NCBI GenBank assembly: GCA_900769555.1
Contig: CAAGHA010000043.1
Location: 30,175 to 94,174, forward strand
DNA length: 64,000 nt
Direction: 5' to 3'
From: Bacteroidales bacterium
Lineage (GTDB): Bacteria; Bacteroidota; Bacteroidia; Bacteroidales; Paludibacteraceae
The notes under the pieces: generated by a model
Databases searched by the model: none
What the model saw: only the letters and a program-made list of their open reading frames with translations
Told to the model about the DNA's origin: nothing
Shown: positions 1-64,000 of the stretch, in pieces
Layout of the letters: each line of letters starts with the position of its first letter
Position numbering within the stretch: position 1 is the stretch's first letter
Made by a program: the position numbers and the translations under genes

Positions 1-1
1 A

Positions 2-3000
2 ATAGCAAGCGAAAATATTGATCAAGTAATAGCAACCCCTACGCAAAAAGGAACATTCACTTACCAAGTAATAGGAGAAAAAGATGGATGTAGCAATCAA
101 GCAAACATTAACATAACCGTTAATCCATTACCAGAAGTAGAAATAGAGTCCCAGAACACATCTGTATGTATAGGTGAAAGTATAACATTGACAGGAAATG
201 GAGCGACCAACTACACATGGAGTACAGGAACATCTACGTGGAATGGAGCATCCATCTCCCCTATCATCAACGAAAGTACCAACTTTACACTAACCGGAAC
301 AGATGGGAAAGGATGTCAAAGCAAACCAAAAGAGATAACAATCAGCACGAAAGAAAAACCAACTGTAAGTTGGGAAAAAGTAGAAGTCTGCGAAGGTGGA
401 GATGCAAAAGTTGTAATTGAAGGAGCAGATAACATCACTTGGAAATATGATGGAACAACAACAGGAAACGAAAGAACATTCACTAATGTAACAGAAGAAA
501 AGACCTATCAAATTACAGTTAGCAAAAACGACTGTAGCAAAGACACCTTCATTACCATTTACGTCAACAAGTTACCAACCATCTCCCTTACCAATAATTT
601 AGGAGAGAAAAATGGAGTTTGTATAGGAAATGAAGTATCCATCAAAGCTTCAGCAGACAATTGTGAGTTCAGATGGAAGACCGGAGGAGACAACGTTACA
701 CTATCAGGAAATAACAATGAGACACTAAGTTTCCGTCCGAAAACAAGTGGGACAAAAGAGTATTATGTTGTTGCACAAAACAAAACAACCCAATGTATAG
801 ATTCTGTTAATTACATATACAATGTATATGACAATCCGACAAATACAATAACCGGAACAGGTATCACATGTATCAATAGCACGGTACGATTAGAATCTGA
901 AAAGAAAAACTTTGTCAACTACTCATGGGCAGAAAGTAGTAATAAACAATACATTATCAACACCCAATCAGAAGTTGAAGTAGCCATAGATTCAGACAAA
1001 GAGTATCAATTGGTTGTTACCGATCAAAACGGCTGTACCGATACATCATTATACGAAGTTAGAGCGATTGCCTACCCAACATTTGAATTTAAATATGACA
1101 CAATCTGTTCAGGAGAAAAAGGAAAAATAGAATTGACAAACATTGTACCAAACAATGCAAAAGTCAATTGGTCGTGGAATGGAGGATTATTAGCAAATGA
1201 AAGTAGCATTATCGAGCAAACACTAAATGGAGATACCGAATTTACAGCAAGTGTCTATACATCAATCGATGAAGTAAACAAATGTGAAACAAACAAAGTT
1301 TTCACCGCTGCGGTACACCCTACTCCTAACTTTACCATTCAAAGTAACAGAGACAATGATGAAATCTGTGAAAAAGAAACCATCACTTTAACAGCAAGTG
1401 ATGCAAGTTATAGTTACCAATGGAAAGTAGGAGAACAAATTGTTGCAGAGGATGAGCAATCAGTAACAAAAGCTCCATCAGAAAATACAACCTATAATGT
1501 AATTGCATCCAATGCAAAAGGATGTACAACAACCCTTAAAAAAGAAGTAATAGTAAATAAATTACCTGAATTAAGCATCGAAACAACAGGAGCAGCATGT
1601 CCTGGCAATACAATTACGATAAAAGTCTCAGGAAGTGATGATATAGAGTGGTTAAATAGTGAAAAAATATCCATCGGAAACAAAACAAATGACTTGAGCG
1701 TAAAGATTGAAGACGGAGGAAATAAAGACACCACATTCTATGTTGTTGGAAAGAGCAGTAAAGGTTGTTCTGTAACCGAAAATGTACAGATTACAAAATT
1801 GACCAAACCAAATTTAATATTTAGTGGCAAAACAGTTATTTGTGAAAATAATATTCCGAAGATAAGTGTATCAGGAGCAAGCACATACAGTTGGTACAAT
1901 GGTGATAATTTAATAGGAAAAGGAACAGAACTACCGGAAACCCAACCATTAACCGAAAGTAAAACATACAAAGTTATTGGAGAAGATGGGGCAAATTGTT
2001 CTGCAGAAGCATTTGTAACAATCACTGTAAACAAGACCCCAGAGGTATATATAACAGCATCAAACACTGACAATATATCAAAGACCAACATCTGTTTAGG
2101 AGAAACTGTAAAATTAACAGCCCACGCAGATAATGTAACCTTCGAAGATTGGGAAAATGGAGAATTAATTGTAACAGGAAATGAAGTAGGTAACAAAACC
2201 TATACCATTCAAGTAACAGAAAAAAGCACCCAATGTCCCGGAAGTGCAAAATACGATGTTAACACATTAGCATTACCGGGCGTAAAAATCATCTCAAATG
2301 AGAGTGAGGTATGTGAAGGATATACGATTACACTAAGTTCGAATGACGAATATTCAAGTTATCAATGGTACACATTAGAAGGAAATAACAAAATCAATAT
2401 AAATTCCAACATCAGTTCATGGACTCAAACGTTAAATGCAACAACAAAATTTATATTAGATGTTACAGATGGTAATAGCTGTAAAAATAGCGACACTACA
2501 GAAATCGTTGCTAAAAAGTATCCTATTGTAACCTTTGAGGCTCCGGCAGTTTGTTCGGGAACACCTGGAGTAATTAAGGTAACAGCAAGCGATGCCGATA
2601 CATATAGCTGGCCAAACAATGGAAGTAATAGTGAAAATATTTGGACAAGCAATGATAATTTGACTAACCCAAAAAGTTTCACCATTACGGTTGGAAAAGC
2701 AGAATGCTATAAGACACATAGCATAAACATAGGAATTAAGGAGAAACCTAATCTAGCTATTCTTGTTAACGGAGAAAATACCAATGGTAATTCCGTAGAA
2801 GTATGCTCTAACAACAATACTGTAGTATTAAATGTAACTTCCGATAACAAAACGCTAAATACATACAATTGGACAGTAACAGAAAATAGCGTAAGTACAA
2901 ATAAAAGTTACACTACTAATCCTACAGAAAAAACAACCTATAAAATCACAGCTATCGATACAGAAGGTTGTGCAAACGAAAAAGAACAGACCATTGTTGT

Positions 3001-6000
3001 CAATACACCTGCAACAATCACTATAGAGGGAGATAAGAGTGTCTGTGAAGATGGAAATGTAACATTAACAGCATCCGGAAGCAAAAATTACAGTTGGTCC
3101 GTATCACCGACCGATGGAGCAAATATACGCTATAACAACGATGAAAAAAGCAATGTAACACTTCAAGGAATAAGAAAGAATATAACCCTTACAATTAACG
3201 GAATCGACAATAATGGATGTGCAAATGAAAAAGTAACACACTTGATTTCTGTTATTAATAAACCTGCATTAACCATCACATCCAACAACGGAAAGATGGA
3301 GTTGTGTAGTGGAGAAAACCTTACATTGAATGCCACAGCAACGAATGCAACCATCAAATGGAAAAACAACGAAGAAGAAGGAAGTTCGTTCACAACTCCG
3401 ACATTAAACACATCAGAAAAGAAAACATATAGTTATGATGTCAACTACTATTACGGAGAGAGTGGAACATGTAGTGCCGATACAACCGTAAGCATCATTG
3501 TGAATCCACTTCCAATCGTTCAGATCACCGGAGATATTGCATTCTGTGATGGAGGGAAAACTACCCTTACAGCAAGTGAGATGTATGGAAATACAAATAT
3601 GACATACAAATGGGATGGAAATACAGAGAAAACTAATTCAATCGAGGTTAATCAAACCGGAACTTACAAGGTAATAGGAACCGATGATGTAACCGGTTGT
3701 CAAAGTGCAGAAAAAACATACAACGTCACACGATATGACAATCCGACAGGAGTAACCATATCAGCAGCAGAAGCAACATGTAAAGACTCTCTGATTACCT
3801 TAACCGCAACAGGAATCAGTCAAATGGAATATGAATGGTATCGTGTTGGTGAAAACAACAATGACGTTCATATTGGAAACGGACGAAGTATCGAACAATT
3901 GATTTCTGAAAATGTACAATTTAAGATCGAAGTAGCAGAACCACACACACAATCCAATGGTCAGATTTTGAGATGCTACGATACAATCTCCTACAATGTA
4001 ACAGCCATTGATGCACCTGAATTCCATTTTACCGGAGAGAGTGTATGTTATGGAGAAAATGCAGAGATCAAGATTAATGGATCCGCAGATGCAGAATACA
4101 CATGGAACAACTTAAATCACATCGGAACAAACTATACAGAAAAGGAGATGAAATCCAACAAAACCTATTCTGTCACAGCTACTCAAAACGGATGTTCAAG
4201 AACAAAAGATACAACACTGACTATTCATCCACTACCTATCATCAACTCCATCACTGCAGAAGAGAGCGTATGCTTGGATAGTAAGATAACAATAAATTCA
4301 GATTGCATGGGCAACGGAAATTTGACCTATAGTTGGACAACTGATAACAATGACCCAAGCAGTATCGTTGGAGCAAGCAATCTATCTACATTGGATGTAA
4401 CTCCAACAAAAGAAGGAGATAGAATTTATACCCTTGAGATTACAGACGAAAACGATTGTAAAAACAGCAGTAGTATCACTATTGGAACCAAGAACTTGCC
4501 TATCATAAACATAAGTGGGAATACAACAGTTTGTTACAACAGTGATATTTCATTAAAAGTAGGAAACAACTTGACATTCAATTGGTATGAATACGATGTA
4601 ACAACAGCAAAAAAAGGTGACCTATTGATGTCAGGAAACGGAAATGAACCGTTTGTACAAACCATCCAAAAAGATCAATCATTCTACCTTGAAGTAGAAA
4701 ACGATGAAGGATGTACACAAAGTAAAGTGGTAGATGTAAAAGTGTTGACATTGCCAGAAATCAAATGGACAGGAAAAGATACCATCTGCATCGGAGATGA
4801 GACTGAAATTACTTTCGTTGCCACAAAATCAGGAGACAAATACAGTTTATTCGACGAAGAAAAAAATACCTACAAAGAGGTATTAAAAGAGAGTTTCTCT
4901 CCTACAACCACGACAACATACAAAATACAAGTCGAATCAGAGAATAATTGTATCAATGAAAAAGAACTTGAAATTGTAGTTAACGCACTTCCTGAAATAA
5001 CCATCAACAACGTAAAAGATGGAAGTAGCAGTATCTGCTTAAATTCAGAAATTACATTAGAAGCAGGAAGTAATACAAATTGTGATTTCGAGTGGAGTAC
5101 CGGCTCTACAGCAGATGAAATTATTGTAAAAGCATCAACAATTGAAGGATATAGTGCCAAGTTGACAGGAACAGATGTCAATGGTTGTAAGAACAGCACC
5201 AGCTACAATGTTATTGGTATTGCTCTACCTACAATAGAGTTGTCCGGAGATAAAGAAGTATGTAACAACAAAGAAGCATACGTGTCTGTAAAAGATACTA
5301 AAGGATATAATTACCTATGGGAAGATAACAACAGCACTGAAAGTGAAAGAAAAGTAACAATTACCAAAGACACAACATTGGTTGTAACATTTACCGATCC
5401 GGCAACACAGTGTAGCAACAAAGACTCGATAAAAGTTATGAATATCGACTACCCTACCTTGAAATTGTCAACAGAAAATATAACGGTATGTTTAGGAGAA
5501 TCCGTAACTATAAAAGCAGAAACCAATGCTACAATGGTGAATTGGACAGGAATACCAACTTCAAACAAGGAGTACACAACCATCGTTGATAATTCCAAAA
5601 AGTTGAATGTAAAAGCTAACAACAATGGATGCGAAACATCAAAAGAAGTTACGATAAATTATTATAATTTACCAAGCGTAACAATTGCAACATCCGGAAT
5701 TGTATGTGAAAACAAAAAAGGAACTCTGAATGCGGAAGCCAATGGAGGACAAGAACCATACAACTACTTATGGAACGATGAAAGTAAAGAGGAATTGTTA
5801 ACTACCAAGAATCTAACAATAGCAGATAACAATTCAGAATACAGTGTTGAAGTTAGTGATAAAAATGGATGTAAAGCAACAGCTACTGCAACAATACAAG
5901 TTGCCCCAAATCCGGTAATTACAATTGAAGCAGAAGAGCAGTCCATCTGTAATGGAGAAAATGTTAAATTAACTGCCAATGGAGCCGGAGACGAAGGAAG

Positions 6001-9000
6001 CTATATATGGAATACAAATGAAGAAGGTAGCATAATCACTCCTACAATCGAGAACGATATGACATTTAAAGTAACCGGAACAAATCTTAACGGTTGTGTG
6101 GGAGTCTCTGATGAGTTATTGATTACCAAGAAAGAACTTCCTGAATTGGAGGTATCAGGAGACCTAACCATTTGTTATGGAGATAGTACAATCATTACCC
6201 TATCGGCAGCAGGAACCGGAGAGGCTAAATTCTATTGGACTGAAGATACTGAAATCGGACAATATACAGAGAAGATTGAATCTGCAAAAAGGACATTGAA
6301 ACCGACTACAAGAACAAATTATAAAGTAATAATTGAACAAAATGGCTGTAGCAAAGAAGAAGAGATTACAATCAATGTAAACACATTACCGGAAATACGT
6401 ATCAGTTCTACCCAAGCAGAAAATACCATTTGTTTAGGAGAAAAGATTACATTAACTGCAACCAACGGTTTGACAAACTATCAATGGATGGATAAGAGCG
6501 ACAACAGCGAATCCGGAACTAGCAATCAAGTGATAGTTACACCAATAAAACAGACCGAATACAAAGTGAGTGCACAAGATGGTAACGGATGTATAAATAG
6601 TGATAGCATAGTTGTAATCGTAAATCAAAAACCTGAAATCCAATTAGAGAGTGCAGATGCAGCATGTATCAATTCTTCTTTGGTATTAAATGTAAAGAAT
6701 GCTGATGGCTACCCAAGTGCAAAACAATACAATTGGGTAACGTTAGGCGTCAATAACAGTTCTTCAACCATGACAACCAATCACTCTGCAAATACAACTT
6801 ATCAAGTAATTGCAACGGCTCAAAATGGATGTACAGACACTGCGGAACACTACGTAGAGGTGATTGAATTGCCGGTATTCTCATTGAAGAACAATTCCCC
6901 AATCTGCTTTGGAGAGAAAGTTGAAATCGGAATTAATACATCGAATGACAATTACACATACACATGGCCAAGCAATGGAACAACTACAGGCGAAGAATGG
7001 GTTGAAAGTAATGTTCATGAAGCAAGTGTAACTGAATATGAGTATAACGTAAGAGGAACAATCACCAAGGTGATAAAAGAAAATAGTTATGAGTGTTATT
7101 CGGATGTAAAAACTTCTGTAAAAGTAAATGAACTTCCGACAGTCAAACTATTAGGAACAACCTTTGTATGTCCTGAAGATGCTACAATCAATCTTTCAGC
7201 ACAAGGTTCAAACAAAACCACATTTGCATGGAGTGCAAAAGAGAACTCCGGAAGTATTGCAGGAAACGGAGCAACAGCAGTTGCCTCTCCTAGCGATGCT
7301 GAAATATTAGTCTATTATGTAGAGGGTACCAATGAAAACAGCTGTAAGAATAGAGATAGTATTTCCATTCAAAAAGCAAATGAACCTCAATTTGAAATGG
7401 AATCAGACTCTGTAGGTGTTTGTATAGGAGGAGAAATCGAATTATCTCTATCAACAGGAGATAAGTATGTAGAATCAGTATCTTGGAGTTGGAATGGAGG
7501 AACTTCTCACAACAACAGTGTGAAAATAACGAATGTAAACTCTAGAATGGTAGTTAAAGCAACCGCAACAGCAGAAAAAGGTTGTACAGCAACTAAGGAT
7601 TTCATACTTAAACCTGTGGAGTACCCGAATCTTGAAATTGAAGGTTCAGACTACGTTTGTAAGAATGACACTGCAACCATTAATCTAAGCAATGCAGAAC
7701 AAATCGTATGGGGAAATACCTATTATACAAATGAGGCAACTATAAATGAGCCTTTAAAGGAAAATAAAACCTATACATTTGTAGCAATTAACAGTGATAC
7801 AATTAATGGTAAGATTACCACTTGTAAAAATGATAAAGATTACACTGTTGAAGTTAGAAACCTTCCAATTATTACGCTTGAAAAATTTGATTCGATCTGT
7901 CAAGGTGATCTAATTACCATTAAAGCCAACGTTCAACAAGAGGCTGCACCTTATACATACTATTGGGGTAAAAATGAAACAGGGCAAAGTATCAAATCTA
8001 AACCACAACAAGACACTCTATTTAAAGTTGTGGTAAAAGATGCTAACAATTGCGTGGATAGTATGGAATGTGACGTGATTGTCAACCCTGCTCCAATCTT
8101 CAACGTAGCTCCGGTAATAGTCTGCGATGGAACGAGAGCTATCATAAACTCCGACAACAACAATTACACCTACCAATGGGAAGGAACCGGAGACTTTAGT
8201 AACTTAACCGGTCACACAACATCATTTGAAGTAACTAGAGATACATCAGTTGTAGTTATAGCTAAAGATGACAAAGGTTGTAGAAAACAAGGATTTGCAG
8301 AAATCAGAAGAAAACCTAATCCGAAATTACAAATTTCAGGACGAAATACAATCTGTCAAAACGACACTGTTCACCTATCTGTTAAAGATCTCGAAACAGA
8401 AGGAGGAACAACCACATACATTTGGAACAAGAACTCAACAGAGAACAAATCCATTTTCATCAGTAATAAGATTGACGAATACAAAAAATTTACTGTTCAA
8501 GGAACAAAAGATGGTTGTATAACTTCAGCAACTTACCAAATTAATGTGAACAACTTACCGACAATTGAGATAATAGGAGAAAATCAAGTATGCGAAAACG
8601 GAAGCATCGCATTGAAAGGAGAAGGAGGAATCCAATACAGATGGAACAATGAAGAATATCCATCCGATGCAACAAACGCCAATGAAGAATATCAATATTC
8701 AGTAGATGCATCCAATACTCTAATCACAATTGAAGGTCGTGATATAAATGGTTGTATCAACACTAGCACAATAAATATAGCTATTTTACAACTGCCTAAA
8801 TTTAATATTACAGGAGATACAATAGCTTGTAACAATAGCAAAATCCGTTTGGAAGTTCCCGGTGATGTAAACTCAAACAAAATGACTTACGAATGGAAGA
8901 ACGAAGAAGAAGAGGTAATTGCTAGTGAGAATTATGCCGATGTCGAAATAACAAAAGATACAAAATTAAAGGTTACTGGAATAAATATCGAAGGATGTAG

Positions 9001-12000
9001 TTTTACCGATAGCATCACAATAAAAGTAAAACAAGCTCCAAAAGTGGAAATTGCAGATTACTCCCCTTATGTTTGTAGAGGTGAGAATGGAATCATTCAA
9101 TTGATTGATAATGCTGACAAATTCACATGGACAGATTATAACGGAAACCTATTATCTGAAAATGAAAAAGTAGAAGCATCAATTGAAAGCAACAACACTC
9201 GATTCAATGTTACCTTAACCAATGAATATCCGATTTACAAAAGCAAGATCTCTTGTGAAACCGATACAACATTCATTGTAAATATGTGGGATTTACCACA
9301 AGTTAAAATTGATGGAAGTAAAGCTATCTGCGCAGGAGAGGAGGTTGAATTGACCGCAACTGAAGGTTTAACTTATGAATGGATCAATACAACTAAAAAT
9401 GACACATTGAGTAATAGTGAGAAAAAGTTAAAAGACAAACCATCCATTACAACAACCTATAAAGTCATTGCTACCGATGGTAACCAATGTGAGAACGAGA
9501 CGGACTTTACTGTTATTGTAAATAGTTTACCAGACTTTGAGTTGATTAACAACGACGAAGAGGTTGTTTGTGTTGGAAACGAAGTGAACATTAAAACAAA
9601 CAATCAAAACTATCTTTACAATTGGGATGGAAATGGCTATTTATCGAAATACAACCATACCTACACGGTTGATTCAGAGATAGAGATTGTGGTTTATGCT
9701 ATGAACAACCAAACAAAATGTGAAAATAGTGATACAATAAAAGTGGGAGTAAAAGAGTACCCTACCCTTTCTATTGATGCTCCTGCATACGTTTGTTCCG
9801 GTTCGACCGCAACCATCACAGGAAAAATTGATGGTGTAAATTACACTTGGAGAGAAGAAGATGAGAATGGAAAAATCTTATCTACGGACAAGAGTGTAAC
9901 AATTGATGAAATCGAATCCGATAAGCAGATTTATGCAAGCGTAGAAAAAAATGGATGTACAAGTGACACCACATTTATCATTCGTACTTGGTCATTACCA
10001 AATATTAAGATTGAAGGCTCACCTGCTACCTCTATCTGTAAAAACGATTCGATAACACTAACCGCTCAGGGAGGTACAGCATACAAATGGAATAATGATG
10101 ATAGTCAAACAAGCAACACCTATAAAACACCTAAATTAACAAGCGAAACCAAAATAAAAGTTTGGGGAGAAGATGGTAATCAATGTGCAAATAGTGATTC
10201 AATTACAATTTACATTAACGAATTACCTGAATTTGACATCACCGGAAATGACGTAATTTGTATTGGAGGAAAAGCCGAATTAAATACAACCAATGATGGA
10301 TTATCTTATATTTGGAAAGATAAAACAGGAAAAGAGGTATCAGTACAACAATACTTCACTCCAACCATTACAAAAGACACCCTATTCCAAGTAATTGGTA
10401 TCAATGCATTAGGTTGTAGCAACACCCAAGAGCATACAATCACAGTTAACCCATATCCTGTGATAACAACCGTATTGGATAGCACAGTGGTATGTAAAGG
10501 AGCTTCAGCATACATAGAGGTTGAAACGGATATTGAATCAGAGTATATTTGGAATAATGACAAAACACAAACCGATAATAGCATTTCCAAAGAGATTCAA
10601 AACAGAACCGAATTTGTTGTTAAAGCAACAAGTAAAGATGGTGGATGTACATCAGAAATGTCATATTGGGTGGATGTAAGAGAATTACCAACTATCTTAG
10701 CTGAAGATGCAACCATCTGTAAAAATGAAAAAGCAACATTAAACGCAAGCGGTACAAATATCTCAGAATATCGCTGGATGACGAGTGGAAACTCAACAAC
10801 CTTAAACACAGGCGACCAATATACAACTCCGGAACTTGCTACAACAACAAGTTATATCGTTATCGGTAAAGACAACTTTGGTTGCGAAGGTAGCAAAGAG
10901 GTTGTGGTACGCATCAATGAATTACCAACATTCACTCTTACAAACGAAGCATCGGTATGTAAAAATAGCGAAACAACAATCGAAGCAAGTAATCCAACTT
11001 TGAAGTATAATTGGGGTGGCGGATACAAGACCGACCTAACAAATCGATTAGTAATTGAAAAAGATACAACAATCACTATCATCGCTATGGACGACAATGG
11101 TTGCGTATCAGAAGGTAGTACAACAATTAAAGTCAAAGAATTGCCGGTATTGAAATTTGAATTGGCGAATGATTACGTTTGTCCGGAAGAAGATCTTACC
11201 ATCAAAGTCAGCGGAGCAATCGACGGCTACAAATGGATGGATAACAGTACCAAAGATTATTTGACATTAAAGAATATCGAGAATAATATTGAAGTAAGTG
11301 TAGAGGGAACAACCAATGGTTGTACCTCATCCATCGATACAACCATTAATGTATGGGAGTTGCCAAACATTCGGATCGGATCTGCAACAGAAGATGTGTG
11401 TATCGGAAATTCTATGGAGATTTATGGAGAAGGAGCCGGAGTAGGTGGACGATACATTTGGGATGATAATCGCACAACCGACACAATCACGGTTTCTCCA
11501 ACATTTGAAAAAGCTTCATTCACTGTAATAGGAATTGATGCAAATGGTTGTAAAAACAGTTATACCTTCGATGCAAACATTCATGAATTACCGATCATAA
11601 CCATTGAGGGAGAAAAAGAAATCTGTAGAGGAGAAAATGCTGAATTAAGTGCATCAGGAACATCAGAATACTATGTATGGACAATGGAAAACGAAGGTAA
11701 AACTGATACGCTAAGTATGACCTCAATATTAAGAACTGCAATCGACAAAGATGAAATCAAATTCTTTGTAGAAGGAACAGACAGATATGGATGTATTGCT
11801 CTCAAAAGTTATGACGTGAAAGCCAAAGAGTTCCCTACCCTAACCTATCGAACCAATACTGCAAAAGATAGTGTATGTAAAAATGGAACTATTAAGATTG
11901 AAGTAGATGGAGCAGATTCTTACCTATGGCAAGATGGCTCAACAAAAACATTTGTAGAAGAAAAATTGAGCAATCCTGCTAAATATACAATTGAGGGAAC

Positions 12001-15000
12001 GCGCAATGGCTGTACATCAAAGATGACAGTAAATATCGGAATCTGGCAACTTCCTGAATTTAATATAGAAGGAGAAAATGCAGTATGTGCCGGAGGTGAA
12101 ATAGTTCTAAATGCAGTACCAACCATTGCAGGAAATAGATATAGTTACACATGGGAGAATATGGATGAAACATCCGAAACAATTACCCAAAAATTGGAAA
12201 CTCCAAATTCAACAATTACCTACAAAGCAATTGCTAAAGATGCAAACCAATGTCAAAACTATGATGTACATACGGTTAAGGTGAATCCATTACCTACCGA
12301 TATTGTAATCAGCGGAGAGACATTGATCTGCGTTGGAACAGAAACAACATTAACCGCATCCGGATCGGCTATAGAATATCTATGGAGCAATGGAACAAAT
12401 AGTAATGAAGTTACTGCAACCATTGAAAAAGATAGTCTATTTACAGTAACCGGAACCGATATGAACGGATGTCAATACACAACAGATATAGAGGTTAAAG
12501 TCAAAGAGTACCCGGCATTGAACATCGAATATCCTCGTTATGTATGTATAGGTGATAGTGCAACTATCATCGTGAGCGGAGCAACCTCATTTATTTGGGA
12601 AGATACAAAAGATAACAACCCTATCAGAAAAGAGAAGATTGAGTCTGACACGAAGTTCGTAATCGAAGGTACAACCAACGGATGTACGACAAGAGAAGAA
12701 TTTACAATCAGTGTATGGAGTTTACCATCTATTTGGATCAGTACAAATGATGTTGATAATGAAATTTGCAACACAGAATCGATTACTTTAAGTGCAGGAG
12801 GAGGTGTATCAGGAAAATATGTTTGGAACAACGATAGTCAACAAACATCAGATGAAATAACCGTTTCTCCATCAGAAAACACAATTTATACCCTCGTTGG
12901 TGAAGATGAAAATGGATGTAGGAATAGTGGCGAATTCGAAGTTATTGTTAACGAATTGCCAACCGTTGAAATTGAGGGAACTCCATTAATTTGTGCCGGT
13001 GATAATGTTACGTTAAGTGCAAATACAACCGGAAATGCGATTAAAACATTTGTATGGAGCAATGGAGCAGCAGATTCAGAAATCGAGGTGGCAGTAAAAG
13101 AGAACACCCAATTCAAGGTTGAGGTAGAAGATGTTAACGGATGTAAAGCAGAAACCACTTACAACGTAGAAACAAAACCATATCCGGAATTGACTTATAC
13201 GGCCCCAAATCACATCTGTATTGGAAATAATGTTGCTGTGACCGTATCCGGTGCCACAACCTACGAGTGGATAGATGCTCCACAAATCAGTGGAAATAAT
13301 TTTGTTGATACACCGAAAAACGATACTCTTTACAAGGTAAGAGGAACAACCAATGGATGTACATCCTACTTGGAAATTCCAATGACAGTTATGCCATTAC
13401 CTGAGATTTGGATTTCAAGTGCAAGCAACGAAATTTGTAAAAATACAACTTTACAACTGACAGCAAACGGTGGAGCAAGCTATCAATGGAATACTAATGC
13501 CTCTTCGCAAAGTATAACCATATCACCGAATACTACAACAGAGTACAAAGTAATTGGAACAGACAGTTACGGATGTATTAATGATACAAGCATAACCATT
13601 GTTGTAAATGAACTTCCTGAGGTAAAAATATTTGGAGAAACACAAATCTGTGAAGGTAATAGTACCACACTATGGGTTGAAGGAGATGCAACACGTTATA
13701 CATGGACCAATACAGGAGAACAAAGCGATACTATCTATCCTGTAATTAACAAAAGTACTACATTTACAGTTCTTGCTGAGAATGTAGCAGGATGTACCGC
13801 CACTGCAACAAAAACGGTTGCAAGTAAACCATATCCGGTTTTGAATTATTCTGCACCGGCTACAATATGTGAAGGAGAAGAGATGAATATTATCGTAAAT
13901 GGAGCTGAAGAATATAAATGGCAAGATGGCTCTACTTCAAATACATATAGTGCTACTTTATACAGCAACTCAACCTTCACAGTTATCGGAACAAGCAACG
14001 GATGTTCTACAACAGAAAACTTTACTGTAAATGTATTGCCACTGCCTTACATTTGGATTACCGGAACATCAGACATCTGTTTGAACGACAAAGTTACATT
14101 GGATGTTAAAGGAGCTTCGACCTATAAGTGGAGTACCGGAGATGAGACCAATAGTATTACAACTACACCACAAGATACAACAACCTATAAAGTTGTAGGT
14201 ACAGATGTCAATGGATGTAGTTCTGAAACAGAATTTACAGTAAAAGTTCATCCGTTACCAATTCTTCAAATTAGCGGTGAAGATGCAATCTGTTACGGAG
14301 AAAGTGCGGAATTGACTGCATCCGGGAATGCTAAAGAGTATAGATGGAGCACCGGTCAAGAAAGCATGAATATCCATCCAATGATTACCAAAACAGAGAC
14401 ATTCAAACTAATTGGTATCGATGAGTTTGGTTGTACAAATGAGACAAGCAAAGAGGTAACAATGAAGCCAAATCCAATTTTGGTATTCAATGCAGCAAAA
14501 ACAGTTTGTTACGGATCTCAAGCAAGAATCATCGTATCCGGAGCAGATGAATATAGATGGCAAGATGGATCAACCGGAAATGAATACATCGATACTCCGG
14601 AAAATCGCACCACCTACTCTGTAGTAGGAACAACCAATGGTTGTACAACCGAAGAGAAGTTCCAAGTAGATGTATTATCGTTACCAAGTATCTGGATTAC
14701 AGGTTCGTTAGAGATCTGTGAAAATGATGGAGTTAAATTGAGTGCCAGCGGAGGCCTTTCATACGAATGGAACACAGGTTTAAAAGCATCCGAATTGTAT
14801 GCTAATCCAAAAGAAACAACTACTTACGAAGTGGTTGGTAAAGATGGAAATGGATGTATGAACAAACAGACTTACACTGTAGTTGTTAATCCACTTCCTG
14901 AGTTTACAATTGAAGGTCCTAACGCAGTATGTAAGGGAGAGATTGCCGAGTTAAATGTAAATGGTGATAATTATAAATATGCATGGAGCACGGGAGCTAT

Positions 15001-16730
15001 CACAGCAAACATCACCCCTATTGTAAATGAAAACACTATATTTACAGTAGAAGCTATTAACTCCTACGGTTGCTCTGCTAAAAAGAATCACACTGTTGTA
15101 AGTAAACCATATCCTACTCTGATTTACAACGGACCGAAAGTGGTTTGTGCTGGAGAAAAAGTTCAATTGATTGTTGTGGGTGCAACCAATTATCAATGGG
15201 GCGATAGCGTATCAGGAAATCGACTTACTATCGTTCCGGAAACCAACACGACATATAGTGTAAAAGGAGAAACTAATGGTTGTTACACAGAGATGAGCAT
15301 TCCTATTGATGTATTGCAAAAACCTACATTAACCTATCAAGGAAACACTACTCTTTGTGAAGGTGAATTGTTAAGTTTGACAGTGCACGGAGCAAATAGT
15401 TACTCTTGGAACAATGGTAATAATAGTAATAAGATAGAGAGTTACGTTAGAAAAAGTAACCAATATATCGTAACAGGAAAGGATGAAAAAGGTTGTACCA
15501 ATAAACTCACAATTGATGTAACTGTAAATCCGGAACCTAAATTTAACATTATTGGAGACGATGTTGTATGCCGCGGACACAATGCAAAATTAACAGCTGT
15601 TGGAGATGCAGAAACTTATCTATGGGGATATGGCAATTCTGACTTAGACGATAACGTATCATCCAATAACGAAACTGTATATGTTCCGATTTCCACATCC
15701 ACCTATGTCTTTGTAGAAGGACGTAGCAGCAATGGTTGTCCAAGCAGACAATACAAAACAATTACCACAAAAGAGTCTCCAAACATAGTAATCGAAGGAA
15801 ATACTGAAATCTGTTTGGGAGACACCATTCGATTGAAAGGTTTAGGAGGTGAAAGTTATGTATGGAAGATAAACAACAAAAAGGTTGGAAATACAAATAC
15901 GTTGGAATACAAACCGACAGGAAATGCTCGAATCGTATTAGAAGGAACATTAAATGAGTGTACAACAGAGACAGAAGTTTACGTTAAAACACATGTACCA
16001 CCGACATTGATGATAGATCCAGATCCAAAGGAAATCTGTTCAGGAGAAAATGCATACTTACGAGTTAAAGGAGCTAAATATTATCATTGGAGTACCGGTG
16101 ATACCACTCCATCCATTTCACCAAGGTTAACATCCAATGAAACATTTACGGTTACCGGAACCTCTACCAATGGTTGTACATCAACAAAAACAGTCTCTAT
16201 AAATGTGCATGAGTTGCCAAGAATCAAAATCAACTTAGATAGTATCTCGGGATGTTTCAAAGAGGATAAGAGAACCTATCTATCGGCTCTTGGAGGTGTT
16301 GAGTATAAATGGGAAAGTACCCCACCGTACAATGAAGTAAATAATCAGATTGGAAACCTATTGGAATTTTATGCCGATCGCAACTACACGATTATCGTAA
16401 CAGGAGAGGATGAAAATGGATGTCGAAACAAAGATAGTATGTTGATTATTCCGGAAGAAGATGTAGTGTTGAAATATGCAATAACACCCAAAGTGGTTGA
16501 AGAGAGCAATCCAATAATCCAACTGGAAGCATTGAGTCATACCGCAAGTCGATACACATGGACATGGGAACCACAGCCACAAATGTACGCAAAAGACGAT
16601 GAGACTAAAGTGGGACCAAAACATACCTACACGATTAAAGATGTGAAGAACAAGAGTGAAGTTATTTATGATATAACAGTAACAGAAGGAGGATGTAAGT
16701 ATGTGGGACAAGATACTGTATTTGTATGGA
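2..16730 (+). repeat. Protein-coding array of roughly 70 divergent tandem repeats (period about 230–240 nt, about 78 aa) inside giant gene 1
   Basis: The LP...C.G...Y.W...NGC motif recurs through the whole translation. Units are only about 30–50 % identical at the aa level, so there are no exact DNA repeats. Confidence 0.8.
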
Positions 16731-17014
16731 AAGAATTCTGGGCTCCAAATGCATTTACACCTAACAAAGATGGTATAAATGATTATTTTAGGTTCGATGG
16801 AATGGAATACGTTACAGAATTTACATTTACGATATATGACCGCACAGGACGGGTAGTTTACGAGGGAAGTCATCCTGAAGATGAATGGGATGGAACGTTT
16901 AACGGTCAAGAGTGCCCTTGGGGAGTTTATGGTTGGGTTGCCAATTACGTAAGCGACTACAAAAACATCCACAAAGAGGGTACACGAAAAGGCGAAATCA
17001 CCCTAATCCGATAG
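2..17014 (+). CDS. Giant SprB-like cell-surface repeat protein, 5'-truncated by the window edge (at least 5,670 aa visible). It consists of tandem ~78-aa Cys-containing beta-sandwich-type repeats followed by a T9SS type-B (gliding-motility-associated) C-terminal domain.
   Basis: The reading frame is open from nt 2 with no stop. The ORF-track 'start' at 188 is a TTG inside a repeat (CIGESITLTGNGAT). The upstream translation IASENIDQVIATPTQKGTFTYQVIGEKDGCSNQANINITVNPLPEVEI is another repeat unit. The repeat signature is LP/YP..I.G....C.G....L.A.G...Y.W..G.T...I.V.P...T.Y.V.G.D.NGC. The last ~95 aa (FWAPNAFTPNKDGINDYF...YDRTGRVVYEG...WDGTFNG...GVYGWV...GEITLIR) match the TIGR04131 / T9SS type-B C-terminal-domain consensus. 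Confidence 0.85.
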   Translation: MASENIDQVIATPTQKGTFTYQVIGEKDGCSNQANINITVNPLPEVEIESQNTSVCIGESITLTGNGATNYTWSTGTSTWNGASISPIINESTNFTLTGTDGKGCQSKPKEITISTKEKPTVSWEKVEVCEGGDAKVVIEGADNITWKYDGTTTGNERTFTNVTEEKTYQITVSKNDCSKDTFITIYVNKLPTISLTNNLGEKNGVCIGNEVSIKASADNCEFRWKTGGDNVTLSGNNNETLSFRPKTSGTKEYYVVAQNKTTQCIDSVNYIYNVYDNPTNTITGTGITCINSTVRLESEKKNFVNYSWAESSNKQYIINTQSEVEVAIDSDKEYQLVVTDQNGCTDTSLYEVRAIAYPTFEFKYDTICSGEKGKIELTNIVPNNAKVNWSWNGGLLANESSIIEQTLNGDTEFTASVYTSIDEVNKCETNKVFTAAVHPTPNFTIQSNRDNDEICEKETITLTASDASYSYQWKVGEQIVAEDEQSVTKAPSENTTYNVIASNAKGCTTTLKKEVIVNKLPELSIETTGAACPGNTITIKVSGSDDIEWLNSEKISIGNKTNDLSVKIEDGGNKDTTFYVVGKSSKGCSVTENVQITKLTKPNLIFSGKTVICENNIPKISVSGASTYSWYNGDNLIGKGTELPETQPLTESKTYKVIGEDGANCSAEAFVTITVNKTPEVYITASNTDNISKTNICLGETVKLTAHADNVTFEDWENGELIVTGNEVGNKTYTIQVTEKSTQCPGSAKYDVNTLALPGVKIISNESEVCEGYTITLSSNDEYSSYQWYTLEGNNKININSNISSWTQTLNATTKFILDVTDGNSCKNSDTTEIVAKKYPIVTFEAPAVCSGTPGVIKVTASDADTYSWPNNGSNSENIWTSNDNLTNPKSFTITVGKAECYKTHSINIGIKEKPNLAILVNGENTNGNSVEVCSNNNTVVLNVTSDNKTLNTYNWTVTENSVSTNKSYTTNPTEKTTYKITAIDTEGCANEKEQTIVVNTPATITIEGDKSVCEDGNVTLTASGSKNYSWSVSPTDGANIRYNNDEKSNVTLQGIRKNITLTINGIDNNGCANEKVTHLISVINKPALTITSNNGKMELCSGENLTLNATATNATIKWKNNEEEGSSFTTPTLNTSEKKTYSYDVNYYYGESGTCSADTTVSIIVNPLPIVQITGDIAFCDGGKTTLTASEMYGNTNMTYKWDGNTEKTNSIEVNQTGTYKVIGTDDVTGCQSAEKTYNVTRYDNPTGVTISAAEATCKDSLITLTATGISQMEYEWYRVGENNNDVHIGNGRSIEQLISENVQFKIEVAEPHTQSNGQILRCYDTISYNVTAIDAPEFHFTGESVCYGENAEIKINGSADAEYTWNNLNHIGTNYTEKEMKSNKTYSVTATQNGCSRTKDTTLTIHPLPIINSITAEESVCLDSKITINSDCMGNGNLTYSWTTDNNDPSSIVGASNLSTLDVTPTKEGDRIYTLEITDENDCKNSSSITIGTKNLPIINISGNTTVCYNSDISLKVGNNLTFNWYEYDVTTAKKGDLLMSGNGNEPFVQTIQKDQSFYLEVENDEGCTQSKVVDVKVLTLPEIKWTGKDTICIGDETEITFVATKSGDKYSLFDEEKNTYKEVLKESFSPTTTTTYKIQVESENNCINEKELEIVVNALPEITINNVKDGSSSICLNSEITLEAGSNTNCDFEWSTGSTADEIIVKASTIEGYSAKLTGTDVNGCKNSTSYNVIGIALPTIELSGDKEVCNNKEAYVSVKDTKGYNYLWEDNNSTESERKVTITKDTTLVVTFTDPATQCSNKDSIKVMNIDYPTLKLSTENITVCLGESVTIKAETNATMVNWTGIPTSNKEYTTIVDNSKKLNVKANNNGCETSKEVTINYYNLPSVTIATSGIVCENKKGTLNAEANGGQEPYNYLWNDESKEELLTTKNLTIADNNSEYSVEVSDKNGCKATATATIQVAPNPVITIEAEEQSICNGENVKLTANGAGDEGSYIWNTNEEGSIITPTIENDMTFKVTGTNLNGCVGVSDELLITKKELPELEVSGDLTICYGDSTIITLSAAGTGEAKFYWTEDTEIGQYTEKIESAKRTLKPTTRTNYKVIIEQNGCSKEEEITINVNTLPEIRISSTQAENTICLGEKITLTATNGLTNYQWMDKSDNSESGTSNQVIVTPIKQTEYKVSAQDGNGCINSDSIVVIVNQKPEIQLESADAACINSSLVLNVKNADGYPSAKQYNWVTLGVNNSSSTMTTNHSANTTYQVIATAQNGCTDTAEHYVEVIELPVFSLKNNSPICFGEKVEIGINTSNDNYTYTWPSNGTTTGEEWVESNVHEASVTEYEYNVRGTITKVIKENSYECYSDVKTSVKVNELPTVKLLGTTFVCPEDATINLSAQGSNKTTFAWSAKENSGSIAGNGATAVASPSDAEILVYYVEGTNENSCKNRDSISIQKANEPQFEMESDSVGVCIGGEIELSLSTGDKYVESVSWSWNGGTSHNNSVKITNVNSRMVVKATATAEKGCTATKDFILKPVEYPNLEIEGSDYVCKNDTATINLSNAEQIVWGNTYYTNEATINEPLKENKTYTFVAINSDTINGKITTCKNDKDYTVEVRNLPIITLEKFDSICQGDLITIKANVQQEAAPYTYYWGKNETGQSIKSKPQQDTLFKVVVKDANNCVDSMECDVIVNPAPIFNVAPVIVCDGTRAIINSDNNNYTYQWEGTGDFSNLTGHTTSFEVTRDTSVVVIAKDDKGCRKQGFAEIRRKPNPKLQISGRNTICQNDTVHLSVKDLETEGGTTTYIWNKNSTENKSIFISNKIDEYKKFTVQGTKDGCITSATYQINVNNLPTIEIIGENQVCENGSIALKGEGGIQYRWNNEEYPSDATNANEEYQYSVDASNTLITIEGRDINGCINTSTINIAILQLPKFNITGDTIACNNSKIRLEVPGDVNSNKMTYEWKNEEEEVIASENYADVEITKDTKLKVTGINIEGCSFTDSITIKVKQAPKVEIADYSPYVCRGENGIIQLIDNADKFTWTDYNGNLLSENEKVEASIESNNTRFNVTLTNEYPIYKSKISCETDTTFIVNMWDLPQVKIDGSKAICAGEEVELTATEGLTYEWINTTKNDTLSNSEKKLKDKPSITTTYKVIATDGNQCENETDFTVIVNSLPDFELINNDEEVVCVGNEVNIKTNNQNYLYNWDGNGYLSKYNHTYTVDSEIEIVVYAMNNQTKCENSDTIKVGVKEYPTLSIDAPAYVCSGSTATITGKIDGVNYTWREEDENGKILSTDKSVTIDEIESDKQIYASVEKNGCTSDTTFIIRTWSLPNIKIEGSPATSICKNDSITLTAQGGTAYKWNNDDSQTSNTYKTPKLTSETKIKVWGEDGNQCANSDSITIYINELPEFDITGNDVICIGGKAELNTTNDGLSYIWKDKTGKEVSVQQYFTPTITKDTLFQVIGINALGCSNTQEHTITVNPYPVITTVLDSTVVCKGASAYIEVETDIESEYIWNNDKTQTDNSISKEIQNRTEFVVKATSKDGGCTSEMSYWVDVRELPTILAEDATICKNEKATLNASGTNISEYRWMTSGNSTTLNTGDQYTTPELATTTSYIVIGKDNFGCEGSKEVVVRINELPTFTLTNEASVCKNSETTIEASNPTLKYNWGGGYKTDLTNRLVIEKDTTITIIAMDDNGCVSEGSTTIKVKELPVLKFELANDYVCPEEDLTIKVSGAIDGYKWMDNSTKDYLTLKNIENNIEVSVEGTTNGCTSSIDTTINVWELPNIRIGSATEDVCIGNSMEIYGEGAGVGGRYIWDDNRTTDTITVSPTFEKASFTVIGIDANGCKNSYTFDANIHELPIITIEGEKEICRGENAELSASGTSEYYVWTMENEGKTDTLSMTSILRTAIDKDEIKFFVEGTDRYGCIALKSYDVKAKEFPTLTYRTNTAKDSVCKNGTIKIEVDGADSYLWQDGSTKTFVEEKLSNPAKYTIEGTRNGCTSKMTVNIGIWQLPEFNIEGENAVCAGGEIVLNAVPTIAGNRYSYTWENMDETSETITQKLETPNSTITYKAIAKDANQCQNYDVHTVKVNPLPTDIVISGETLICVGTETTLTASGSAIEYLWSNGTNSNEVTATIEKDSLFTVTGTDMNGCQYTTDIEVKVKEYPALNIEYPRYVCIGDSATIIVSGATSFIWEDTKDNNPIRKEKIESDTKFVIEGTTNGCTTREEFTISVWSLPSIWISTNDVDNEICNTESITLSAGGGVSGKYVWNNDSQQTSDEITVSPSENTIYTLVGEDENGCRNSGEFEVIVNELPTVEIEGTPLICAGDNVTLSANTTGNAIKTFVWSNGAADSEIEVAVKENTQFKVEVEDVNGCKAETTYNVETKPYPELTYTAPNHICIGNNVAVTVSGATTYEWIDAPQISGNNFVDTPKNDTLYKVRGTTNGCTSYLEIPMTVMPLPEIWISSASNEICKNTTLQLTANGGASYQWNTNASSQSITISPNTTTEYKVIGTDSYGCINDTSITIVVNELPEVKIFGETQICEGNSTTLWVEGDATRYTWTNTGEQSDTIYPVINKSTTFTVLAENVAGCTATATKTVASKPYPVLNYSAPATICEGEEMNIIVNGAEEYKWQDGSTSNTYSATLYSNSTFTVIGTSNGCSTTENFTVNVLPLPYIWITGTSDICLNDKVTLDVKGASTYKWSTGDETNSITTTPQDTTTYKVVGTDVNGCSSETEFTVKVHPLPILQISGEDAICYGESAELTASGNAKEYRWSTGQESMNIHPMITKTETFKLIGIDEFGCTNETSKEVTMKPNPILVFNAAKTVCYGSQARIIVSGADEYRWQDGSTGNEYIDTPENRTTYSVVGTTNGCTTEEKFQVDVLSLPSIWITGSLEICENDGVKLSASGGLSYEWNTGLKASELYANPKETTTYEVVGKDGNGCMNKQTYTVVVNPLPEFTIEGPNAVCKGEIAELNVNGDNYKYAWSTGAITANITPIVNENTIFTVEAINSYGCSAKKNHTVVSKPYPTLIYNGPKVVCAGEKVQLIVVGATNYQWGDSVSGNRLTIVPETNTTYSVKGETNGCYTEMSIPIDVLQKPTLTYQGNTTLCEGELLSLTVHGANSYSWNNGNNSNKIESYVRKSNQYIVTGKDEKGCTNKLTIDVTVNPEPKFNIIGDDVVCRGHNAKLTAVGDAETYLWGYGNSDLDDNVSSNNETVYVPISTSTYVFVEGRSSNGCPSRQYKTITTKESPNIVIEGNTEICLGDTIRLKGLGGESYVWKINNKKVGNTNTLEYKPTGNARIVLEGTLNECTTETEVYVKTHVPPTLMIDPDPKEICSGENAYLRVKGAKYYHWSTGDTTPSISPRLTSNETFTVTGTSTNGCTSTKTVSINVHELPRIKINLDSISGCFKEDKRTYLSALGGVEYKWESTPPYNEVNNQIGNLLEFYADRNYTIIVTGEDENGCRNKDSMLIIPEEDVVLKYAITPKVVEESNPIIQLEALSHTASRYTWTWEPQPQMYAKDDETKVGPKHTYTIKDVKNKSEVIYDITVTEGGCKYVGQDTVFVWKEFWAPNAFTPNKDGINDYFRFDGMEYVTEFTFTIYDRTGRVVYEGSHPEDEWDGTFNGQECPWGVYGWVANYVSDYKNIHKEGTRKGEITLIR

Positions 17015-17056
17015 GAGAAGGGACTGAACTATAAAAGATCGAAAGTGTGTTTGCAG

Positions 17057-17095
17057 GAGGCTGTGTCAGGGTTAGGACACAGCCTCATTTTTTAT
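17057..17095 (+). terminator. Rho-independent terminator of giant gene 1
   Basis: There is a perfect 11-bp stem, gaggctgtgtc (17057–17067) pairing with gacacagcctc (17076–17086). The loop is the 8-nt agggttag, and a T-run (attttttat) follows. Confidence 0.75.
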
Positions 17096-17224
17096 ATAAA
17101 GGGGAGAAACAACACATTTTAGCAAGAAAAGTTCAATAAAATTTTGTAAAAAAAAAATTAAACATTAATTTTACTTGTTAAAGAGTGTGAAAGTTTTGTA
17201 GCGCAACAATAAATAGGACTACTT

Positions 17225-20200
17225 ATGAAAACAGATTGGATAAAAAGAAATAGATATATAGGCGTAGCAATTTTAATAATGTTGCTAACTTCCGGTTTGT
17301 CTTATGCACAACAAACAGTTGTAAAAAACATAGACACCCCTAACCTCAGTTTTGAAATGGGTAACTTCACCAACTGGAAAAGGTATTATGCATACTTTGG
17401 CCCGGCTAATTTCTTAGCAGCAACCAATGAAAATGTGAATGTATTTACCAATAGTCCGAATGCTAATCCTGTTGAAATCAAAGAAATTTGGACTGAAAAG
17501 ACTAATAACAATCCTATTAAATTAAACAACAACCGAGCAGGAGATAAAGATATATCCGGTTCATTTGAAATTACAAGCGGAAGTGGGAAAGATCCTAACC
17601 TGACAAACAATAATGGATGTAATTATAATTTGCGAGTAGTTCCCGAAGGTTATACACATGCTGCAAGAGTTGGATCCTACAAAGATGTGGAATTATTATA
17701 CGGGTATAATGCATCTGCTACATGGTATAGAAGAGCCATGGCCGAAAAATTAGAATATACTTTTACCGTAACAGAAAACAGCACACTGCTTTCCTATAAA
17801 TTTGCCGGGGTATTGGATGAACCTGCCGCCGGTAATGTAGGATCTCATTTCGGAGATGAACACCCAACAATGTCTGTAAAGATTACAGCTAAAAAAAATG
17901 GCAATGAAGTTGTTTTGCCTTGTAATGCGTACAATGCAAATGCTAATGCCGGAAATGAAGATTTAATAACTGTAAATAGCGGATGCTATAGCACAACCTA
18001 TTTGGCTAACAATATGCTTTACAAGGATTGGGCTATGATTGCATACGATTTAAGAGATTATATAGGTGCAACTATAACAATAGAAGCAATTGTACATGAT
18101 TGTTTATTGGAGTTGTATGTTTGTAACTCATGTAATTCGTGTACTGCATCCGGTAGCGCAACAGACAAAGGAAATGGAGTTTATGAAAGCAGGTGTTCAA
18201 AATGTAACAAAACTCAAAAAGTTACCAAACGTGTTATGGCCGGTGGACACGTAGGTTACGGATACATAACCGCAGAGACTCAACCTCTTAAACTAATTAC
18301 ACAAAACTGTCCGAGCGATGAATATGTGACTATTACTGCTCCGGAAGGATTTGTGGAGTATGAGTGGAAAACCAGTACCGGCGTTTCATTGGAAACGGAG
18401 ACCGGTTCTCCTCATATAGCTAGGGTAAAACGCTCTGAGATTCAAGATGTTGACTACATCTGTAATATGTATGGTGATAATAGAGATTGTTCTCATATAA
18501 CAATTTCCACTCGCTTGGCTAAAGATCCTATCGTAATGGATTTTAGTAACAATGCAACTTGTTTCAATGAAGTTTCTTTTAAAGATTTATCATACATTAC
18601 TCCACTTACTCAAAGCGATGGCTCTGCTATAATTCCGGATACTATAAAAACAAGAGAATGGAGCTATATCGAGAGCGTTAATGGGGCAATTAATAACAAT
18701 GCTCAAAGGGTTTCTTTAAGCGACAAAGAAAATTTCTCACAAATCTTTGATTGGACAGCAAATAATCAGGGAAAATATAGAGTATTTCTAAAAATCACAA
18801 CTGTTAATGGTTGTAGCATGGAGATTTATAAAGACATCAAAGTGTTACCAAGACCAAACATAGAAATAGATGGTGCTATCAACGTTTGTAAAGGGAATAG
18901 TACAACCTTAACTGTAACAAATTTGTCAGATCCTAAAAATGTATATACGTGGTATAAAGGAAACACAGAAATTCAAAAGGGAAACGATAAATCTCTAACG
19001 ATAACAGATGTTGAAAATACCACTTACAGAGTAGAGATAAAACGTCCGGAGGATCAGATTGAATGTACGTATAGTAAGGAGTTTACAACTAAGGTTTTAG
19101 AAAACCCTGTCATTAATGCTTACGCACAAGGAAGCTACGAGAAAGATAACCTGACTCAAGTGGATATTTGCGAGGATAATACAATAGATTTAAAAGTAGA
19201 AAATCTTACACCAACACTCTCATTATCTTACACTTGGAGTAACTTGAACACAACAGGAACAAACACCGTGGGTCCTGCTGATACCACACAATATACGGTA
19301 ACTGCAACCTCTAACGAGGGTTGTAGAACAACAGATGTAATTCAGGTAAATGTAAAAAGAAAACCTCATTTAAATATAGATGGTCCAAGCGAATTGTGTG
19401 TTAATCAAGAAGGAACATTTAAAGCAACATCCGACATAACAATCAACAAATACGTTTGGAATAACGATGCAAATAAAACTGGAACCGAGTACATATTCTC
19501 TGAAAACAGACCGACATCCGCATCTGTACAACATATCATAACTCTTACAGGTACCGGACAAAATGGATGTTCATCCACCTTTAACAAAGAAGTAATTGTA
19601 CGCCAAAATCCGGAGTTGACAATACCGGACTTAGACCCTATTTGTGAAAACGGAAACATCACAATTATGGCATACGGTGCAGATTATTTCAGATGGAACA
19701 ATGAAGAAACTGATATAAAAGCACCATTCAGTTGGATTGGACAACCAACCAAAAGCAGTTATCCGATCACCGGATTCACAAAATACAATAGTGGATTGGT
19801 TTGTAAGACCGAAACTGCTATTAATATCAACATCAATAAAGTACCGGAGATTAAAATTATAGGAAAAACGGATATATGTAAAAAAGATGAGGTGGTGTTA
19901 ATTGCTAAAGACACTGCAGACTATCAATATAGTTATGAACAGCCGACTCAATACACCTATTCATGGACCGACCCAAAATCTACAAAGACGGACAACATGA
20001 CGGCAGAGCCGACCTCCTCCACTATCTATTCTGTTACAGTCAATAATGGTAATTGTGCAACAACAAAATCGGTTAATATCACTGTACATAACGATCCTAT
20101 TTTTACAGTCAGACCAACCCAACAACGTGTATGCGTAGGTGCTACGGATACGCTAATTGCAATTGGACAACCGGTGGAATATGAATGGTACAAAGGAAGC

Positions 20201-23200
20201 AGTGTTCAAAATGGAGCCGAAATCGCACAAACTGACAAGGGTGTTAGCGATTCATTGTATGTCACTGTAGATAACGATGTTACTTATACCGTTGTGGGAA
20301 TCAGTGAATATGGTTGTAAAACCACAATGAACACCAATATTTATGTAAAACCTGCACCAACATTAAGTTATGCGGGAAACACTCATATTTGTGAAGGTAC
20401 TCAAGTGACGTTAACACCCGGAGGAGCAGATACCTATCGTTGGGAATGGAAAAAAAATGGAAAAGACACGGTAAGTAATTCGATTGTTTTAAAAGACTTT
20501 CCTGCCGGAACAGACAAAGTTACCTATACACTGATTGGAACCAAAGATGGTTGCGATGCAAGATTAGAGATACCTGTAACAATCCAAGAATCACCAAAGG
20601 TAAAAATCACCGGAGAGAGTTCAATTTGTAAAGGAGAAAAGGCCGAACTTGTTGCAAGTCCGGATGGGAACTATACAATAAACAACTACACTTGGGTAGG
20701 CTTAAACAACAACCAAGCATCTGCGTCTGTCTCCCCTATCTCGCAACAAATCTACGAAGTGATAGGATATGATGCAACAGGATGTCCCGGTAGAGCAACC
20801 CACACAATAAACGTCAATGAAAATCCGATCATAATCATTGAAGGAGACGATAAAATGTGTGAAGGTAGCACTATCAAACTAACCGCAACCGGAGCAAATA
20901 AAAATTATCAATGGGAATCGGATATAGATAATAATATCAATTCGACCGGAGCTAGTCTTGATGTTTCTATAACAGAAGGTCAATATTTAACACAAACCAC
21001 CATAACTTATACGGTTAAAGCTGAAAATACTGAGGGTTGTCCGGGTGAAGGTCAAAAGACAATTACAGTTTACAAAAAACCGGAACTGACAATCAATGCA
21101 AGTGACATCTGTAGAGGAGATATGGTAGATATGACTGTTGATGGTGCAGCTACTTATGTTTGGAACAACAATGAAAATATAACAGGAACACGCTTTACAG
21201 ATACAAATGTTCCTCTAAATGCAACAGAATATACAGCAATTGTAAGAGGTACAGAAAATGGATGTACAACAACAATAGAAAAAACAATAAAGATTAACGA
21301 AAGACCGGAAATAAAGATTTCAGGTCCTCTCGCCTATTGTGAACACGATAAAATTACATTGACAGCACAAGGAGGTAGTGAAGGAAATTACAGATGGAGT
21401 ACCGGTTCAACAGAAGACAAGTTGGAAATTATTGCTAAATCCAGCTTAACCGATATCACTTTAATTGGTAAAAATGAACATGGCTGTACAAACGAAGCAA
21501 CAGTTTCCTTAGAAATCATGCCTCTGCCAAATATCCGAATTGAAGAACCTGAGAGCAAAGAGGTTTGTAAAGGAACAGAAATTGAATTAAGCGCCTTGGG
21601 TGGGAATAGTTACAAATGGAGGAATAAAACAAAAAATGAGGCTATAGATGATTGCACAAATCCATGCGCTACAATTCACCCAACAATTGAAGCGACAACA
21701 ACTTTCACTGTAGAAGGAACAGAAACTCATACCATTAACGGAGAAGTGCTAAATTGTGTATCATCTGCAGAAATATCAATAATAGCAAGACCTATTCCGG
21801 AAGTAGAAATTTCAGGAAACGATGCCATCTGTCCGGGAAGCGCAGCAAACCTAACTGCTGTTAATCAAAATAATCAAGCAATTATTTCTGAATGGCAATG
21901 GTATATCTTGGACAAAGATAACAATGCTACTCAGCTCCCTGACAACAAGAGTTTTATTAATACGGGCTCTTTAAATAAAGAAACAAAATATATTGCAAAA
22001 GCCATATCAAACTCAAATTGTATTGGAACTGATACAACAACGGTAACGCTACATGATACTGTTGTAGTATCAATAGATGGTGCTGATTATGTATGTGAAA
22101 ATGGTACTATCAACTTAACAGCAGTGACAGTACCGGATGCAAATGACTACATATACAATTGGTCTCCACAAGGTGCAAAACAAGTGGAAACAGGCAACTT
22201 ACATCTAACAGAAACAACAATATTCAATCTTAGCATTACAGACAAAAACAGTTGTATTAGTAATGCAAAACCGAAAAAAGTAGAGTGGATTCCGTTGCCA
22301 AAGATTACAATAGCTCAAGACCCAACCGGGAATATCTGTTCAGGAAACAATGATGTAAAATTGTCAATCACATCAAACAAAGAGGCTGCAGATATGGACT
22401 ATTACAATTGGTTCCGCAGTAACGATGTAAAAATAAATGATGAAAATGATAACGAGATAAAATCCAACGAAATATCATTCAAAGACTTAACAGCCACTAC
22501 AACAATTAAAGCGATTGGAGTAGATAAATATGGTTGTCAATCGGAGAAAGAGATACACGTGATAGAGATACAAGATGCACCCGACTTGACCATTACTGGA
22601 GTGACTAAAGCTTGTAAAGGTGACATCGTTCAACTAACAGCATCATCTAGTAAAAATGCGAAGATTTATTGGGAAAATAATGAAGAAGTAGATGGTCCAA
22701 GAAGCATCTCTTTGAATCAAGTAGGAACAGTAACATTCAGTGCAAGTATTGAAGTAAATGGATGTACAACAATTAAAAAACATCAAATTGAGGTTTCTGA
22801 TATTCCTACTGTGACACTTAACAGTGACAATGGAAAAAATTATGTATGTGAAGGTGAATCGTTGAACTTAACAGCCCAAACTGATGGAAGCGATGTAAGT
22901 TATAAGTGGAATATCTCACCATCTACAACCGCCAATGCAACAATAAAACCTACAAGTAGTCCAACAACTGCCAGTGTAACTGTTACAAACGAAAATAGTT
23001 GTAGCTCTACCACCTCATTCAATATTGAGATTAAATCCAATCCAATATTATACATTAACGAGGAGACTAATGGTGAAGATGCAATCTGTGTTGGAAATAA
23101 ATTTGATTTAAATGCAAGCGGTAATGATCAAAACCAATACCAATGGTACACAGAAGACGTAAACGGAAACAAAACTTTGGTTGCAACCGGTGAGAACATA

Positions 23201-26200
23201 GAGAAATATTCTCCAACAATCAACGAGACAACAAAGTATATTCTTACGGGAAATAATACATTCGGATGTTTGGGTGAAGCAAAATTCACTGTAAACACCA
23301 AAGAGTATCCAAAAGTGATTGCTCCAGATACAACCTCATGTAAGGGAATGCCATCGACTGTAAAAGTGACCGATGGAAATGCAGACTACTATACATGGGA
23401 ATGGACTGAAGGTAACGAGAAAAAAAGTGTCAATGGTGTCTCTTATTCTGAAATATTGACAGAAACAAGAGTGTACCAATTGACAGGAACAAAAGATGGA
23501 TGTACAACAAATCCTATCTCCGTTGTAGCAAAAGTAAATGAATTACCGATATTAACAATTGCTGCAAAACATAACAAAAATGAAGAACCTGTCGTAATGT
23601 GTTTTAATGACATAGACACATTGATTGCTTCAGGAGCTAAATCATACTCATGGTCTAAAATTAGTGGATTAACACAAAGTGAAGAGCAAACAGAAGAGGC
23701 TGAAATAATTCCAACATCAGTCGGTGAACATATCTATAGTGTATCAGGAACAGATGATAATGGCTGTACCAATACTCAAGAGATTACAGTTAAAGTAAAT
23801 CCACTTCCTATTGTATCAATAAGTGCAACGCCTTCAATTTGCTATGGATCAGAAACTGATTTAGTTGTTGAAGGAGCAGAATCATACCATTGGAGTTGGA
23901 CAACAAACGGGCAAATGGAAGAAAATACAACTGATAAAGTAAACAAGAAGTTGTATGCAACAACCTTATTCAATGTAATAGGAACAGATGCAAATGGTTG
24001 TTCTAGTTTACCTGTAAAACAAGTAATCACAGTAAAAGATGCTCCTACCCTATCCTGGACTCCGGATACGTTGAGCATCTGTAACGGAGAGAATGCCACT
24101 CTAACCATCAATGGTGCCACTTCCATTGATTGGGAAGATAATATCACAACCGGAAGTACTCGCACATTCTACAATCTGAATGCGAAAGATGCTGTAAAAG
24201 GTATCATCAACTACTCTTTCAAAGCATGGAACAACGGATGTTCAAAAGATACAACCATCGCTGTAAGAGTTAATTCGTTGCCTGAAATTACATTCGAGAC
24301 AACTAGTGGAAGAGATAAAAATGGACAACGAATCGTCTGCGTTAACGAAGAGTTTACTTTAAAAGCTGTATCCGAAGGTAGTAGCTTTGTATGGAATACA
24401 ACAGAGAGTGCAGAGAGTATCACAAAAAAACATAAAAACACAGGTGTTGTAAACTACATCGTAACCGCAACCAAAAAGTATGGTAACACACAATGTAGCA
24501 ACAAAAACACTTATACTATCAATGTTGTAGAGAATCCTACCATTAAGATTAATAGTGAGATTGCTGGAGACACTGCAGTATGTAATGGTAATCAATTTAC
24601 ACTGTCCGCAAGCGGAATAAATGGCAATGGTTACACCTGGTATGAAAATGGAACACCTAAAGCTCAAATTGCTACCGGTGTAAGCAGTTACACTTCAACA
24701 GCAACAAACAATGTAAGTTACTATGTTGAAGCAAAAGATGAAAATGAGTGTGTTGGAAATGCTACATTCGACGTGGTGATAAAAGAAAATCCAACATTTG
24801 ATGTTAGTACAAAAGCAATATGTTCAGGAGAGACAGCAAATATCAATTTGACCAATCGTTCTTCTAACACTCAATTTGCATGGTCTTGGAACAACGGTAC
24901 GGGAAATATTGAAAATGCAACTTCCGTTAGTCATAAGTTGGAACAAGAGAGAACATATACAATTACCGCAAACAAGGAGAATTGTATCACTCAAAAAGAG
25001 ATTACTGTAACTGTTAATGCTCTTCCAGAATTTACAATTGAAGGAAAAACTGAAATTTGTAATAAAGAAGAGGTTAATCTATCGGTAAAAACTAATGATA
25101 ATACATTATATAGTTACGAGTGGACAAACAATAGTGGAACTAATATCTCGAATAGTGAGTCTATAAGCGAAAAACCTAATAGCTCAACAATTTACAGAGT
25201 TAATGTTAAAAACAACACAACAACTTGCTCTCAAACAAAAACTTTAAATATAACTGTTAATCCTTTGCCTATTTTGAGGATTGAACAAGAAAATGCAGCT
25301 TGCGTTGGCAACACGGTAAATTTAATTGCAAGCGGAGCAGATTTTAGCTACAAATGGCTAAAAGAATCAAAAGATGAAAGCGGAGATAATCAAAACACAA
25401 TCTCTATTCCGATTACAGCCCAAAGTGCAGAGGACACTATCGTGTATGTTGTGGGAGAAAATCAAAAAGGCTGTATTGATACAATTAGTTACTCACTAAC
25501 AAAATTAGAAAAACCGGTTATCACAATCAGTGGAATAAATGATCGTTGCGTTGGAGATGGAGAAAAAACAATAGTACTATCCGGAGCAACCAAATACACA
25601 TGGACTTCTGAAGGAAATTATGTTGGAAATACATTTACTGAGAAATTAACAAGCGATAAGACTTATACCGTTAAGGTTGAGTCGGGAGAATGTATGGCAG
25701 ATACAACATTCAAAGTAAAAGTAAACAATTTGCCAAATGTTTACATAACTGCAGAAAATGGATTAAGTAAAACTGATACGACAATTTGTTTGAACGATGA
25801 GATCAATTTAGTTGCAACAGCTACCAATTGTGAATACAAGTGGAATACATTGGAAACAACAAATATGATTCCGGCAAAAGCGACCTCTTTGATTGCTCAA
25901 AAATACAATGTAATAGCTACGGATAAAACCACAAAATGTTCAAACAAAGCAGAATATGTTGTGAATGTAAATCCTTTGCCTAACGTTCAAATTCAAGTCG
26001 ATGAATTGGCTTATTGCAAAGACACAAAGGTAGAATTAAATGCAAACGAAATCTACAATAGTTACCTATGGAGTGCTGACGGTAATACAAAAGGATCAAA
26101 TAAGACAATCAAATACACATTAGATAAAACAACAAAATTCAGACTTGATGTTGTCGATAACAACAAGTGTAAGAATTTTGACACAATAGAAATTGTTGCA

Positions 26201-29200
26201 AAAGATTATCCTATTTTTGCAGTAAATGCTCCTGCTGTATGTTATGATAAATATCCAACACTTAGTGTAGATAAGAATAATAGCACTGCGGACTATTATA
26301 TATGGCCGGATGGAACAAACAACAACTCATCCTGGACTGCTAGTACAAGTCTCAAAGAGGAAATAAGTTATAAGGTTACCGCTTCTAAAAATGGTTGTAC
26401 TGTAGAAAAGAATGTAAAAGTTCCTCTATTTAACTTACCGAAAATCTCTTTTGAGGTTAATGGTAAAGCTGTAACAGGCAACTACGAAGTATGCTCCAAT
26501 GATAATCAATTGACAATTGAAGCAAAAGTAAGTAGTGATAATTTACAAAATGTTCAGTACAACTGGGAACAAGGAACAACAACTTCTGAAATAGTAGTAA
26601 CACCTACAGACAAAACCAATTACTCGATAACAGTTACCGATGGAAATGGATGTATAAACAATGCAATTCAAACAATTATTGTTAATGAACCAAGCATAGT
26701 AACAATAGAGGGTGTAAAAGAATCTTGCGAAGGAAATGAATTCAAATTAACTGCAACTGGTGCAAATTCCTATGAATGGAAGGTAACACCTGATAACACA
26801 AGCAACTATACAATCGACGGAAATATCCTTAACTATAAAGGAATTCAAGAGAATGTAACATTTGAAGTAATCGGAACAAATGGAAAGAATTGTAAGAGTG
26901 ATGCTGTTAGTCATACCGTTACTATGATTGCTAATCCTGCACTAACAATCATCCCTTCACCTGACCAACGATCAGTATGTAAAGGTAGCAACCTAAGTTT
27001 AACGGCAACATCCGGAGCTAATGTCGCTATCCAATGGGAAGGCTCTGAAATCGGATATTTGGATTATCGTTTCAATGCTGAAGAATCCGGCGAAAAAGTG
27101 CTAAAAGTAACAGCTAAAACTACTCAAGGATGTAAGAATGACTCAATTGTAAAAATTATCGTAAACGATTTACCGACGTTTACAATTAAAGGAAACGACT
27201 TCTGTTTGGGAACTACAACTGAGTTAAAAGCAGAAGGAAATGACTTATCATTCTCTTGGGTAGGATTCTCAAAAAATGTCAATCCGGTAAATGTTAGTAA
27301 GAGTGGAACTTACAAAGTAACCGGTACAGATGGAAACAACTGTTCAAGACAAGACTCAATCAGTGTTACAGCCTTTAGCAATCCGGACTTTATCATTACA
27401 CAACAAAATATTTCTTGGAGCGACGATAATACGGCTTGTAAAGATTCTACGATTACATTGGCTGCTCAAGGGGGGAACTATACTTATGATTGGTACACGA
27501 AAGAGAATGACATCTTAACAGAGTTCCAAAAGTCATCATCTACAATTGAACCAACCATAACAAGAGATGTAATATTTGTAGCAAATGCGACAATTAAACA
27601 TAACGAAAATTTACAATGTGAAACACAAAAAGAGTACATTGTAAAGATAAAAGAGGCTCCAATATTCGAATTGGATGCACCAACTGTCTGCGCCGGAAAT
27701 ACTTCAAGAATCAAGGTTAAAAATGGCGTAAATGGAACTACCTACGAATGGAAATGGGATGGTGGTTCACAAGCCGGAGGAACGTACCACGAAGAGATAC
27801 TCACTGCAAATAAAGAGTTTATTGTTATTGGTACAAAAGATCATTGTTCATATCAAGTTGTAAAAACTGCAGAGGTTTATGAATTACCTCAAATGAGTGC
27901 AATCACAGGAGCAGATAATGATGTTTGTATTGGTGACACAGTCATACTGAGTGAAAATGCAACAACAAACAACACTCCTCTCACCTACTCTTGGAAAGCA
28001 AATAAAGATTTAGGTAGTATAATCGACAAAGAGAGTGAATCTACAAGAGTTTCACCTACTCAAATTGGAACAAGAACTTATACAGTAACAGCAACCGACA
28101 ATAAAGGTTGTAACAATACTATATCAAAAGAGATGTTTGTCAATCCGTTACCAAACGTAAAAGTGATTGGTGAGACCGAAATATGTGTTGGACAAGAGAC
28201 AAACTTAACCATCGATGGTGGTTATGAAACTGCTTGGTTCGAATATGATAAAGCAAACAAAAAAATTGGGAAAGAATTGTTTAAAACCATTAATGGAACA
28301 GAAAATGGATTTAAACAGAAGATTGATAATGTAACATCATTCTACGTTGAAATCTTAGACGAAAATGAATGTAGCAACGGAAAAGTGGTCGATGTTACAT
28401 TAAAGACACTACCTAATATCCAATTGGTGGGTCAAACTAAAATTTGTAAAGGTGATGAAACTACCATTTCGATTTTAGGTAATTCAGGTGGTAAAAACTA
28501 CTTCACAAATGCTGCAACAGGCGAGTTTGAAACTGAGTCTGTAACATCTAAAGTCTTGTCTCCAACTCAGACAACAACTTACAAAATCAGAGTTGAGACT
28601 GCTAATAATTGCATTATAGATACTTCAATCACAATCATTGTAAACCCTCTTCCTGAAATTACAATCAATGGAGTTAAAGAAGGGGAATCAATAATTTGTA
28701 TGAAAGATCAAATTGAATTGCAGGCTGCCTCTAATACAAACAGTGAGTTTACTTGGAACAACAGAGAAACATCTGAAACAATAACTGTAGCTCCTCTTGC
28801 TTCTACTCAATACTATGTAGAGGGTGTTGATAATGTAACTCGTTGTAGAAATACGGCTACATACAATATTGTAGTAAAAGAACTTCCAACCATCATTATA
28901 AAGGGAGAAAGTTATACTTGTAAAGATAGTACTGTTACTTTAACGATTTCTAATGCAGTAAACAATTATACTTATGTATGGGAAGACAACAAAGCTACAG
29001 GAAAAACATATGAACCTACAATCACAGAAGATACAGTAATCAGAGTAACTGCAACTGATAACTCGGCACAACAATGTAGTTCAATAGATAGTTTCAGAGT
29101 GAAAGTGAAGGAAAACCCGGAAATTCAAATTACCAATAATAATCCAATTGTTTGTAAAGGAGATTACTTCACTGTTAATGTTGGTTCAAACTTAGCATCT

Positions 29201-32200
29201 TGTACTTATAAATGGGAAGGAACTTCAATCGTTAACAATTCAAATACTCTTCGAGAAAAATTAGATAATGACAAAGTATACAAAGTCTATGTATCTAAAG
29301 ATGGTTGTACTTCCAATAAAGTCATCAACGCAAAAGTTTGGGAACTACCAACTGTAACTGCTGAATTGATTAATGACATAAAAGGTGATACAATCTGTCA
29401 TAACGCTACGGCAGAATTGAAAGCTACTGCCAATGGTGGTACTTATCCTTATCACTACAATTGGATAAGTAATGTAATCTCAACCGAAGACTCTGAGACC
29501 ATAGAAACTGAAAAATTAACCACTACAAACAGACCATACTCAGTGATAGTAGAGGTTACTGATAATAATAATTGTAAGGGTTTGGATACAGTTGATATTA
29601 ATGTTAAACCAAATCCTGTAATACGTATTGATGGAGATAAATTCGTTTGTAATGGAATGACCGGAACTTACACGGCAACGGGTGCCGGTGTAGGAGGAAC
29701 ATATTCATGGGAAAGTGGAGAAACTACTGAATCTATAACTCCTACAATTGAATCAGATAAAACAATTACTGTTATAGGAACTGATATATATGGTTGTAAA
29801 GGAACATCCAATCCGTTTAATATTGCCATGAAAAATCTTCCTAAACTTATGATTTACGGAGATACTTCGATTTGTGAAGGTGCTTCAACCAAGATCAGTT
29901 TATCCGGTGCAGGTGCTGACGAAGATAACTATCTATGGACAGAAGGTGAAAACAAAATTTATACAGCCAATAGAACATTATCTCCAAATGTAACAACAAC
30001 TTACAAGGTAACCGGTACTCAGAATGGATGTTCTGCCGATAGAACATTTACAATTACTGTAAATAAACTACCGATAATCAATATTAATGATAAAAATAAT
30101 GGTACGGAGGCAATCTGTTTGAAAGAGGAGATTGTTTTGAATGCGAACGTTGATAATCCGCAAAATCACACCTTCTTATGGAACAACAACACCCAAGAAA
30201 GTTCCATTACAGTAACCCCTGTAATAGATACAAAATATAGTGTAAGAGTAACAAACAAAGAGACCAATTGTGTACAAGTAGATACGTTTGAAGTGATTGT
30301 TAATCCTCTTCCTGAATTTGATATTAATGCAGATGATGCCGTTTGCAACAATTCAGACATCAAAGTTTCTCTTGACCCTAAGGATGATAATCTTTGGGAA
30401 ACATCTAAAGTAATTGTCGAGTGGACTAAAGACAACTCTCCTATCACTGTACAAGGAGAAAGTTTCACCGAAACTTTAAGCAAAAAAACTGAATATTCAG
30501 TAAAAGCTACTGTCTCAACTACAAATTGTTCTGATACAAAGAGTAAAACGGTAGATGTTAAAGAGGTTCCTACCTTGACAATTAATGCTGATGATGATGT
30601 ATGTTTGGGTAAAGATGTCGAATTATATGTTGAAGGAAATGCTCATACCTACTTATGGCCGGATAATAAAAGAAGATCTGTAAAAAGTTGGAAAGATACC
30701 ACAAACCACTCTGCCGAAAAAGTCGATTACAAAGTAGTTGCTATTAATATCTACTCAGTCAACGGTAAAAATCTTGAATGTAGTACTGAAGAGATTGAAA
30801 GTGTAAACATTCGTGAGTTACCAAACATTAAAATTGATGGTCCGGCTCTCGTTTGTAAAGATGAACCTATTGATTTAATTGTATCTGAAATTAGTGATCC
30901 GTCACAAGAAGTAACATACAAATGGAATACGACCGATAATGATGTTACTGCTAAAATAACTGTTAAACCAACAACAACAAAATCTGAATACAAAGTAACC
31001 GCTACAAATGAATACGGATGTACAAAAGATGCATCTTACAACTTAAATGCTCATGATAAACCAACCTTTAATTTTGGTGGTGAAACTAGATATTGTAAGG
31101 GTGAAGATGCAGCAATAAGTATATTGGGTAACAATGTTCAATCTATTGTATGGAACTATGTAGATGAAAATGGAACTATAATAGATGGTGAAGTTCCTAC
31201 CACGAATAACATTGCAAAACCTACAGTTAATGAGGATATTCGATTAAAAGCATTCGTAACTAGCACAGAAGGATGTCAGTCTGAAGGTATAATAGATATT
31301 GCTACAAAAGAACTCCCTGTATTAGTGCCAAATTTCAAGGATGAGGTGTGTGTGGGTTCTCCTTTTGACATCTCTGTATCGGGCGCTAGAACATGGACTT
31401 GGAAAGATACTAGTGCAACAACATCTTCTTTAATTGGTTTGAGAATTTATAACGATACGGATTATACAGTATATGGAACCACTGAAGGTTGTACTTCTGA
31501 GAAGGTAATTACAATTAAAACAAAACCGTTGCCAAACATTTTAATTAATGATGGAAAAGATACTGCTATCTGCTTCAATGAATCAATAGAATTGAAGGCT
31601 ACCGGAGGAGTGTTGTACAAGTGGGATAATGAAAATCAAACCGACTTCGAAGCAATTGATAAAATAACTAAATCTCCTACCGGTGGTGTAACTTATAAAG
31701 TAACAGGTAGAGGTGAAAATGGATGTGAAAATAGTGCTACAATAAACGTAAGCATTAATGATTTGCCGAAATTTGATCTAAGTTATATCAAAGAAGCTTG
31801 CGATAGTACATCTGTCGATATTACAGCTTCTAATACGGAATTGACTTATTTTTGGAATAATGAAACAACTCCAAGTGTTTCAAATACCTACACAGAAAAA
31901 GAGATTAGAAAAGATGTTAAAGGAGGTGTTTATGGTATTGATAAAAACAATTGTAAGAATTTCAATGAATACAATATCACATGGAAACCAAATCCTAAAT
32001 TAGTGATTACCGGTAATAATGTTTGTAAAAATGACCAGGTTTCTTTGAACGTAAAAGATACTTCAATTACAATCAATTACAATACTGAATTTTTATGGGA
32101 AGGTATAACTAAGGGAGCTAATTTTAGAAGTGAAGCTTTAACAAAAGACAGAGTATTCAGAGTTGTTGCAACGAAAAATGGATGTTCAACTGAAGATTCT

Positions 32201-35200
32201 ATAGAGATTAAGGTAAATGAGTTGCCGAACATCTTAATCAACGATGGTAACGAATATGCTTACGTATGTAATGGGGATAGTGTAACTCTAAATGCTTCCG
32301 GAAGTGACATCAACAAATATACTTGGGATAATAAAACACAAGAAACAGGTATCACCTACAAAGTAAGACCGATAAAAACTGAGACAACCTATCATTTGGA
32401 AGGAACTGACAATTTGGGATGTAAGAATAGTGATGAAATTGTTGTTGTAATAACTCCGAAACCAGACTTCTCTATTATCGGTAATAACTTGGTATGTTAT
32501 GGAGAAGATGTTACATTGAATGGTTCGGACGAAGATTTGAATTATGTATGGACAAATGCAGAAGGTGAAACTTTGGGTAATGATATAGAGCTCTCTATTA
32601 AAATCACAAGGGATACCACTCTGTATGTAACCGGAACAGCTAATAATGCAAACAGAACAAATTGCTCTAATACTATTCCATATGAGATTAAGATAAAGGA
32701 TGGACCTGAATTTACAATCAATTCTTTTGATAATAATATTTGTTATGGAAACACCGTTTCAATCTCTTTGTCAGGATATGCAGACAATTACGAATGGTAT
32801 AGAAATGATACGTTGATTTCTACGAAGGAAAATATGAGCGACGTGATTATGGCAAATCAAACTTATTTCCTAAAAGCGGATAGGAATGGTTGCGACACTA
32901 GCGTCTCAATGGATGTTTTTGTAAAGGCTCTTCCGAAGATTGAAATAACAGGTACTCCTGAAATTTGCTACAATGAAACTACTTCGTTGAAAGCAACAGC
33001 TGGACTTACTTCTTATAGTTGGAAAAATTTGACTACTTCGGGTAATATTGAAAATAACACCGATGAAATTGAAATTACACCAAAAGTTGATACGGAAATA
33101 GAGGTAACTGTTACTGATAATGGATGTGAAAACAAAGATACATTTAAGGTAGTTGTAAACTCTCTTCCTTCATTCAAAATTACTCCAAATGATTATGTCG
33201 TTTGTGAAAATAGTGAAGTTATAATCACTCCTAATAATGAAGAGATAACCTACAAGTGGGAGGATGAAACTAACTATTCTGCACCACTCCCTAAAACTTT
33301 CAATATGGGTGCTTATCCAATGAAAGATACATTTAGAGTGATAGCTAAAACAAATAAAGGTTGTACAAAAACCGATTCTGTCATAATATCAACAAAGGCT
33401 AAACCTCAATTAAATATAATGTTTAACGACTCTATTTGTTGGGGTAAAAAGGCTACAATGACAGGAAATAATAACACTGCTAAATATCAATGGTATGATA
33501 TTACTGATGATGATTATAAAGACGTAGTATTGTCTGAAACTAGCAGTTATACAACAAATGAGTTAACAAGCAACAGAAAATTCAGAAGTGTTGCAATATC
33601 TAATAGTTGCGAGGCTGATACTATCTTTGAAGTTGCAATCAGAGAGATCCCTGCAGTTAATATCGTTAATAGTCCTGAAATTACAATTTGCCGAAATGCT
33701 GAATTGGAATTGATGGCAAATAGTGAAAATGCTATTGAATATAAATGGGATAATAATAGTTATGGAACTAATGTTTCATACATTGTAAATCCTATAAAAG
33801 ACTCAACAGAGTATCGTTTGGCTATAAAGGACATTCACGGATGTGAAAACTTTGACACGGTATTGGTATTGTTGCAAAACAAACCTGAATTTAATATCAT
33901 TGGTAAGACCGATACTTGTCAGGGTGATATGATTACATTAAAAGCAAGTAATGATGCATTGAATTACGAATGGCGAAATAGTGCAAACACTATAATATCA
34001 GAGGGTATAGAATGTGATATAACAATAACGCAAGACACAACAATTTATATCACAGGATATAGCAACGACGACTTGAAGTGTGAAACAACAATTGAACACC
34101 ATGTGATCGCTAACCCATATCCTGTAATTACAGTCATCAAGGATACAAATTATGTTTGTAAAGGAACTCAAGCTTATTTGGAGGTTAAGAGTGATATTGA
34201 TGCAAGCTATTTATGGAATACAAACGAAACAAATCGTTACATCCAAAAAACTATTACGGAAGAGAGTCAATTTACTGTAACCGTAACAAGTAATGTGGGT
34301 GGATGTAAAAGTGATACTTCTTTTGTTGTAAACAAATGGGATTTGCCGATTATCGATGCAAATGATGTTACTATCTGCTATGGAAATTCTGCCGAACTAG
34401 AGGTTACTAATCCATCTGAATCTATCGTATATAGATGGTTGGAGGCTTCTGAAAATGGCAGCAAATTTGTAACCCCTACTCTTACTTCGTTAACTCAATA
34501 CAAAGTGATTGGAACGGATGAAAATTCTTGTGTCGGAGAAAAGAGTGTTGTAGTATCCATCAATCCACTTCCGCAATTCTCATTGAGTAGCATTACTCCT
34601 GTTTGTAGAGGAACAGAAACTACAATTACAGCAAATGATGCTTCTCTATATTACTTATGGGATGGTATAAATTATTCATCCGAAAGTTCTTACTCATCTA
34701 CAATAGAAAAGGATACAACTTTCACTATTTGGGCTAAAGACAACAATCAATGTGAAAATTCAAAATCTATTAAGGTGGCGGTTAAGGAATATCCTACACT
34801 CCAATTTAAGATGGACATTGATACAGTTTGCTTCGGAGGTTCTAAAACTATTTATGTATCGGGAGCTAAGAATGGTTACAAATGGCACGATAATTCTACT
34901 AAGAACTTTATCACAATTGATAATATAACAGAAACAATTTCAGTTTCTGTTGAGGGTACAACCAATGGCTGTACAAGTAGAATCGATACAACCATAAAGG
35001 TTTGGAATCTTCCTGAAATATCAATTGAACCATCGCTTAAAGAAATTTGCTTCAATGACTCTGTTGCATTAACAGCTCAAAATGGTATTTCAGGAAAATA
35101 CAAATGGAATCACAATGGTGCTAATACCGATGATGTTGTAGTTATTCCTAACAAAGTTGGAGAAAACATCTACTCTGTAACCGGTTATGATATTCATGGT

Positions 35201-38200
35201 TGTAAGAATACCGGAGAAGTATCGATTACAGTTAATGCTCTTCCTATTGTAAAAATTGATGGTGAAGCTTATGTTTGTCGCAACGAAAATGCCGAATTGA
35301 CAGCTTCTTCTGAAACTGCAACCTCATTCCAATGGATTGATAACGGAACCGGAATTGGAAACGACGCTATTTTCAAACCGACAATCAGCACAGACGACTC
35401 AACATTTGTTGTTGTAGGTGAGGATGGAAATCATTGTAAGTCAACTGCAGAGTTTGTTGTTTACGCGAAAGAACACCCTACTTTATCTTATCGTACAAAC
35501 ACCGGAAAAGATACTGTATGTTTGGGATCTCCTGTGGTAATTTATATGAGTGGTGCTGATGAATATGTTTGGGAAAGTAATAATAGTACAGAAAGTTCTT
35601 ATTCTGAGGTTATTAACAGTGAAACTCAATTTACTGTCTATGGTACAACTAACGGATGTAGCAGTGATACAACGATTACCATCTCAACATGGAATTTACC
35701 TGTGTTTGGTATTGATGGAGATTCTGTAATCTGTTTGAACAATACTGCGAAGTTATTTACTTACGCAAAAGATGAGAATAGTGTATTAACCTACAAGTGG
35801 AAACATAATGGTAATACAAACGAAACAACATACGAAAGCCCAACTTCAACGAAAAACTATTTTGCAACAGCAACAGATATAAATAATTGTAAGTCTGAAG
35901 AGAGTTTCGAAGTGAAAGTTAATCCGTTACCAACAGACATCAAGATTGAAGGTGAGAGAGCTGTTTGTTTAGATTCTACGGTAACATTAACTGTCTCTGG
36001 TTCGGCTATTGATTATCAATGGGGAAATGGAGCAGTTGGAACAACTATTGATGCAGCTATCGTATCGAAAGACTCTACCTTCTATGTTGTAGGTACTGAT
36101 AAGAATGGTTGTAGTTATGAAACATCTTATAAGGTTGCTTCAATCGAGCATCCTAATTTGATTCAAAATGCTCCGGATTCAGTCTGCTTCGGTTCTAAAA
36201 TAAACATTTCTATAAAAGGGGCGGCAGAATATGTATGGGACGACAATTCTACAAGGAATTACCGTAATGTAGAGATTACGCAAGACACTATGTTCGTTGT
36301 CAGTGGTACATCAAATGGCTGTACCTCTTCTACCACTATTAAAATTGGCAAGATGGATTTGCCTACTATTAAGATTGCTAGTGAAGATGACAAGAATAGT
36401 ATTTGTCGCTACGACTCCATCAAACTATTTGCAACAGGGGGTAAAACATACACTTGGAGTAACAAAGAGGATCGCGAAAATATTATCGTTAACCCATTAG
36501 GTAATACTCAATACATTGTAAAAGGTATCGGCGCTAATGGTTGTCAGAATAGCGACACATTTGATTTGATTGTGAACGATCTTCCAATTGTTAATATAAT
36601 TGGAGAAAAGAGTATTTGCGAAGGTGATGATGTTGAGTTGAAGGCTGAAAGTAGTGATAAATTTACAATCGTAAGTTATTTGTGGGGTAATAATAAAACG
36701 GATCAAACAATTATTGAAACAATAACAGACACTTCTTACTATGCGGTTACTTTAACAGATAGTAATGGTTGTCAAAACAGCGATTCAATTTTGATTCAAT
36801 CCAAACCATATCCTACTATTACTATTGAAGCGCCTGAATATGTTTGTTTGGGTCAATCTGCTATCGTTTCTGTTGAAGGTGCCAACTCATACGTTTGGGG
36901 TGGAAACAGTGATAAAACAGAGAGAAGTTTTGTTGACACTCCTACACAAGATACGCTCTACAAGGTAGCCGGAACAACAAATGGATGTACAACGTTGGCT
37001 GAAAAAATGGTTGAGGTGAAGGCGCTACCTAAGGTAACAATCACAACAGAGGATAGTGCATTTGCAATTTGTTTGAAAGATTCTATCACTTTAACCGCCA
37101 ATGGTGCTAAAACCTATTCTTGGAATACAGGTTATACAGATCAAAAGATTGTTGTATCTCCTTCTATCGCCACAGAATACAAAGTGATTGGTACAGATGA
37201 ATTCGGATGCCAAAACTCAGGTGTATTTAACATCAACATAAATAAGTTGCCGGAATTTACTATAATGGGTAATAACTTGATTTGTGAGGGAGATGTAGAT
37301 ACGTTATGGATTGAAAGTGACGAGAACTTGACTTACTTATGGAATTACCATAATTCTACGTCAGATACAATCTATCCGGTGATTGAGGAAAATACAACAT
37401 TTGAAGTTACTGCTACAAATGAAAACAATTGTACTATAACTCAAAGCTACATTGTTCGTAGCAAACCATATCCTACATTGGAATTCAATAATCCTAAGGC
37501 TATCTGCTACGGTGAAAATGCTGTAATAGTAGTTTCCGGAGCAACGGAATATAAATGGCAAGATGGTTCTACAAACAACTCTTTGATCGTTTCTCCTGAA
37601 AATAATACAACATACACTGTAACGGGTACAACAAGAGGTTGTTCAACAACTGCAAGTACAAACATCAATGTTTGGTCTCTACCTAATGTTGTAATATCAG
37701 ATGCTAAGAAAGATATCTGTATCAATGATCCTATTACATTGACTGCTTCCGGAGCAAGTAGTTATGTATGGAATACAGGTGACACAGAGAAAACAATCAC
37801 TGTTATTCCTACAGGAACAACTGCATTTAATGTTGTTGGTAAAGATTTGAATGGGTGTGAATCTAGAGACACGTTTGTAGTGGAAGTTCATCCTCTTCCG
37901 GTTATCACTATTGATGGTGCGGATGCTGCATGTCAGGATAGTGTGGCTACATTGATTGCTAAAGGTGGATTGAGATATATGTGGAATACAAATGAAACAA
38001 CTGCAGCAATCAGTCCTAAAATTAATAATACTAGAACGTTTATTGTAATCGGATATGATGAATACAATTGTAAATCTACTGCAACTAAAATAGTACGCAA
38101 AAAGGATTATCCTGTATTAACATACACTGCACCAACCAGTATTTGTGATGGAACTATGGCTAATATTAGTGTTGTGGGAGCATCTCAATATATTTGGCAA

Positions 38201-40642
38201 GATGGTTCAACAGGAAATTCTTACTCTGATTCACCGAAAGAGAATACAACCTATTCGGTAACAGGTATTACCGAAAATTGTAGTACAAAAATAGAAATTC
38301 CTATTAACGTTCTTTCTCTTCCTGATGTTACAATTTCCGGAATGAACGAAATTTGTATCAACAAATCGGTAACTCTACAAGCAAATGGAGCTAAAACTTA
38401 TGCATGGAATACCGGATTGCAGTCTGACAAGTTAACAATGACTCCTATGAGTACAGCTACTTACATAGTAACCGGTACGGATGAGAATAATTGTAAGGAT
38501 ACTGCAAGTTATACTGTCAAAGTTAACCCTCTTCCTGATGTTTCTATTGAGGGTGATGTTTATGCATGCTACGAAAGTTTCATTAACTTGAAAGCTATCG
38601 GAAGTGAGACAAATAAATATGAGTGGAATGATGGAACATCGGCTCAAACGTTATCTGAAATTGTGAAAGAATCAAAAACATACATCGTTTCTGCTACAGA
38701 TACGAATGGTTGTGTCTCAATTGCTACGCACAATGTAACCAAGGTTGATTATCCTGAATTGTCTTATCAAGCAACGGATACTATTTGCTATGGTCAATTG
38801 GTGTCTATTACTGCAAGCGGTGCAAATGAATATTTATGGTCAAATGGTTCTAGAACCAACCAAATTTCAGATCAACCTGAGGGTTCAACCATCTACAAAG
38901 TTATAGGTACAACCAACGGATGTTCAGACTCAATCAACATTCCAATAGAGGTTCTACCTTTGCCAGACTTATCTTTCCAAGGTGATACCGTGGTCTGCGA
39001 AGGTAATAAATTGGTTCTTGAAGGAACGGGAGCTGTATTATACCATTGGAACACAGGTGTTAATAACAGAGTTTTAGAGGCATACCCTACTAAAAATACG
39101 GTTTATACTTTATCAGGAACAAATGAAATGGGCTGTTCTAACTCCATAAAAATACCTGTAAAAGTTAATCCAAAACCTTCTTTTGAAATTCTTGGTAACG
39201 ATGAGGTTTGTAAAAACTCTTCTCTTGGATTAATTGCTTCCGGTGATGCTCTAAATTATTATTGGAGTACAGGAAGAGCTAGTTACGATATGTTTGAAAC
39301 GAAGAACAATGTTATGTTGGATGTTTTAATCAATCAACATACATTCGTTTACGTAAAAGGTATTGATGAACATGGTTGTGAAAATACTGCAAGTAAAGAG
39401 ATTAAAACAATCGAACCACCAATAATATCTTACGATGGAGAGGTTGAGGTTTGTGAAGGTGAGACAATTTCTCTTTCCGCGCAAGGTGCAGAAATTTATC
39501 AATGGAAACATAATGGTAATATCAAAACTGATTCTATTTACGAATTTAAATCAAGAGCCAACGATGTTGTTACATTGATTGGTACATTAGGTATTTGTTC
39601 TTCAGCGATAGATATTCAAACAAGAACTAAACCATCTCCTACTATTACAATTACAGTGGAAAATGGCTCCGACACTCTTTGTAAGAATACTGTCTATAAA
39701 TTAACAGCTAATGGTGCTCTTGAATATCTTTGGAACGATGGTCAAACAACTAAATCTATCAGTGACACATTAAATGGGAATAAGAATTTTAAAGTCGAAG
39801 GAACTGCTTCTAATGGTTGTACCGCAAGTGCATCTAAGGAATTGAAGATATGGCCGCTACCAAATGTAAAAATCGACAGTATTTATAAATTAGGTTGCCC
39901 TGATAAAGGTACTGACGTTAAATTGTTCGCAAAGGGTGCAAAAGATTTGGTTTGGGAATCGGATATTTATAATGAGGCTATTGATGATATGAGTCACGAC
40001 TCTTTGATTGCTAATATTACAGAAAAAACTCTATTTACTGTAATCGGTACGGATGAAAATGGTTGTAAAAATTCAGACTCTAAAATTGTTGAACCGGATA
40101 GTGTTCATCCTATGATTTATGAGATTACACCAAAAACTATTGACGCTGTTAATCGTCGTGTAACATTCTTAGGTTTAGAACCTAAAACAGATGATTGGAC
40201 TTGGTCAACCGGTGGAAATGAGCTTAATTCCATACTTATTGGACACGATAAGAATTATATTTATAAAAATATCGATCAAGATTCATTCTTGGTTGGAATT
40301 AAAGCGGTGGCAAGTAATGGTTGTGTTTATACCGATACTGCATTTATCCACGTATGGAAAGACTTCTGGGCTCCAAATGCATTTACTCCGAATGGTGATG
40401 GAAATAACGATAGTTTTGGATTCGAAGGTGTTGAATATATGACTGAATTTGAATTTACTATCTACAATAGATTGGGTACAGTTGTATTTGAAGGTAAAGA
40501 TAAACATGATAGATGGGATGGAAGATTTAAAGGTGATCCTTGCGTCATGGGTGTATATGGCTATGTTGTTAAGTACCGAAGTGATTACAAAGACATCCAT
40601 AAGTCCGGTGAACGGCGAGGTACAGTCACTCTGTTAAAATAA
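17225..40642 (+). CDS. Giant (7,805 aa, 23.4 kb) SprB-like cell-surface repeat protein. It has a signal peptide, a non-repeat N-terminal head of about 540 aa, roughly 90 tandem ~78-aa repeats, and a T9SS type-B C-terminal domain.
   Basis: The N-terminus MKTDWIKRNRYIGVAILIMLLTSGLSYA|QQ is a signal peptide. It uses the same repeat grammar as gene 1. The C-terminus FWAPNAFTPNGDGNNDSF...YNRLGTVVFEG...WDGRFKG...GVYGYVV...GTVTLLK is the gliding-motility-associated C-terminal domain. Confidence 0.9.
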   Translation: MKTDWIKRNRYIGVAILIMLLTSGLSYAQQTVVKNIDTPNLSFEMGNFTNWKRYYAYFGPANFLAATNENVNVFTNSPNANPVEIKEIWTEKTNNNPIKLNNNRAGDKDISGSFEITSGSGKDPNLTNNNGCNYNLRVVPEGYTHAARVGSYKDVELLYGYNASATWYRRAMAEKLEYTFTVTENSTLLSYKFAGVLDEPAAGNVGSHFGDEHPTMSVKITAKKNGNEVVLPCNAYNANANAGNEDLITVNSGCYSTTYLANNMLYKDWAMIAYDLRDYIGATITIEAIVHDCLLELYVCNSCNSCTASGSATDKGNGVYESRCSKCNKTQKVTKRVMAGGHVGYGYITAETQPLKLITQNCPSDEYVTITAPEGFVEYEWKTSTGVSLETETGSPHIARVKRSEIQDVDYICNMYGDNRDCSHITISTRLAKDPIVMDFSNNATCFNEVSFKDLSYITPLTQSDGSAIIPDTIKTREWSYIESVNGAINNNAQRVSLSDKENFSQIFDWTANNQGKYRVFLKITTVNGCSMEIYKDIKVLPRPNIEIDGAINVCKGNSTTLTVTNLSDPKNVYTWYKGNTEIQKGNDKSLTITDVENTTYRVEIKRPEDQIECTYSKEFTTKVLENPVINAYAQGSYEKDNLTQVDICEDNTIDLKVENLTPTLSLSYTWSNLNTTGTNTVGPADTTQYTVTATSNEGCRTTDVIQVNVKRKPHLNIDGPSELCVNQEGTFKATSDITINKYVWNNDANKTGTEYIFSENRPTSASVQHIITLTGTGQNGCSSTFNKEVIVRQNPELTIPDLDPICENGNITIMAYGADYFRWNNEETDIKAPFSWIGQPTKSSYPITGFTKYNSGLVCKTETAINININKVPEIKIIGKTDICKKDEVVLIAKDTADYQYSYEQPTQYTYSWTDPKSTKTDNMTAEPTSSTIYSVTVNNGNCATTKSVNITVHNDPIFTVRPTQQRVCVGATDTLIAIGQPVEYEWYKGSSVQNGAEIAQTDKGVSDSLYVTVDNDVTYTVVGISEYGCKTTMNTNIYVKPAPTLSYAGNTHICEGTQVTLTPGGADTYRWEWKKNGKDTVSNSIVLKDFPAGTDKVTYTLIGTKDGCDARLEIPVTIQESPKVKITGESSICKGEKAELVASPDGNYTINNYTWVGLNNNQASASVSPISQQIYEVIGYDATGCPGRATHTINVNENPIIIIEGDDKMCEGSTIKLTATGANKNYQWESDIDNNINSTGASLDVSITEGQYLTQTTITYTVKAENTEGCPGEGQKTITVYKKPELTINASDICRGDMVDMTVDGAATYVWNNNENITGTRFTDTNVPLNATEYTAIVRGTENGCTTTIEKTIKINERPEIKISGPLAYCEHDKITLTAQGGSEGNYRWSTGSTEDKLEIIAKSSLTDITLIGKNEHGCTNEATVSLEIMPLPNIRIEEPESKEVCKGTEIELSALGGNSYKWRNKTKNEAIDDCTNPCATIHPTIEATTTFTVEGTETHTINGEVLNCVSSAEISIIARPIPEVEISGNDAICPGSAANLTAVNQNNQAIISEWQWYILDKDNNATQLPDNKSFINTGSLNKETKYIAKAISNSNCIGTDTTTVTLHDTVVVSIDGADYVCENGTINLTAVTVPDANDYIYNWSPQGAKQVETGNLHLTETTIFNLSITDKNSCISNAKPKKVEWIPLPKITIAQDPTGNICSGNNDVKLSITSNKEAADMDYYNWFRSNDVKINDENDNEIKSNEISFKDLTATTTIKAIGVDKYGCQSEKEIHVIEIQDAPDLTITGVTKACKGDIVQLTASSSKNAKIYWENNEEVDGPRSISLNQVGTVTFSASIEVNGCTTIKKHQIEVSDIPTVTLNSDNGKNYVCEGESLNLTAQTDGSDVSYKWNISPSTTANATIKPTSSPTTASVTVTNENSCSSTTSFNIEIKSNPILYINEETNGEDAICVGNKFDLNASGNDQNQYQWYTEDVNGNKTLVATGENIEKYSPTINETTKYILTGNNTFGCLGEAKFTVNTKEYPKVIAPDTTSCKGMPSTVKVTDGNADYYTWEWTEGNEKKSVNGVSYSEILTETRVYQLTGTKDGCTTNPISVVAKVNELPILTIAAKHNKNEEPVVMCFNDIDTLIASGAKSYSWSKISGLTQSEEQTEEAEIIPTSVGEHIYSVSGTDDNGCTNTQEITVKVNPLPIVSISATPSICYGSETDLVVEGAESYHWSWTTNGQMEENTTDKVNKKLYATTLFNVIGTDANGCSSLPVKQVITVKDAPTLSWTPDTLSICNGENATLTINGATSIDWEDNITTGSTRTFYNLNAKDAVKGIINYSFKAWNNGCSKDTTIAVRVNSLPEITFETTSGRDKNGQRIVCVNEEFTLKAVSEGSSFVWNTTESAESITKKHKNTGVVNYIVTATKKYGNTQCSNKNTYTINVVENPTIKINSEIAGDTAVCNGNQFTLSASGINGNGYTWYENGTPKAQIATGVSSYTSTATNNVSYYVEAKDENECVGNATFDVVIKENPTFDVSTKAICSGETANINLTNRSSNTQFAWSWNNGTGNIENATSVSHKLEQERTYTITANKENCITQKEITVTVNALPEFTIEGKTEICNKEEVNLSVKTNDNTLYSYEWTNNSGTNISNSESISEKPNSSTIYRVNVKNNTTTCSQTKTLNITVNPLPILRIEQENAACVGNTVNLIASGADFSYKWLKESKDESGDNQNTISIPITAQSAEDTIVYVVGENQKGCIDTISYSLTKLEKPVITISGINDRCVGDGEKTIVLSGATKYTWTSEGNYVGNTFTEKLTSDKTYTVKVESGECMADTTFKVKVNNLPNVYITAENGLSKTDTTICLNDEINLVATATNCEYKWNTLETTNMIPAKATSLIAQKYNVIATDKTTKCSNKAEYVVNVNPLPNVQIQVDELAYCKDTKVELNANEIYNSYLWSADGNTKGSNKTIKYTLDKTTKFRLDVVDNNKCKNFDTIEIVAKDYPIFAVNAPAVCYDKYPTLSVDKNNSTADYYIWPDGTNNNSSWTASTSLKEEISYKVTASKNGCTVEKNVKVPLFNLPKISFEVNGKAVTGNYEVCSNDNQLTIEAKVSSDNLQNVQYNWEQGTTTSEIVVTPTDKTNYSITVTDGNGCINNAIQTIIVNEPSIVTIEGVKESCEGNEFKLTATGANSYEWKVTPDNTSNYTIDGNILNYKGIQENVTFEVIGTNGKNCKSDAVSHTVTMIANPALTIIPSPDQRSVCKGSNLSLTATSGANVAIQWEGSEIGYLDYRFNAEESGEKVLKVTAKTTQGCKNDSIVKIIVNDLPTFTIKGNDFCLGTTTELKAEGNDLSFSWVGFSKNVNPVNVSKSGTYKVTGTDGNNCSRQDSISVTAFSNPDFIITQQNISWSDDNTACKDSTITLAAQGGNYTYDWYTKENDILTEFQKSSSTIEPTITRDVIFVANATIKHNENLQCETQKEYIVKIKEAPIFELDAPTVCAGNTSRIKVKNGVNGTTYEWKWDGGSQAGGTYHEEILTANKEFIVIGTKDHCSYQVVKTAEVYELPQMSAITGADNDVCIGDTVILSENATTNNTPLTYSWKANKDLGSIIDKESESTRVSPTQIGTRTYTVTATDNKGCNNTISKEMFVNPLPNVKVIGETEICVGQETNLTIDGGYETAWFEYDKANKKIGKELFKTINGTENGFKQKIDNVTSFYVEILDENECSNGKVVDVTLKTLPNIQLVGQTKICKGDETTISILGNSGGKNYFTNAATGEFETESVTSKVLSPTQTTTYKIRVETANNCIIDTSITIIVNPLPEITINGVKEGESIICMKDQIELQAASNTNSEFTWNNRETSETITVAPLASTQYYVEGVDNVTRCRNTATYNIVVKELPTIIIKGESYTCKDSTVTLTISNAVNNYTYVWEDNKATGKTYEPTITEDTVIRVTATDNSAQQCSSIDSFRVKVKENPEIQITNNNPIVCKGDYFTVNVGSNLASCTYKWEGTSIVNNSNTLREKLDNDKVYKVYVSKDGCTSNKVINAKVWELPTVTAELINDIKGDTICHNATAELKATANGGTYPYHYNWISNVISTEDSETIETEKLTTTNRPYSVIVEVTDNNNCKGLDTVDINVKPNPVIRIDGDKFVCNGMTGTYTATGAGVGGTYSWESGETTESITPTIESDKTITVIGTDIYGCKGTSNPFNIAMKNLPKLMIYGDTSICEGASTKISLSGAGADEDNYLWTEGENKIYTANRTLSPNVTTTYKVTGTQNGCSADRTFTITVNKLPIININDKNNGTEAICLKEEIVLNANVDNPQNHTFLWNNNTQESSITVTPVIDTKYSVRVTNKETNCVQVDTFEVIVNPLPEFDINADDAVCNNSDIKVSLDPKDDNLWETSKVIVEWTKDNSPITVQGESFTETLSKKTEYSVKATVSTTNCSDTKSKTVDVKEVPTLTINADDDVCLGKDVELYVEGNAHTYLWPDNKRRSVKSWKDTTNHSAEKVDYKVVAINIYSVNGKNLECSTEEIESVNIRELPNIKIDGPALVCKDEPIDLIVSEISDPSQEVTYKWNTTDNDVTAKITVKPTTTKSEYKVTATNEYGCTKDASYNLNAHDKPTFNFGGETRYCKGEDAAISILGNNVQSIVWNYVDENGTIIDGEVPTTNNIAKPTVNEDIRLKAFVTSTEGCQSEGIIDIATKELPVLVPNFKDEVCVGSPFDISVSGARTWTWKDTSATTSSLIGLRIYNDTDYTVYGTTEGCTSEKVITIKTKPLPNILINDGKDTAICFNESIELKATGGVLYKWDNENQTDFEAIDKITKSPTGGVTYKVTGRGENGCENSATINVSINDLPKFDLSYIKEACDSTSVDITASNTELTYFWNNETTPSVSNTYTEKEIRKDVKGGVYGIDKNNCKNFNEYNITWKPNPKLVITGNNVCKNDQVSLNVKDTSITINYNTEFLWEGITKGANFRSEALTKDRVFRVVATKNGCSTEDSIEIKVNELPNILINDGNEYAYVCNGDSVTLNASGSDINKYTWDNKTQETGITYKVRPIKTETTYHLEGTDNLGCKNSDEIVVVITPKPDFSIIGNNLVCYGEDVTLNGSDEDLNYVWTNAEGETLGNDIELSIKITRDTTLYVTGTANNANRTNCSNTIPYEIKIKDGPEFTINSFDNNICYGNTVSISLSGYADNYEWYRNDTLISTKENMSDVIMANQTYFLKADRNGCDTSVSMDVFVKALPKIEITGTPEICYNETTSLKATAGLTSYSWKNLTTSGNIENNTDEIEITPKVDTEIEVTVTDNGCENKDTFKVVVNSLPSFKITPNDYVVCENSEVIITPNNEEITYKWEDETNYSAPLPKTFNMGAYPMKDTFRVIAKTNKGCTKTDSVIISTKAKPQLNIMFNDSICWGKKATMTGNNNTAKYQWYDITDDDYKDVVLSETSSYTTNELTSNRKFRSVAISNSCEADTIFEVAIREIPAVNIVNSPEITICRNAELELMANSENAIEYKWDNNSYGTNVSYIVNPIKDSTEYRLAIKDIHGCENFDTVLVLLQNKPEFNIIGKTDTCQGDMITLKASNDALNYEWRNSANTIISEGIECDITITQDTTIYITGYSNDDLKCETTIEHHVIANPYPVITVIKDTNYVCKGTQAYLEVKSDIDASYLWNTNETNRYIQKTITEESQFTVTVTSNVGGCKSDTSFVVNKWDLPIIDANDVTICYGNSAELEVTNPSESIVYRWLEASENGSKFVTPTLTSLTQYKVIGTDENSCVGEKSVVVSINPLPQFSLSSITPVCRGTETTITANDASLYYLWDGINYSSESSYSSTIEKDTTFTIWAKDNNQCENSKSIKVAVKEYPTLQFKMDIDTVCFGGSKTIYVSGAKNGYKWHDNSTKNFITIDNITETISVSVEGTTNGCTSRIDTTIKVWNLPEISIEPSLKEICFNDSVALTAQNGISGKYKWNHNGANTDDVVVIPNKVGENIYSVTGYDIHGCKNTGEVSITVNALPIVKIDGEAYVCRNENAELTASSETATSFQWIDNGTGIGNDAIFKPTISTDDSTFVVVGEDGNHCKSTAEFVVYAKEHPTLSYRTNTGKDTVCLGSPVVIYMSGADEYVWESNNSTESSYSEVINSETQFTVYGTTNGCSSDTTITISTWNLPVFGIDGDSVICLNNTAKLFTYAKDENSVLTYKWKHNGNTNETTYESPTSTKNYFATATDINNCKSEESFEVKVNPLPTDIKIEGERAVCLDSTVTLTVSGSAIDYQWGNGAVGTTIDAAIVSKDSTFYVVGTDKNGCSYETSYKVASIEHPNLIQNAPDSVCFGSKINISIKGAAEYVWDDNSTRNYRNVEITQDTMFVVSGTSNGCTSSTTIKIGKMDLPTIKIASEDDKNSICRYDSIKLFATGGKTYTWSNKEDRENIIVNPLGNTQYIVKGIGANGCQNSDTFDLIVNDLPIVNIIGEKSICEGDDVELKAESSDKFTIVSYLWGNNKTDQTIIETITDTSYYAVTLTDSNGCQNSDSILIQSKPYPTITIEAPEYVCLGQSAIVSVEGANSYVWGGNSDKTERSFVDTPTQDTLYKVAGTTNGCTTLAEKMVEVKALPKVTITTEDSAFAICLKDSITLTANGAKTYSWNTGYTDQKIVVSPSIATEYKVIGTDEFGCQNSGVFNININKLPEFTIMGNNLICEGDVDTLWIESDENLTYLWNYHNSTSDTIYPVIEENTTFEVTATNENNCTITQSYIVRSKPYPTLEFNNPKAICYGENAVIVVSGATEYKWQDGSTNNSLIVSPENNTTYTVTGTTRGCSTTASTNINVWSLPNVVISDAKKDICINDPITLTASGASSYVWNTGDTEKTITVIPTGTTAFNVVGKDLNGCESRDTFVVEVHPLPVITIDGADAACQDSVATLIAKGGLRYMWNTNETTAAISPKINNTRTFIVIGYDEYNCKSTATKIVRKKDYPVLTYTAPTSICDGTMANISVVGASQYIWQDGSTGNSYSDSPKENTTYSVTGITENCSTKIEIPINVLSLPDVTISGMNEICINKSVTLQANGAKTYAWNTGLQSDKLTMTPMSTATYIVTGTDENNCKDTASYTVKVNPLPDVSIEGDVYACYESFINLKAIGSETNKYEWNDGTSAQTLSEIVKESKTYIVSATDTNGCVSIATHNVTKVDYPELSYQATDTICYGQLVSITASGANEYLWSNGSRTNQISDQPEGSTIYKVIGTTNGCSDSINIPIEVLPLPDLSFQGDTVVCEGNKLVLEGTGAVLYHWNTGVNNRVLEAYPTKNTVYTLSGTNEMGCSNSIKIPVKVNPKPSFEILGNDEVCKNSSLGLIASGDALNYYWSTGRASYDMFETKNNVMLDVLINQHTFVYVKGIDEHGCENTASKEIKTIEPPIISYDGEVEVCEGETISLSAQGAEIYQWKHNGNIKTDSIYEFKSRANDVVTLIGTLGICSSAIDIQTRTKPSPTITITVENGSDTLCKNTVYKLTANGALEYLWNDGQTTKSISDTLNGNKNFKVEGTASNGCTASASKELKIWPLPNVKIDSIYKLGCPDKGTDVKLFAKGAKDLVWESDIYNEAIDDMSHDSLIANITEKTLFTVIGTDENGCKNSDSKIVEPDSVHPMIYEITPKTIDAVNRRVTFLGLEPKTDDWTWSTGGNELNSILIGHDKNYIYKNIDQDSFLVGIKAVASNGCVYTDTAFIHVWKDFWAPNAFTPNGDGNNDSFGFEGVEYMTEFEFTIYNRLGTVVFEGKDKHDRWDGRFKGDPCVMGVYGYVVKYRSDYKDIHKSGERRGTVTLLK
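18850..40350 (+). repeat. Protein-coding array of roughly 90 divergent ~78-aa tandem repeats inside giant gene 2
   Basis: It shows the same periodic motif as gene 1. It is co-linear with gene 1 at a nucleotide offset of about +23.65 kb. Confidence 0.8.
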
Positions 40643-40647
40643 CATAA

Positions 40648-40688
40648 GAAAGAGGCTTTGCTGAATATCTCTACGCAAAGCCTCTTTC
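40648..40688. terminator. Bidirectional stem-loop terminator between the convergent giant gene 2 and the AMP-ligase gene
   Basis: There is a perfect 14-bp stem, gaaagaggctttgc (40648–40661) pairing with gcaaagcctctttc (40675–40688). The loop is 13 nt. Confidence 0.65.
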
Positions 40689-40763
40689 ATTATTAAAATA
40701 GTTGACATACCAAAGCTATATTATCTCACATGTAAATAATTCGCATCGAAAAAACAGCTATAC

Positions 40764-42662
40764 CTAATTTCTATATCCAATCACCTTATTCATATTTCTT
40801 AAATTAACTGGATTATAAGGATTTTTAGCATGTATTTGATAGGCTGCTTTTATCTCTTTGCCATAAAGTCGCTCCACAAGTGTACGATCATACTCCTCAC
40901 AATAAAAAACACCACGCTTGCAAGGCATGAGGTTCTCTCCTACTATAAAAAAAAGAGAAGGAATCCATCGTTGAGGAAATTCTCGTTGCAAAGCTAAACC
41001 AATTTTTCGCAATGAATCATACAAGATCCTAATCGCTTCTCTAACTTTTTGCTCTGCTCTCATCGATGGATTTATCGCAGATAATAGGGCTGTTCTATTG
41101 GGAACAACCAACATAACAGGATAATCCATTCCATTGTTCGAGAGATAACATTGACTGACATAGGGAGATCTTAAATAAAAGGAATTTTCAATCTTTTCGG
41201 GAGAGAAATTTTCACCTAAGGAATTTGTTTGCAAAGAACTAATCTCCCCTTCGATATATAAAAATCCATCGCTATCAATCGTACCTAACCATCCGGTATT
41301 CAACCATCCATTTTTCACAGTTTGTTTCAAAAGTATTTCATCTTTTTTATAAGATAGCATCAATCCGTCCGTTTTAACACAAATCTCACCTACCTCTGCT
41401 AAACAATCAGAAATAGCAACTCCATTACCAATTTTCAAATCTATACTATGAAAAGATTTTCCAACACTGCCCAATTTATAAGAGTCTTTCATAATAAAAT
41501 TAATAGAGACGAAAGAACAACTCTCAACAGTTCCAAAACCTCGTAAAATAGGAATGCCTATTGCAAGGAAAAACAATTCAGTCTCTTTATCTAAAAAATG
41601 TCCTCTCAACAAAATATATTCTAAATCGCCACCCAATGCGGTACGAATTGTTTCACAAATAAAGTGCTCAACAAATTTTGTCCAAAATGAAAAAAAATGA
41701 GGGGATTTATAATTCCAAAAAAGTTTAGAACGATATGTAGATAACTTGATATGGTGAATGTAACGTTGAAAGATCGAATAAAATATTTCGCCTTGTCGTT
41801 TCAACTCCTCCTCAATACGTAATTTAATCACTTTAATGGATGACAAAGAACAAAAAACAACGTTCGGACGTATCACATGTAAATCTCTAAAAAAAGTGTG
41901 ACAAAAACAATCTTCATTCACTTGAGGAACAACAATAACCGATCCATTGTATAACACCAACAAGAGAGAGAGCTGATGTACAAAAATATCACTCCAAGGA
42001 AGCAACATATAAAACCGCTTCCACTCTCCTATTTGCAAAAGTGAAGTAATCTGTTCTACATTAACAATCAAACTCTTATGAGTATATAAAACACCTGTTA
42101 ATTGTGAACGTACATTAGTGTAATAGATCATCGCAACATCATCGTACTTAATAGATAAAATACGATGATTTAACTCCTCGTTTCTAGTATCATACAATTC
42201 TCTTCCTAATGCATATACTCGCTCCTTTGATATTACATCAAAATCATCTTCCCAATATTCATCTAACAATATTACTAAATTCAAGAGTGGTAGATAATCT
42301 TTGATTTTCTTAATGATCTCAAATTGAGTTTTAGAAACAATTACGCATTTACACTGAGCATGTTGCAAACAAAATTTCAAATCAATTTCTTCCCTCATCA
42401 ATGAAGGTAATGGTACGAAAACTGCTTGATTAGATAAGATGGATAATTCTGAAACCAACCAATCTGTACCACAATCTGCATAAAGAGCAACAGAATCTCC
42501 CGGTTTAACTCCTAAGGATAATAATCCAATAGAAAATCGCTTCACTCGATTGAATATGTCATGATAAGATAATGACAAATATTCATGCCCTTGTTTTTCC
42601 ATTATTAAAGGATTGCTGCCATAACGAGAAACACAATCCTCAAAAATTTTAATTATATTCAT
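40764..42662 (-). CDS. AMP-dependent synthetase/ligase family protein (long-chain acyl-CoA synthetase-like) with a degenerate P-loop
   Basis: Its N-terminal substrate/AMP-binding-domain pattern is LSYHDIFNRVKRFSIGLLSLGVKPGDSVALYADCGTDW. The motif GEICVKTDGLMLSYKKDE...WLNTGWLGTIDSDGFLYIEGE matches the adenylate-forming-enzyme A8 region. The canonical YTSGTTGxPKGV box is replaced by YTNVRSQLTGV. Confidence 0.65.
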   Translation of the reverse strand: MNIIKIFEDCVSRYGSNPLIMEKQGHEYLSLSYHDIFNRVKRFSIGLLSLGVKPGDSVALYADCGTDWLVSELSILSNQAVFVPLPSLMREEIDLKFCLQHAQCKCVIVSKTQFEIIKKIKDYLPLLNLVILLDEYWEDDFDVISKERVYALGRELYDTRNEELNHRILSIKYDDVAMIYYTNVRSQLTGVLYTHKSLIVNVEQITSLLQIGEWKRFYMLLPWSDIFVHQLSLLLVLYNGSVIVVPQVNEDCFCHTFFRDLHVIRPNVVFCSLSSIKVIKLRIEEELKRQGEIFYSIFQRYIHHIKLSTYRSKLFWNYKSPHFFSFWTKFVEHFICETIRTALGGDLEYILLRGHFLDKETELFFLAIGIPILRGFGTVESCSFVSINFIMKDSYKLGSVGKSFHSIDLKIGNGVAISDCLAEVGEICVKTDGLMLSYKKDEILLKQTVKNGWLNTGWLGTIDSDGFLYIEGEISSLQTNSLGENFSPEKIENSFYLRSPYVSQCYLSNNGMDYPVMLVVPNRTALLSAINPSMRAEQKVREAIRILYDSLRKIGLALQREFPQRWIPSLFFIVGENLMPCKRGVFYCEEYDRTLVERLYGKEIKAAYQIHAKNPYNPVNLRNMNKVIGYRN

Positions 42663-42703
42663 AGATTTTAATTATCTTTGTCTCACTCTATAACAACATA
42701 GAT

Positions 42704-45160
42704 TTGGATATGGTTTTCACTACAGGCGTTGAAACAAAAATAGGATTTGATAAAATCCGTCATTTACTGAAGTCTAATTGTCTTTCCTCTTTAGGAGAAA
42801 AGAAAGTGGATGAACTTGTTGTTTCAACTGATTATGAAGAGATTATTGAACAACTGAATCAAACCAACGAATTCCTAAAAATTGTAAAGGATGAGGATGA
42901 GTTCCCTATCGATTCTTACTACGACATTAAAAAGTGTATCGAAAAAATTGCAGTTGAAGGAACATTCATAGAGGTTACTGATCTTTTTAAATTACGACAA
43001 TCTCTCGCAACAATCGGACGCATCGTAAAATTTTTTAAGGGGAAAGAGGAAGAAAGTTTTTTCTACTTGAAACAGTTGAGCAATGACGTAGCAACATTTC
43101 CAGAAATTGTCGGTTCAATCGATAGAATATTGGATAAATTCGGAGAAATTAAAAACAATGCTTCTCCCGAATTAGCCGCTATACGTAGAAATATCGAGGA
43201 AGAAAGAGGTAGCATCTCAAAAGCTATTCAAAAGATTTTGCAACAAGCACAGAGTGAAGGATATGTTGATAAGGAGGCAACTCCCACAATTCGTGATGGA
43301 AGATTGGTTATCCCTGTTCCGCCTGCTCACAAAAGAAAAATCAGAGGAATTGTCCACGATGAATCGGCAACTGGGAAAACAGTGTTCATAGAGCCCGATA
43401 TTGCAGTAGAAATTAATAACAGAATAAGAGAGTTGTTGGCAGATGAAAAGCGTGAAATAATAAAGATATTAACACAAATCACCAACGAAATTCGTCCCTA
43501 CTCTCCTGAAATTGAAGAGTCGTTCAACTTTTTAGCAACCATTGATTTCATTCGTTCAAAAGCACTATTGGCAATTGAAACCAACTCAACATTGCCATCT
43601 ATTCAGAAAGATCCTATTATTGATTGGAGCGTTGCTATACATCCTATTCTTTATTTAAATCATTCGAAAGTGGGAAAAAAGGTAATCCCGTTGGATATTG
43701 AATTAAACAAAGAAAAAAGGATTTTAATTATATCAGGACCCAATGCGGGTGGTAAATCTGTCTGTTTGAAAACTGTTGGACTTCTTCAATATATGATGCA
43801 GAGTGGTTTGTTGGTACCACTTCACTCTTCCAGTAAAATGGGTTTATTCCATGCAATTTTAATTGATATTGGAGATGAGCAATCAATTGAAAATGACTTG
43901 AGTACGTATAGTTCTCATTTAACCAATATGAAACAGTTTGTTCGTAACTGCAACGATAAGTCCTTACTATTAATTGATGAGTTCGGTAGTGGAACAGAAC
44001 CAAATATCGGAGGGGCAATAGCTGAATCTCTTCTTAATCATTTTAATCAAAAAAAAGCATTTGGAGTTATTACAACACACTACACAAACATCAAAAACTT
44101 TGCCGAAGAGACAGATGGGATTGTAAATGGAGCAATGTTATATGATAGACATTTAATGCAACCTTTGTTCCGTTTGGAAATTGGTAATCCGGGAAGTTCT
44201 TTCGCAATTGAAATTGCTCGAAAAATAGGTTTGCCGGAAAGTGTGATTCATGAAGCAATTGATAAAGCAGGGAAAGAGTTGGTAGATATGGACAAATACC
44301 TTCAAGATATTGTTAGGGATAAACGATATTGGGAAGGTAAACGTCAGAATATCAAACAAAAAGAGAAGTATTTAGATGAACTAAAAGAAAAATATGAATC
44401 AGAATTGACTCAATTAGCCAAAGAGAAAAAAGAGGCGATGAAAGAAGCTAAACGTGAGGCTAAACGATTATTGGAACAATCCAACTCGATTATAGAGAAT
44501 ACAATCCGAAAAATAAAAGAGGCACAGGCAGAAAAAACAGCAACTCTAAAAGTTCGTAAAGAATTAGAAAAATTTAAAAATGATTTTGATTCAACTGAAT
44601 ATGATGATGCCACTATCAATAAACGTATTGAAAAGTTACGCAAAGATCAAAAACATAAAAATTCACAGAATCATAAAGAGGAAAAGGAGTTAATTAAAGT
44701 AGGTTCTATGGTCCGAATTAAGGGTCAAAGCGGTCATGGACAAGTGATTGAAATAAAAAAAGAGAATGTCATTGTTGCTCTTGGACAATTTAAGTTACCT
44801 GCTAAATTAAATCAATTGGAAATCATTAGCAATAATAAGCTAAAAAAAGAGAATCGCAACCAAAATTCCTATATGGTAACTTCTACCCTCGATGATGTGA
44901 GGGAACGGAGTTTAAACTTTAAAAGGGAAATTGATGTACGAGGTATGCGCGCGGATGAAGCCCTTCAAGCTGTAACCTACTTCATTGATGATGCAATTAT
45001 CGTGAATGTAGAGCAAGTTCGAATTTTACATGGAACTGGAACAGGAGTTCTAAGAGAATTAATCAGAAAATACCTAAAAACGATTCCCTCGGTAAGCTCT
45101 TTTAGGGACGAACATGTACAATTTGGTGGAGCAGGAATTACTGTAGTTGAATTTATATAA
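42704..45160 (+). CDS. mutS2: Endonuclease MutS2 (MutS domain ATPase with a C-terminal Smr domain)
   Basis: The Walker A box is ISGPNAGGKSVCLKTVGL and the Walker B box is LLLIDEFGSGTEP. There is a K/E-rich coiled coil. The C-terminal Smr domain reads IDVRGMRADEALQAVTYFIDDAIIVNVEQVRILHGTGTGVLRELI. Confidence 0.9.
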   Translation: MDMVFTTGVETKIGFDKIRHLLKSNCLSSLGEKKVDELVVSTDYEEIIEQLNQTNEFLKIVKDEDEFPIDSYYDIKKCIEKIAVEGTFIEVTDLFKLRQSLATIGRIVKFFKGKEEESFFYLKQLSNDVATFPEIVGSIDRILDKFGEIKNNASPELAAIRRNIEEERGSISKAIQKILQQAQSEGYVDKEATPTIRDGRLVIPVPPAHKRKIRGIVHDESATGKTVFIEPDIAVEINNRIRELLADEKREIIKILTQITNEIRPYSPEIEESFNFLATIDFIRSKALLAIETNSTLPSIQKDPIIDWSVAIHPILYLNHSKVGKKVIPLDIELNKEKRILIISGPNAGGKSVCLKTVGLLQYMMQSGLLVPLHSSSKMGLFHAILIDIGDEQSIENDLSTYSSHLTNMKQFVRNCNDKSLLLIDEFGSGTEPNIGGAIAESLLNHFNQKKAFGVITTHYTNIKNFAEETDGIVNGAMLYDRHLMQPLFRLEIGNPGSSFAIEIARKIGLPESVIHEAIDKAGKELVDMDKYLQDIVRDKRYWEGKRQNIKQKEKYLDELKEKYESELTQLAKEKKEAMKEAKREAKRLLEQSNSIIENTIRKIKEAQAEKTATLKVRKELEKFKNDFDSTEYDDATINKRIEKLRKDQKHKNSQNHKEEKELIKVGSMVRIKGQSGHGQVIEIKKENVIVALGQFKLPAKLNQLEIISNNKLKKENRNQNSYMVTSTLDDVRERSLNFKREIDVRGMRADEALQAVTYFIDDAIIVNVEQVRILHGTGTGVLRELIRKYLKTIPSVSSFRDEHVQFGGAGITVVEFI

Positions 45161-45181
45161 TAACAAATTTAAATAAGAAAA

Positions 45182-45877
45182 ATGAAAAAAATTTTATTAT
45201 TAATCACAGTGAGCTTAGTCTCAATATTTTCTGCCGTAGCTGAAGAAAATAGTTTCTATAATGAAAAAAAGAGAGTTCAATTTGGATTTGATTTTGGTGT
45301 TGGATACGTCAACCAATGGGGAAATGCCTATGATCCGTATGGTCAAACAGGTCTATTTGGCTTCTCTTTTGGAGTTGACTTAGATGTAAACTTTGGAAAG
45401 TATTCATTTGTAGAAATCGGAATGGCTTTCACTCGAAAAGGGTGTAAATTCCAAGGAAATGAATGGGTAAAAGATGGAGGACCATGGCAAATATATGACG
45501 AAGAGAGTTGCAAAGCCAATTTATTTTATCTAGAATGGCCTCTTTTGTATGGTTTATCAGTTCCTTTGGAGGGTGACATCGCATGGAAATTTATGGTTGG
45601 ACCATATTTTGCGTGTGGTGTTGCAGGAGATAGAAAATTCAATTATGTAGATCAAGGTGATCGTTTGAGTTTAATCAGCACATTCTCTAAAGATAATGAT
45701 TATGGATACAGACGATTTGATGTTGGAGGAAAGATTCAAACCGGTATTGAAATTAACAAGATGTCTTTCTTAATTGCTTACCAAATGGGATTTTTTGATA
45801 CTTTATTCTCAAAACAATACCACGAAATGAAAGCGTATAATAATAGTATAATGGCTGTAGTTTCGTTTAGGTACTAA
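45182..45877 (+). CDS. Outer-membrane beta-barrel protein (porin-family/OMP_b-brl-type)
   Basis: It has the signal peptide MKKILLLITVSLVSIFSAVA. Its length and alternating amphipathic strands fit a beta-barrel. The aromatic C-terminus ...AVVSFRY is typical of OMPs. Confidence 0.55.
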   Translation: MKKILLLITVSLVSIFSAVAEENSFYNEKKRVQFGFDFGVGYVNQWGNAYDPYGQTGLFGFSFGVDLDVNFGKYSFVEIGMAFTRKGCKFQGNEWVKDGGPWQIYDEESCKANLFYLEWPLLYGLSVPLEGDIAWKFMVGPYFACGVAGDRKFNYVDQGDRLSLISTFSKDNDYGYRRFDVGGKIQTGIEINKMSFLIAYQMGFFDTLFSKQYHEMKAYNNSIMAVVSFRY

Positions 45878-45886
45878 GAAACTAAA

Positions 45887-45931
45887 GGCAATTTCTATAA
45901 ATTATCTCTTCTGATTTATAGAAATTGCCTA
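45887..45931. terminator. Perfect 17-bp inverted repeat (stem-loop) downstream of the OMP gene; probable terminator
   Basis: aggcaatttctataaat (45887–45903) pairs with atttatagaaattgcct (45915–45931), with an 11-nt loop. There is no clear U-tract. Confidence 0.5.
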
Positions 45932-45947
45932 AAGGATAGAGAATGAT

Positions 45948-46238
45948 ATGAAAAGAAATGATTTTTTACCACTAAAGGAAGTATTGAAAAACGTTTTAAA
46001 TGAAGAACGATTCAAGGGGAAATTAGATGAGCGAAAACTCATTGAACATTGGAGCAATATTGTAGGGGAAATCATCTCAAAAGAGACCAAACAGATTTAC
46101 ATAAAAAATCGAAAACTATTTGTTAAAATTGATTCTCCATTTGCAAAAAATGATTTGATATATCGAAGAAAAGAATTAACAAAAAAACTTAACACCCACG
46201 TTGATGCATCAGTTATCGACGATATAATTTTCTTATAA
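45948..46238 (+). CDS. DUF721 (DciA-like) domain protein
   Basis: The sequence LKEVLKNVLNEE...LIEHWSNIVGEIISKETKQIYIKNRKLFVKIDSPFAKNDLIYRRKELTKKLN follows the DUF721 pattern. That pattern is W..IVG..IA..T.P..L..G.L.V.V.S.A...L......L...L. Confidence 0.55.
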   Translation: MKRNDFLPLKEVLKNVLNEERFKGKLDERKLIEHWSNIVGEIISKETKQIYIKNRKLFVKIDSPFAKNDLIYRRKELTKKLNTHVDASVIDDIIFL

Positions 46239-46239
46239 A

Positions 46240-46686
46240 ATGGATCATACATTACTAGACATAAATCAAATTGAATTTAATCATCAACAAGAGATACAGA
46301 TCCGCTTTAATGATGTTGATGTAATCGGACATGTAAATAATGCCGTACAACTTAGTTATTTCGATATAGGAAAAGTTAAATATTTTGAAGCCTTAAAAAA
46401 TCAAGTATTTAATTGGCAAGGAGCAGAATTGGTTATTGTAAATCTCAACGTAGATTTTGTCCAACCTATATTTATGAACGATACGATTGTAGTAAAAACA
46501 AAAATTTATGAAATAGGAAACAAAAGTGTAAAATTAGTTCAAGTATTATTTGATGAAAAAACGAATAGTGTAAAATCTGTTTGCAGAACCATCATGTGCG
46601 GATTTGACCCTAAAACCAATACTTCCTTACAAATTTCAAAAGAGTGGAGAGAATTGATCTACAATTATGAAAAATTTCATCCATAA
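46240..46686 (+). CDS. Hotdog-fold acyl-CoA thioesterase (4HBT/YbgC-like)
   Basis: The motif RFNDVDVIGHVNNAVQLSYFDIGKVKYFEAL matches the thioesterase signature (D.D..GHVNNA.Y..YFE.AR..F). Its length is 148 aa. Confidence 0.7.
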   Translation: MDHTLLDINQIEFNHQQEIQIRFNDVDVIGHVNNAVQLSYFDIGKVKYFEALKNQVFNWQGAELVIVNLNVDFVQPIFMNDTIVVKTKIYEIGNKSVKLVQVLFDEKTNSVKSVCRTIMCGFDPKTNTSLQISKEWRELIYNYEKFHP

Positions 46687-46750
46687 AAAGGAGGGTAAAC
46701 TAAAAAACAAGTAAAATATTGTACTAAAATTTGAAAAAAAAGCAAACTTT

Positions 46751-46782
46751 TTTGGAAATCACAAAAACGAACCCTATATTTG
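46751..46782 (+). promoter_or_regulatory. Bacteroidetes sigma-A-type promoter (TTTG-N20-TATATTTG) upstream of the small T9SS C-terminal-domain ORF
   Basis: The -33 element TTTG lies at 46751–46754. The -7 element TATATTTG lies at 46775–46782. The spacer is 20 bp and the ATG is at 46801. Confidence 0.5.
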
Positions 46783-46800
46783 TCTCGAATATAAAGGTTT

Positions 46801-47124
46801 ATGAAACAATTGTATAAATTCATATTACTATTAGCATTGATTCTTGTTGGGAATTTTAATGCGTTTGCACAAGAGGTTGATGCATCTAACGAAGAAACAA
46901 ATACCTCGTTGAAAGAGCAACGCATGACAATTAGTGTATATAATAATACGTTGTACATCATCAATGCAAAAGAGAATGAAAAGGTTGATATTATGAATAT
47001 GCTAGGTGAAAATATACTATCTTATTCCATAAAATCAGAAGATGAGCGCATACAATTGAATGTCAAAAAGGGATTCTACATCGTAAAAGTTGGCGAAATA
47101 GTGCAACGTATCGTTGTAAAATAA
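46801..47124 (+). CDS. Small (107 aa) secreted protein consisting essentially of a signal peptide plus a T9SS type-A (Por) C-terminal sorting domain
   Basis: The signal peptide is MKQLYKFILLLALILVGNFNAFA|QE. The C-terminal ~65 aa, ISVYNNTLYIINAKENEKVDIMNMLGENILSYSIKSEDERIQLNVKKGFYIVKVGEIVQRIVVK, fit the TIGR04183 pattern. That pattern is Y.N.....I......V.I.N.LG..V.......I.....KG.YIVK.......KIV. Confidence 0.55.
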   Translation: MKQLYKFILLLALILVGNFNAFAQEVDASNEETNTSLKEQRMTISVYNNTLYIINAKENEKVDIMNMLGENILSYSIKSEDERIQLNVKKGFYIVKVGEIVQRIVVK

Positions 47125-47137
47125 TTGGGTTCTAACG

Positions 47138-48301
47138 ATGAAAAAAATTGTTCTATTTTTATTACCTCTATTGTTTTTTTGCGAAATCACTTACGGACGT
47201 ACTCAAATCAGCCTATTAACAAGTACTGCGTGTGACAATGCCATATATACTGTTTGGGGGCACTCTGCAATAAGGGTATATAATGAAAAGGAAGACCATG
47301 TGTATAACTATGGGGTATTCTCATTTGGAGAGGGTTTTATCTATAATTTCATAACAGGACAAACTGATTACAAAGTTGATCGCGATTATAGTGTTCTAAG
47401 TTCTATACGAAGTGCCAATCGAAAAAACGTCTATTTATACGAGCAATTGTTAAATGTTACAGAGGAAGAGGCTAACGAAATTGCTTTAAATCTTGAACTA
47501 AACGCACTTCCAGAAAACTGCTATTATCGTTATAACTTTTTTTACGATAATTGTGCCACACGACCACGAAAAATGATTGAAAAGAGTATTTCCGATATTC
47601 AATATCCAATCTTTAATAATACTAAAACGTACAGAGACATCATTTACGAACTAACAGCCACTCTTCCGTGGTACACATTAGCTATCGACTATTGTATGGG
47701 TAGCCCTACCGATCAAGTTGTATCAGATAGTTTAATGATGTTTCTTCCTTTAGAATTAAACAAAGCATTAAGTCAAGCTACAAGAAAAGATAGTCTCGGC
47801 AATAATGTCCCGGTAGTAAAATACGAACATACACTCGTCACACCATCAGAAGAAAAGACATTTGAAAATCAACTACATCCAACAAGGGTTATCACAATTG
47901 CTGCACTAATTTTGGCAATCTTGATAATTGTCGGATACAAACGATGGAATCAAAGAGTTTTAGACATCGTACTTTTTGCTCTATTTGGTATTCTCGGATC
48001 ACTAATCTTCTTTCTAAACTTCTTTTCAGAACACCCTTGCGTCAGTCCGAACTTCAACCTACTATGGAGCAATCCGCTCCAGTTACTTTTTGCAATATTG
48101 GTCCCGATAAAAGGTTTTAAGAAAATCGGTATAAAATATCAATATTTTAATTTAACAACCATTGTATTAGCATTTATCATAGGTGTAACACATATACAAG
48201 TATTTAATCCTGCATTCTATCCTGCAATAGCAATATTAGCGATGCAATCCATTTCATATATACTAAGAAAAGGAGAAAAAAAAGCGAATAAATCGAAGTA
48301 A
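47138..48301 (+). CDS. DUF4105 (Lnb N-terminal periplasmic domain) membrane protein
   Basis: It has a signal peptide, and WGHSAIRVYNEK...YNYGVFSF matches DUF4105. The C-terminal third has about 4 hydrophobic TM segments. Confidence 0.55.
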   Translation: MKKIVLFLLPLLFFCEITYGRTQISLLTSTACDNAIYTVWGHSAIRVYNEKEDHVYNYGVFSFGEGFIYNFITGQTDYKVDRDYSVLSSIRSANRKNVYLYEQLLNVTEEEANEIALNLELNALPENCYYRYNFFYDNCATRPRKMIEKSISDIQYPIFNNTKTYRDIIYELTATLPWYTLAIDYCMGSPTDQVVSDSLMMFLPLELNKALSQATRKDSLGNNVPVVKYEHTLVTPSEEKTFENQLHPTRVITIAALILAILIIVGYKRWNQRVLDIVLFALFGILGSLIFFLNFFSEHPCVSPNFNLLWSNPLQLLFAILVPIKGFKKIGIKYQYFNLTTIVLAFIIGVTHIQVFNPAFYPAIAILAMQSISYILRKGEKKANKSK

Positions 48302-48556
48302 AAAAAGAATTTTCAACAAGGAGTGTTTTTTTTTCAAAAAAATGCGTTCCATTATTAAATAAAAATTTAAATTTGCAGAGAAAAGTGAAGAAATTCACTT
48401 GAAAGACTATGCAAAAACTATATTTAGTCAAAAGAACGATAGTGATTACAAAGATAAATAAGAGAAAAATTACTGGTAATCAATCGGATAGTCAAAAAAA
48501 AAGATAAATTAAATAGAATGGGAGTCACTCCCCTAACTTAAATACGTATAGAAGAT

Positions 48557-48685
48557 ATGAAATTAGTAAAGTTAATTATTTCAGCAGCTATGTTATTAGC
48601 TTTAATGGGTTCATGCAAACAACAATTGTGCCCTGGTTATGGAGAGTTAAATAATGAAGCTCAACAAACAGAAGAGAGAGCATAG
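48557..48685 (+). CDS. Tiny (42 aa) putative lipoprotein or secreted peptide, not in the ORF track
   Basis: The ORF is MKLVKLIISAAMLLALMGSCKQQLCPGYGELNNEAQQTEERA*. It has a signal peptide with a lipobox-like LMGSC, and the Cys would be residue +1. Confidence 0.3.
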   Translation: MKLVKLIISAAMLLALMGSCKQQLCPGYGELNNEAQQTEERA

Positions 48686-48686
48686 C

Positions 48687-48770
48687 ATGTTCCGATACGT
48701 AAAGATAGCGTTTTTGATATTGGTTACCCTGATTATTGTCTCATGCAAATCGGGGTGTGGCTGTTTTTAG
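48687..48770 (+). CDS. Tiny (27 aa) putative lipopeptide ORF lying 1 nt after the previous one
   Basis: The ORF is MFRYVKIAFLILVTLIIVSCKSGCGCF*. It has a signal-peptide-like N-terminus with the lipobox IVSC, and a Cys-rich tail. Confidence 0.25.
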   Translation: MFRYVKIAFLILVTLIIVSCKSGCGCF

Positions 48771-48851
48771 TCTATTGGATATCATAGCATGGAAAATAAA
48801 TGAAGAAAAGAAAATTTTAATTATTGTTTAACATAACAAAATTTTAAAAAA

Positions 48852-49880
48852 ATGGTAAAAGTTGCTATTAATGGTTTCGGACGTATTGGACGTCTTGCAT
48901 TCCGTCAAATGTTTGAAGCAGATGGTTATGAAGTAGTTGCAATCAATGACTTAACAAGCCCTGCTATGCTTGCTCACCTTTTGAAATATGACACTGCACA
49001 AGGTGGTTTCGCTGGAAAATTTGGTGAAGGAAAACACACAGTTTCTGCAACTGAAGATTCAATCATCGTTGATGGAAAAGAAATCAAAATCTCTAAGGAA
49101 GCTGACGCAAACAACTGCCCTTGGGCAAAATACAATGTTGACGTTGTTCTTGAGTGTACAGGTTTCTATACTTCAAAAGATAAAGCTCAAGCTCACATCA
49201 ATGCTGGTGCAAAGAAAGTTGTTATCTCTGCTCCTGCAGGAAACGATCTTCCAACTATCGTTTACAATGTAAACCACAATACATTGAAATCTGATGACAA
49301 GATCATCTCTGCAGCTTCTTGTACTACTAACTGTTTGGCTCCAATGGCAGATGCTTTGAACAAATATGCTGCTATCCAATCAGGTATCATGTCAACTATC
49401 CACGCTTACACTGGTGACCAAATGATCTTGGATGGTCCTCAACGTAAGGGTGACCTTCGTCGTTCTCGTGCAGGTGCTCAAAATATCGTTCCTAACTCAA
49501 CTGGTGCTGCAAAAGCTATCGGTTTGGTTATCCCTGAATTGAACGGTAAGTTGATTGGTTCTGCTCAACGTATCCCTACTCCAACCGGATCTACTACTAT
49601 CTTGATCGCTGTTGTTAAAGGTAAAGACGTTACTAAAGAAGGTATCAATGCTGCAATGAAAGCTGCTGCTAACGAATCTTATGGATACACTGAAGATGAA
49701 ATCGTTTCTTCTGACGTTATCGGTATGAAGTTCGGTTCTTTGTTCGATGCTACTCAAACTATGGTTTCTAAGATTGACGAAGATACTTACCAAGTTCAAG
49801 TTGTTTCTTGGTATGATAACGAGAACTCTTATACTTCTCAAATGGTTAGAACTATCAAATTCTTCGCTGAACTTGGATAA
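48852..49880 (+). CDS. gap: Type I glyceraldehyde-3-phosphate dehydrogenase
   Basis: The NAD-binding N-terminus is [14 protein letters not shown]. The active-site Cys motif [10 protein letters not shown] is present. The 342-aa protein is colinear with GapA. Confidence 0.95.
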
Positions 49881-49902
49881 TTCTATCAAAATAGATTCTA
49901 AA

Positions 49903-49937
49903 ATAGGCATGTATCTTACATGCCTATTTTTTTTGCC
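49903..49937 (+). terminator. Rho-independent terminator of gap
   Basis: The stem ataggcatgta (49903–49913) pairs with tacatgcctat (49917–49927) around a 3-nt loop. The T-run tttttttt follows. Confidence 0.75.
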
Positions 49938-50438
49938 CTTTTTTAAATGATTTTATTAAAATTTATTTGAAAATTTCACTCGGTCACGATGCCCGCTTCA
50001 CTCCTTTGCAAATATAAATAACCTACGCTGAAATGCCTTTTAAAATCATATCGAGCTAATTTATGGTAACTAACTAATTTAAAATACCGCCTAAGCTACA
50101 TAACAAAATTTACTTAAGAAAAAAATATTTACCTACTTAATATAACAAAAAGAATTACTTATATTTGCATAGAGGGTGGTTCTAAGATTTGTAAAAAAAA
50201 CAATATTAAAAGAGTTTTTGTTACAATTAGAAACATCATGAATAAATGATGAAACAAGTGTAGATTAAAGTAACATTATTAAAACGCAATAATTGGGGCA
50301 AATTCTATAATTTCTGTGGAATAATATCTAAAGACATTTATCAGCAACAAAATTAATAGAATATACTCAAAAAAACATCTACTGCAAATTTGTTTTTAAA
50401 TAAAGAACTAGTGTTAAATCTAATAATAATATTTCATA

Positions 50439-51809
50439 ATGGGAACATTTAATGAATACAACCATTTTTTCTTTATCGGAGTTGCCGGTACTGGAATGAG
50501 TGCAATTGCTCAGTACTTACGAGGAATCGGGAAAGAGGTTTCCGGTAGCGACCGCTTGTTTGCAGAAGAAAAGATGAATATTCAAACCCAATTAGAAGAT
50601 TTAGGTATCAAATGCTATAATCAAGATGGAAGCGGCATCGATGAAAGTATTGATGTTGTAGTTATTTCTACAGCTATTGAGGATTCAAACATTGAATTAA
50701 TAAAAGCAAGAGAACTAAATATTAAAGTTATTAAAAGATCTGAACTTTTAGCTTCGATATCAAAAACCAAAAGAACAATCTCAGTGGGAGGTACATCCGG
50801 AAAATCTACTACAACAGCTATGATTTTCCACATCCTTAATCAATGTGGCAAATCGCCTTCACTAATGAGTGGTGCAGGTTTAACTGCTCTGCAGAAACAG
50901 GGGCTAATAGGGAATGCTTACAATGGGAAAAGTGATTGGTTGGTGATTGAAGCTGATGAGTCTGATGGTTCAATTGTTAACTATATTTCTGAAATTGCAG
51001 TTCTGCTAAACATCGACAGAGATCATAAAGAATTTTCTGAGCTAACCGAGTTATTCTACACATTTAGAGCTAATACCACAAAAACGTTTATTGTCAATCA
51101 AAGTCATGCAATGACTAAAAAACTATCAATTGATCCTTTGTACGATTTTGGTGTTGATTGCCCCGAAGCTGGTGTTAATGGTACGGATTTTAGTCAGAAA
51201 GGCTTTACCATACGTTTTAATTGCAACGGAAATTTGGTAAATCTTTCAGCTATCGGAAAGCATAATATGGAGAATGCCTTGGCCGCGATTGCTGCATGTC
51301 ATGCTGCAGGAATTGAAATTTCTGATGGAGCAAGAGCATTATCTACTTACGAAGGGATATATAGAAGAACCCAAATTGTTGGAAAAAGCAACAATAAAAT
51401 AGTGATAGATGATTTTGCCCATAACCCTGCAGAGGTGATTTGCGCCATAAAGTCTTGCCAAAACATAGGAAAGAGGGTAATAGCATGGTTTCAACCCCAC
51501 GGATATGGTCCACTAAAATTCATGCATAAGGAATTGATTCACGAAGTTTTAAAAACATTGAGAAGCAACGATTTATTTGTTCTATCAGATGTTTATTATG
51601 CAGGGGGAACGGTAACCAAAGAGGTAACTTCTGAAATGGTTGCCAATGAATTGAAACGATTTTCTCCAAATATTCTTTACTTTGCCAACAGAGATGAATT
51701 TATCCCCTACTTAAACGAAAATAGCAAAGAGGGAGATATTATATTAACAATGGGAGCTAGAGACCCTAACCTACCCCAATTTGCTCAAAGAATCCTAGAC
51801 GTAATATAA
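50439..51809 (+). CDS. Mur ligase family protein, MurC/Mpl-like (UDP-N-acetylmuramate--L-alanine ligase-like)
   Basis: The N-terminal Rossmann signature is FFFIGVAGTGMSAIAQYLRGIGKEVSGSD. The Mur-ligase P-loop is GTSGKSTTTAMI. The C-terminal pattern DDFAHNPAEV...WFQPHGYGP...DLFVLSDVYYAGG is typical of MurC/Mpl. Confidence 0.65.
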   Translation: MGTFNEYNHFFFIGVAGTGMSAIAQYLRGIGKEVSGSDRLFAEEKMNIQTQLEDLGIKCYNQDGSGIDESIDVVVISTAIEDSNIELIKARELNIKVIKRSELLASISKTKRTISVGGTSGKSTTTAMIFHILNQCGKSPSLMSGAGLTALQKQGLIGNAYNGKSDWLVIEADESDGSIVNYISEIAVLLNIDRDHKEFSELTELFYTFRANTTKTFIVNQSHAMTKKLSIDPLYDFGVDCPEAGVNGTDFSQKGFTIRFNCNGNLVNLSAIGKHNMENALAAIAACHAAGIEISDGARALSTYEGIYRRTQIVGKSNNKIVIDDFAHNPAEVICAIKSCQNIGKRVIAWFQPHGYGPLKFMHKELIHEVLKTLRSNDLFVLSDVYYAGGTVTKEVTSEMVANELKRFSPNILYFANRDEFIPYLNENSKEGDIILTMGARDPNLPQFAQRILDVI

Positions 51810-52059
51810 GGTAATTAGGGAAAGATGTGATAAGTTAAAAAATTAATTTAACCAACTTCTCGCACAACCGCACATAATTAAGTCGTTTTTTGTAAAAAAA
51901 TAAAAAGAGGAAGAAACAAGAAACAATCAAGACACATACTCTCTGAAGAGAATAGTCTCAACAAGAACCACAAGTGAAGTAAAGTAGCAATATCGTCTAC
52001 TCTAAATTATGGATACTACCAACACTTATGGAGAGTACAATTTTTCTACATTCTAGCAA

Positions 52060-53376
52060 CTAATACATTCTCAAACGTTGACCAATATAAATATTGTCTG
52101 ATTTTAGTTTATTCCACTTCTTAATTGTTGCTACAGAAACTTTTCTTCTTTTTGCGATACCGGACAATGTATCTCCTTTTTTCACGATATAGACACCTTT
52201 TCCTATTGCACCTTTCCCAGCTCGGTAGTATGGATCAGCTTGTGCAGGTAATACCACAACCCTATTTACATTAAATGAATCTGCCTTATACTTTAAAATA
52301 GAATCTTTCAATGTGATAAAACCATCGACATGACCCGCCGGCAAGCAAAGAGAATAAGCTGTTCCATTACCTGGAATAATATCTTTTCTATACTGAGGAT
52401 TCAAACTTTGAAGGACAGCTAAATCAACACCAAGTACTTCAGAAACTTGTGATAGATGCAAACGATCACTCAACATGATTGTATCACATATCATCGGCAT
52501 TTCAATCTTGGCTGGACAAATACCATGCTCTTTATAATAAGTCATGGCATAAGTTGCCCCTATGAACGCAGGAACATACCCCCTAGTTTCTCTTGGTAAG
52601 TAAGGATAAATAGCCCAATAATCCTTCTTACCACCTGAACGACGAATGGCCTTATTAACATTTCCCGGACCACAATTATAGGCAGCTATCACCAACGACC
52701 AATCATTATAAATATTATGCAAATCTCTTAAATAACGAACCGCAGCATTTGTAGCCTTAATAGGATCTCTTCTCTCATCAATCAAACTATTTCCAACCAA
52801 ACCATAAACCTTTCCTGTTCCATACATAAATTGCCATAATCCTGATGCTCCCGCAACGGAATAGGCTTTAGGATTAAGCGCAGACTCAATAACCGGCAAA
52901 TACTTTAACTCAATAGGAAGTCCGGCAGCATCCAATGCTTGCTCAAAAATAGGAAAATAATAAGAGCCAACTCCAAGCATATACTCCATCTGCTTTCTCT
53001 TCTTAACCGTATAGAGTTCTATATAACTTTTAACAATCGGATTATAAACCAACTCCATAATAGCAGGTATTTTCTGCAATCTCTGAATATATTGAGTATC
53101 TGTCAACTGAGGCAAAATCGAATCTGACTTACAATCAGAAGGTAAAACAGAAGAATGAAAAACACTTAACAAGCCATCTAAATTTTTCCCAAAAGTAATC
53201 GGCATGCCATACTCCGTTAAGGAATCAGACTGAAGAGAAGTAGCAACGGAATCTAAACCTGCAACCAATGAATCACTTTCATACTCCTCAGAAGAATCAT
53301 CCTGAGCAAATAAATTAAATGCAAAACTAACAAAAATTAAAAGCAAAAAATAACGAAATCTAACTATCATCATCAC
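52060..53376 (-). CDS. mltD: Membrane-bound lytic murein transglycosylase D-like protein (SLT domain plus C-terminal LysM)
   Basis: The SLT core is ESALNPKAYSVAGASGLWQFMYGTGKVYGL...AAYNCGPGNVNKAI. The C-terminal LysM is YIVKKGDTLSGIAKRRKVSVATIKKWNKL...IYIGQRLRMY. It has a signal peptide. Confidence 0.85.
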   Translation of the reverse strand: MMMIVRFRYFLLLIFVSFAFNLFAQDDSSEEYESDSLVAGLDSVATSLQSDSLTEYGMPITFGKNLDGLLSVFHSSVLPSDCKSDSILPQLTDTQYIQRLQKIPAIMELVYNPIVKSYIELYTVKKRKQMEYMLGVGSYYFPIFEQALDAAGLPIELKYLPVIESALNPKAYSVAGASGLWQFMYGTGKVYGLVGNSLIDERRDPIKATNAAVRYLRDLHNIYNDWSLVIAAYNCGPGNVNKAIRRSGGKKDYWAIYPYLPRETRGYVPAFIGATYAMTYYKEHGICPAKIEMPMICDTIMLSDRLHLSQVSEVLGVDLAVLQSLNPQYRKDIIPGNGTAYSLCLPAGHVDGFITLKDSILKYKADSFNVNRVVVLPAQADPYYRAGKGAIGKGVYIVKKGDTLSGIAKRRKVSVATIKKWNKLKSDNIYIGQRLRMY

Positions 53377-54137
53377 TTAAATTTTAAACAACATTGTACT
53401 CCGACAGAAGGACGGTAACTTGTAATCGAATAATTCTCAAGAACCGGTTCTATGCGAAACGACAGGTCTTCTGATACCTCAAAATCATACAAATGAGCAT
53501 CAACAAATGCATCTATCACACTTACAACATATAACGCAACACTTCCAAAAATACACAAATCACGTCCCCTTCTATATCCTGTTGTTTTTGTTTTAAACTG
53601 TTTAGTGAATTTATCTTTCTCCTCTGGATTGTATTTAGGAACTAAATCTAAAAAACTATTGGTATTGGGATCTGAATCTGTAATATCAAAATAGGCATTA
53701 CGATAATCGTTATACATACGACCATTCCAACCGATAAAGTAAGCAAATGTCAAGACTCCGCCATAAACAATAGGTAGTTTCCAATAACTTCTATTATAAA
53801 TCTGACCCAAACCCGGGCAAACAATTGCATACCATGTAGCCTTGCGTGGATTGGGTAAAAATGGTTCTGATAATCGAGCCTTACGCTTATCTCTTCGACT
53901 CAAAGTGAGACGATTATCAAAGTCTTCTCCAACCAACTTATCATTCGTAAATACCGTATCCACCACTACCGACATAACAACAGAATCCGAAGCCAAGTTC
54001 GACTCTTCAGCAGTCGCAACCGAAACCTCCTGAACAAAAGAAACTGAATCGCTCAAATTTACTTGGTTGGCAAACGTCTCAAATGAAAAGGTGGATAGAA
54101 ACAATAAAAACAATATTTTCAGACCTTTTTTCAACAC
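53373..54137 (-). CDS. DUF5683 domain protein (conserved parB-downstream gene in Bacteroidota)
   Basis: It has a signal peptide. WYAIVCPGLGQIYNRSYWKLPIVYGGV is the DUF5683 signature. The 4-bp ATGA overlap with mltD is consistent with the known parA-parB-DUF5683-mltD synteny. Confidence 0.6.
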   Translation of the reverse strand: MLKKGLKILFLLFLSTFSFETFANQVNLSDSVSFVQEVSVATAEESNLASDSVVMSVVVDTVFTNDKLVGEDFDNRLTLSRRDKRKARLSEPFLPNPRKATWYAIVCPGLGQIYNRSYWKLPIVYGGVLTFAYFIGWNGRMYNDYRNAYFDITDSDPNTNSFLDLVPKYNPEEKDKFTKQFKTKTTGYRRGRDLCIFGSVALYVVSVIDAFVDAHLYDFEVSEDLSFRIEPVLENYSITSYRPSVGVQCCLKFK

Positions 54138-54139
54138 CT

Positions 54140-55024
54140 CTATTGATTTTGGATCGAATCAAAAAACTCGAGAATTTTCAAAAACTCATCATCATTTTTG
54201 AACGAAATTGTGATTTTGCCTTTTCCTTTCGCATCACAAGAAAGATCCACTTTTGAAGAAAACAACTCAGACAATTTTGTTTTTAACTCTGAATATTCCT
54301 CCTTTAAATCGGCTTGAGAACTTTTTATCTTAGGCTTTTTCTCAACCCCAAGATTGCGCACCAACTCCTCTACCTTACGAACAGACAAACCTTCTGAAAT
54401 AATTTGAGAAAATATATTCAATTGTGCAACAGGATCATCAACTCCCACCAACGCACGAGCATGCCCCATGTCAATCTTCTTATCCTTAATCGCCATCTGA
54501 ATCTCGGCCGGTAAACGAAGCAAACGCAAATAATTAGTAACGGTAGCTCGTTTTTTCCCGATACGCTCACTCAATTGTTCTTGCGTATAGTTACACTTCT
54601 GCATCAAATTTTGACAAGAAAGAGCAATTTCAATCGCATTCAAATCTTCGCGCTGAATATTCTCTACCAATGCCATCTCCATCATCAACTCATCATTCAC
54701 CTCGCGAACATAAGCTGGAATCGTTGCTTTATTAGCCAATTTTGAAGCTCTAAAACGACGCTCACCGGCAATAATCATATATTTACCGTTTGCTAATTTC
54801 TTTAATGAAATAGGTTGAATTACTCCAACTTGACGAATAGACTCTGCCAACTCTTCCAATGATTCTTCATCAAAATCCCTTCGGGGTTGATCTAAATTTG
54901 CTTCAATTTCCTCAATAGAAATTTCATTGATAGAACTCGCTCCATCAAGAGTTATATCTTCATCACCACCGGACAACAATGCACCCAATCCTCGACCTAA
55001 GCCGCCACTTTTTTTCACTGCCAT
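54140..55024 (-). CDS. parB: ParB/Spo0J chromosome-partitioning protein
   Basis: The ParB box II region is IQPISLKKLANGKYMIIAGERRFRASKLA. The HTH motif is EQLSERIGKKRATVTNYLRLLRLP. Confidence 0.9.
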   Translation of the reverse strand: MAVKKSGGLGRGLGALLSGGDEDITLDGASSINEISIEEIEANLDQPRRDFDEESLEELAESIRQVGVIQPISLKKLANGKYMIIAGERRFRASKLANKATIPAYVREVNDELMMEMALVENIQREDLNAIEIALSCQNLMQKCNYTQEQLSERIGKKRATVTNYLRLLRLPAEIQMAIKDKKIDMGHARALVGVDDPVAQLNIFSQIISEGLSVRKVEELVRNLGVEKKPKIKSSQADLKEEYSELKTKLSELFSSKVDLSCDAKGKGKITISFKNDDEFLKILEFFDSIQNQ

Positions 55025-55038
55025 CTTTATGCTTCTAT

Positions 55039-55812
55039 TTAATTTTCGACTTCATTTTTATCCAAAAACTCCTTTGCCAATTGCATATAACAAAGAGCAC
55101 CTTTTGATTCTGCATCATACATAACAACCGGAAGGTGAAAACTTGGAGCTTCACTCAATTTAATATTGCGTTGTATAATTGTTTCAAACACCATATCCTT
55201 AAAGTTTGAACGAACGTCTTCTACCACTTGATTATTCAAACGTGTTCTAGAATCGTACATCGTTAATAAAAATCCTTCTATTTCCAACGATGGATTTAAC
55301 TTACTCTTTACCAACTTTATTGTACTCAACAATTGAGCAATTCCTTCCAATGCATAATATTCACACTGAACAGGAATAATCGTTGAATCTGTTGCAGTTA
55401 AAGCATTCAATGTAATAAGTCCTAACGACGGTGAACAATCTATGAGTATATAATCATATTCATCTCGCAATTGTTCTAACACATTCTTCATAAACATCTC
55501 TCGATTCTCCAACTCAACCATCTCAACTTCTGCACCAACCAAGTTTACATGAGAAGGAATTACCTTCAAATTTTCTAAATCGGTGTCACATATAGCTTCA
55601 TGTGGATCAATATCTCCTACCAAACACTCATAGATCGTATTCTTTACCTTACGAACATCAATACCCAATCCGGATGAGGCATTTGCCTGCGGATCTGCAT
55701 CTACTATAAGCACTTTTTTTTCTAAGACAGCCAATGAAGCTGCAAGATTTACGGTAGTAGTAGTCTTTCCTACTCCACCTTTCTGATTTGCTATTGATAC
55801 AATCTTTCCCAT
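55039..55812 (-). CDS. parA: ParA/Soj chromosome-partitioning ATPase
   Basis: The deviant Walker A motif is KIVSIANQKGGVGKTTTTVNLAASLA. The 257-aa length is typical of Soj. Confidence 0.9.
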   Translation of the reverse strand: MGKIVSIANQKGGVGKTTTTVNLAASLAVLEKKVLIVDADPQANASSGLGIDVRKVKNTIYECLVGDIDPHEAICDTDLENLKVIPSHVNLVGAEVEMVELENREMFMKNVLEQLRDEYDYILIDCSPSLGLITLNALTATDSTIIPVQCEYYALEGIAQLLSTIKLVKSKLNPSLEIEGFLLTMYDSRTRLNNQVVEDVRSNFKDMVFETIIQRNIKLSEAPSFHLPVVMYDAESKGALCYMQLAKEFLDKNEVEN

Positions 55813-56084
55813 AAAGACATAATTTTTATCACCCTACAAATATAAGTATTTTTTTACATCAATGAAAATCTATGTTGATTATATCCCTTAAATATCTTAA
55901 ATAAATAACTGAATGACACTAAGATAGAAAGTTTTTAATAATTTATTAACAACCATCAGAAACTATTGTTGAGTTCTAAGTCAATATAAAGCTTATACTT
56001 CAACTAAATTCATTGATTAAAGTAAATTTAGAATAATTTCTCAAATAATTTATCGAACTGTAGTTAAAACAAAGCAGTTTTTAT

Positions 56085-56092
56085 TAAATTTG
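56085..56092 (+). promoter_or_regulatory. Bacteroidetes -7 promoter element TAAATTTG upstream of valS
   Basis: The -7 consensus TAnnTTTG is matched exactly. It lies about 40 nt upstream of the MEELANKY start and inside the ORF-track's over-extended N-terminus. Confidence 0.4.
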
Positions 56093-56131
56093 CGGATAAT
56101 TTATAAAAAAAACTATAACGCATTATATTTC

Positions 56132-58801
56132 ATGGAAGAATTAGCAAATAAGTACAACCCGACAGAGGTTGAGTCTAAGTGGTATGAGTATTGGTTAAAA
56201 AATGGATTTTTCAAGTCTAAACCAGATGGACGTGAACCTTATACCGTCGTCATTCCGCCACCAAATGTTACTGGTGTTCTTCACATGGGACATATGCTTA
56301 ACAATACAATCCAAGACATTTTGGTGCGTCGTGCTCGAATGATGGGCAAAAATGCTTGTTGGGTTCCGGGTACAGACCATGCGTCAATCGCTACAGAAGC
56401 AAAGGTGGTTAATAAATTGGCACAAGAGGGGATTAAAAAGAGTGATTTGACTCGTGAGCAATTTTTGGAACATGCTTGGGAATGGACGCATAAACATGGT
56501 GGTATCATTTTGGAGCAATTAAAGAAATTGGGGGCTTCTTGTGATTGGGATCGCACCGGTTTCACTATGGATAAAACTCGTAGCGAAAGTGTTATTAAAG
56601 TTTTTTGTGATTTATACAAAAAAGGACTTATATACAGAGGTGTAAGAATGGTCAATTGGGATCCTCAAGCGCTTACAGCTCTTTCAGACGAGGAGGTTAT
56701 TTACAAAGAGGAAAATAGCAAATTATTTTACTTAAAATATTACGTAGTTGATGATTCTTCTGAACCGGGTAAAGAGGGGGAAGTTATACACGAAGATGCC
56801 AAAGGTCGTTATGCCGTAGTTGCTACTACTCGTCCTGAAACAATTATGGGAGACACTGCAATGTGCATCAACCCTAATGACCCTAAAAATCAATGGCTAA
56901 AAGGAAAAAAGGTTATTGTTCCTATCGTAAATCGCGTTATTCCGGTCATTGAAGATGATTATGTTGATGTCGAATTTGGTACCGGTTGCTTGAAAGTAAC
57001 ACCTGCTCACGACGTGAATGACTATATGTTGGGAGAAAAATATAACCTTCAAACTATAGATATTTTCAATGACAATGGAACTCTTAGCGAAGCTGCTGGT
57101 ATTTACATCGGGAAAGATCGTTTTGAGGTTCGAAAAGAGATTGAAAAAGATTTGCAAGATGCGAACTTATTGGAAAAAGTTGAAGCTTATACCAACAAAG
57201 TGGGATACTCTGAAAGAACTCACGTCGTAATCGAACCTAAATTATCTATGCAATGGTTCTTGAAAATGGAGCATTTGGCCAAAATAGCTCTTGAACCGGT
57301 TATGAAAGATGAACTAAAGTTCTACCCAGCTAAATATAAAAACACCTATCGTAATTGGTTGGAAAACATCAAAGATTGGTGCATTAGCCGTCAATTATGG
57401 TGGGGACACCGCATACCGGCTTACTTCTTACCTGAAGGTGGCTTTGTTGTGGCTGAGACTGAGGATGAAGCAGTGAAATTGGCGCAAGAAAAAAGTGGAA
57501 ATTCATCTCTTACCATAAATGACCTAAGACAAGATGAAGATTGCTTGGACACTTGGTTCTCTTCTTGGCTATGGCCTATTTCTTTATTTGATGGAATAAA
57601 CAATCCTGGTAATGAAGAGATTAAATATTACTACCCTACCAGCGTATTGGTTACCGGCCCGGATATTATCTTCTTCTGGGTTGCCAGAATGATTATGTCC
57701 GGCTACGAATATGAAGGAGATATGCCATTTAAAAATGTATATTTCACAGGTATTGTGCGAGATAAAATCGGACGTAAAATGTCTAAATCATTAGGTAACT
57801 CTCCTGATCCATTGGAACTTATCGAGAAATTTGGTGCCGATGGCGTTCGTATGGGAATGATGTTATCTGCTCCTGCAGGAAATGATATATTATTTGATGA
57901 AGCTCTTTGCGAACAAGGAAGAAACTTTAACAACAAAATTTGGAATGCATTCCGTTTGGTAAAAGGTTGGAGTGTAGACAAATCTTTAGAACAAAGCCAA
58001 TCTTCTAAAATTGCTACAGAGTGGTTCCAAGAACAACTAAATAAAACGATTGCAGAAATTAATGATTGCTTCGAAAAATATAGAATTAGTGAAGCATTAA
58101 TGGCTGTATATAAGTTATTCTGGGATGAGTTCTCTTCTTGGTATTTGGAGATGGTTAAACCAGCCTATCAACAACCGATAGACGAAAAGACATACAATCA
58201 AACATTAGATTTCTTCGAAACTCTATTGAAATTGTTGCATCCTTTCATGCCGTTTATTACGGAAGAGTTGTACCAAAATATTAAAGAGCGTAGCGAAAAA
58301 GACAGCATAATGGTGAGCTTGCTTCCTACTGGAAAAGAAATTAAAGATATTTTGATTACCAAAATGGAAACAACTAAAAATATCATTGCCGGTATTCGTA
58401 ATATTCGCGCAGAAAAAGGTATTTCTCCACGCGAAACTTTTGATATGTTCTTCAAAGGTGATTTCGATGAATCCAACAATGCTGTTATCATGAAATTGGC
58501 AAATATCAATACGATTGCAGCATACAACGGAAACAATGACAATTGTGTTTCATTCATTGTGGGAACAACAGAAATTTCAATTCCATTGGGTAACAATATC
58601 AATGCAGAAGAAGAAATTGCTAAAATGGAGAACGAAATCAAATATTTAGAAGGTTTCTTAGTTTCTGTTGAGAAAAAATTGAGCAACGAAAAATTTGTTG
58701 CTAATGCAAAACCTGAAGTGGTTGAAAATGAGCGTAAAAAGAAGGCGGATGCAGAAAGTAAGATAGCGACATTGAAAGCAAATATCGCTTCGCTGAAATA
58801 G
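56132..58801 (+). CDS. valS: Valine--tRNA ligase
   Basis: The HIGH motif is [13 protein letters not shown] and the KMSKS motif is KMSKSLGN. The N-terminus [21 protein letters not shown] is the usual ValRS start, while the track's ATG at 56090 is probably upstream of the true start. It has a C-terminal coiled-coil tRNA-binding arm. Confidence 0.93.
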
Positions 58802-58842
58802 ATTTCTTCAACCTTATTGAAAACATTACAAAACATAATAAA

Positions 58843-58880
58843 GAAGTGTGCAAATTAAATAATTCTTGTTTGCACACTTT
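58843..58880. terminator. Stem-loop between the convergent valS and radical-SAM genes
   Basis: agtgtgcaaa (58845–58854) pairs with tttgcacact (58869–58878) around a 14-nt loop. There is an A-run on plus and a T-run on minus. Confidence 0.45.
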
Positions 58881-59115
58881 CTTCAAAAAACATCCCCCAA
58901 TAATTAAGATAATTTCTATAAATTAAATTATTACAAATTTGAAAGATATTTGAGTTATTTTGTTTATATTTGAGTTGGAACGATGCGAGTTTAGTAACGG
59001 AACAAATGTAAGCAAGATAGTTTGAATAGATTCAAAAGTAACCGAAACTGAAAGAGAATCATAAAATAATAGACAAGAAATCTTAATTTATAGAAGAAGT
59101 TGTCTAAAGTTAAAC

Positions 59116-61212
59116 CTAGTTTTTCTTCCCTCTTCGTGTCAGAGCAATAGTTGGACTAAGATCATACTCACATTTCATCAGATAAAGTTCCGAATATGGT
59201 TCTATAATAGATTTTCTATTATTCTGATAGAACGAAATCAAACGTTGCACTTTCGTGTTCTCAAATTTACAATCTTCATCAAATCTATTCGTATGAATAA
59301 ACGATTCAACATAAGCCCATTCTTCAGAAGAAACAGAGTTTTTACACTCATTATAACATTTCCACCAAGCTTGGACAGAAATTTTGTCTAAACTATGGCC
59401 TAGTTTTTCTTTGGCTTTTGCAATACCTTCGTTAGTTCCTAACCATTCGAAAAAAAAGCGATAAATAATCATTGTCTCCGGCATCTCAAGTAACTTGTGA
59501 TACTCGTCAAGATTAGAGCCGAATGCCTTATGAAAGAATGAAGTTCCTTTGCCAATTTTACCTTTTGTGCTGTTGAGTATTGCTTGAATGGCACGAATAT
59601 ATTTTCTATTCCAATGTATCCCGATGTAATCACGATTATGAGAGTAATCTCCATCCATTTCGTCTGTTTTACGAATTGGATGGAATTTCATCGGGAATGA
59701 ATATATGCTTATATTCAGTTCATCACACAAATCAACGTTGATTTTTAAGCGTTTGTATAAATCATCGGGATAATCTTTGAAATTGTATAACAGATAGTTG
59801 GAAAAATCGCGCATTCCAGCATCCTTGCACATTCTGATAGCAGCGCAATATTTCTTTTCTGTACGAATATCATCAAAAGCGATACGCACAGGACGAATGG
59901 CAATCTGCCCCATTAAACGAGCCTTATCGGGTGTGAACAAACGGGCATCCAATCCTTGGTTGAAATCAACGATGCGAAGTTTGCCCAATCCTGGTTTGTG
60001 ATGCTTTTCGTAAATTGGTTTAATTTCTTCGTATGCTGCAATAAGACTTTCTTTCGTGGTTGTCAGATACTTGGTGATATGGTACTTTTCGCGAATGGTG
60101 TAAAATGTATAAGATTCCTCACCTTTGAGCGAATTGTATAATTCATCTATCAGATACCACGCTTTTCGGATATACGCTCTATCATTTACATTGCGTTGCA
60201 AATTCCTTATGGCTATTTCCAAAAGATTTGGTTGAATAAATTTCGCCCCCTTCTGAAAACCACAATCAATGATTTCTTGAATGATTTGCGGATAATATTC
60301 GGATGCCAACACGTTGTTATCCATCAGAAGCAAATCTTTCTGTTCACCGTACAAATCATTTATACGTTCAACACGCTCTTTCAATGGTATATAAGGCATA
60401 TAGTCGGGTTCGAGAGTTGGAACAGCACAGAATGCACACTTGTTCACACAGCCACGTGTTGTGTAACGATAGTAGGCGTTTGACATCGGATATTGATATC
60501 CAATCTCATCAAGAATTGAATAGTCAAGTTCCAACTCGTCAATCTTTTGCTCATCGCCTTTGTCGAGGTCGCCAGCACGAAGAATACCGATGTGGATGCC
60601 ACCAGCCTGACCTTTTTTGTGGATATGCAAACCAGTCGCCTCAGACAACTCTTTGGGCTGTATGGAAGCCAAAACGCCGCCAACCATCAGATTTTTCGGG
60701 TCTTTGACCAACTTCTTTGCAAATTCAATAGTTTCGATGGTTATGTCCCAATAAAAAGTGAAAAGAGTTGTTACGCCAACTCTATCCCATTCGGGTTCCT
60801 GTTCCCACGTCTTTTTCCAATACTTGTCTTTGGCTTCATTTATAAGTTCGAAAAGGACAATTTTTTTTACTGGTTTTTCGTCAACGGAAGTAGCTGGAAT
60901 CATCAAAGGCAACGAATCTAGCAATTCTGTTCGGCGAGTGCGGATATATTCAAACAGAACGTCTTTGTAGAAATGCCAATTATGGTTTGTACCATCGGCA
61001 TCGTTCATTTTTTCAATCAAATTGTCGGTGATGCGTTCGATGACAAACTTTTTTAGGTCGCCTTTGTAAAAGACAACCTCCCACTCATCACCATACAATT
61101 CTCCACGATTGCGGTAATAAGTTGCTATCTTCATTAATCCTACAGGAGGGAACTTGTTTGAGTAGTTCGGCTCAATTAAGAGTACCTTTTTCTTTTTTTT
61201 AGTTCTTGCCAT
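59116..61212 (-). CDS. B12-binding-domain-containing radical SAM protein (698 aa) with a C-terminal extension of about 200 aa
   Basis: The CxxxCxxC motif TTRGCVNKCAFCAV is encoded on the minus strand at about 60428–60455. The N-terminal region KVLLIEPNYSNKFPPVGLMKIATYYRNRG resembles the class-B rSAM cobalamin-binding domain. Confidence 0.7.
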   Translation of the reverse strand: MARTKKKKKVLLIEPNYSNKFPPVGLMKIATYYRNRGELYGDEWEVVFYKGDLKKFVIERITDNLIEKMNDADGTNHNWHFYKDVLFEYIRTRRTELLDSLPLMIPATSVDEKPVKKIVLFELINEAKDKYWKKTWEQEPEWDRVGVTTLFTFYWDITIETIEFAKKLVKDPKNLMVGGVLASIQPKELSEATGLHIHKKGQAGGIHIGILRAGDLDKGDEQKIDELELDYSILDEIGYQYPMSNAYYRYTTRGCVNKCAFCAVPTLEPDYMPYIPLKERVERINDLYGEQKDLLLMDNNVLASEYYPQIIQEIIDCGFQKGAKFIQPNLLEIAIRNLQRNVNDRAYIRKAWYLIDELYNSLKGEESYTFYTIREKYHITKYLTTTKESLIAAYEEIKPIYEKHHKPGLGKLRIVDFNQGLDARLFTPDKARLMGQIAIRPVRIAFDDIRTEKKYCAAIRMCKDAGMRDFSNYLLYNFKDYPDDLYKRLKINVDLCDELNISIYSFPMKFHPIRKTDEMDGDYSHNRDYIGIHWNRKYIRAIQAILNSTKGKIGKGTSFFHKAFGSNLDEYHKLLEMPETMIIYRFFFEWLGTNEGIAKAKEKLGHSLDKISVQAWWKCYNECKNSVSSEEWAYVESFIHTNRFDEDCKFENTKVQRLISFYQNNRKSIIEPYSELYLMKCEYDLSPTIALTRRGKKN

Positions 61213-61221
61213 TTGAGCCTG

Positions 61222-62874
61222 TTACTTCTTCAAATCATTTAATACTGATTCTTTGATGTTTTTGACGATTTGTTCGTACTTCTTGAGATAACGAGTATCA
61301 ATGATATTGAAAATCATCTTGACCATCGAAACCTCTTTGTCGTTGTATTTGCCCGACAATTCACTGATTTTCTCGTCCAGCGTTTTGGGCGGATTTACTG
61401 GTGTGCGAGGTGTTGATGGGACATTGCAGGTCGGATTGTTCTGATACTGCTCGAATTGCTTTTTGAAGCCTTCGGCTAAAGTCTGCATTGATTTTGTTTG
61501 GTTGTCATCGTTGCTTTTTGCAATGATTTTATTCAATGCGACCTGCGACTTTTGCTTTATTTCCTGTTGTTTGGCTAATTCAGTGGCTTTGCTTTCCGCT
61601 GGAATCTCATTCGATTCTTCAATTTTGCGGATTTCCTCATCTGCCTTACGAATATTTTCAAGTTGCTTGTTGGCTTTGTTGGCTTCCTGATATAGTTTTT
61701 CCAAATCGCTTCTGAAAAACTCTTCCAATTTGGCTTGGAACTTTTTCGCTACTGATGTCGGGGCTATGTCTGAACGGTCGGCGGTTGGCTTAATGTCTTG
61801 GTTTATGATAAAAACCTCACCATTGAAATACACGTGGCTGCGAGCCTGTTTGAAATACTTGTTCAAAACATTCTCATCGCCAACTTGAATGTTGTGACAA
61901 CGCAGACGGATGCTTCTTGTCAAAACATTTTCTTGTGTATAAGGGTCAATTGCCTTGATTTGTGTTCCAGCGGGTGTGTAGGCATACCAGCCCCACGCCA
62001 AATCACCCAACTGAGGGTCGGCAATGGAAAAGAATCTGATTTCGTTGATTGGTGCATTATCCTTTCTTATGCTTCCATCGTCATCAGTGTATTCGTGTTC
62101 TGTGCCTTTGAATTTTATCTCATATGGTTTTTCCAGTCCGACAATGTTGTTGATGGAAACTTTTACAGCATTCAGTTGGTTATAGTAGTTCAGATATTTG
62201 CTGTCATCTTTGGTGATGTTCTGTTTGATGAGGTTGTTGAAGAAAGTAGCCTCGTAAGGTATCGGGGCTACTTGCTTCAAGTAGGCGTTGATTTTGTCCT
62301 CGTCCAAAAGAACATCATGATAATCGGGCAGAATGTCTTTCAGCACAACTTTGAAATAGTGCTTTTGCGGTTCTTCGGCAATGTCGTTTCTAAATGTTGT
62401 AACCCTATGAATGACTTCCGATGCAGAACTGTTATCCTCATTATCTTCCAAAATCTCACGGATGTGGTTCATATCGAAAACCATTTCAGAAGCCACATTC
62501 TCACCTTGTGCAGATGTGAAGAACGAAAGTTGTTTGCAATAGCCGCCACCAACCAAACGACCTATACCATAGAAACCTGCCGCCGATTCTTTCTTCTTCT
62601 TTGAATGGGCAATGTATTTCAATGTCATTTCGGCTTCGTCTGCTTTTATGCCTGTGCCGTTATCCTCGATGGTGATGGTATGATGAAATTTGTCGATGTT
62701 GATAGAAACGTGACCATCTTTCTTTTCGATGAAGCCTAATTCTGAAGCCTCATTTATTGAATCACAGGCGTTTTGCAAATACTCACGGTATATTGTTTCT
62801 GCATCGGGATAAAGCGAGAACATCAACTGTTCAAGCAAGTCCTTTCCTACTAAATCTATTGTTTCTGCTGCCAT
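61222..62874 (-). CDS. Hsp90/MORC-like GHKL-family ATPase (550 aa) with a K/E-rich coiled-coil C-terminus; not housekeeping htpG
   Basis: LLEQLMFSLYPDAETIYREYLQNACDSINEA aligns with the Hsp90 N-box pattern LL.L.I.SLYS....FLRELISNASDA. The G1 box is ITIEDNGTGIKADE and the G2-like box is GFYGIGRLVGGGY. The gene sits 9 bp upstream of the rSAM gene and 6 bp downstream of the HerA-like gene. Confidence 0.65.
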   Translation of the reverse strand: MAAETIDLVGKDLLEQLMFSLYPDAETIYREYLQNACDSINEASELGFIEKKDGHVSINIDKFHHTITIEDNGTGIKADEAEMTLKYIAHSKKKKESAAGFYGIGRLVGGGYCKQLSFFTSAQGENVASEMVFDMNHIREILEDNEDNSSASEVIHRVTTFRNDIAEEPQKHYFKVVLKDILPDYHDVLLDEDKINAYLKQVAPIPYEATFFNNLIKQNITKDDSKYLNYYNQLNAVKVSINNIVGLEKPYEIKFKGTEHEYTDDDGSIRKDNAPINEIRFFSIADPQLGDLAWGWYAYTPAGTQIKAIDPYTQENVLTRSIRLRCHNIQVGDENVLNKYFKQARSHVYFNGEVFIINQDIKPTADRSDIAPTSVAKKFQAKLEEFFRSDLEKLYQEANKANKQLENIRKADEEIRKIEESNEIPAESKATELAKQQEIKQKSQVALNKIIAKSNDDNQTKSMQTLAEGFKKQFEQYQNNPTCNVPSTPRTPVNPPKTLDEKISELSGKYNDKEVSMVKMIFNIIDTRYLKKYEQIVKNIKESVLNDLKK

Positions 62875-62880
62875 AATTTT

Positions 62881-64000
62881 TTATCCGTTAGGGAATTGTT
62901 TGTATGTGTTGAATGGGAATTTGATGTTAACTAAAGAACGCAAGGCTGGATTTGAAATAATGTATTCGCCAGCCGAAAGGCGTGTCATCATATTCTGATA
63001 GACTTTCGGTATGTACCGATAGTCGGATTTTGAAACTTCTATTGCGTTTGTTCTGCCGTAGGCGGAAGTGGCGCAGTTGCCTTTTACACGGTCGTGTATG
63101 GCACTGCGGAACTGCTCGACAGAGAATAAAATGATACCCAAAGAACGGCCTCGCTCTGTGATATCGAGAAGTTGATGCAGAATTGGCGAACTTTTAGGTG
63201 TGTCGTTCGATGCGTATTTGTTCAACTCATCAACAAAGATGATTACCTTTTTAGGCACATTGTTGCGTTCTGTGTCGAACTTCATTTCCCAAATGGCGCG
63301 TGCTACACTACCGAAAACAAAACCTTGCGTGTTGTCATCAAGCAAGGTGATGTCGATAACCATTACTTGACCGCCAACAAGGACGTTGCGTACAACGGTT
63401 GTGAGGTCGCGTTCGTGGTCGGCAACATTATCATTGAAAATGCCTTGCAAGTCAACTGCCTTGTTGATGATGCGCAGGAATTTTTTCCACGAAGATGGTA
63501 ATATTTCATTCCTTGCCCCTGTAGCGCTGCCATTAGCATATTGTGCAACAACGTCTTTCAATGTGTCCCACGTACTGACATTACTAAAATTCCCCTGCTT
63601 GTTGATGATGTAGTTGACACAACTTTCCATTGTGCCAGTGCTGTCGTCCTCGTTGGCAAGCAACAAATCAAGTTTGTCGATGTAGTTTTCACAGGGGAAT
63701 TTATAGGAGAAAGCCTTATTGTTTCCACGCTGCCGCTCAACATCTTTCGGGTCGGCATTTGTCAATACGTTGCTTGGACGCTGGTTGTCGTATGGATAAT
63801 AGTACGTAACATTTTGGAACGGCAACGGTTGCAAGCCCAACTCATCGGTATATATGGCTTTGTCCTTGTCTTTCAGTTCGGTATTAGGTTCGTCAATGGC
63901 CATCAAATCCCTGCCTTTGACATTGAAGAACACGAAAGCGATATCGTCGCCATCTTCGGTGCAAAATTTCTGCTGAATGGCATTGAGCAAGAACATTGAG
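62881..64000 (-). CDS. HerA/FtsK-superfamily (DUF87-like) ATPase, C-terminal 372 aa; the N-terminus including Walker A lies beyond the window
   Basis: The Walker B box is VIIFVDELNKYA. The sensor/arginine-finger region ITERGRSLGIILFSVEQFRSAIHDRVKGNCATSAYGRTN matches the HerA/VirB4 pattern EGRKyG..l.laTQrP..l...vlsqCnT.i.lRl.n. The frame is open to nt 64000. Confidence 0.6.
   Translation of the reverse strand, partial: SMFLLNAIQQKFCTEDGDDIAFVFFNVKGRDLMAIDEPNTELKDKDKAIYTDELGLQPLPFQNVTYYYPYDNQRPSNVLTNADPKDVERQRGNNKAFSYKFPCENYIDKLDLLLANEDDSTGTMESCVNYIINKQGNFSNVSTWDTLKDVVAQYANGSATGARNEILPSSWKKFLRIINKAVDLQGIFNDNVADHERDLTTVVRNVLVGGQVMVIDITLLDDNTQGFVFGSVARAIWEMKFDTERNNVPKKVIIFVDELNKYASNDTPKSSPILHQLLDITERGRSLGIILFSVEQFRSAIHDRVKGNCATSAYGRTNAIEVSKSDYRYIPKVYQNMMTRLSAGEYIISNPALRSLVNIKFPFNTYKQFPNG

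Follow-up and report, generated by a model that had tools for sequence, protein, structure and literature searches.

A NurA-HerA-GHKL-radical SAM operon of Bacteroidales as a candidate mobile defence system

Introduction

One end of the 64,000-nucleotide stretch of Bacteroidales DNA analysed here (the window) carries a compact row of minus-strand genes encoding a HerA-type ATPase, a GHKL ATPase and a radical SAM (rSAM) enzyme. The question raised by this locus is whether these proteins act together and, if so, whether they defend the cell against phages or other mobile DNA, as was proposed in a preliminary description of the DNA.

Results

Gene layout and composition

The rSAM gene (59116-61212, minus strand, 698 aa in the ORF list) is the last of the cassette and is preceded by the GHKL ATPase gene (61222-62874, minus strand, 550 aa in the same list) and the HerA ATPase gene (62881..64000, minus strand), the latter being open at the window end with the C-terminal 372 of 555 aa readable. 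The gaps between the genes amount to 9 bp for rSAM/GHKL (61213-61221) and 6 bp for GHKL/HerA (62875-62880). Downstream, valS (56090-58801, plus strand) is convergent with the rSAM gene, and the 314-bp spacer between their stop codons (58802..59115) constitutes the downstream border of the island. A consensus scan revealed no terminator-like site in this spacer, the sole match being located inside the valS end. The ORF coordinates agree with the three minus-strand genes, short gaps and convergent valS previously described, and the motifs then listed (VIIFVDELNKY, ITERGRSLGIILFSVEQ...GNCATSAYGRTN, YREYLQNACDS, ITIEDNGTGI, GFYGIGRLVGG and CVNKCAFC) were all found in the ORF translations.

The rest of the operon was supplied by the metagenome contig L001, whose 1120-nt overlap with the window shows complete identity. 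This contig holds the full HerA gene (L001:7497-9164, 555 aa product) as well as a gene for a NurA-like nuclease (L001:6247-7494) located just past the window end. The operon consequently consists of four genes, with that of the NurA-like nuclease first; the linkage of the proposed triad stands, but its count of three does not, as NurA precedes HerA as a fourth component. The upstream DNA, which was also to be inspected for an integrase or tRNA, yielded the full herA and a partner gene, and the window locus contains no integrase, tRNA or flanking repeats. The island had been considered compositionally foreign, and both its GC content and its GC skew do differ from those of the flanks (38-46% GC with skew near 0, as compared to 30-38% GC with strong skew), the GC content decreasing from ~40% within the cassette to ~30-32% in the valS-rSAM spacer.

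Conservation and spread of the cassette

The locus could in principle reflect chance neighbours, i.e. an unrelated ATPase next to a B12-dependent rSAM enzyme of metabolism and the housekeeping chaperone htpG. Indeed, JGI pipelines label the GHKL protein 'molecular chaperone HtpG', and the weak NCBIfam matches of the rSAM enzyme are to lipid or cofactor rSAM families. However, the order NurA, HerA, GHKL, rSAM is retained in 65 of the 67 species-level loci with sufficient upstream DNA, with the genes on one strand and mostly overlapping or nearly abutting (median gaps of 1, 1 and -4 bp across these 65 loci from different species), and in 69 loci the NurA-like gene lies directly 5' of herA, at a median distance of 1 bp. 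This linkage far exceeds chance. Moreover, the GHKL protein reaches 42.3 of the 371 bits required by the HtpG model (NF003555), with the match confined to residues 11-94, an N-terminal stretch of 84 residues. The rSAM enzyme scores 22 bits where 360 are required and belongs to no curated family, all curated class-B models lying far under their cut-offs. Identity with housekeeping HtpG, or membership in a characterised rSAM family, had been named as grounds for abandoning the proposal, and neither was found; the conserved order and the model scores refute the chance-neighbour reading, to which we assign a negligible probability.

Hosts of the cassette include Bacteroidota, Spirochaetota, Victivallales, Clostridia, Ignavibacteriota and others, and its chromosomal site differs each time; species-representative genomes from many phyla contained at least 558 stretches with the family. 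The same cassette is present in a Leptospira-like genome with an rSAM identity of 38%, and none of the 80 fetched loci has the flanking aldehyde dehydrogenase or valS gene seen in the window. The gene neighbourhood is thus kept across phyla, as a functional unit of the kind first proposed would require. Neighbouring genes often encode relaxases, integrases and primases (MobA/VirD2 relaxase, integrases, RhuM, DUF3987/PriCT_2 primase, DUF6371), and one copy of the cassette family is located in a prophage. In combination, the spread, the differing flanks, the GC content and the mobile-element neighbours reveal a horizontally acquired, mobile cassette.

Pairwise identities are correlated among the four proteins (r = 0.51-0.94), most strongly for NurA and HerA (r = 0.94), whose genes are adjacent and overlapping, and less tightly for the rSAM enzyme with the other three (r = 0.51-0.67). 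In 13 loci a gene for an 821-aa protein, with an RpoA-CTD-like helix-hairpin-helix and a sigma region-4 helix-turn-helix, lies immediately downstream. The neighbourhoods contain no other recurrent candidate for a self-marking enzyme, for instance a methyltransferase.

HerA and NurA-like proteins

The HerA protein matches the HerA chain of a bacterial NurA-HerA complex (PDB 7f6d_B) with E=3e-36 as a single sequence and 1e-50 as a profile, the profile match falling in two stretches (profile positions 4-247 and 390-546). Of this protein, the window encodes the part with the Walker B box and the arginine/sensor region; the HAS-barrel at the N-terminus and Walker A (GISGLAAKTS) are encoded past its end. 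Invariant positions comprise G173, S175, G176, L177, A178, K180, T181 and S182 together with D440 and E441 of Walker B, and the unusual Walker A form GISG-x-A-x-KTS is common to the cassette HerA and the 7f6d HerA (GISGVATKTS). Judged by its sequence, with HAS-barrel region, ATPase core and Walker motifs, the protein belongs to the FtsK/HerA superfamily, in the NurA-associated bacterial clade of HerA; this homology and the overlapping nurA-herA genes suggest a hexameric ring that would translocate DNA and bind a NurA dimer.

The NurA-like protein of this contig has no match to Pfam NurA (PF09376); among 41 orthologues this was the only recurrent family, matching five (best E=3.7e-4). The single PDB match of the profile is to the NurA chain 7f6d_H (E=0.049), and the profile also matches an exonuclease of Marinitoga camini virus 1 that its depositors annotated as NurA-type (3e-31). 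Across the 41 sequences, D95-G96-S97, E229, K250-D251-G252-S253 and H390 are fully or almost fully conserved, and we take these residues to represent the NurA motifs (DGS ... E ... DG[ST]L ... H). The protein is best regarded as a very divergent putative NurA nuclease.

Of the first two genes of the cassette, herA is homologous and the NurA-like gene probably homologous to the pair forming the solved complex (PDB 7f6d, 7wrw, 7wrx), which is presumably that of Deinococcus radiodurans. HerA-NurA of Deinococcus and archaea is described as a DNA-repair, end-resection machine, and spore photoproduct lyase reverses a DNA lesion. The cassette could by analogy be a repair or recombination module rather than an immune one, in which NurA-HerA would resect ends, a MutL/MORC-like GHKL would coordinate and the rSAM enzyme would reverse a DNA lesion; we regard this repair reading as improbable. 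The cassette pair differs from the known NurA-HerA in that it is joined to GHKL and rSAM, is mobile and compositionally foreign, and lies among defence and mobile-element genes; neither Mre11 nor Rad50 was a recurring neighbour in the examined loci.

GHKL ATPase and rSAM enzyme

The GHKL protein exceeds the cut-off of Pfam HATPase_c_3 (38.7 bits versus 25) and contains the motifs of a Bergerat ATP-binding domain (E31/N35, D71xGxG75, G100xxGxG105), a second, transducer-like alpha/beta domain reaching to ~residue 360, long coiled-coil helices (374-479) and a small helical C-terminal domain. Its fold is nearest to MORC3, SMCHD1, MutL and Hsp90, with the transducer-like domain superposing on MORC or MutL. 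By sequence the ATP-binding domain is closest to Hsp90, but PDB matches to HtpG are limited to the N-domain, the C-terminal half being coiled coil.

For the rSAM enzyme, the score against Pfam Radical_SAM (PF04055) is 25.9 bits, under the 29.5-bit cut-off, and the cysteines of its CX3CX2C motif (C255-VNK-C259-AF-C262) are invariant in 40 homologues. The AF2 model starts with a B12-binding-like Rossmann domain (~8-200) that contains a helical insert (53-132), followed by a partial barrel bearing CX3CX2C (helical insert 330-404) and an all-helical C-terminal domain (~536-690). The model thus predicts a class-B layout, and distant family members give weak Pfam B12-binding matches. The fold is remotely class-B-like, with AprD4 as top structural match and further matches to TsrM, MgmA and RimO; the combination of Rossmann domain and CX3CX2C barrel is shared with AprD4, TsrM, MgmA, TokK, CysS and OxsB as well as with the methylthiotransferases RimO and MiaB. 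AprD4 carries the annotation radical SAM 1,2-diol dehydratase instead of methylase and is not known to use B12. Together with the PDB and Pfam matches, this model upholds the HerA, GHKL and rSAM assignments of the preliminary description.

Distant relatives exchange the nuclease module

Distant relatives of the rSAM enzyme are still paired with a member of the same GHKL family, while their nuclease module is replaced by AbiU/AIPR, NsnB/NsnC-like, PIN-like or DndB/DpdB-like DGQHR proteins; they reside in defence islands, on plasmids, in a Tn7-like element and in a prophage. In one such arrangement the rSAM and same-family GHKL (E ~1e-100) adjoin an AbiU/AIPR protein; another pair occupies a Tn7-like cargo region beside a Shedu-type SduA_C protein, and one rSAM adjoins Eco57I, SLATT and ThsB-TIR genes, so that Shedu-type nuclease, Thoeris-type TIR and restriction-modification genes are all found in the same islands as the relatives. 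On alphaproteobacterial plasmids the DGQHR protein gene abuts the rSAM gene or overlaps it by a few bases, accompanied by PIN-like and GHKL pairs; the DGQHR protein scores 154 bits against TIGR03187 and is DpdB-like, albeit with 42 bits versus the 300-bit cut-off of DpdB. The rSAM-GHKL pair also stands alone in defence islands, with no NurA-HerA (L087/L088, and likewise L078 and L084). The evolutionary core, missed in the preliminary description, is the rSAM-GHKL pair, not HerA. These defence-type partners, the mobile-element neighbours (relaxase, integrase, RhuM, primase) and the prophage copy lend contextual backing to the phage-defence reading first put forward.

Comparison with known systems

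No NurA-HerA-GHKL-rSAM system was found in PADLOC 2023 or the open-access literature, in line with the earlier claim of an undescribed system. The rSAM, GHKL and NurA-like proteins have no match in PADLOC v2.0.0, and those of HerA are weak (mad8 6e-7, 27-bit and partial; HerA 1e-3). MADS (mad1-mad8), with its mad6-mad8 core and associated methyltransferase, was rejected, as its model needs MAD6-8 and no mad component other than the partial mad8 match was found. No experimental report of phage or plasmid protection by the cassette was found in the searchable literature.

Sir2-HerA and DUF4297-HerA (PMC11472057, PMC11291478) are likewise mobile operons in which a HerA-family ATPase is joined by an effector enzyme, and a HerA ring assembling with a partner nuclease would be the logic common to both. 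In the cassette, however, the partner is NurA-like, and GHKL and rSAM have no counterpart in those systems; both were rejected, as no Sir2 or DUF4297 domain appeared in any Pfam/PADLOC scan. Similarly, Menshen (NsnABC; PMC12065111) was rejected for the window cassette, which has no NsnA, NsnB or NsnC (the inPIN nuclease). In several Bacteroidota loci, such as L063, L071, L076 and L080, the stretch between HerA or GHKL and GHKL-rSAM has taken up genes for an NsnB-like ABC ATPase (PADLOC 8e-66) and for an NsnC-like protein (5e-7). These variants differ from Menshen in that the ParB-DUF262 protein NsnA is absent and GHKL takes its position; one distant rSAM adjoins a complete Menshen-like trio.

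Possible kin of the GHKL protein are MzaB of MZA and the prokaryotic MORC/paraMORC GHKL+S5 ATPases of restriction-modification-like systems, for which Iyer, Abhiman and Aravind (2008) do not mention rSAM, HerA or NurA partners (PMC2292703). The window GHKL has no match to PADLOC MzaB, and a paralogue elsewhere matches it with 6e-10 over ~90 residues. With Dnd/Ssp phosphorothioation and Dpd 7-deazaguanine systems the cassette shares the arrangement of an enzymatic core, here rSAM-GHKL, with variable nuclease modules, and the proteobacterial versions resemble Dnd/Dpd further through their DndB/DpdB-type protein. Conversely, Dnd, Ssp and Dpd enzymes are all missing, and the window cassette lacks the DGQHR protein. 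A viperin is a single protein of ~300 aa. In viperins, as in Ophion, which consists of an rSAM, a PHP phosphatase and a PRTase (bioRxiv 10.1101/2025.09.30.679545), an rSAM enzyme is the essential catalytic part of an anti-phage system; the cassette rSAM differs from both in its length of 650-700 aa, its class-B-like fold, its GHKL/HerA/NurA partners and its lack of a PADLOC match.

Discussion

The conserved order, the mobile and defence-associated setting and the absence of a described match make the cassette a strong candidate new anti-phage system. Qualitatively, it shows the generic marks of defence loci, namely proximity to defence genes and mobile elements and a patchy distribution by lateral transfer. 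We consider it most likely, with a probability of about two in three, that the four-gene operon protects against phages or other mobile DNA as a hitherto undescribed defence system, with NurA-HerA as effector. On the basis of homology to the solved complex, the HerA ring would pass the ends of double-stranded DNA to NurA for degradation. The GHKL protein, with its MORC/MutL/Hsp90-like fold and coiled-coil tail, would be an ATP-driven dimerising clamp on DNA and the adaptor between the nuclease module and the rSAM enzyme, which would perform radical chemistry on DNA or a nucleotide. The GHKL protein is the fastest-evolving component of the cassette, as would fit a protein that meets the invader. 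Counting against the defence reading are the looser co-variation of the rSAM enzyme, the lack of an integrase, tRNA or flanking repeats at the window locus, the missing PADLOC matches of rSAM, GHKL and NurA-like protein, and the repair role described for HerA-NurA elsewhere.

Alternatively, the cassette may defend by abortive infection or nucleotide-based signalling, without self-marking and with the rSAM enzyme as effector or signal generator. The GHKL protein would sense infection, upon which the rSAM enzyme would make an antiviral or signalling nucleotide in the manner of viperins, or inactivate RNA or protein, with NurA-HerA as a second, DNA-degrading arm; the defence claim is the same. 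The rSAM-GHKL pairs alone in defence islands may be self-sufficient, as this alternative would have it, and the rapid evolution of GHKL is sensor-like. The nearest folds of the rSAM enzyme work on small molecules, proteins and RNA, and the swapping of effectors around a conserved enzyme recalls CBASS-type systems. In a Parabacteroides chinchillae isolate, moreover, a nonsense codon in the GHKL gene is tolerated with NurA, HerA and rSAM intact. However, domain scans revealed no recognisable ligand-sensing domain of the SAVED, CARF, STING or TIR kind on NurA, HerA or GHKL, the rSAM enzyme is not matched by PADLOC, in which viperin models are expected, and the abutting DGQHR/DpdB-like and helix-hairpin-helix/helix-turn-helix partners indicate DNA. 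We hold this alternative to be rather unlikely.

These DndB/DpdB-type and helix-turn-helix partners, together with the MORC/MutL-class fold of GHKL, argue for a DNA-directed role, and the preferred version of the defence reading is restriction-modification-like: rSAM-GHKL would mark resident DNA, and unmarked DNA with free ends would be destroyed by NurA-HerA. More specifically, and tentatively, rSAM-GHKL may install a radical-derived self mark on DNA or directly damage invader DNA, with the swappable nucleases following; we consider this possibility less likely than not. The MORC-like clamp would load the rSAM enzyme on DNA, with a DndB/DpdB-like ParB-fold partner added in Proteobacteria, and the mark could be C-methylation or another C-H functionalisation of base or sugar. 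NurA-HerA, NsnB/C-like, AbiU/AIPR and PIN-like proteins would then be interchangeable modules acting on the outcome. Weighing against DNA as substrate, the nearest folds have as their substrates an aminoglycoside (AprD4), protein (MgmA, RimO), tRNA (MiaB) and, for TsrM, a free amino acid. Likewise, the P. chinchillae mutant is hard to square with a need for GHKL in self-protection. If the DNA-marking version were true, the cassette would be the first rSAM-based epigenetic system of restriction-modification type.

Locus layout and island border

The rSAM gene (59116-61212, minus strand, 698 aa), the GHKL gene (61222-62874, minus strand, 550 aa) and the readable part of the HerA gene (62881 to the window end, minus strand, 372 aa) were confirmed in the ORF listing at the positions assigned to them in the preliminary description, with intergenic gaps of 9 bp and 6 bp, and every sequence motif quoted there was found in the ORF translations. 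The convergent arrangement with valS (56090-58801, plus strand) was likewise borne out, a 314-bp spacer separating it from the rSAM gene. The linkage of the three genes as an operon stood, while their proposed number did not. An exact look-up of the 550-aa protein retrieved a 145-kb metagenome contig, L001, whose 1120-nt overlap with the window is 100% identical. On this contig a 415-aa gene encoding a NurA-like protein (L001:6247-7494) precedes the complete HerA gene (L001:7497-9164, 555 aa) with a gap of 2 bp, and the unit thus consists of four genes rather than three. Upstream, the L001 cassette is bordered by unremarkable genes that encode an aldehyde dehydrogenase, a short-chain dehydrogenase and a glycosyltransferase.

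The island had been described as compositionally foreign, and it does differ from its flanks in both GC and GC skew (GC 38-46% with nearly no skew, against 30-38% with strong strand skew). On its other side valS adjoins a chromosome-partition neighbourhood (52060-55812, all minus strand) that represents ordinary core-genome context and comprises parA (55039-55812), parB (54140-55024), a DUF5683 protein (53373-54137) and an SLT/LysM transglycosylase (52060-53376). Two giant plus-strand ORFs (188-17014, 5608 aa; 17225-40642, 7805 aa) take up the initial 40 kb of the window, a region of strongly positive AT skew.

Among the hallmarks of integration examined, no tRNA, integrase or convincing flanking direct repeat was found at the window locus. 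An exact look-up of the valS protein did not return an empty site; all contigs it retrieved either carry the cassette or end at its border. Contig L098 ends approximately 250 bp past valS and contig L002 approximately 360 bp past the rSAM gene, both from sample ERZ27227514. These assembly breaks on either side of the valS/rSAM junction may reflect strain-level presence/absence or border variation.

The encoded proteins

HerA matched the HerA chain of the Deinococcus radiodurans HerA-NurA complex 7f6d with E=3e-36 as a single sequence and 1e-50 as a 41-sequence profile. The match spans the N-terminal barrel region as well as the ATPase core, and the Walker A loop is unusual in both proteins (GISGLAAKTS in the cassette HerA, GISGVATKTS in 7f6d). 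The sole PDB match of the gene 1 profile was the NurA chain of the same complex (E=0.049), and the Pfam NurA model was detected in 5 of 41 orthologues (best E=3.7e-4), no other family recurring. In Marinitoga camini virus 1 the profile matched (3e-31) a protein annotated by its depositors as the Rad50/Mre11-associated exonuclease; this protein adjoins a HerA that the cassette HerA profile matches at 2e-105. The alignment of gene 1 orthologues contains invariant DGS, E, KDGS and H motifs. Judged by these profile matches and motifs, gene 1 is a predicted divergent NurA. A PHROGs scan gave no match for NurA or HerA.

The GHKL ATPase retains intact Bergerat motifs, and its AlphaFold model (pLDDT 85) shows an ATP-binding domain, a second alpha/beta domain, a stretch of long helices spanning approximately 100 residues and, at the end, a small helical domain. 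An identification as HtpG was rejected, the equivalog model scoring 42 bits against a cut-off of 371 and covering residues 11-94 only. Close homologues of the window protein are labelled 'molecular chaperone HtpG' by JGI pipelines; on sequence grounds this label is a misannotation from the N-terminal ATP-binding domain alone, and the correction of this recurrent error is a practical gain. In Parabacteroides chinchillae DSM 29073 the GHKL gene (L042:8409-9998) carries an in-frame stop, with NurA, HerA and rSAM intact; barring sequencing error, loss of GHKL in the presence of the nuclease module seems to be tolerated in this isolate.

In the rSAM alignment C255, C259 and C262 are invariant and no further cysteine is conserved. 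The protein fell below the threshold of every curated family model scanned, and a PDB sequence search gave nothing meaningful. Its predicted structure (pLDDT 82) combines a B12-binding-like Rossmann domain, an rSAM barrel and a helical C-terminal domain, which by this model places the enzyme on a remote branch of the class-B/methylthiotransferase architecture. The PHROGs scan retrieved one short phage rSAM family only, phrog_9298, matching the rSAM core at 2e-36. Short 'radical SAM domain proteins' of Bacteroides/Phocaeicola LoVEphage-type phages (OY731433, PQ571265, PQ571302, MW660583) match core residues 215-336 at 34-37% identity, and could be counter-defence proteins, moron genes or unrelated.

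Distribution and conservation of gene order

The cassette is common. Scanning the rSAM alignment against one genome per GTDB species identified at least 558 encoding stretches in these species-representative genomes, and relatives of the enzyme form 1,467 protein clusters at 50% identity. The 80 loci fetched are mostly from Bacteroidota, the cassette being particularly frequent in gut and rumen Bacteroidales, with further representatives in Treponema, Sphaerochaetaceae, Victivallales, Clostridia, Peptostreptococcaceae, Ignavibacteriota, Desulfobacteraceae and Aminicenantes. Sixty-seven loci have 4.7 kb or more of DNA upstream of the rSAM gene. Of these, 57 show the exact order NurA-HerA-GHKL-rSAM and another seven the same order with a second GHKL added; NurA was split in one locus and NurA-HerA missing in two. 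The core genes are separated by median distances of 1, 1 and -4 bp. The same four genes were found in a Leptospira-like genome, beside IS1595 transposases and with an rSAM of 38% identity. Cultured carriers include Prevotella sp. P5-50 (NZ_NPJA01000033), Hoylesella loescheii An865, Parabacteroides faecalis AGMB00274, Dysgonomonas termitidis CCUG 66188 and Runella salmonicolor S5. Chance adjacency was accordingly excluded, and a housekeeping htpG or metabolic rSAM reading was rejected from the family-model scores together with the conserved gene order.

Pairwise identities co-vary most closely for NurA and HerA (r=0.94), followed by GHKL with either of the two (r=0.81-0.87) and rSAM with the other three (r=0.51-0.67). 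Mean identity is lowest for GHKL (34%), the fastest-evolving of the four proteins, and highest for HerA (59%), the slowest.

Neighbourhoods, variants and distant relatives

The flanks of the window locus were found in none of the other fetched loci, so the cassette occupies a different site in every genome. The genes that recur beside it encode MobA/VirD2 relaxases, tyrosine integrases, RhuM, DUF3987/PriCT_2 primases, DUF6371 and AAA_14/DUF4143 ATPases, and these surroundings resemble the cargo of integrative mobilisable elements. Directly 3' of the rSAM gene, 13 loci (L021:11982-14447 and 12 others), including many Prevotella/Bacteroidales cassettes, encode an 821-aa protein in which an RpoA-CTD-like helix-hairpin-helix is combined with a sigma-70 region-4 helix-turn-helix (weakly resembling MzaA) and a possible HA domain. 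The same position is taken by a 350-aa protein of no assigned function in eight loci, and recurrently by a Schlafen/AlbA_2-type regulator; the window copy has none of the three. In some Bacteroidota cassettes an ABC ATPase and a partner of approximately 270 aa have been inserted, matching Menshen NsnB (8e-66) and NsnC (5e-7), respectively, and followed by a second GHKL; other cassettes contain a second, sacsin/MzaB-like GHKL with a PP_RS20740-like protein of approximately 333 aa.

Much more distant rSAM relatives keep a GHKL of the same family alongside (E ~1e-100 with the GHKL profile), in one setting beside an AbiU/AIPR protein and in another among Tn7-like cargo, next to a Shedu-type SduA_C protein. 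On alphaproteobacterial plasmids such as pNL1 of Novosphingobium aromaticivorans, a DpdB-like DGQHR protein (TIGR03187, 154 bits) abuts the rSAM gene or overlaps it by a few bases, with pairs of PIN-like and GHKL proteins alongside. Since the GHKL is retained amid such varied partners, rSAM-GHKL is the portable core, with an exchangeable nuclease module.

Other relatives were found in different company. The rSAM relative at L086, for which the GHKL profile detected no partner, has as its neighbours an Eco57I restriction-modification gene, a resolvase and a pair formed by SLATT and ThsB-TIR. In Marinitoga camini virus 1, a temperate Thermotogae phage present as a Marinitoga prophage (KP836355, record 37383-41209), the gene for a short 360-aa rSAM of the same family converges on HerA and NurA genes belonging to the cassette families, near the phage resolvase and with GHKL absent. 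A 'Bacteriophage sp.' contig with the full cassette (MT836743) is an unverified 8.9-kb fragment and was left out as evidence of phage carriage. At L096 (269-7434) the genes immediately upstream of a complete Menshen-like trio (GmrSD_N/DUF262, an AAA_15/AAA_21/DUF3696 ATPase and a 268-aa protein) encode an rSAM relative of 548 aa and a protein of 657 aa, the latter giving no match to the GHKL profile. Same-family GHKL paralogues pair with 'PIN-like domain' proteins on pNL1 (NC_009426, record 114946-122990) and a Rhizobium plasmid, and with SduA_C and a PP_RS20740-like protein in a Tn7-like element (L087:12040-15784); the family seems to partner with nuclease effectors in general.

Relation to known systems

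PADLOC v2.0.0 (2023) holds no model matching rSAM, GHKL or NurA, and HerA gave weak mad8 and HerA matches only. Assignments of the window cassette to MADS, Sir2-HerA, MZA, Menshen or Ophion were each considered and rejected. Full-text searches of open-access papers and bioRxiv gave no description of the gene combination, though one may exist in subscription journals, DefenseFinder updates or supplementary candidate lists; Iyer 2008 (PMC2292703), Kaur 2020, Makarova 2014 and the 2024 reappraisal of Dnd do not mention it. Closest among earlier descriptions are the restriction-modification-like systems with MORC/paraMORC ATPases (PMC2292703), the Sir2 and DUF4297 systems based on HerA, Menshen (PMC12065111) and Ophion (bioRxiv 10.1101/2025.09.30.679545), the last an unrelated rSAM system. 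The cassette was filed as a candidate multi-gene ATPase-nuclease defence system, of which the putative new part is the rSAM-GHKL core.

Proposed function

The gene content, mobility and neighbouring genes fit an anti-mobile-element system, and a role in defence, all mechanistic versions taken together, is very probable; a pure DNA-repair role is unlikely. Beyond the established gene content, conserved order, folds and contexts, a DNA-directed mechanism can be proposed, to which we assign a probability of roughly two-thirds. Here, NurA-HerA would be the effector, degrading DNA with free ends, GHKL would serve as ATP-driven clamp, sensor and adaptor, and rSAM would act on DNA. A restriction-modification-like logic is preferred because the closest partners of rSAM are DNA-directed (DGQHR proteins of DndB/DpdB type, the helix-hairpin-helix/helix-turn-helix protein and a MORC/MutL-class ATPase), because no other candidate marking enzyme recurs, and because a conserved core with swappable nucleases recalls Dnd, Ssp and Dpd. 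Other observations weigh against this logic: the enzymes nearest to rSAM in fold have small molecules, proteins or tRNA as substrates, rSAM-GHKL is able to stand alone, and one isolate tolerates a GHKL nonsense codon with NurA-HerA intact. These three points make a viperin-like or abortive-infection version a serious rival, which we consider possible, if rather improbable.

Should the cassette act in defence, it would represent a new architecture, in which immunity has enlisted a bona fide NurA-HerA resection machine, controlled by a MORC/Hsp90-like ATPase together with a large radical SAM enzyme. To our knowledge, gut and rumen Bacteroidales have few characterised defence systems so far. The cassette is also relevant to the prokaryotic origins of MORC/SMCHD1-type ATPases, and its portable rSAM-GHKL core, which plugs into several nuclease modules, offers a tractable entry point and may reveal a new nucleic-acid or nucleotide modification.
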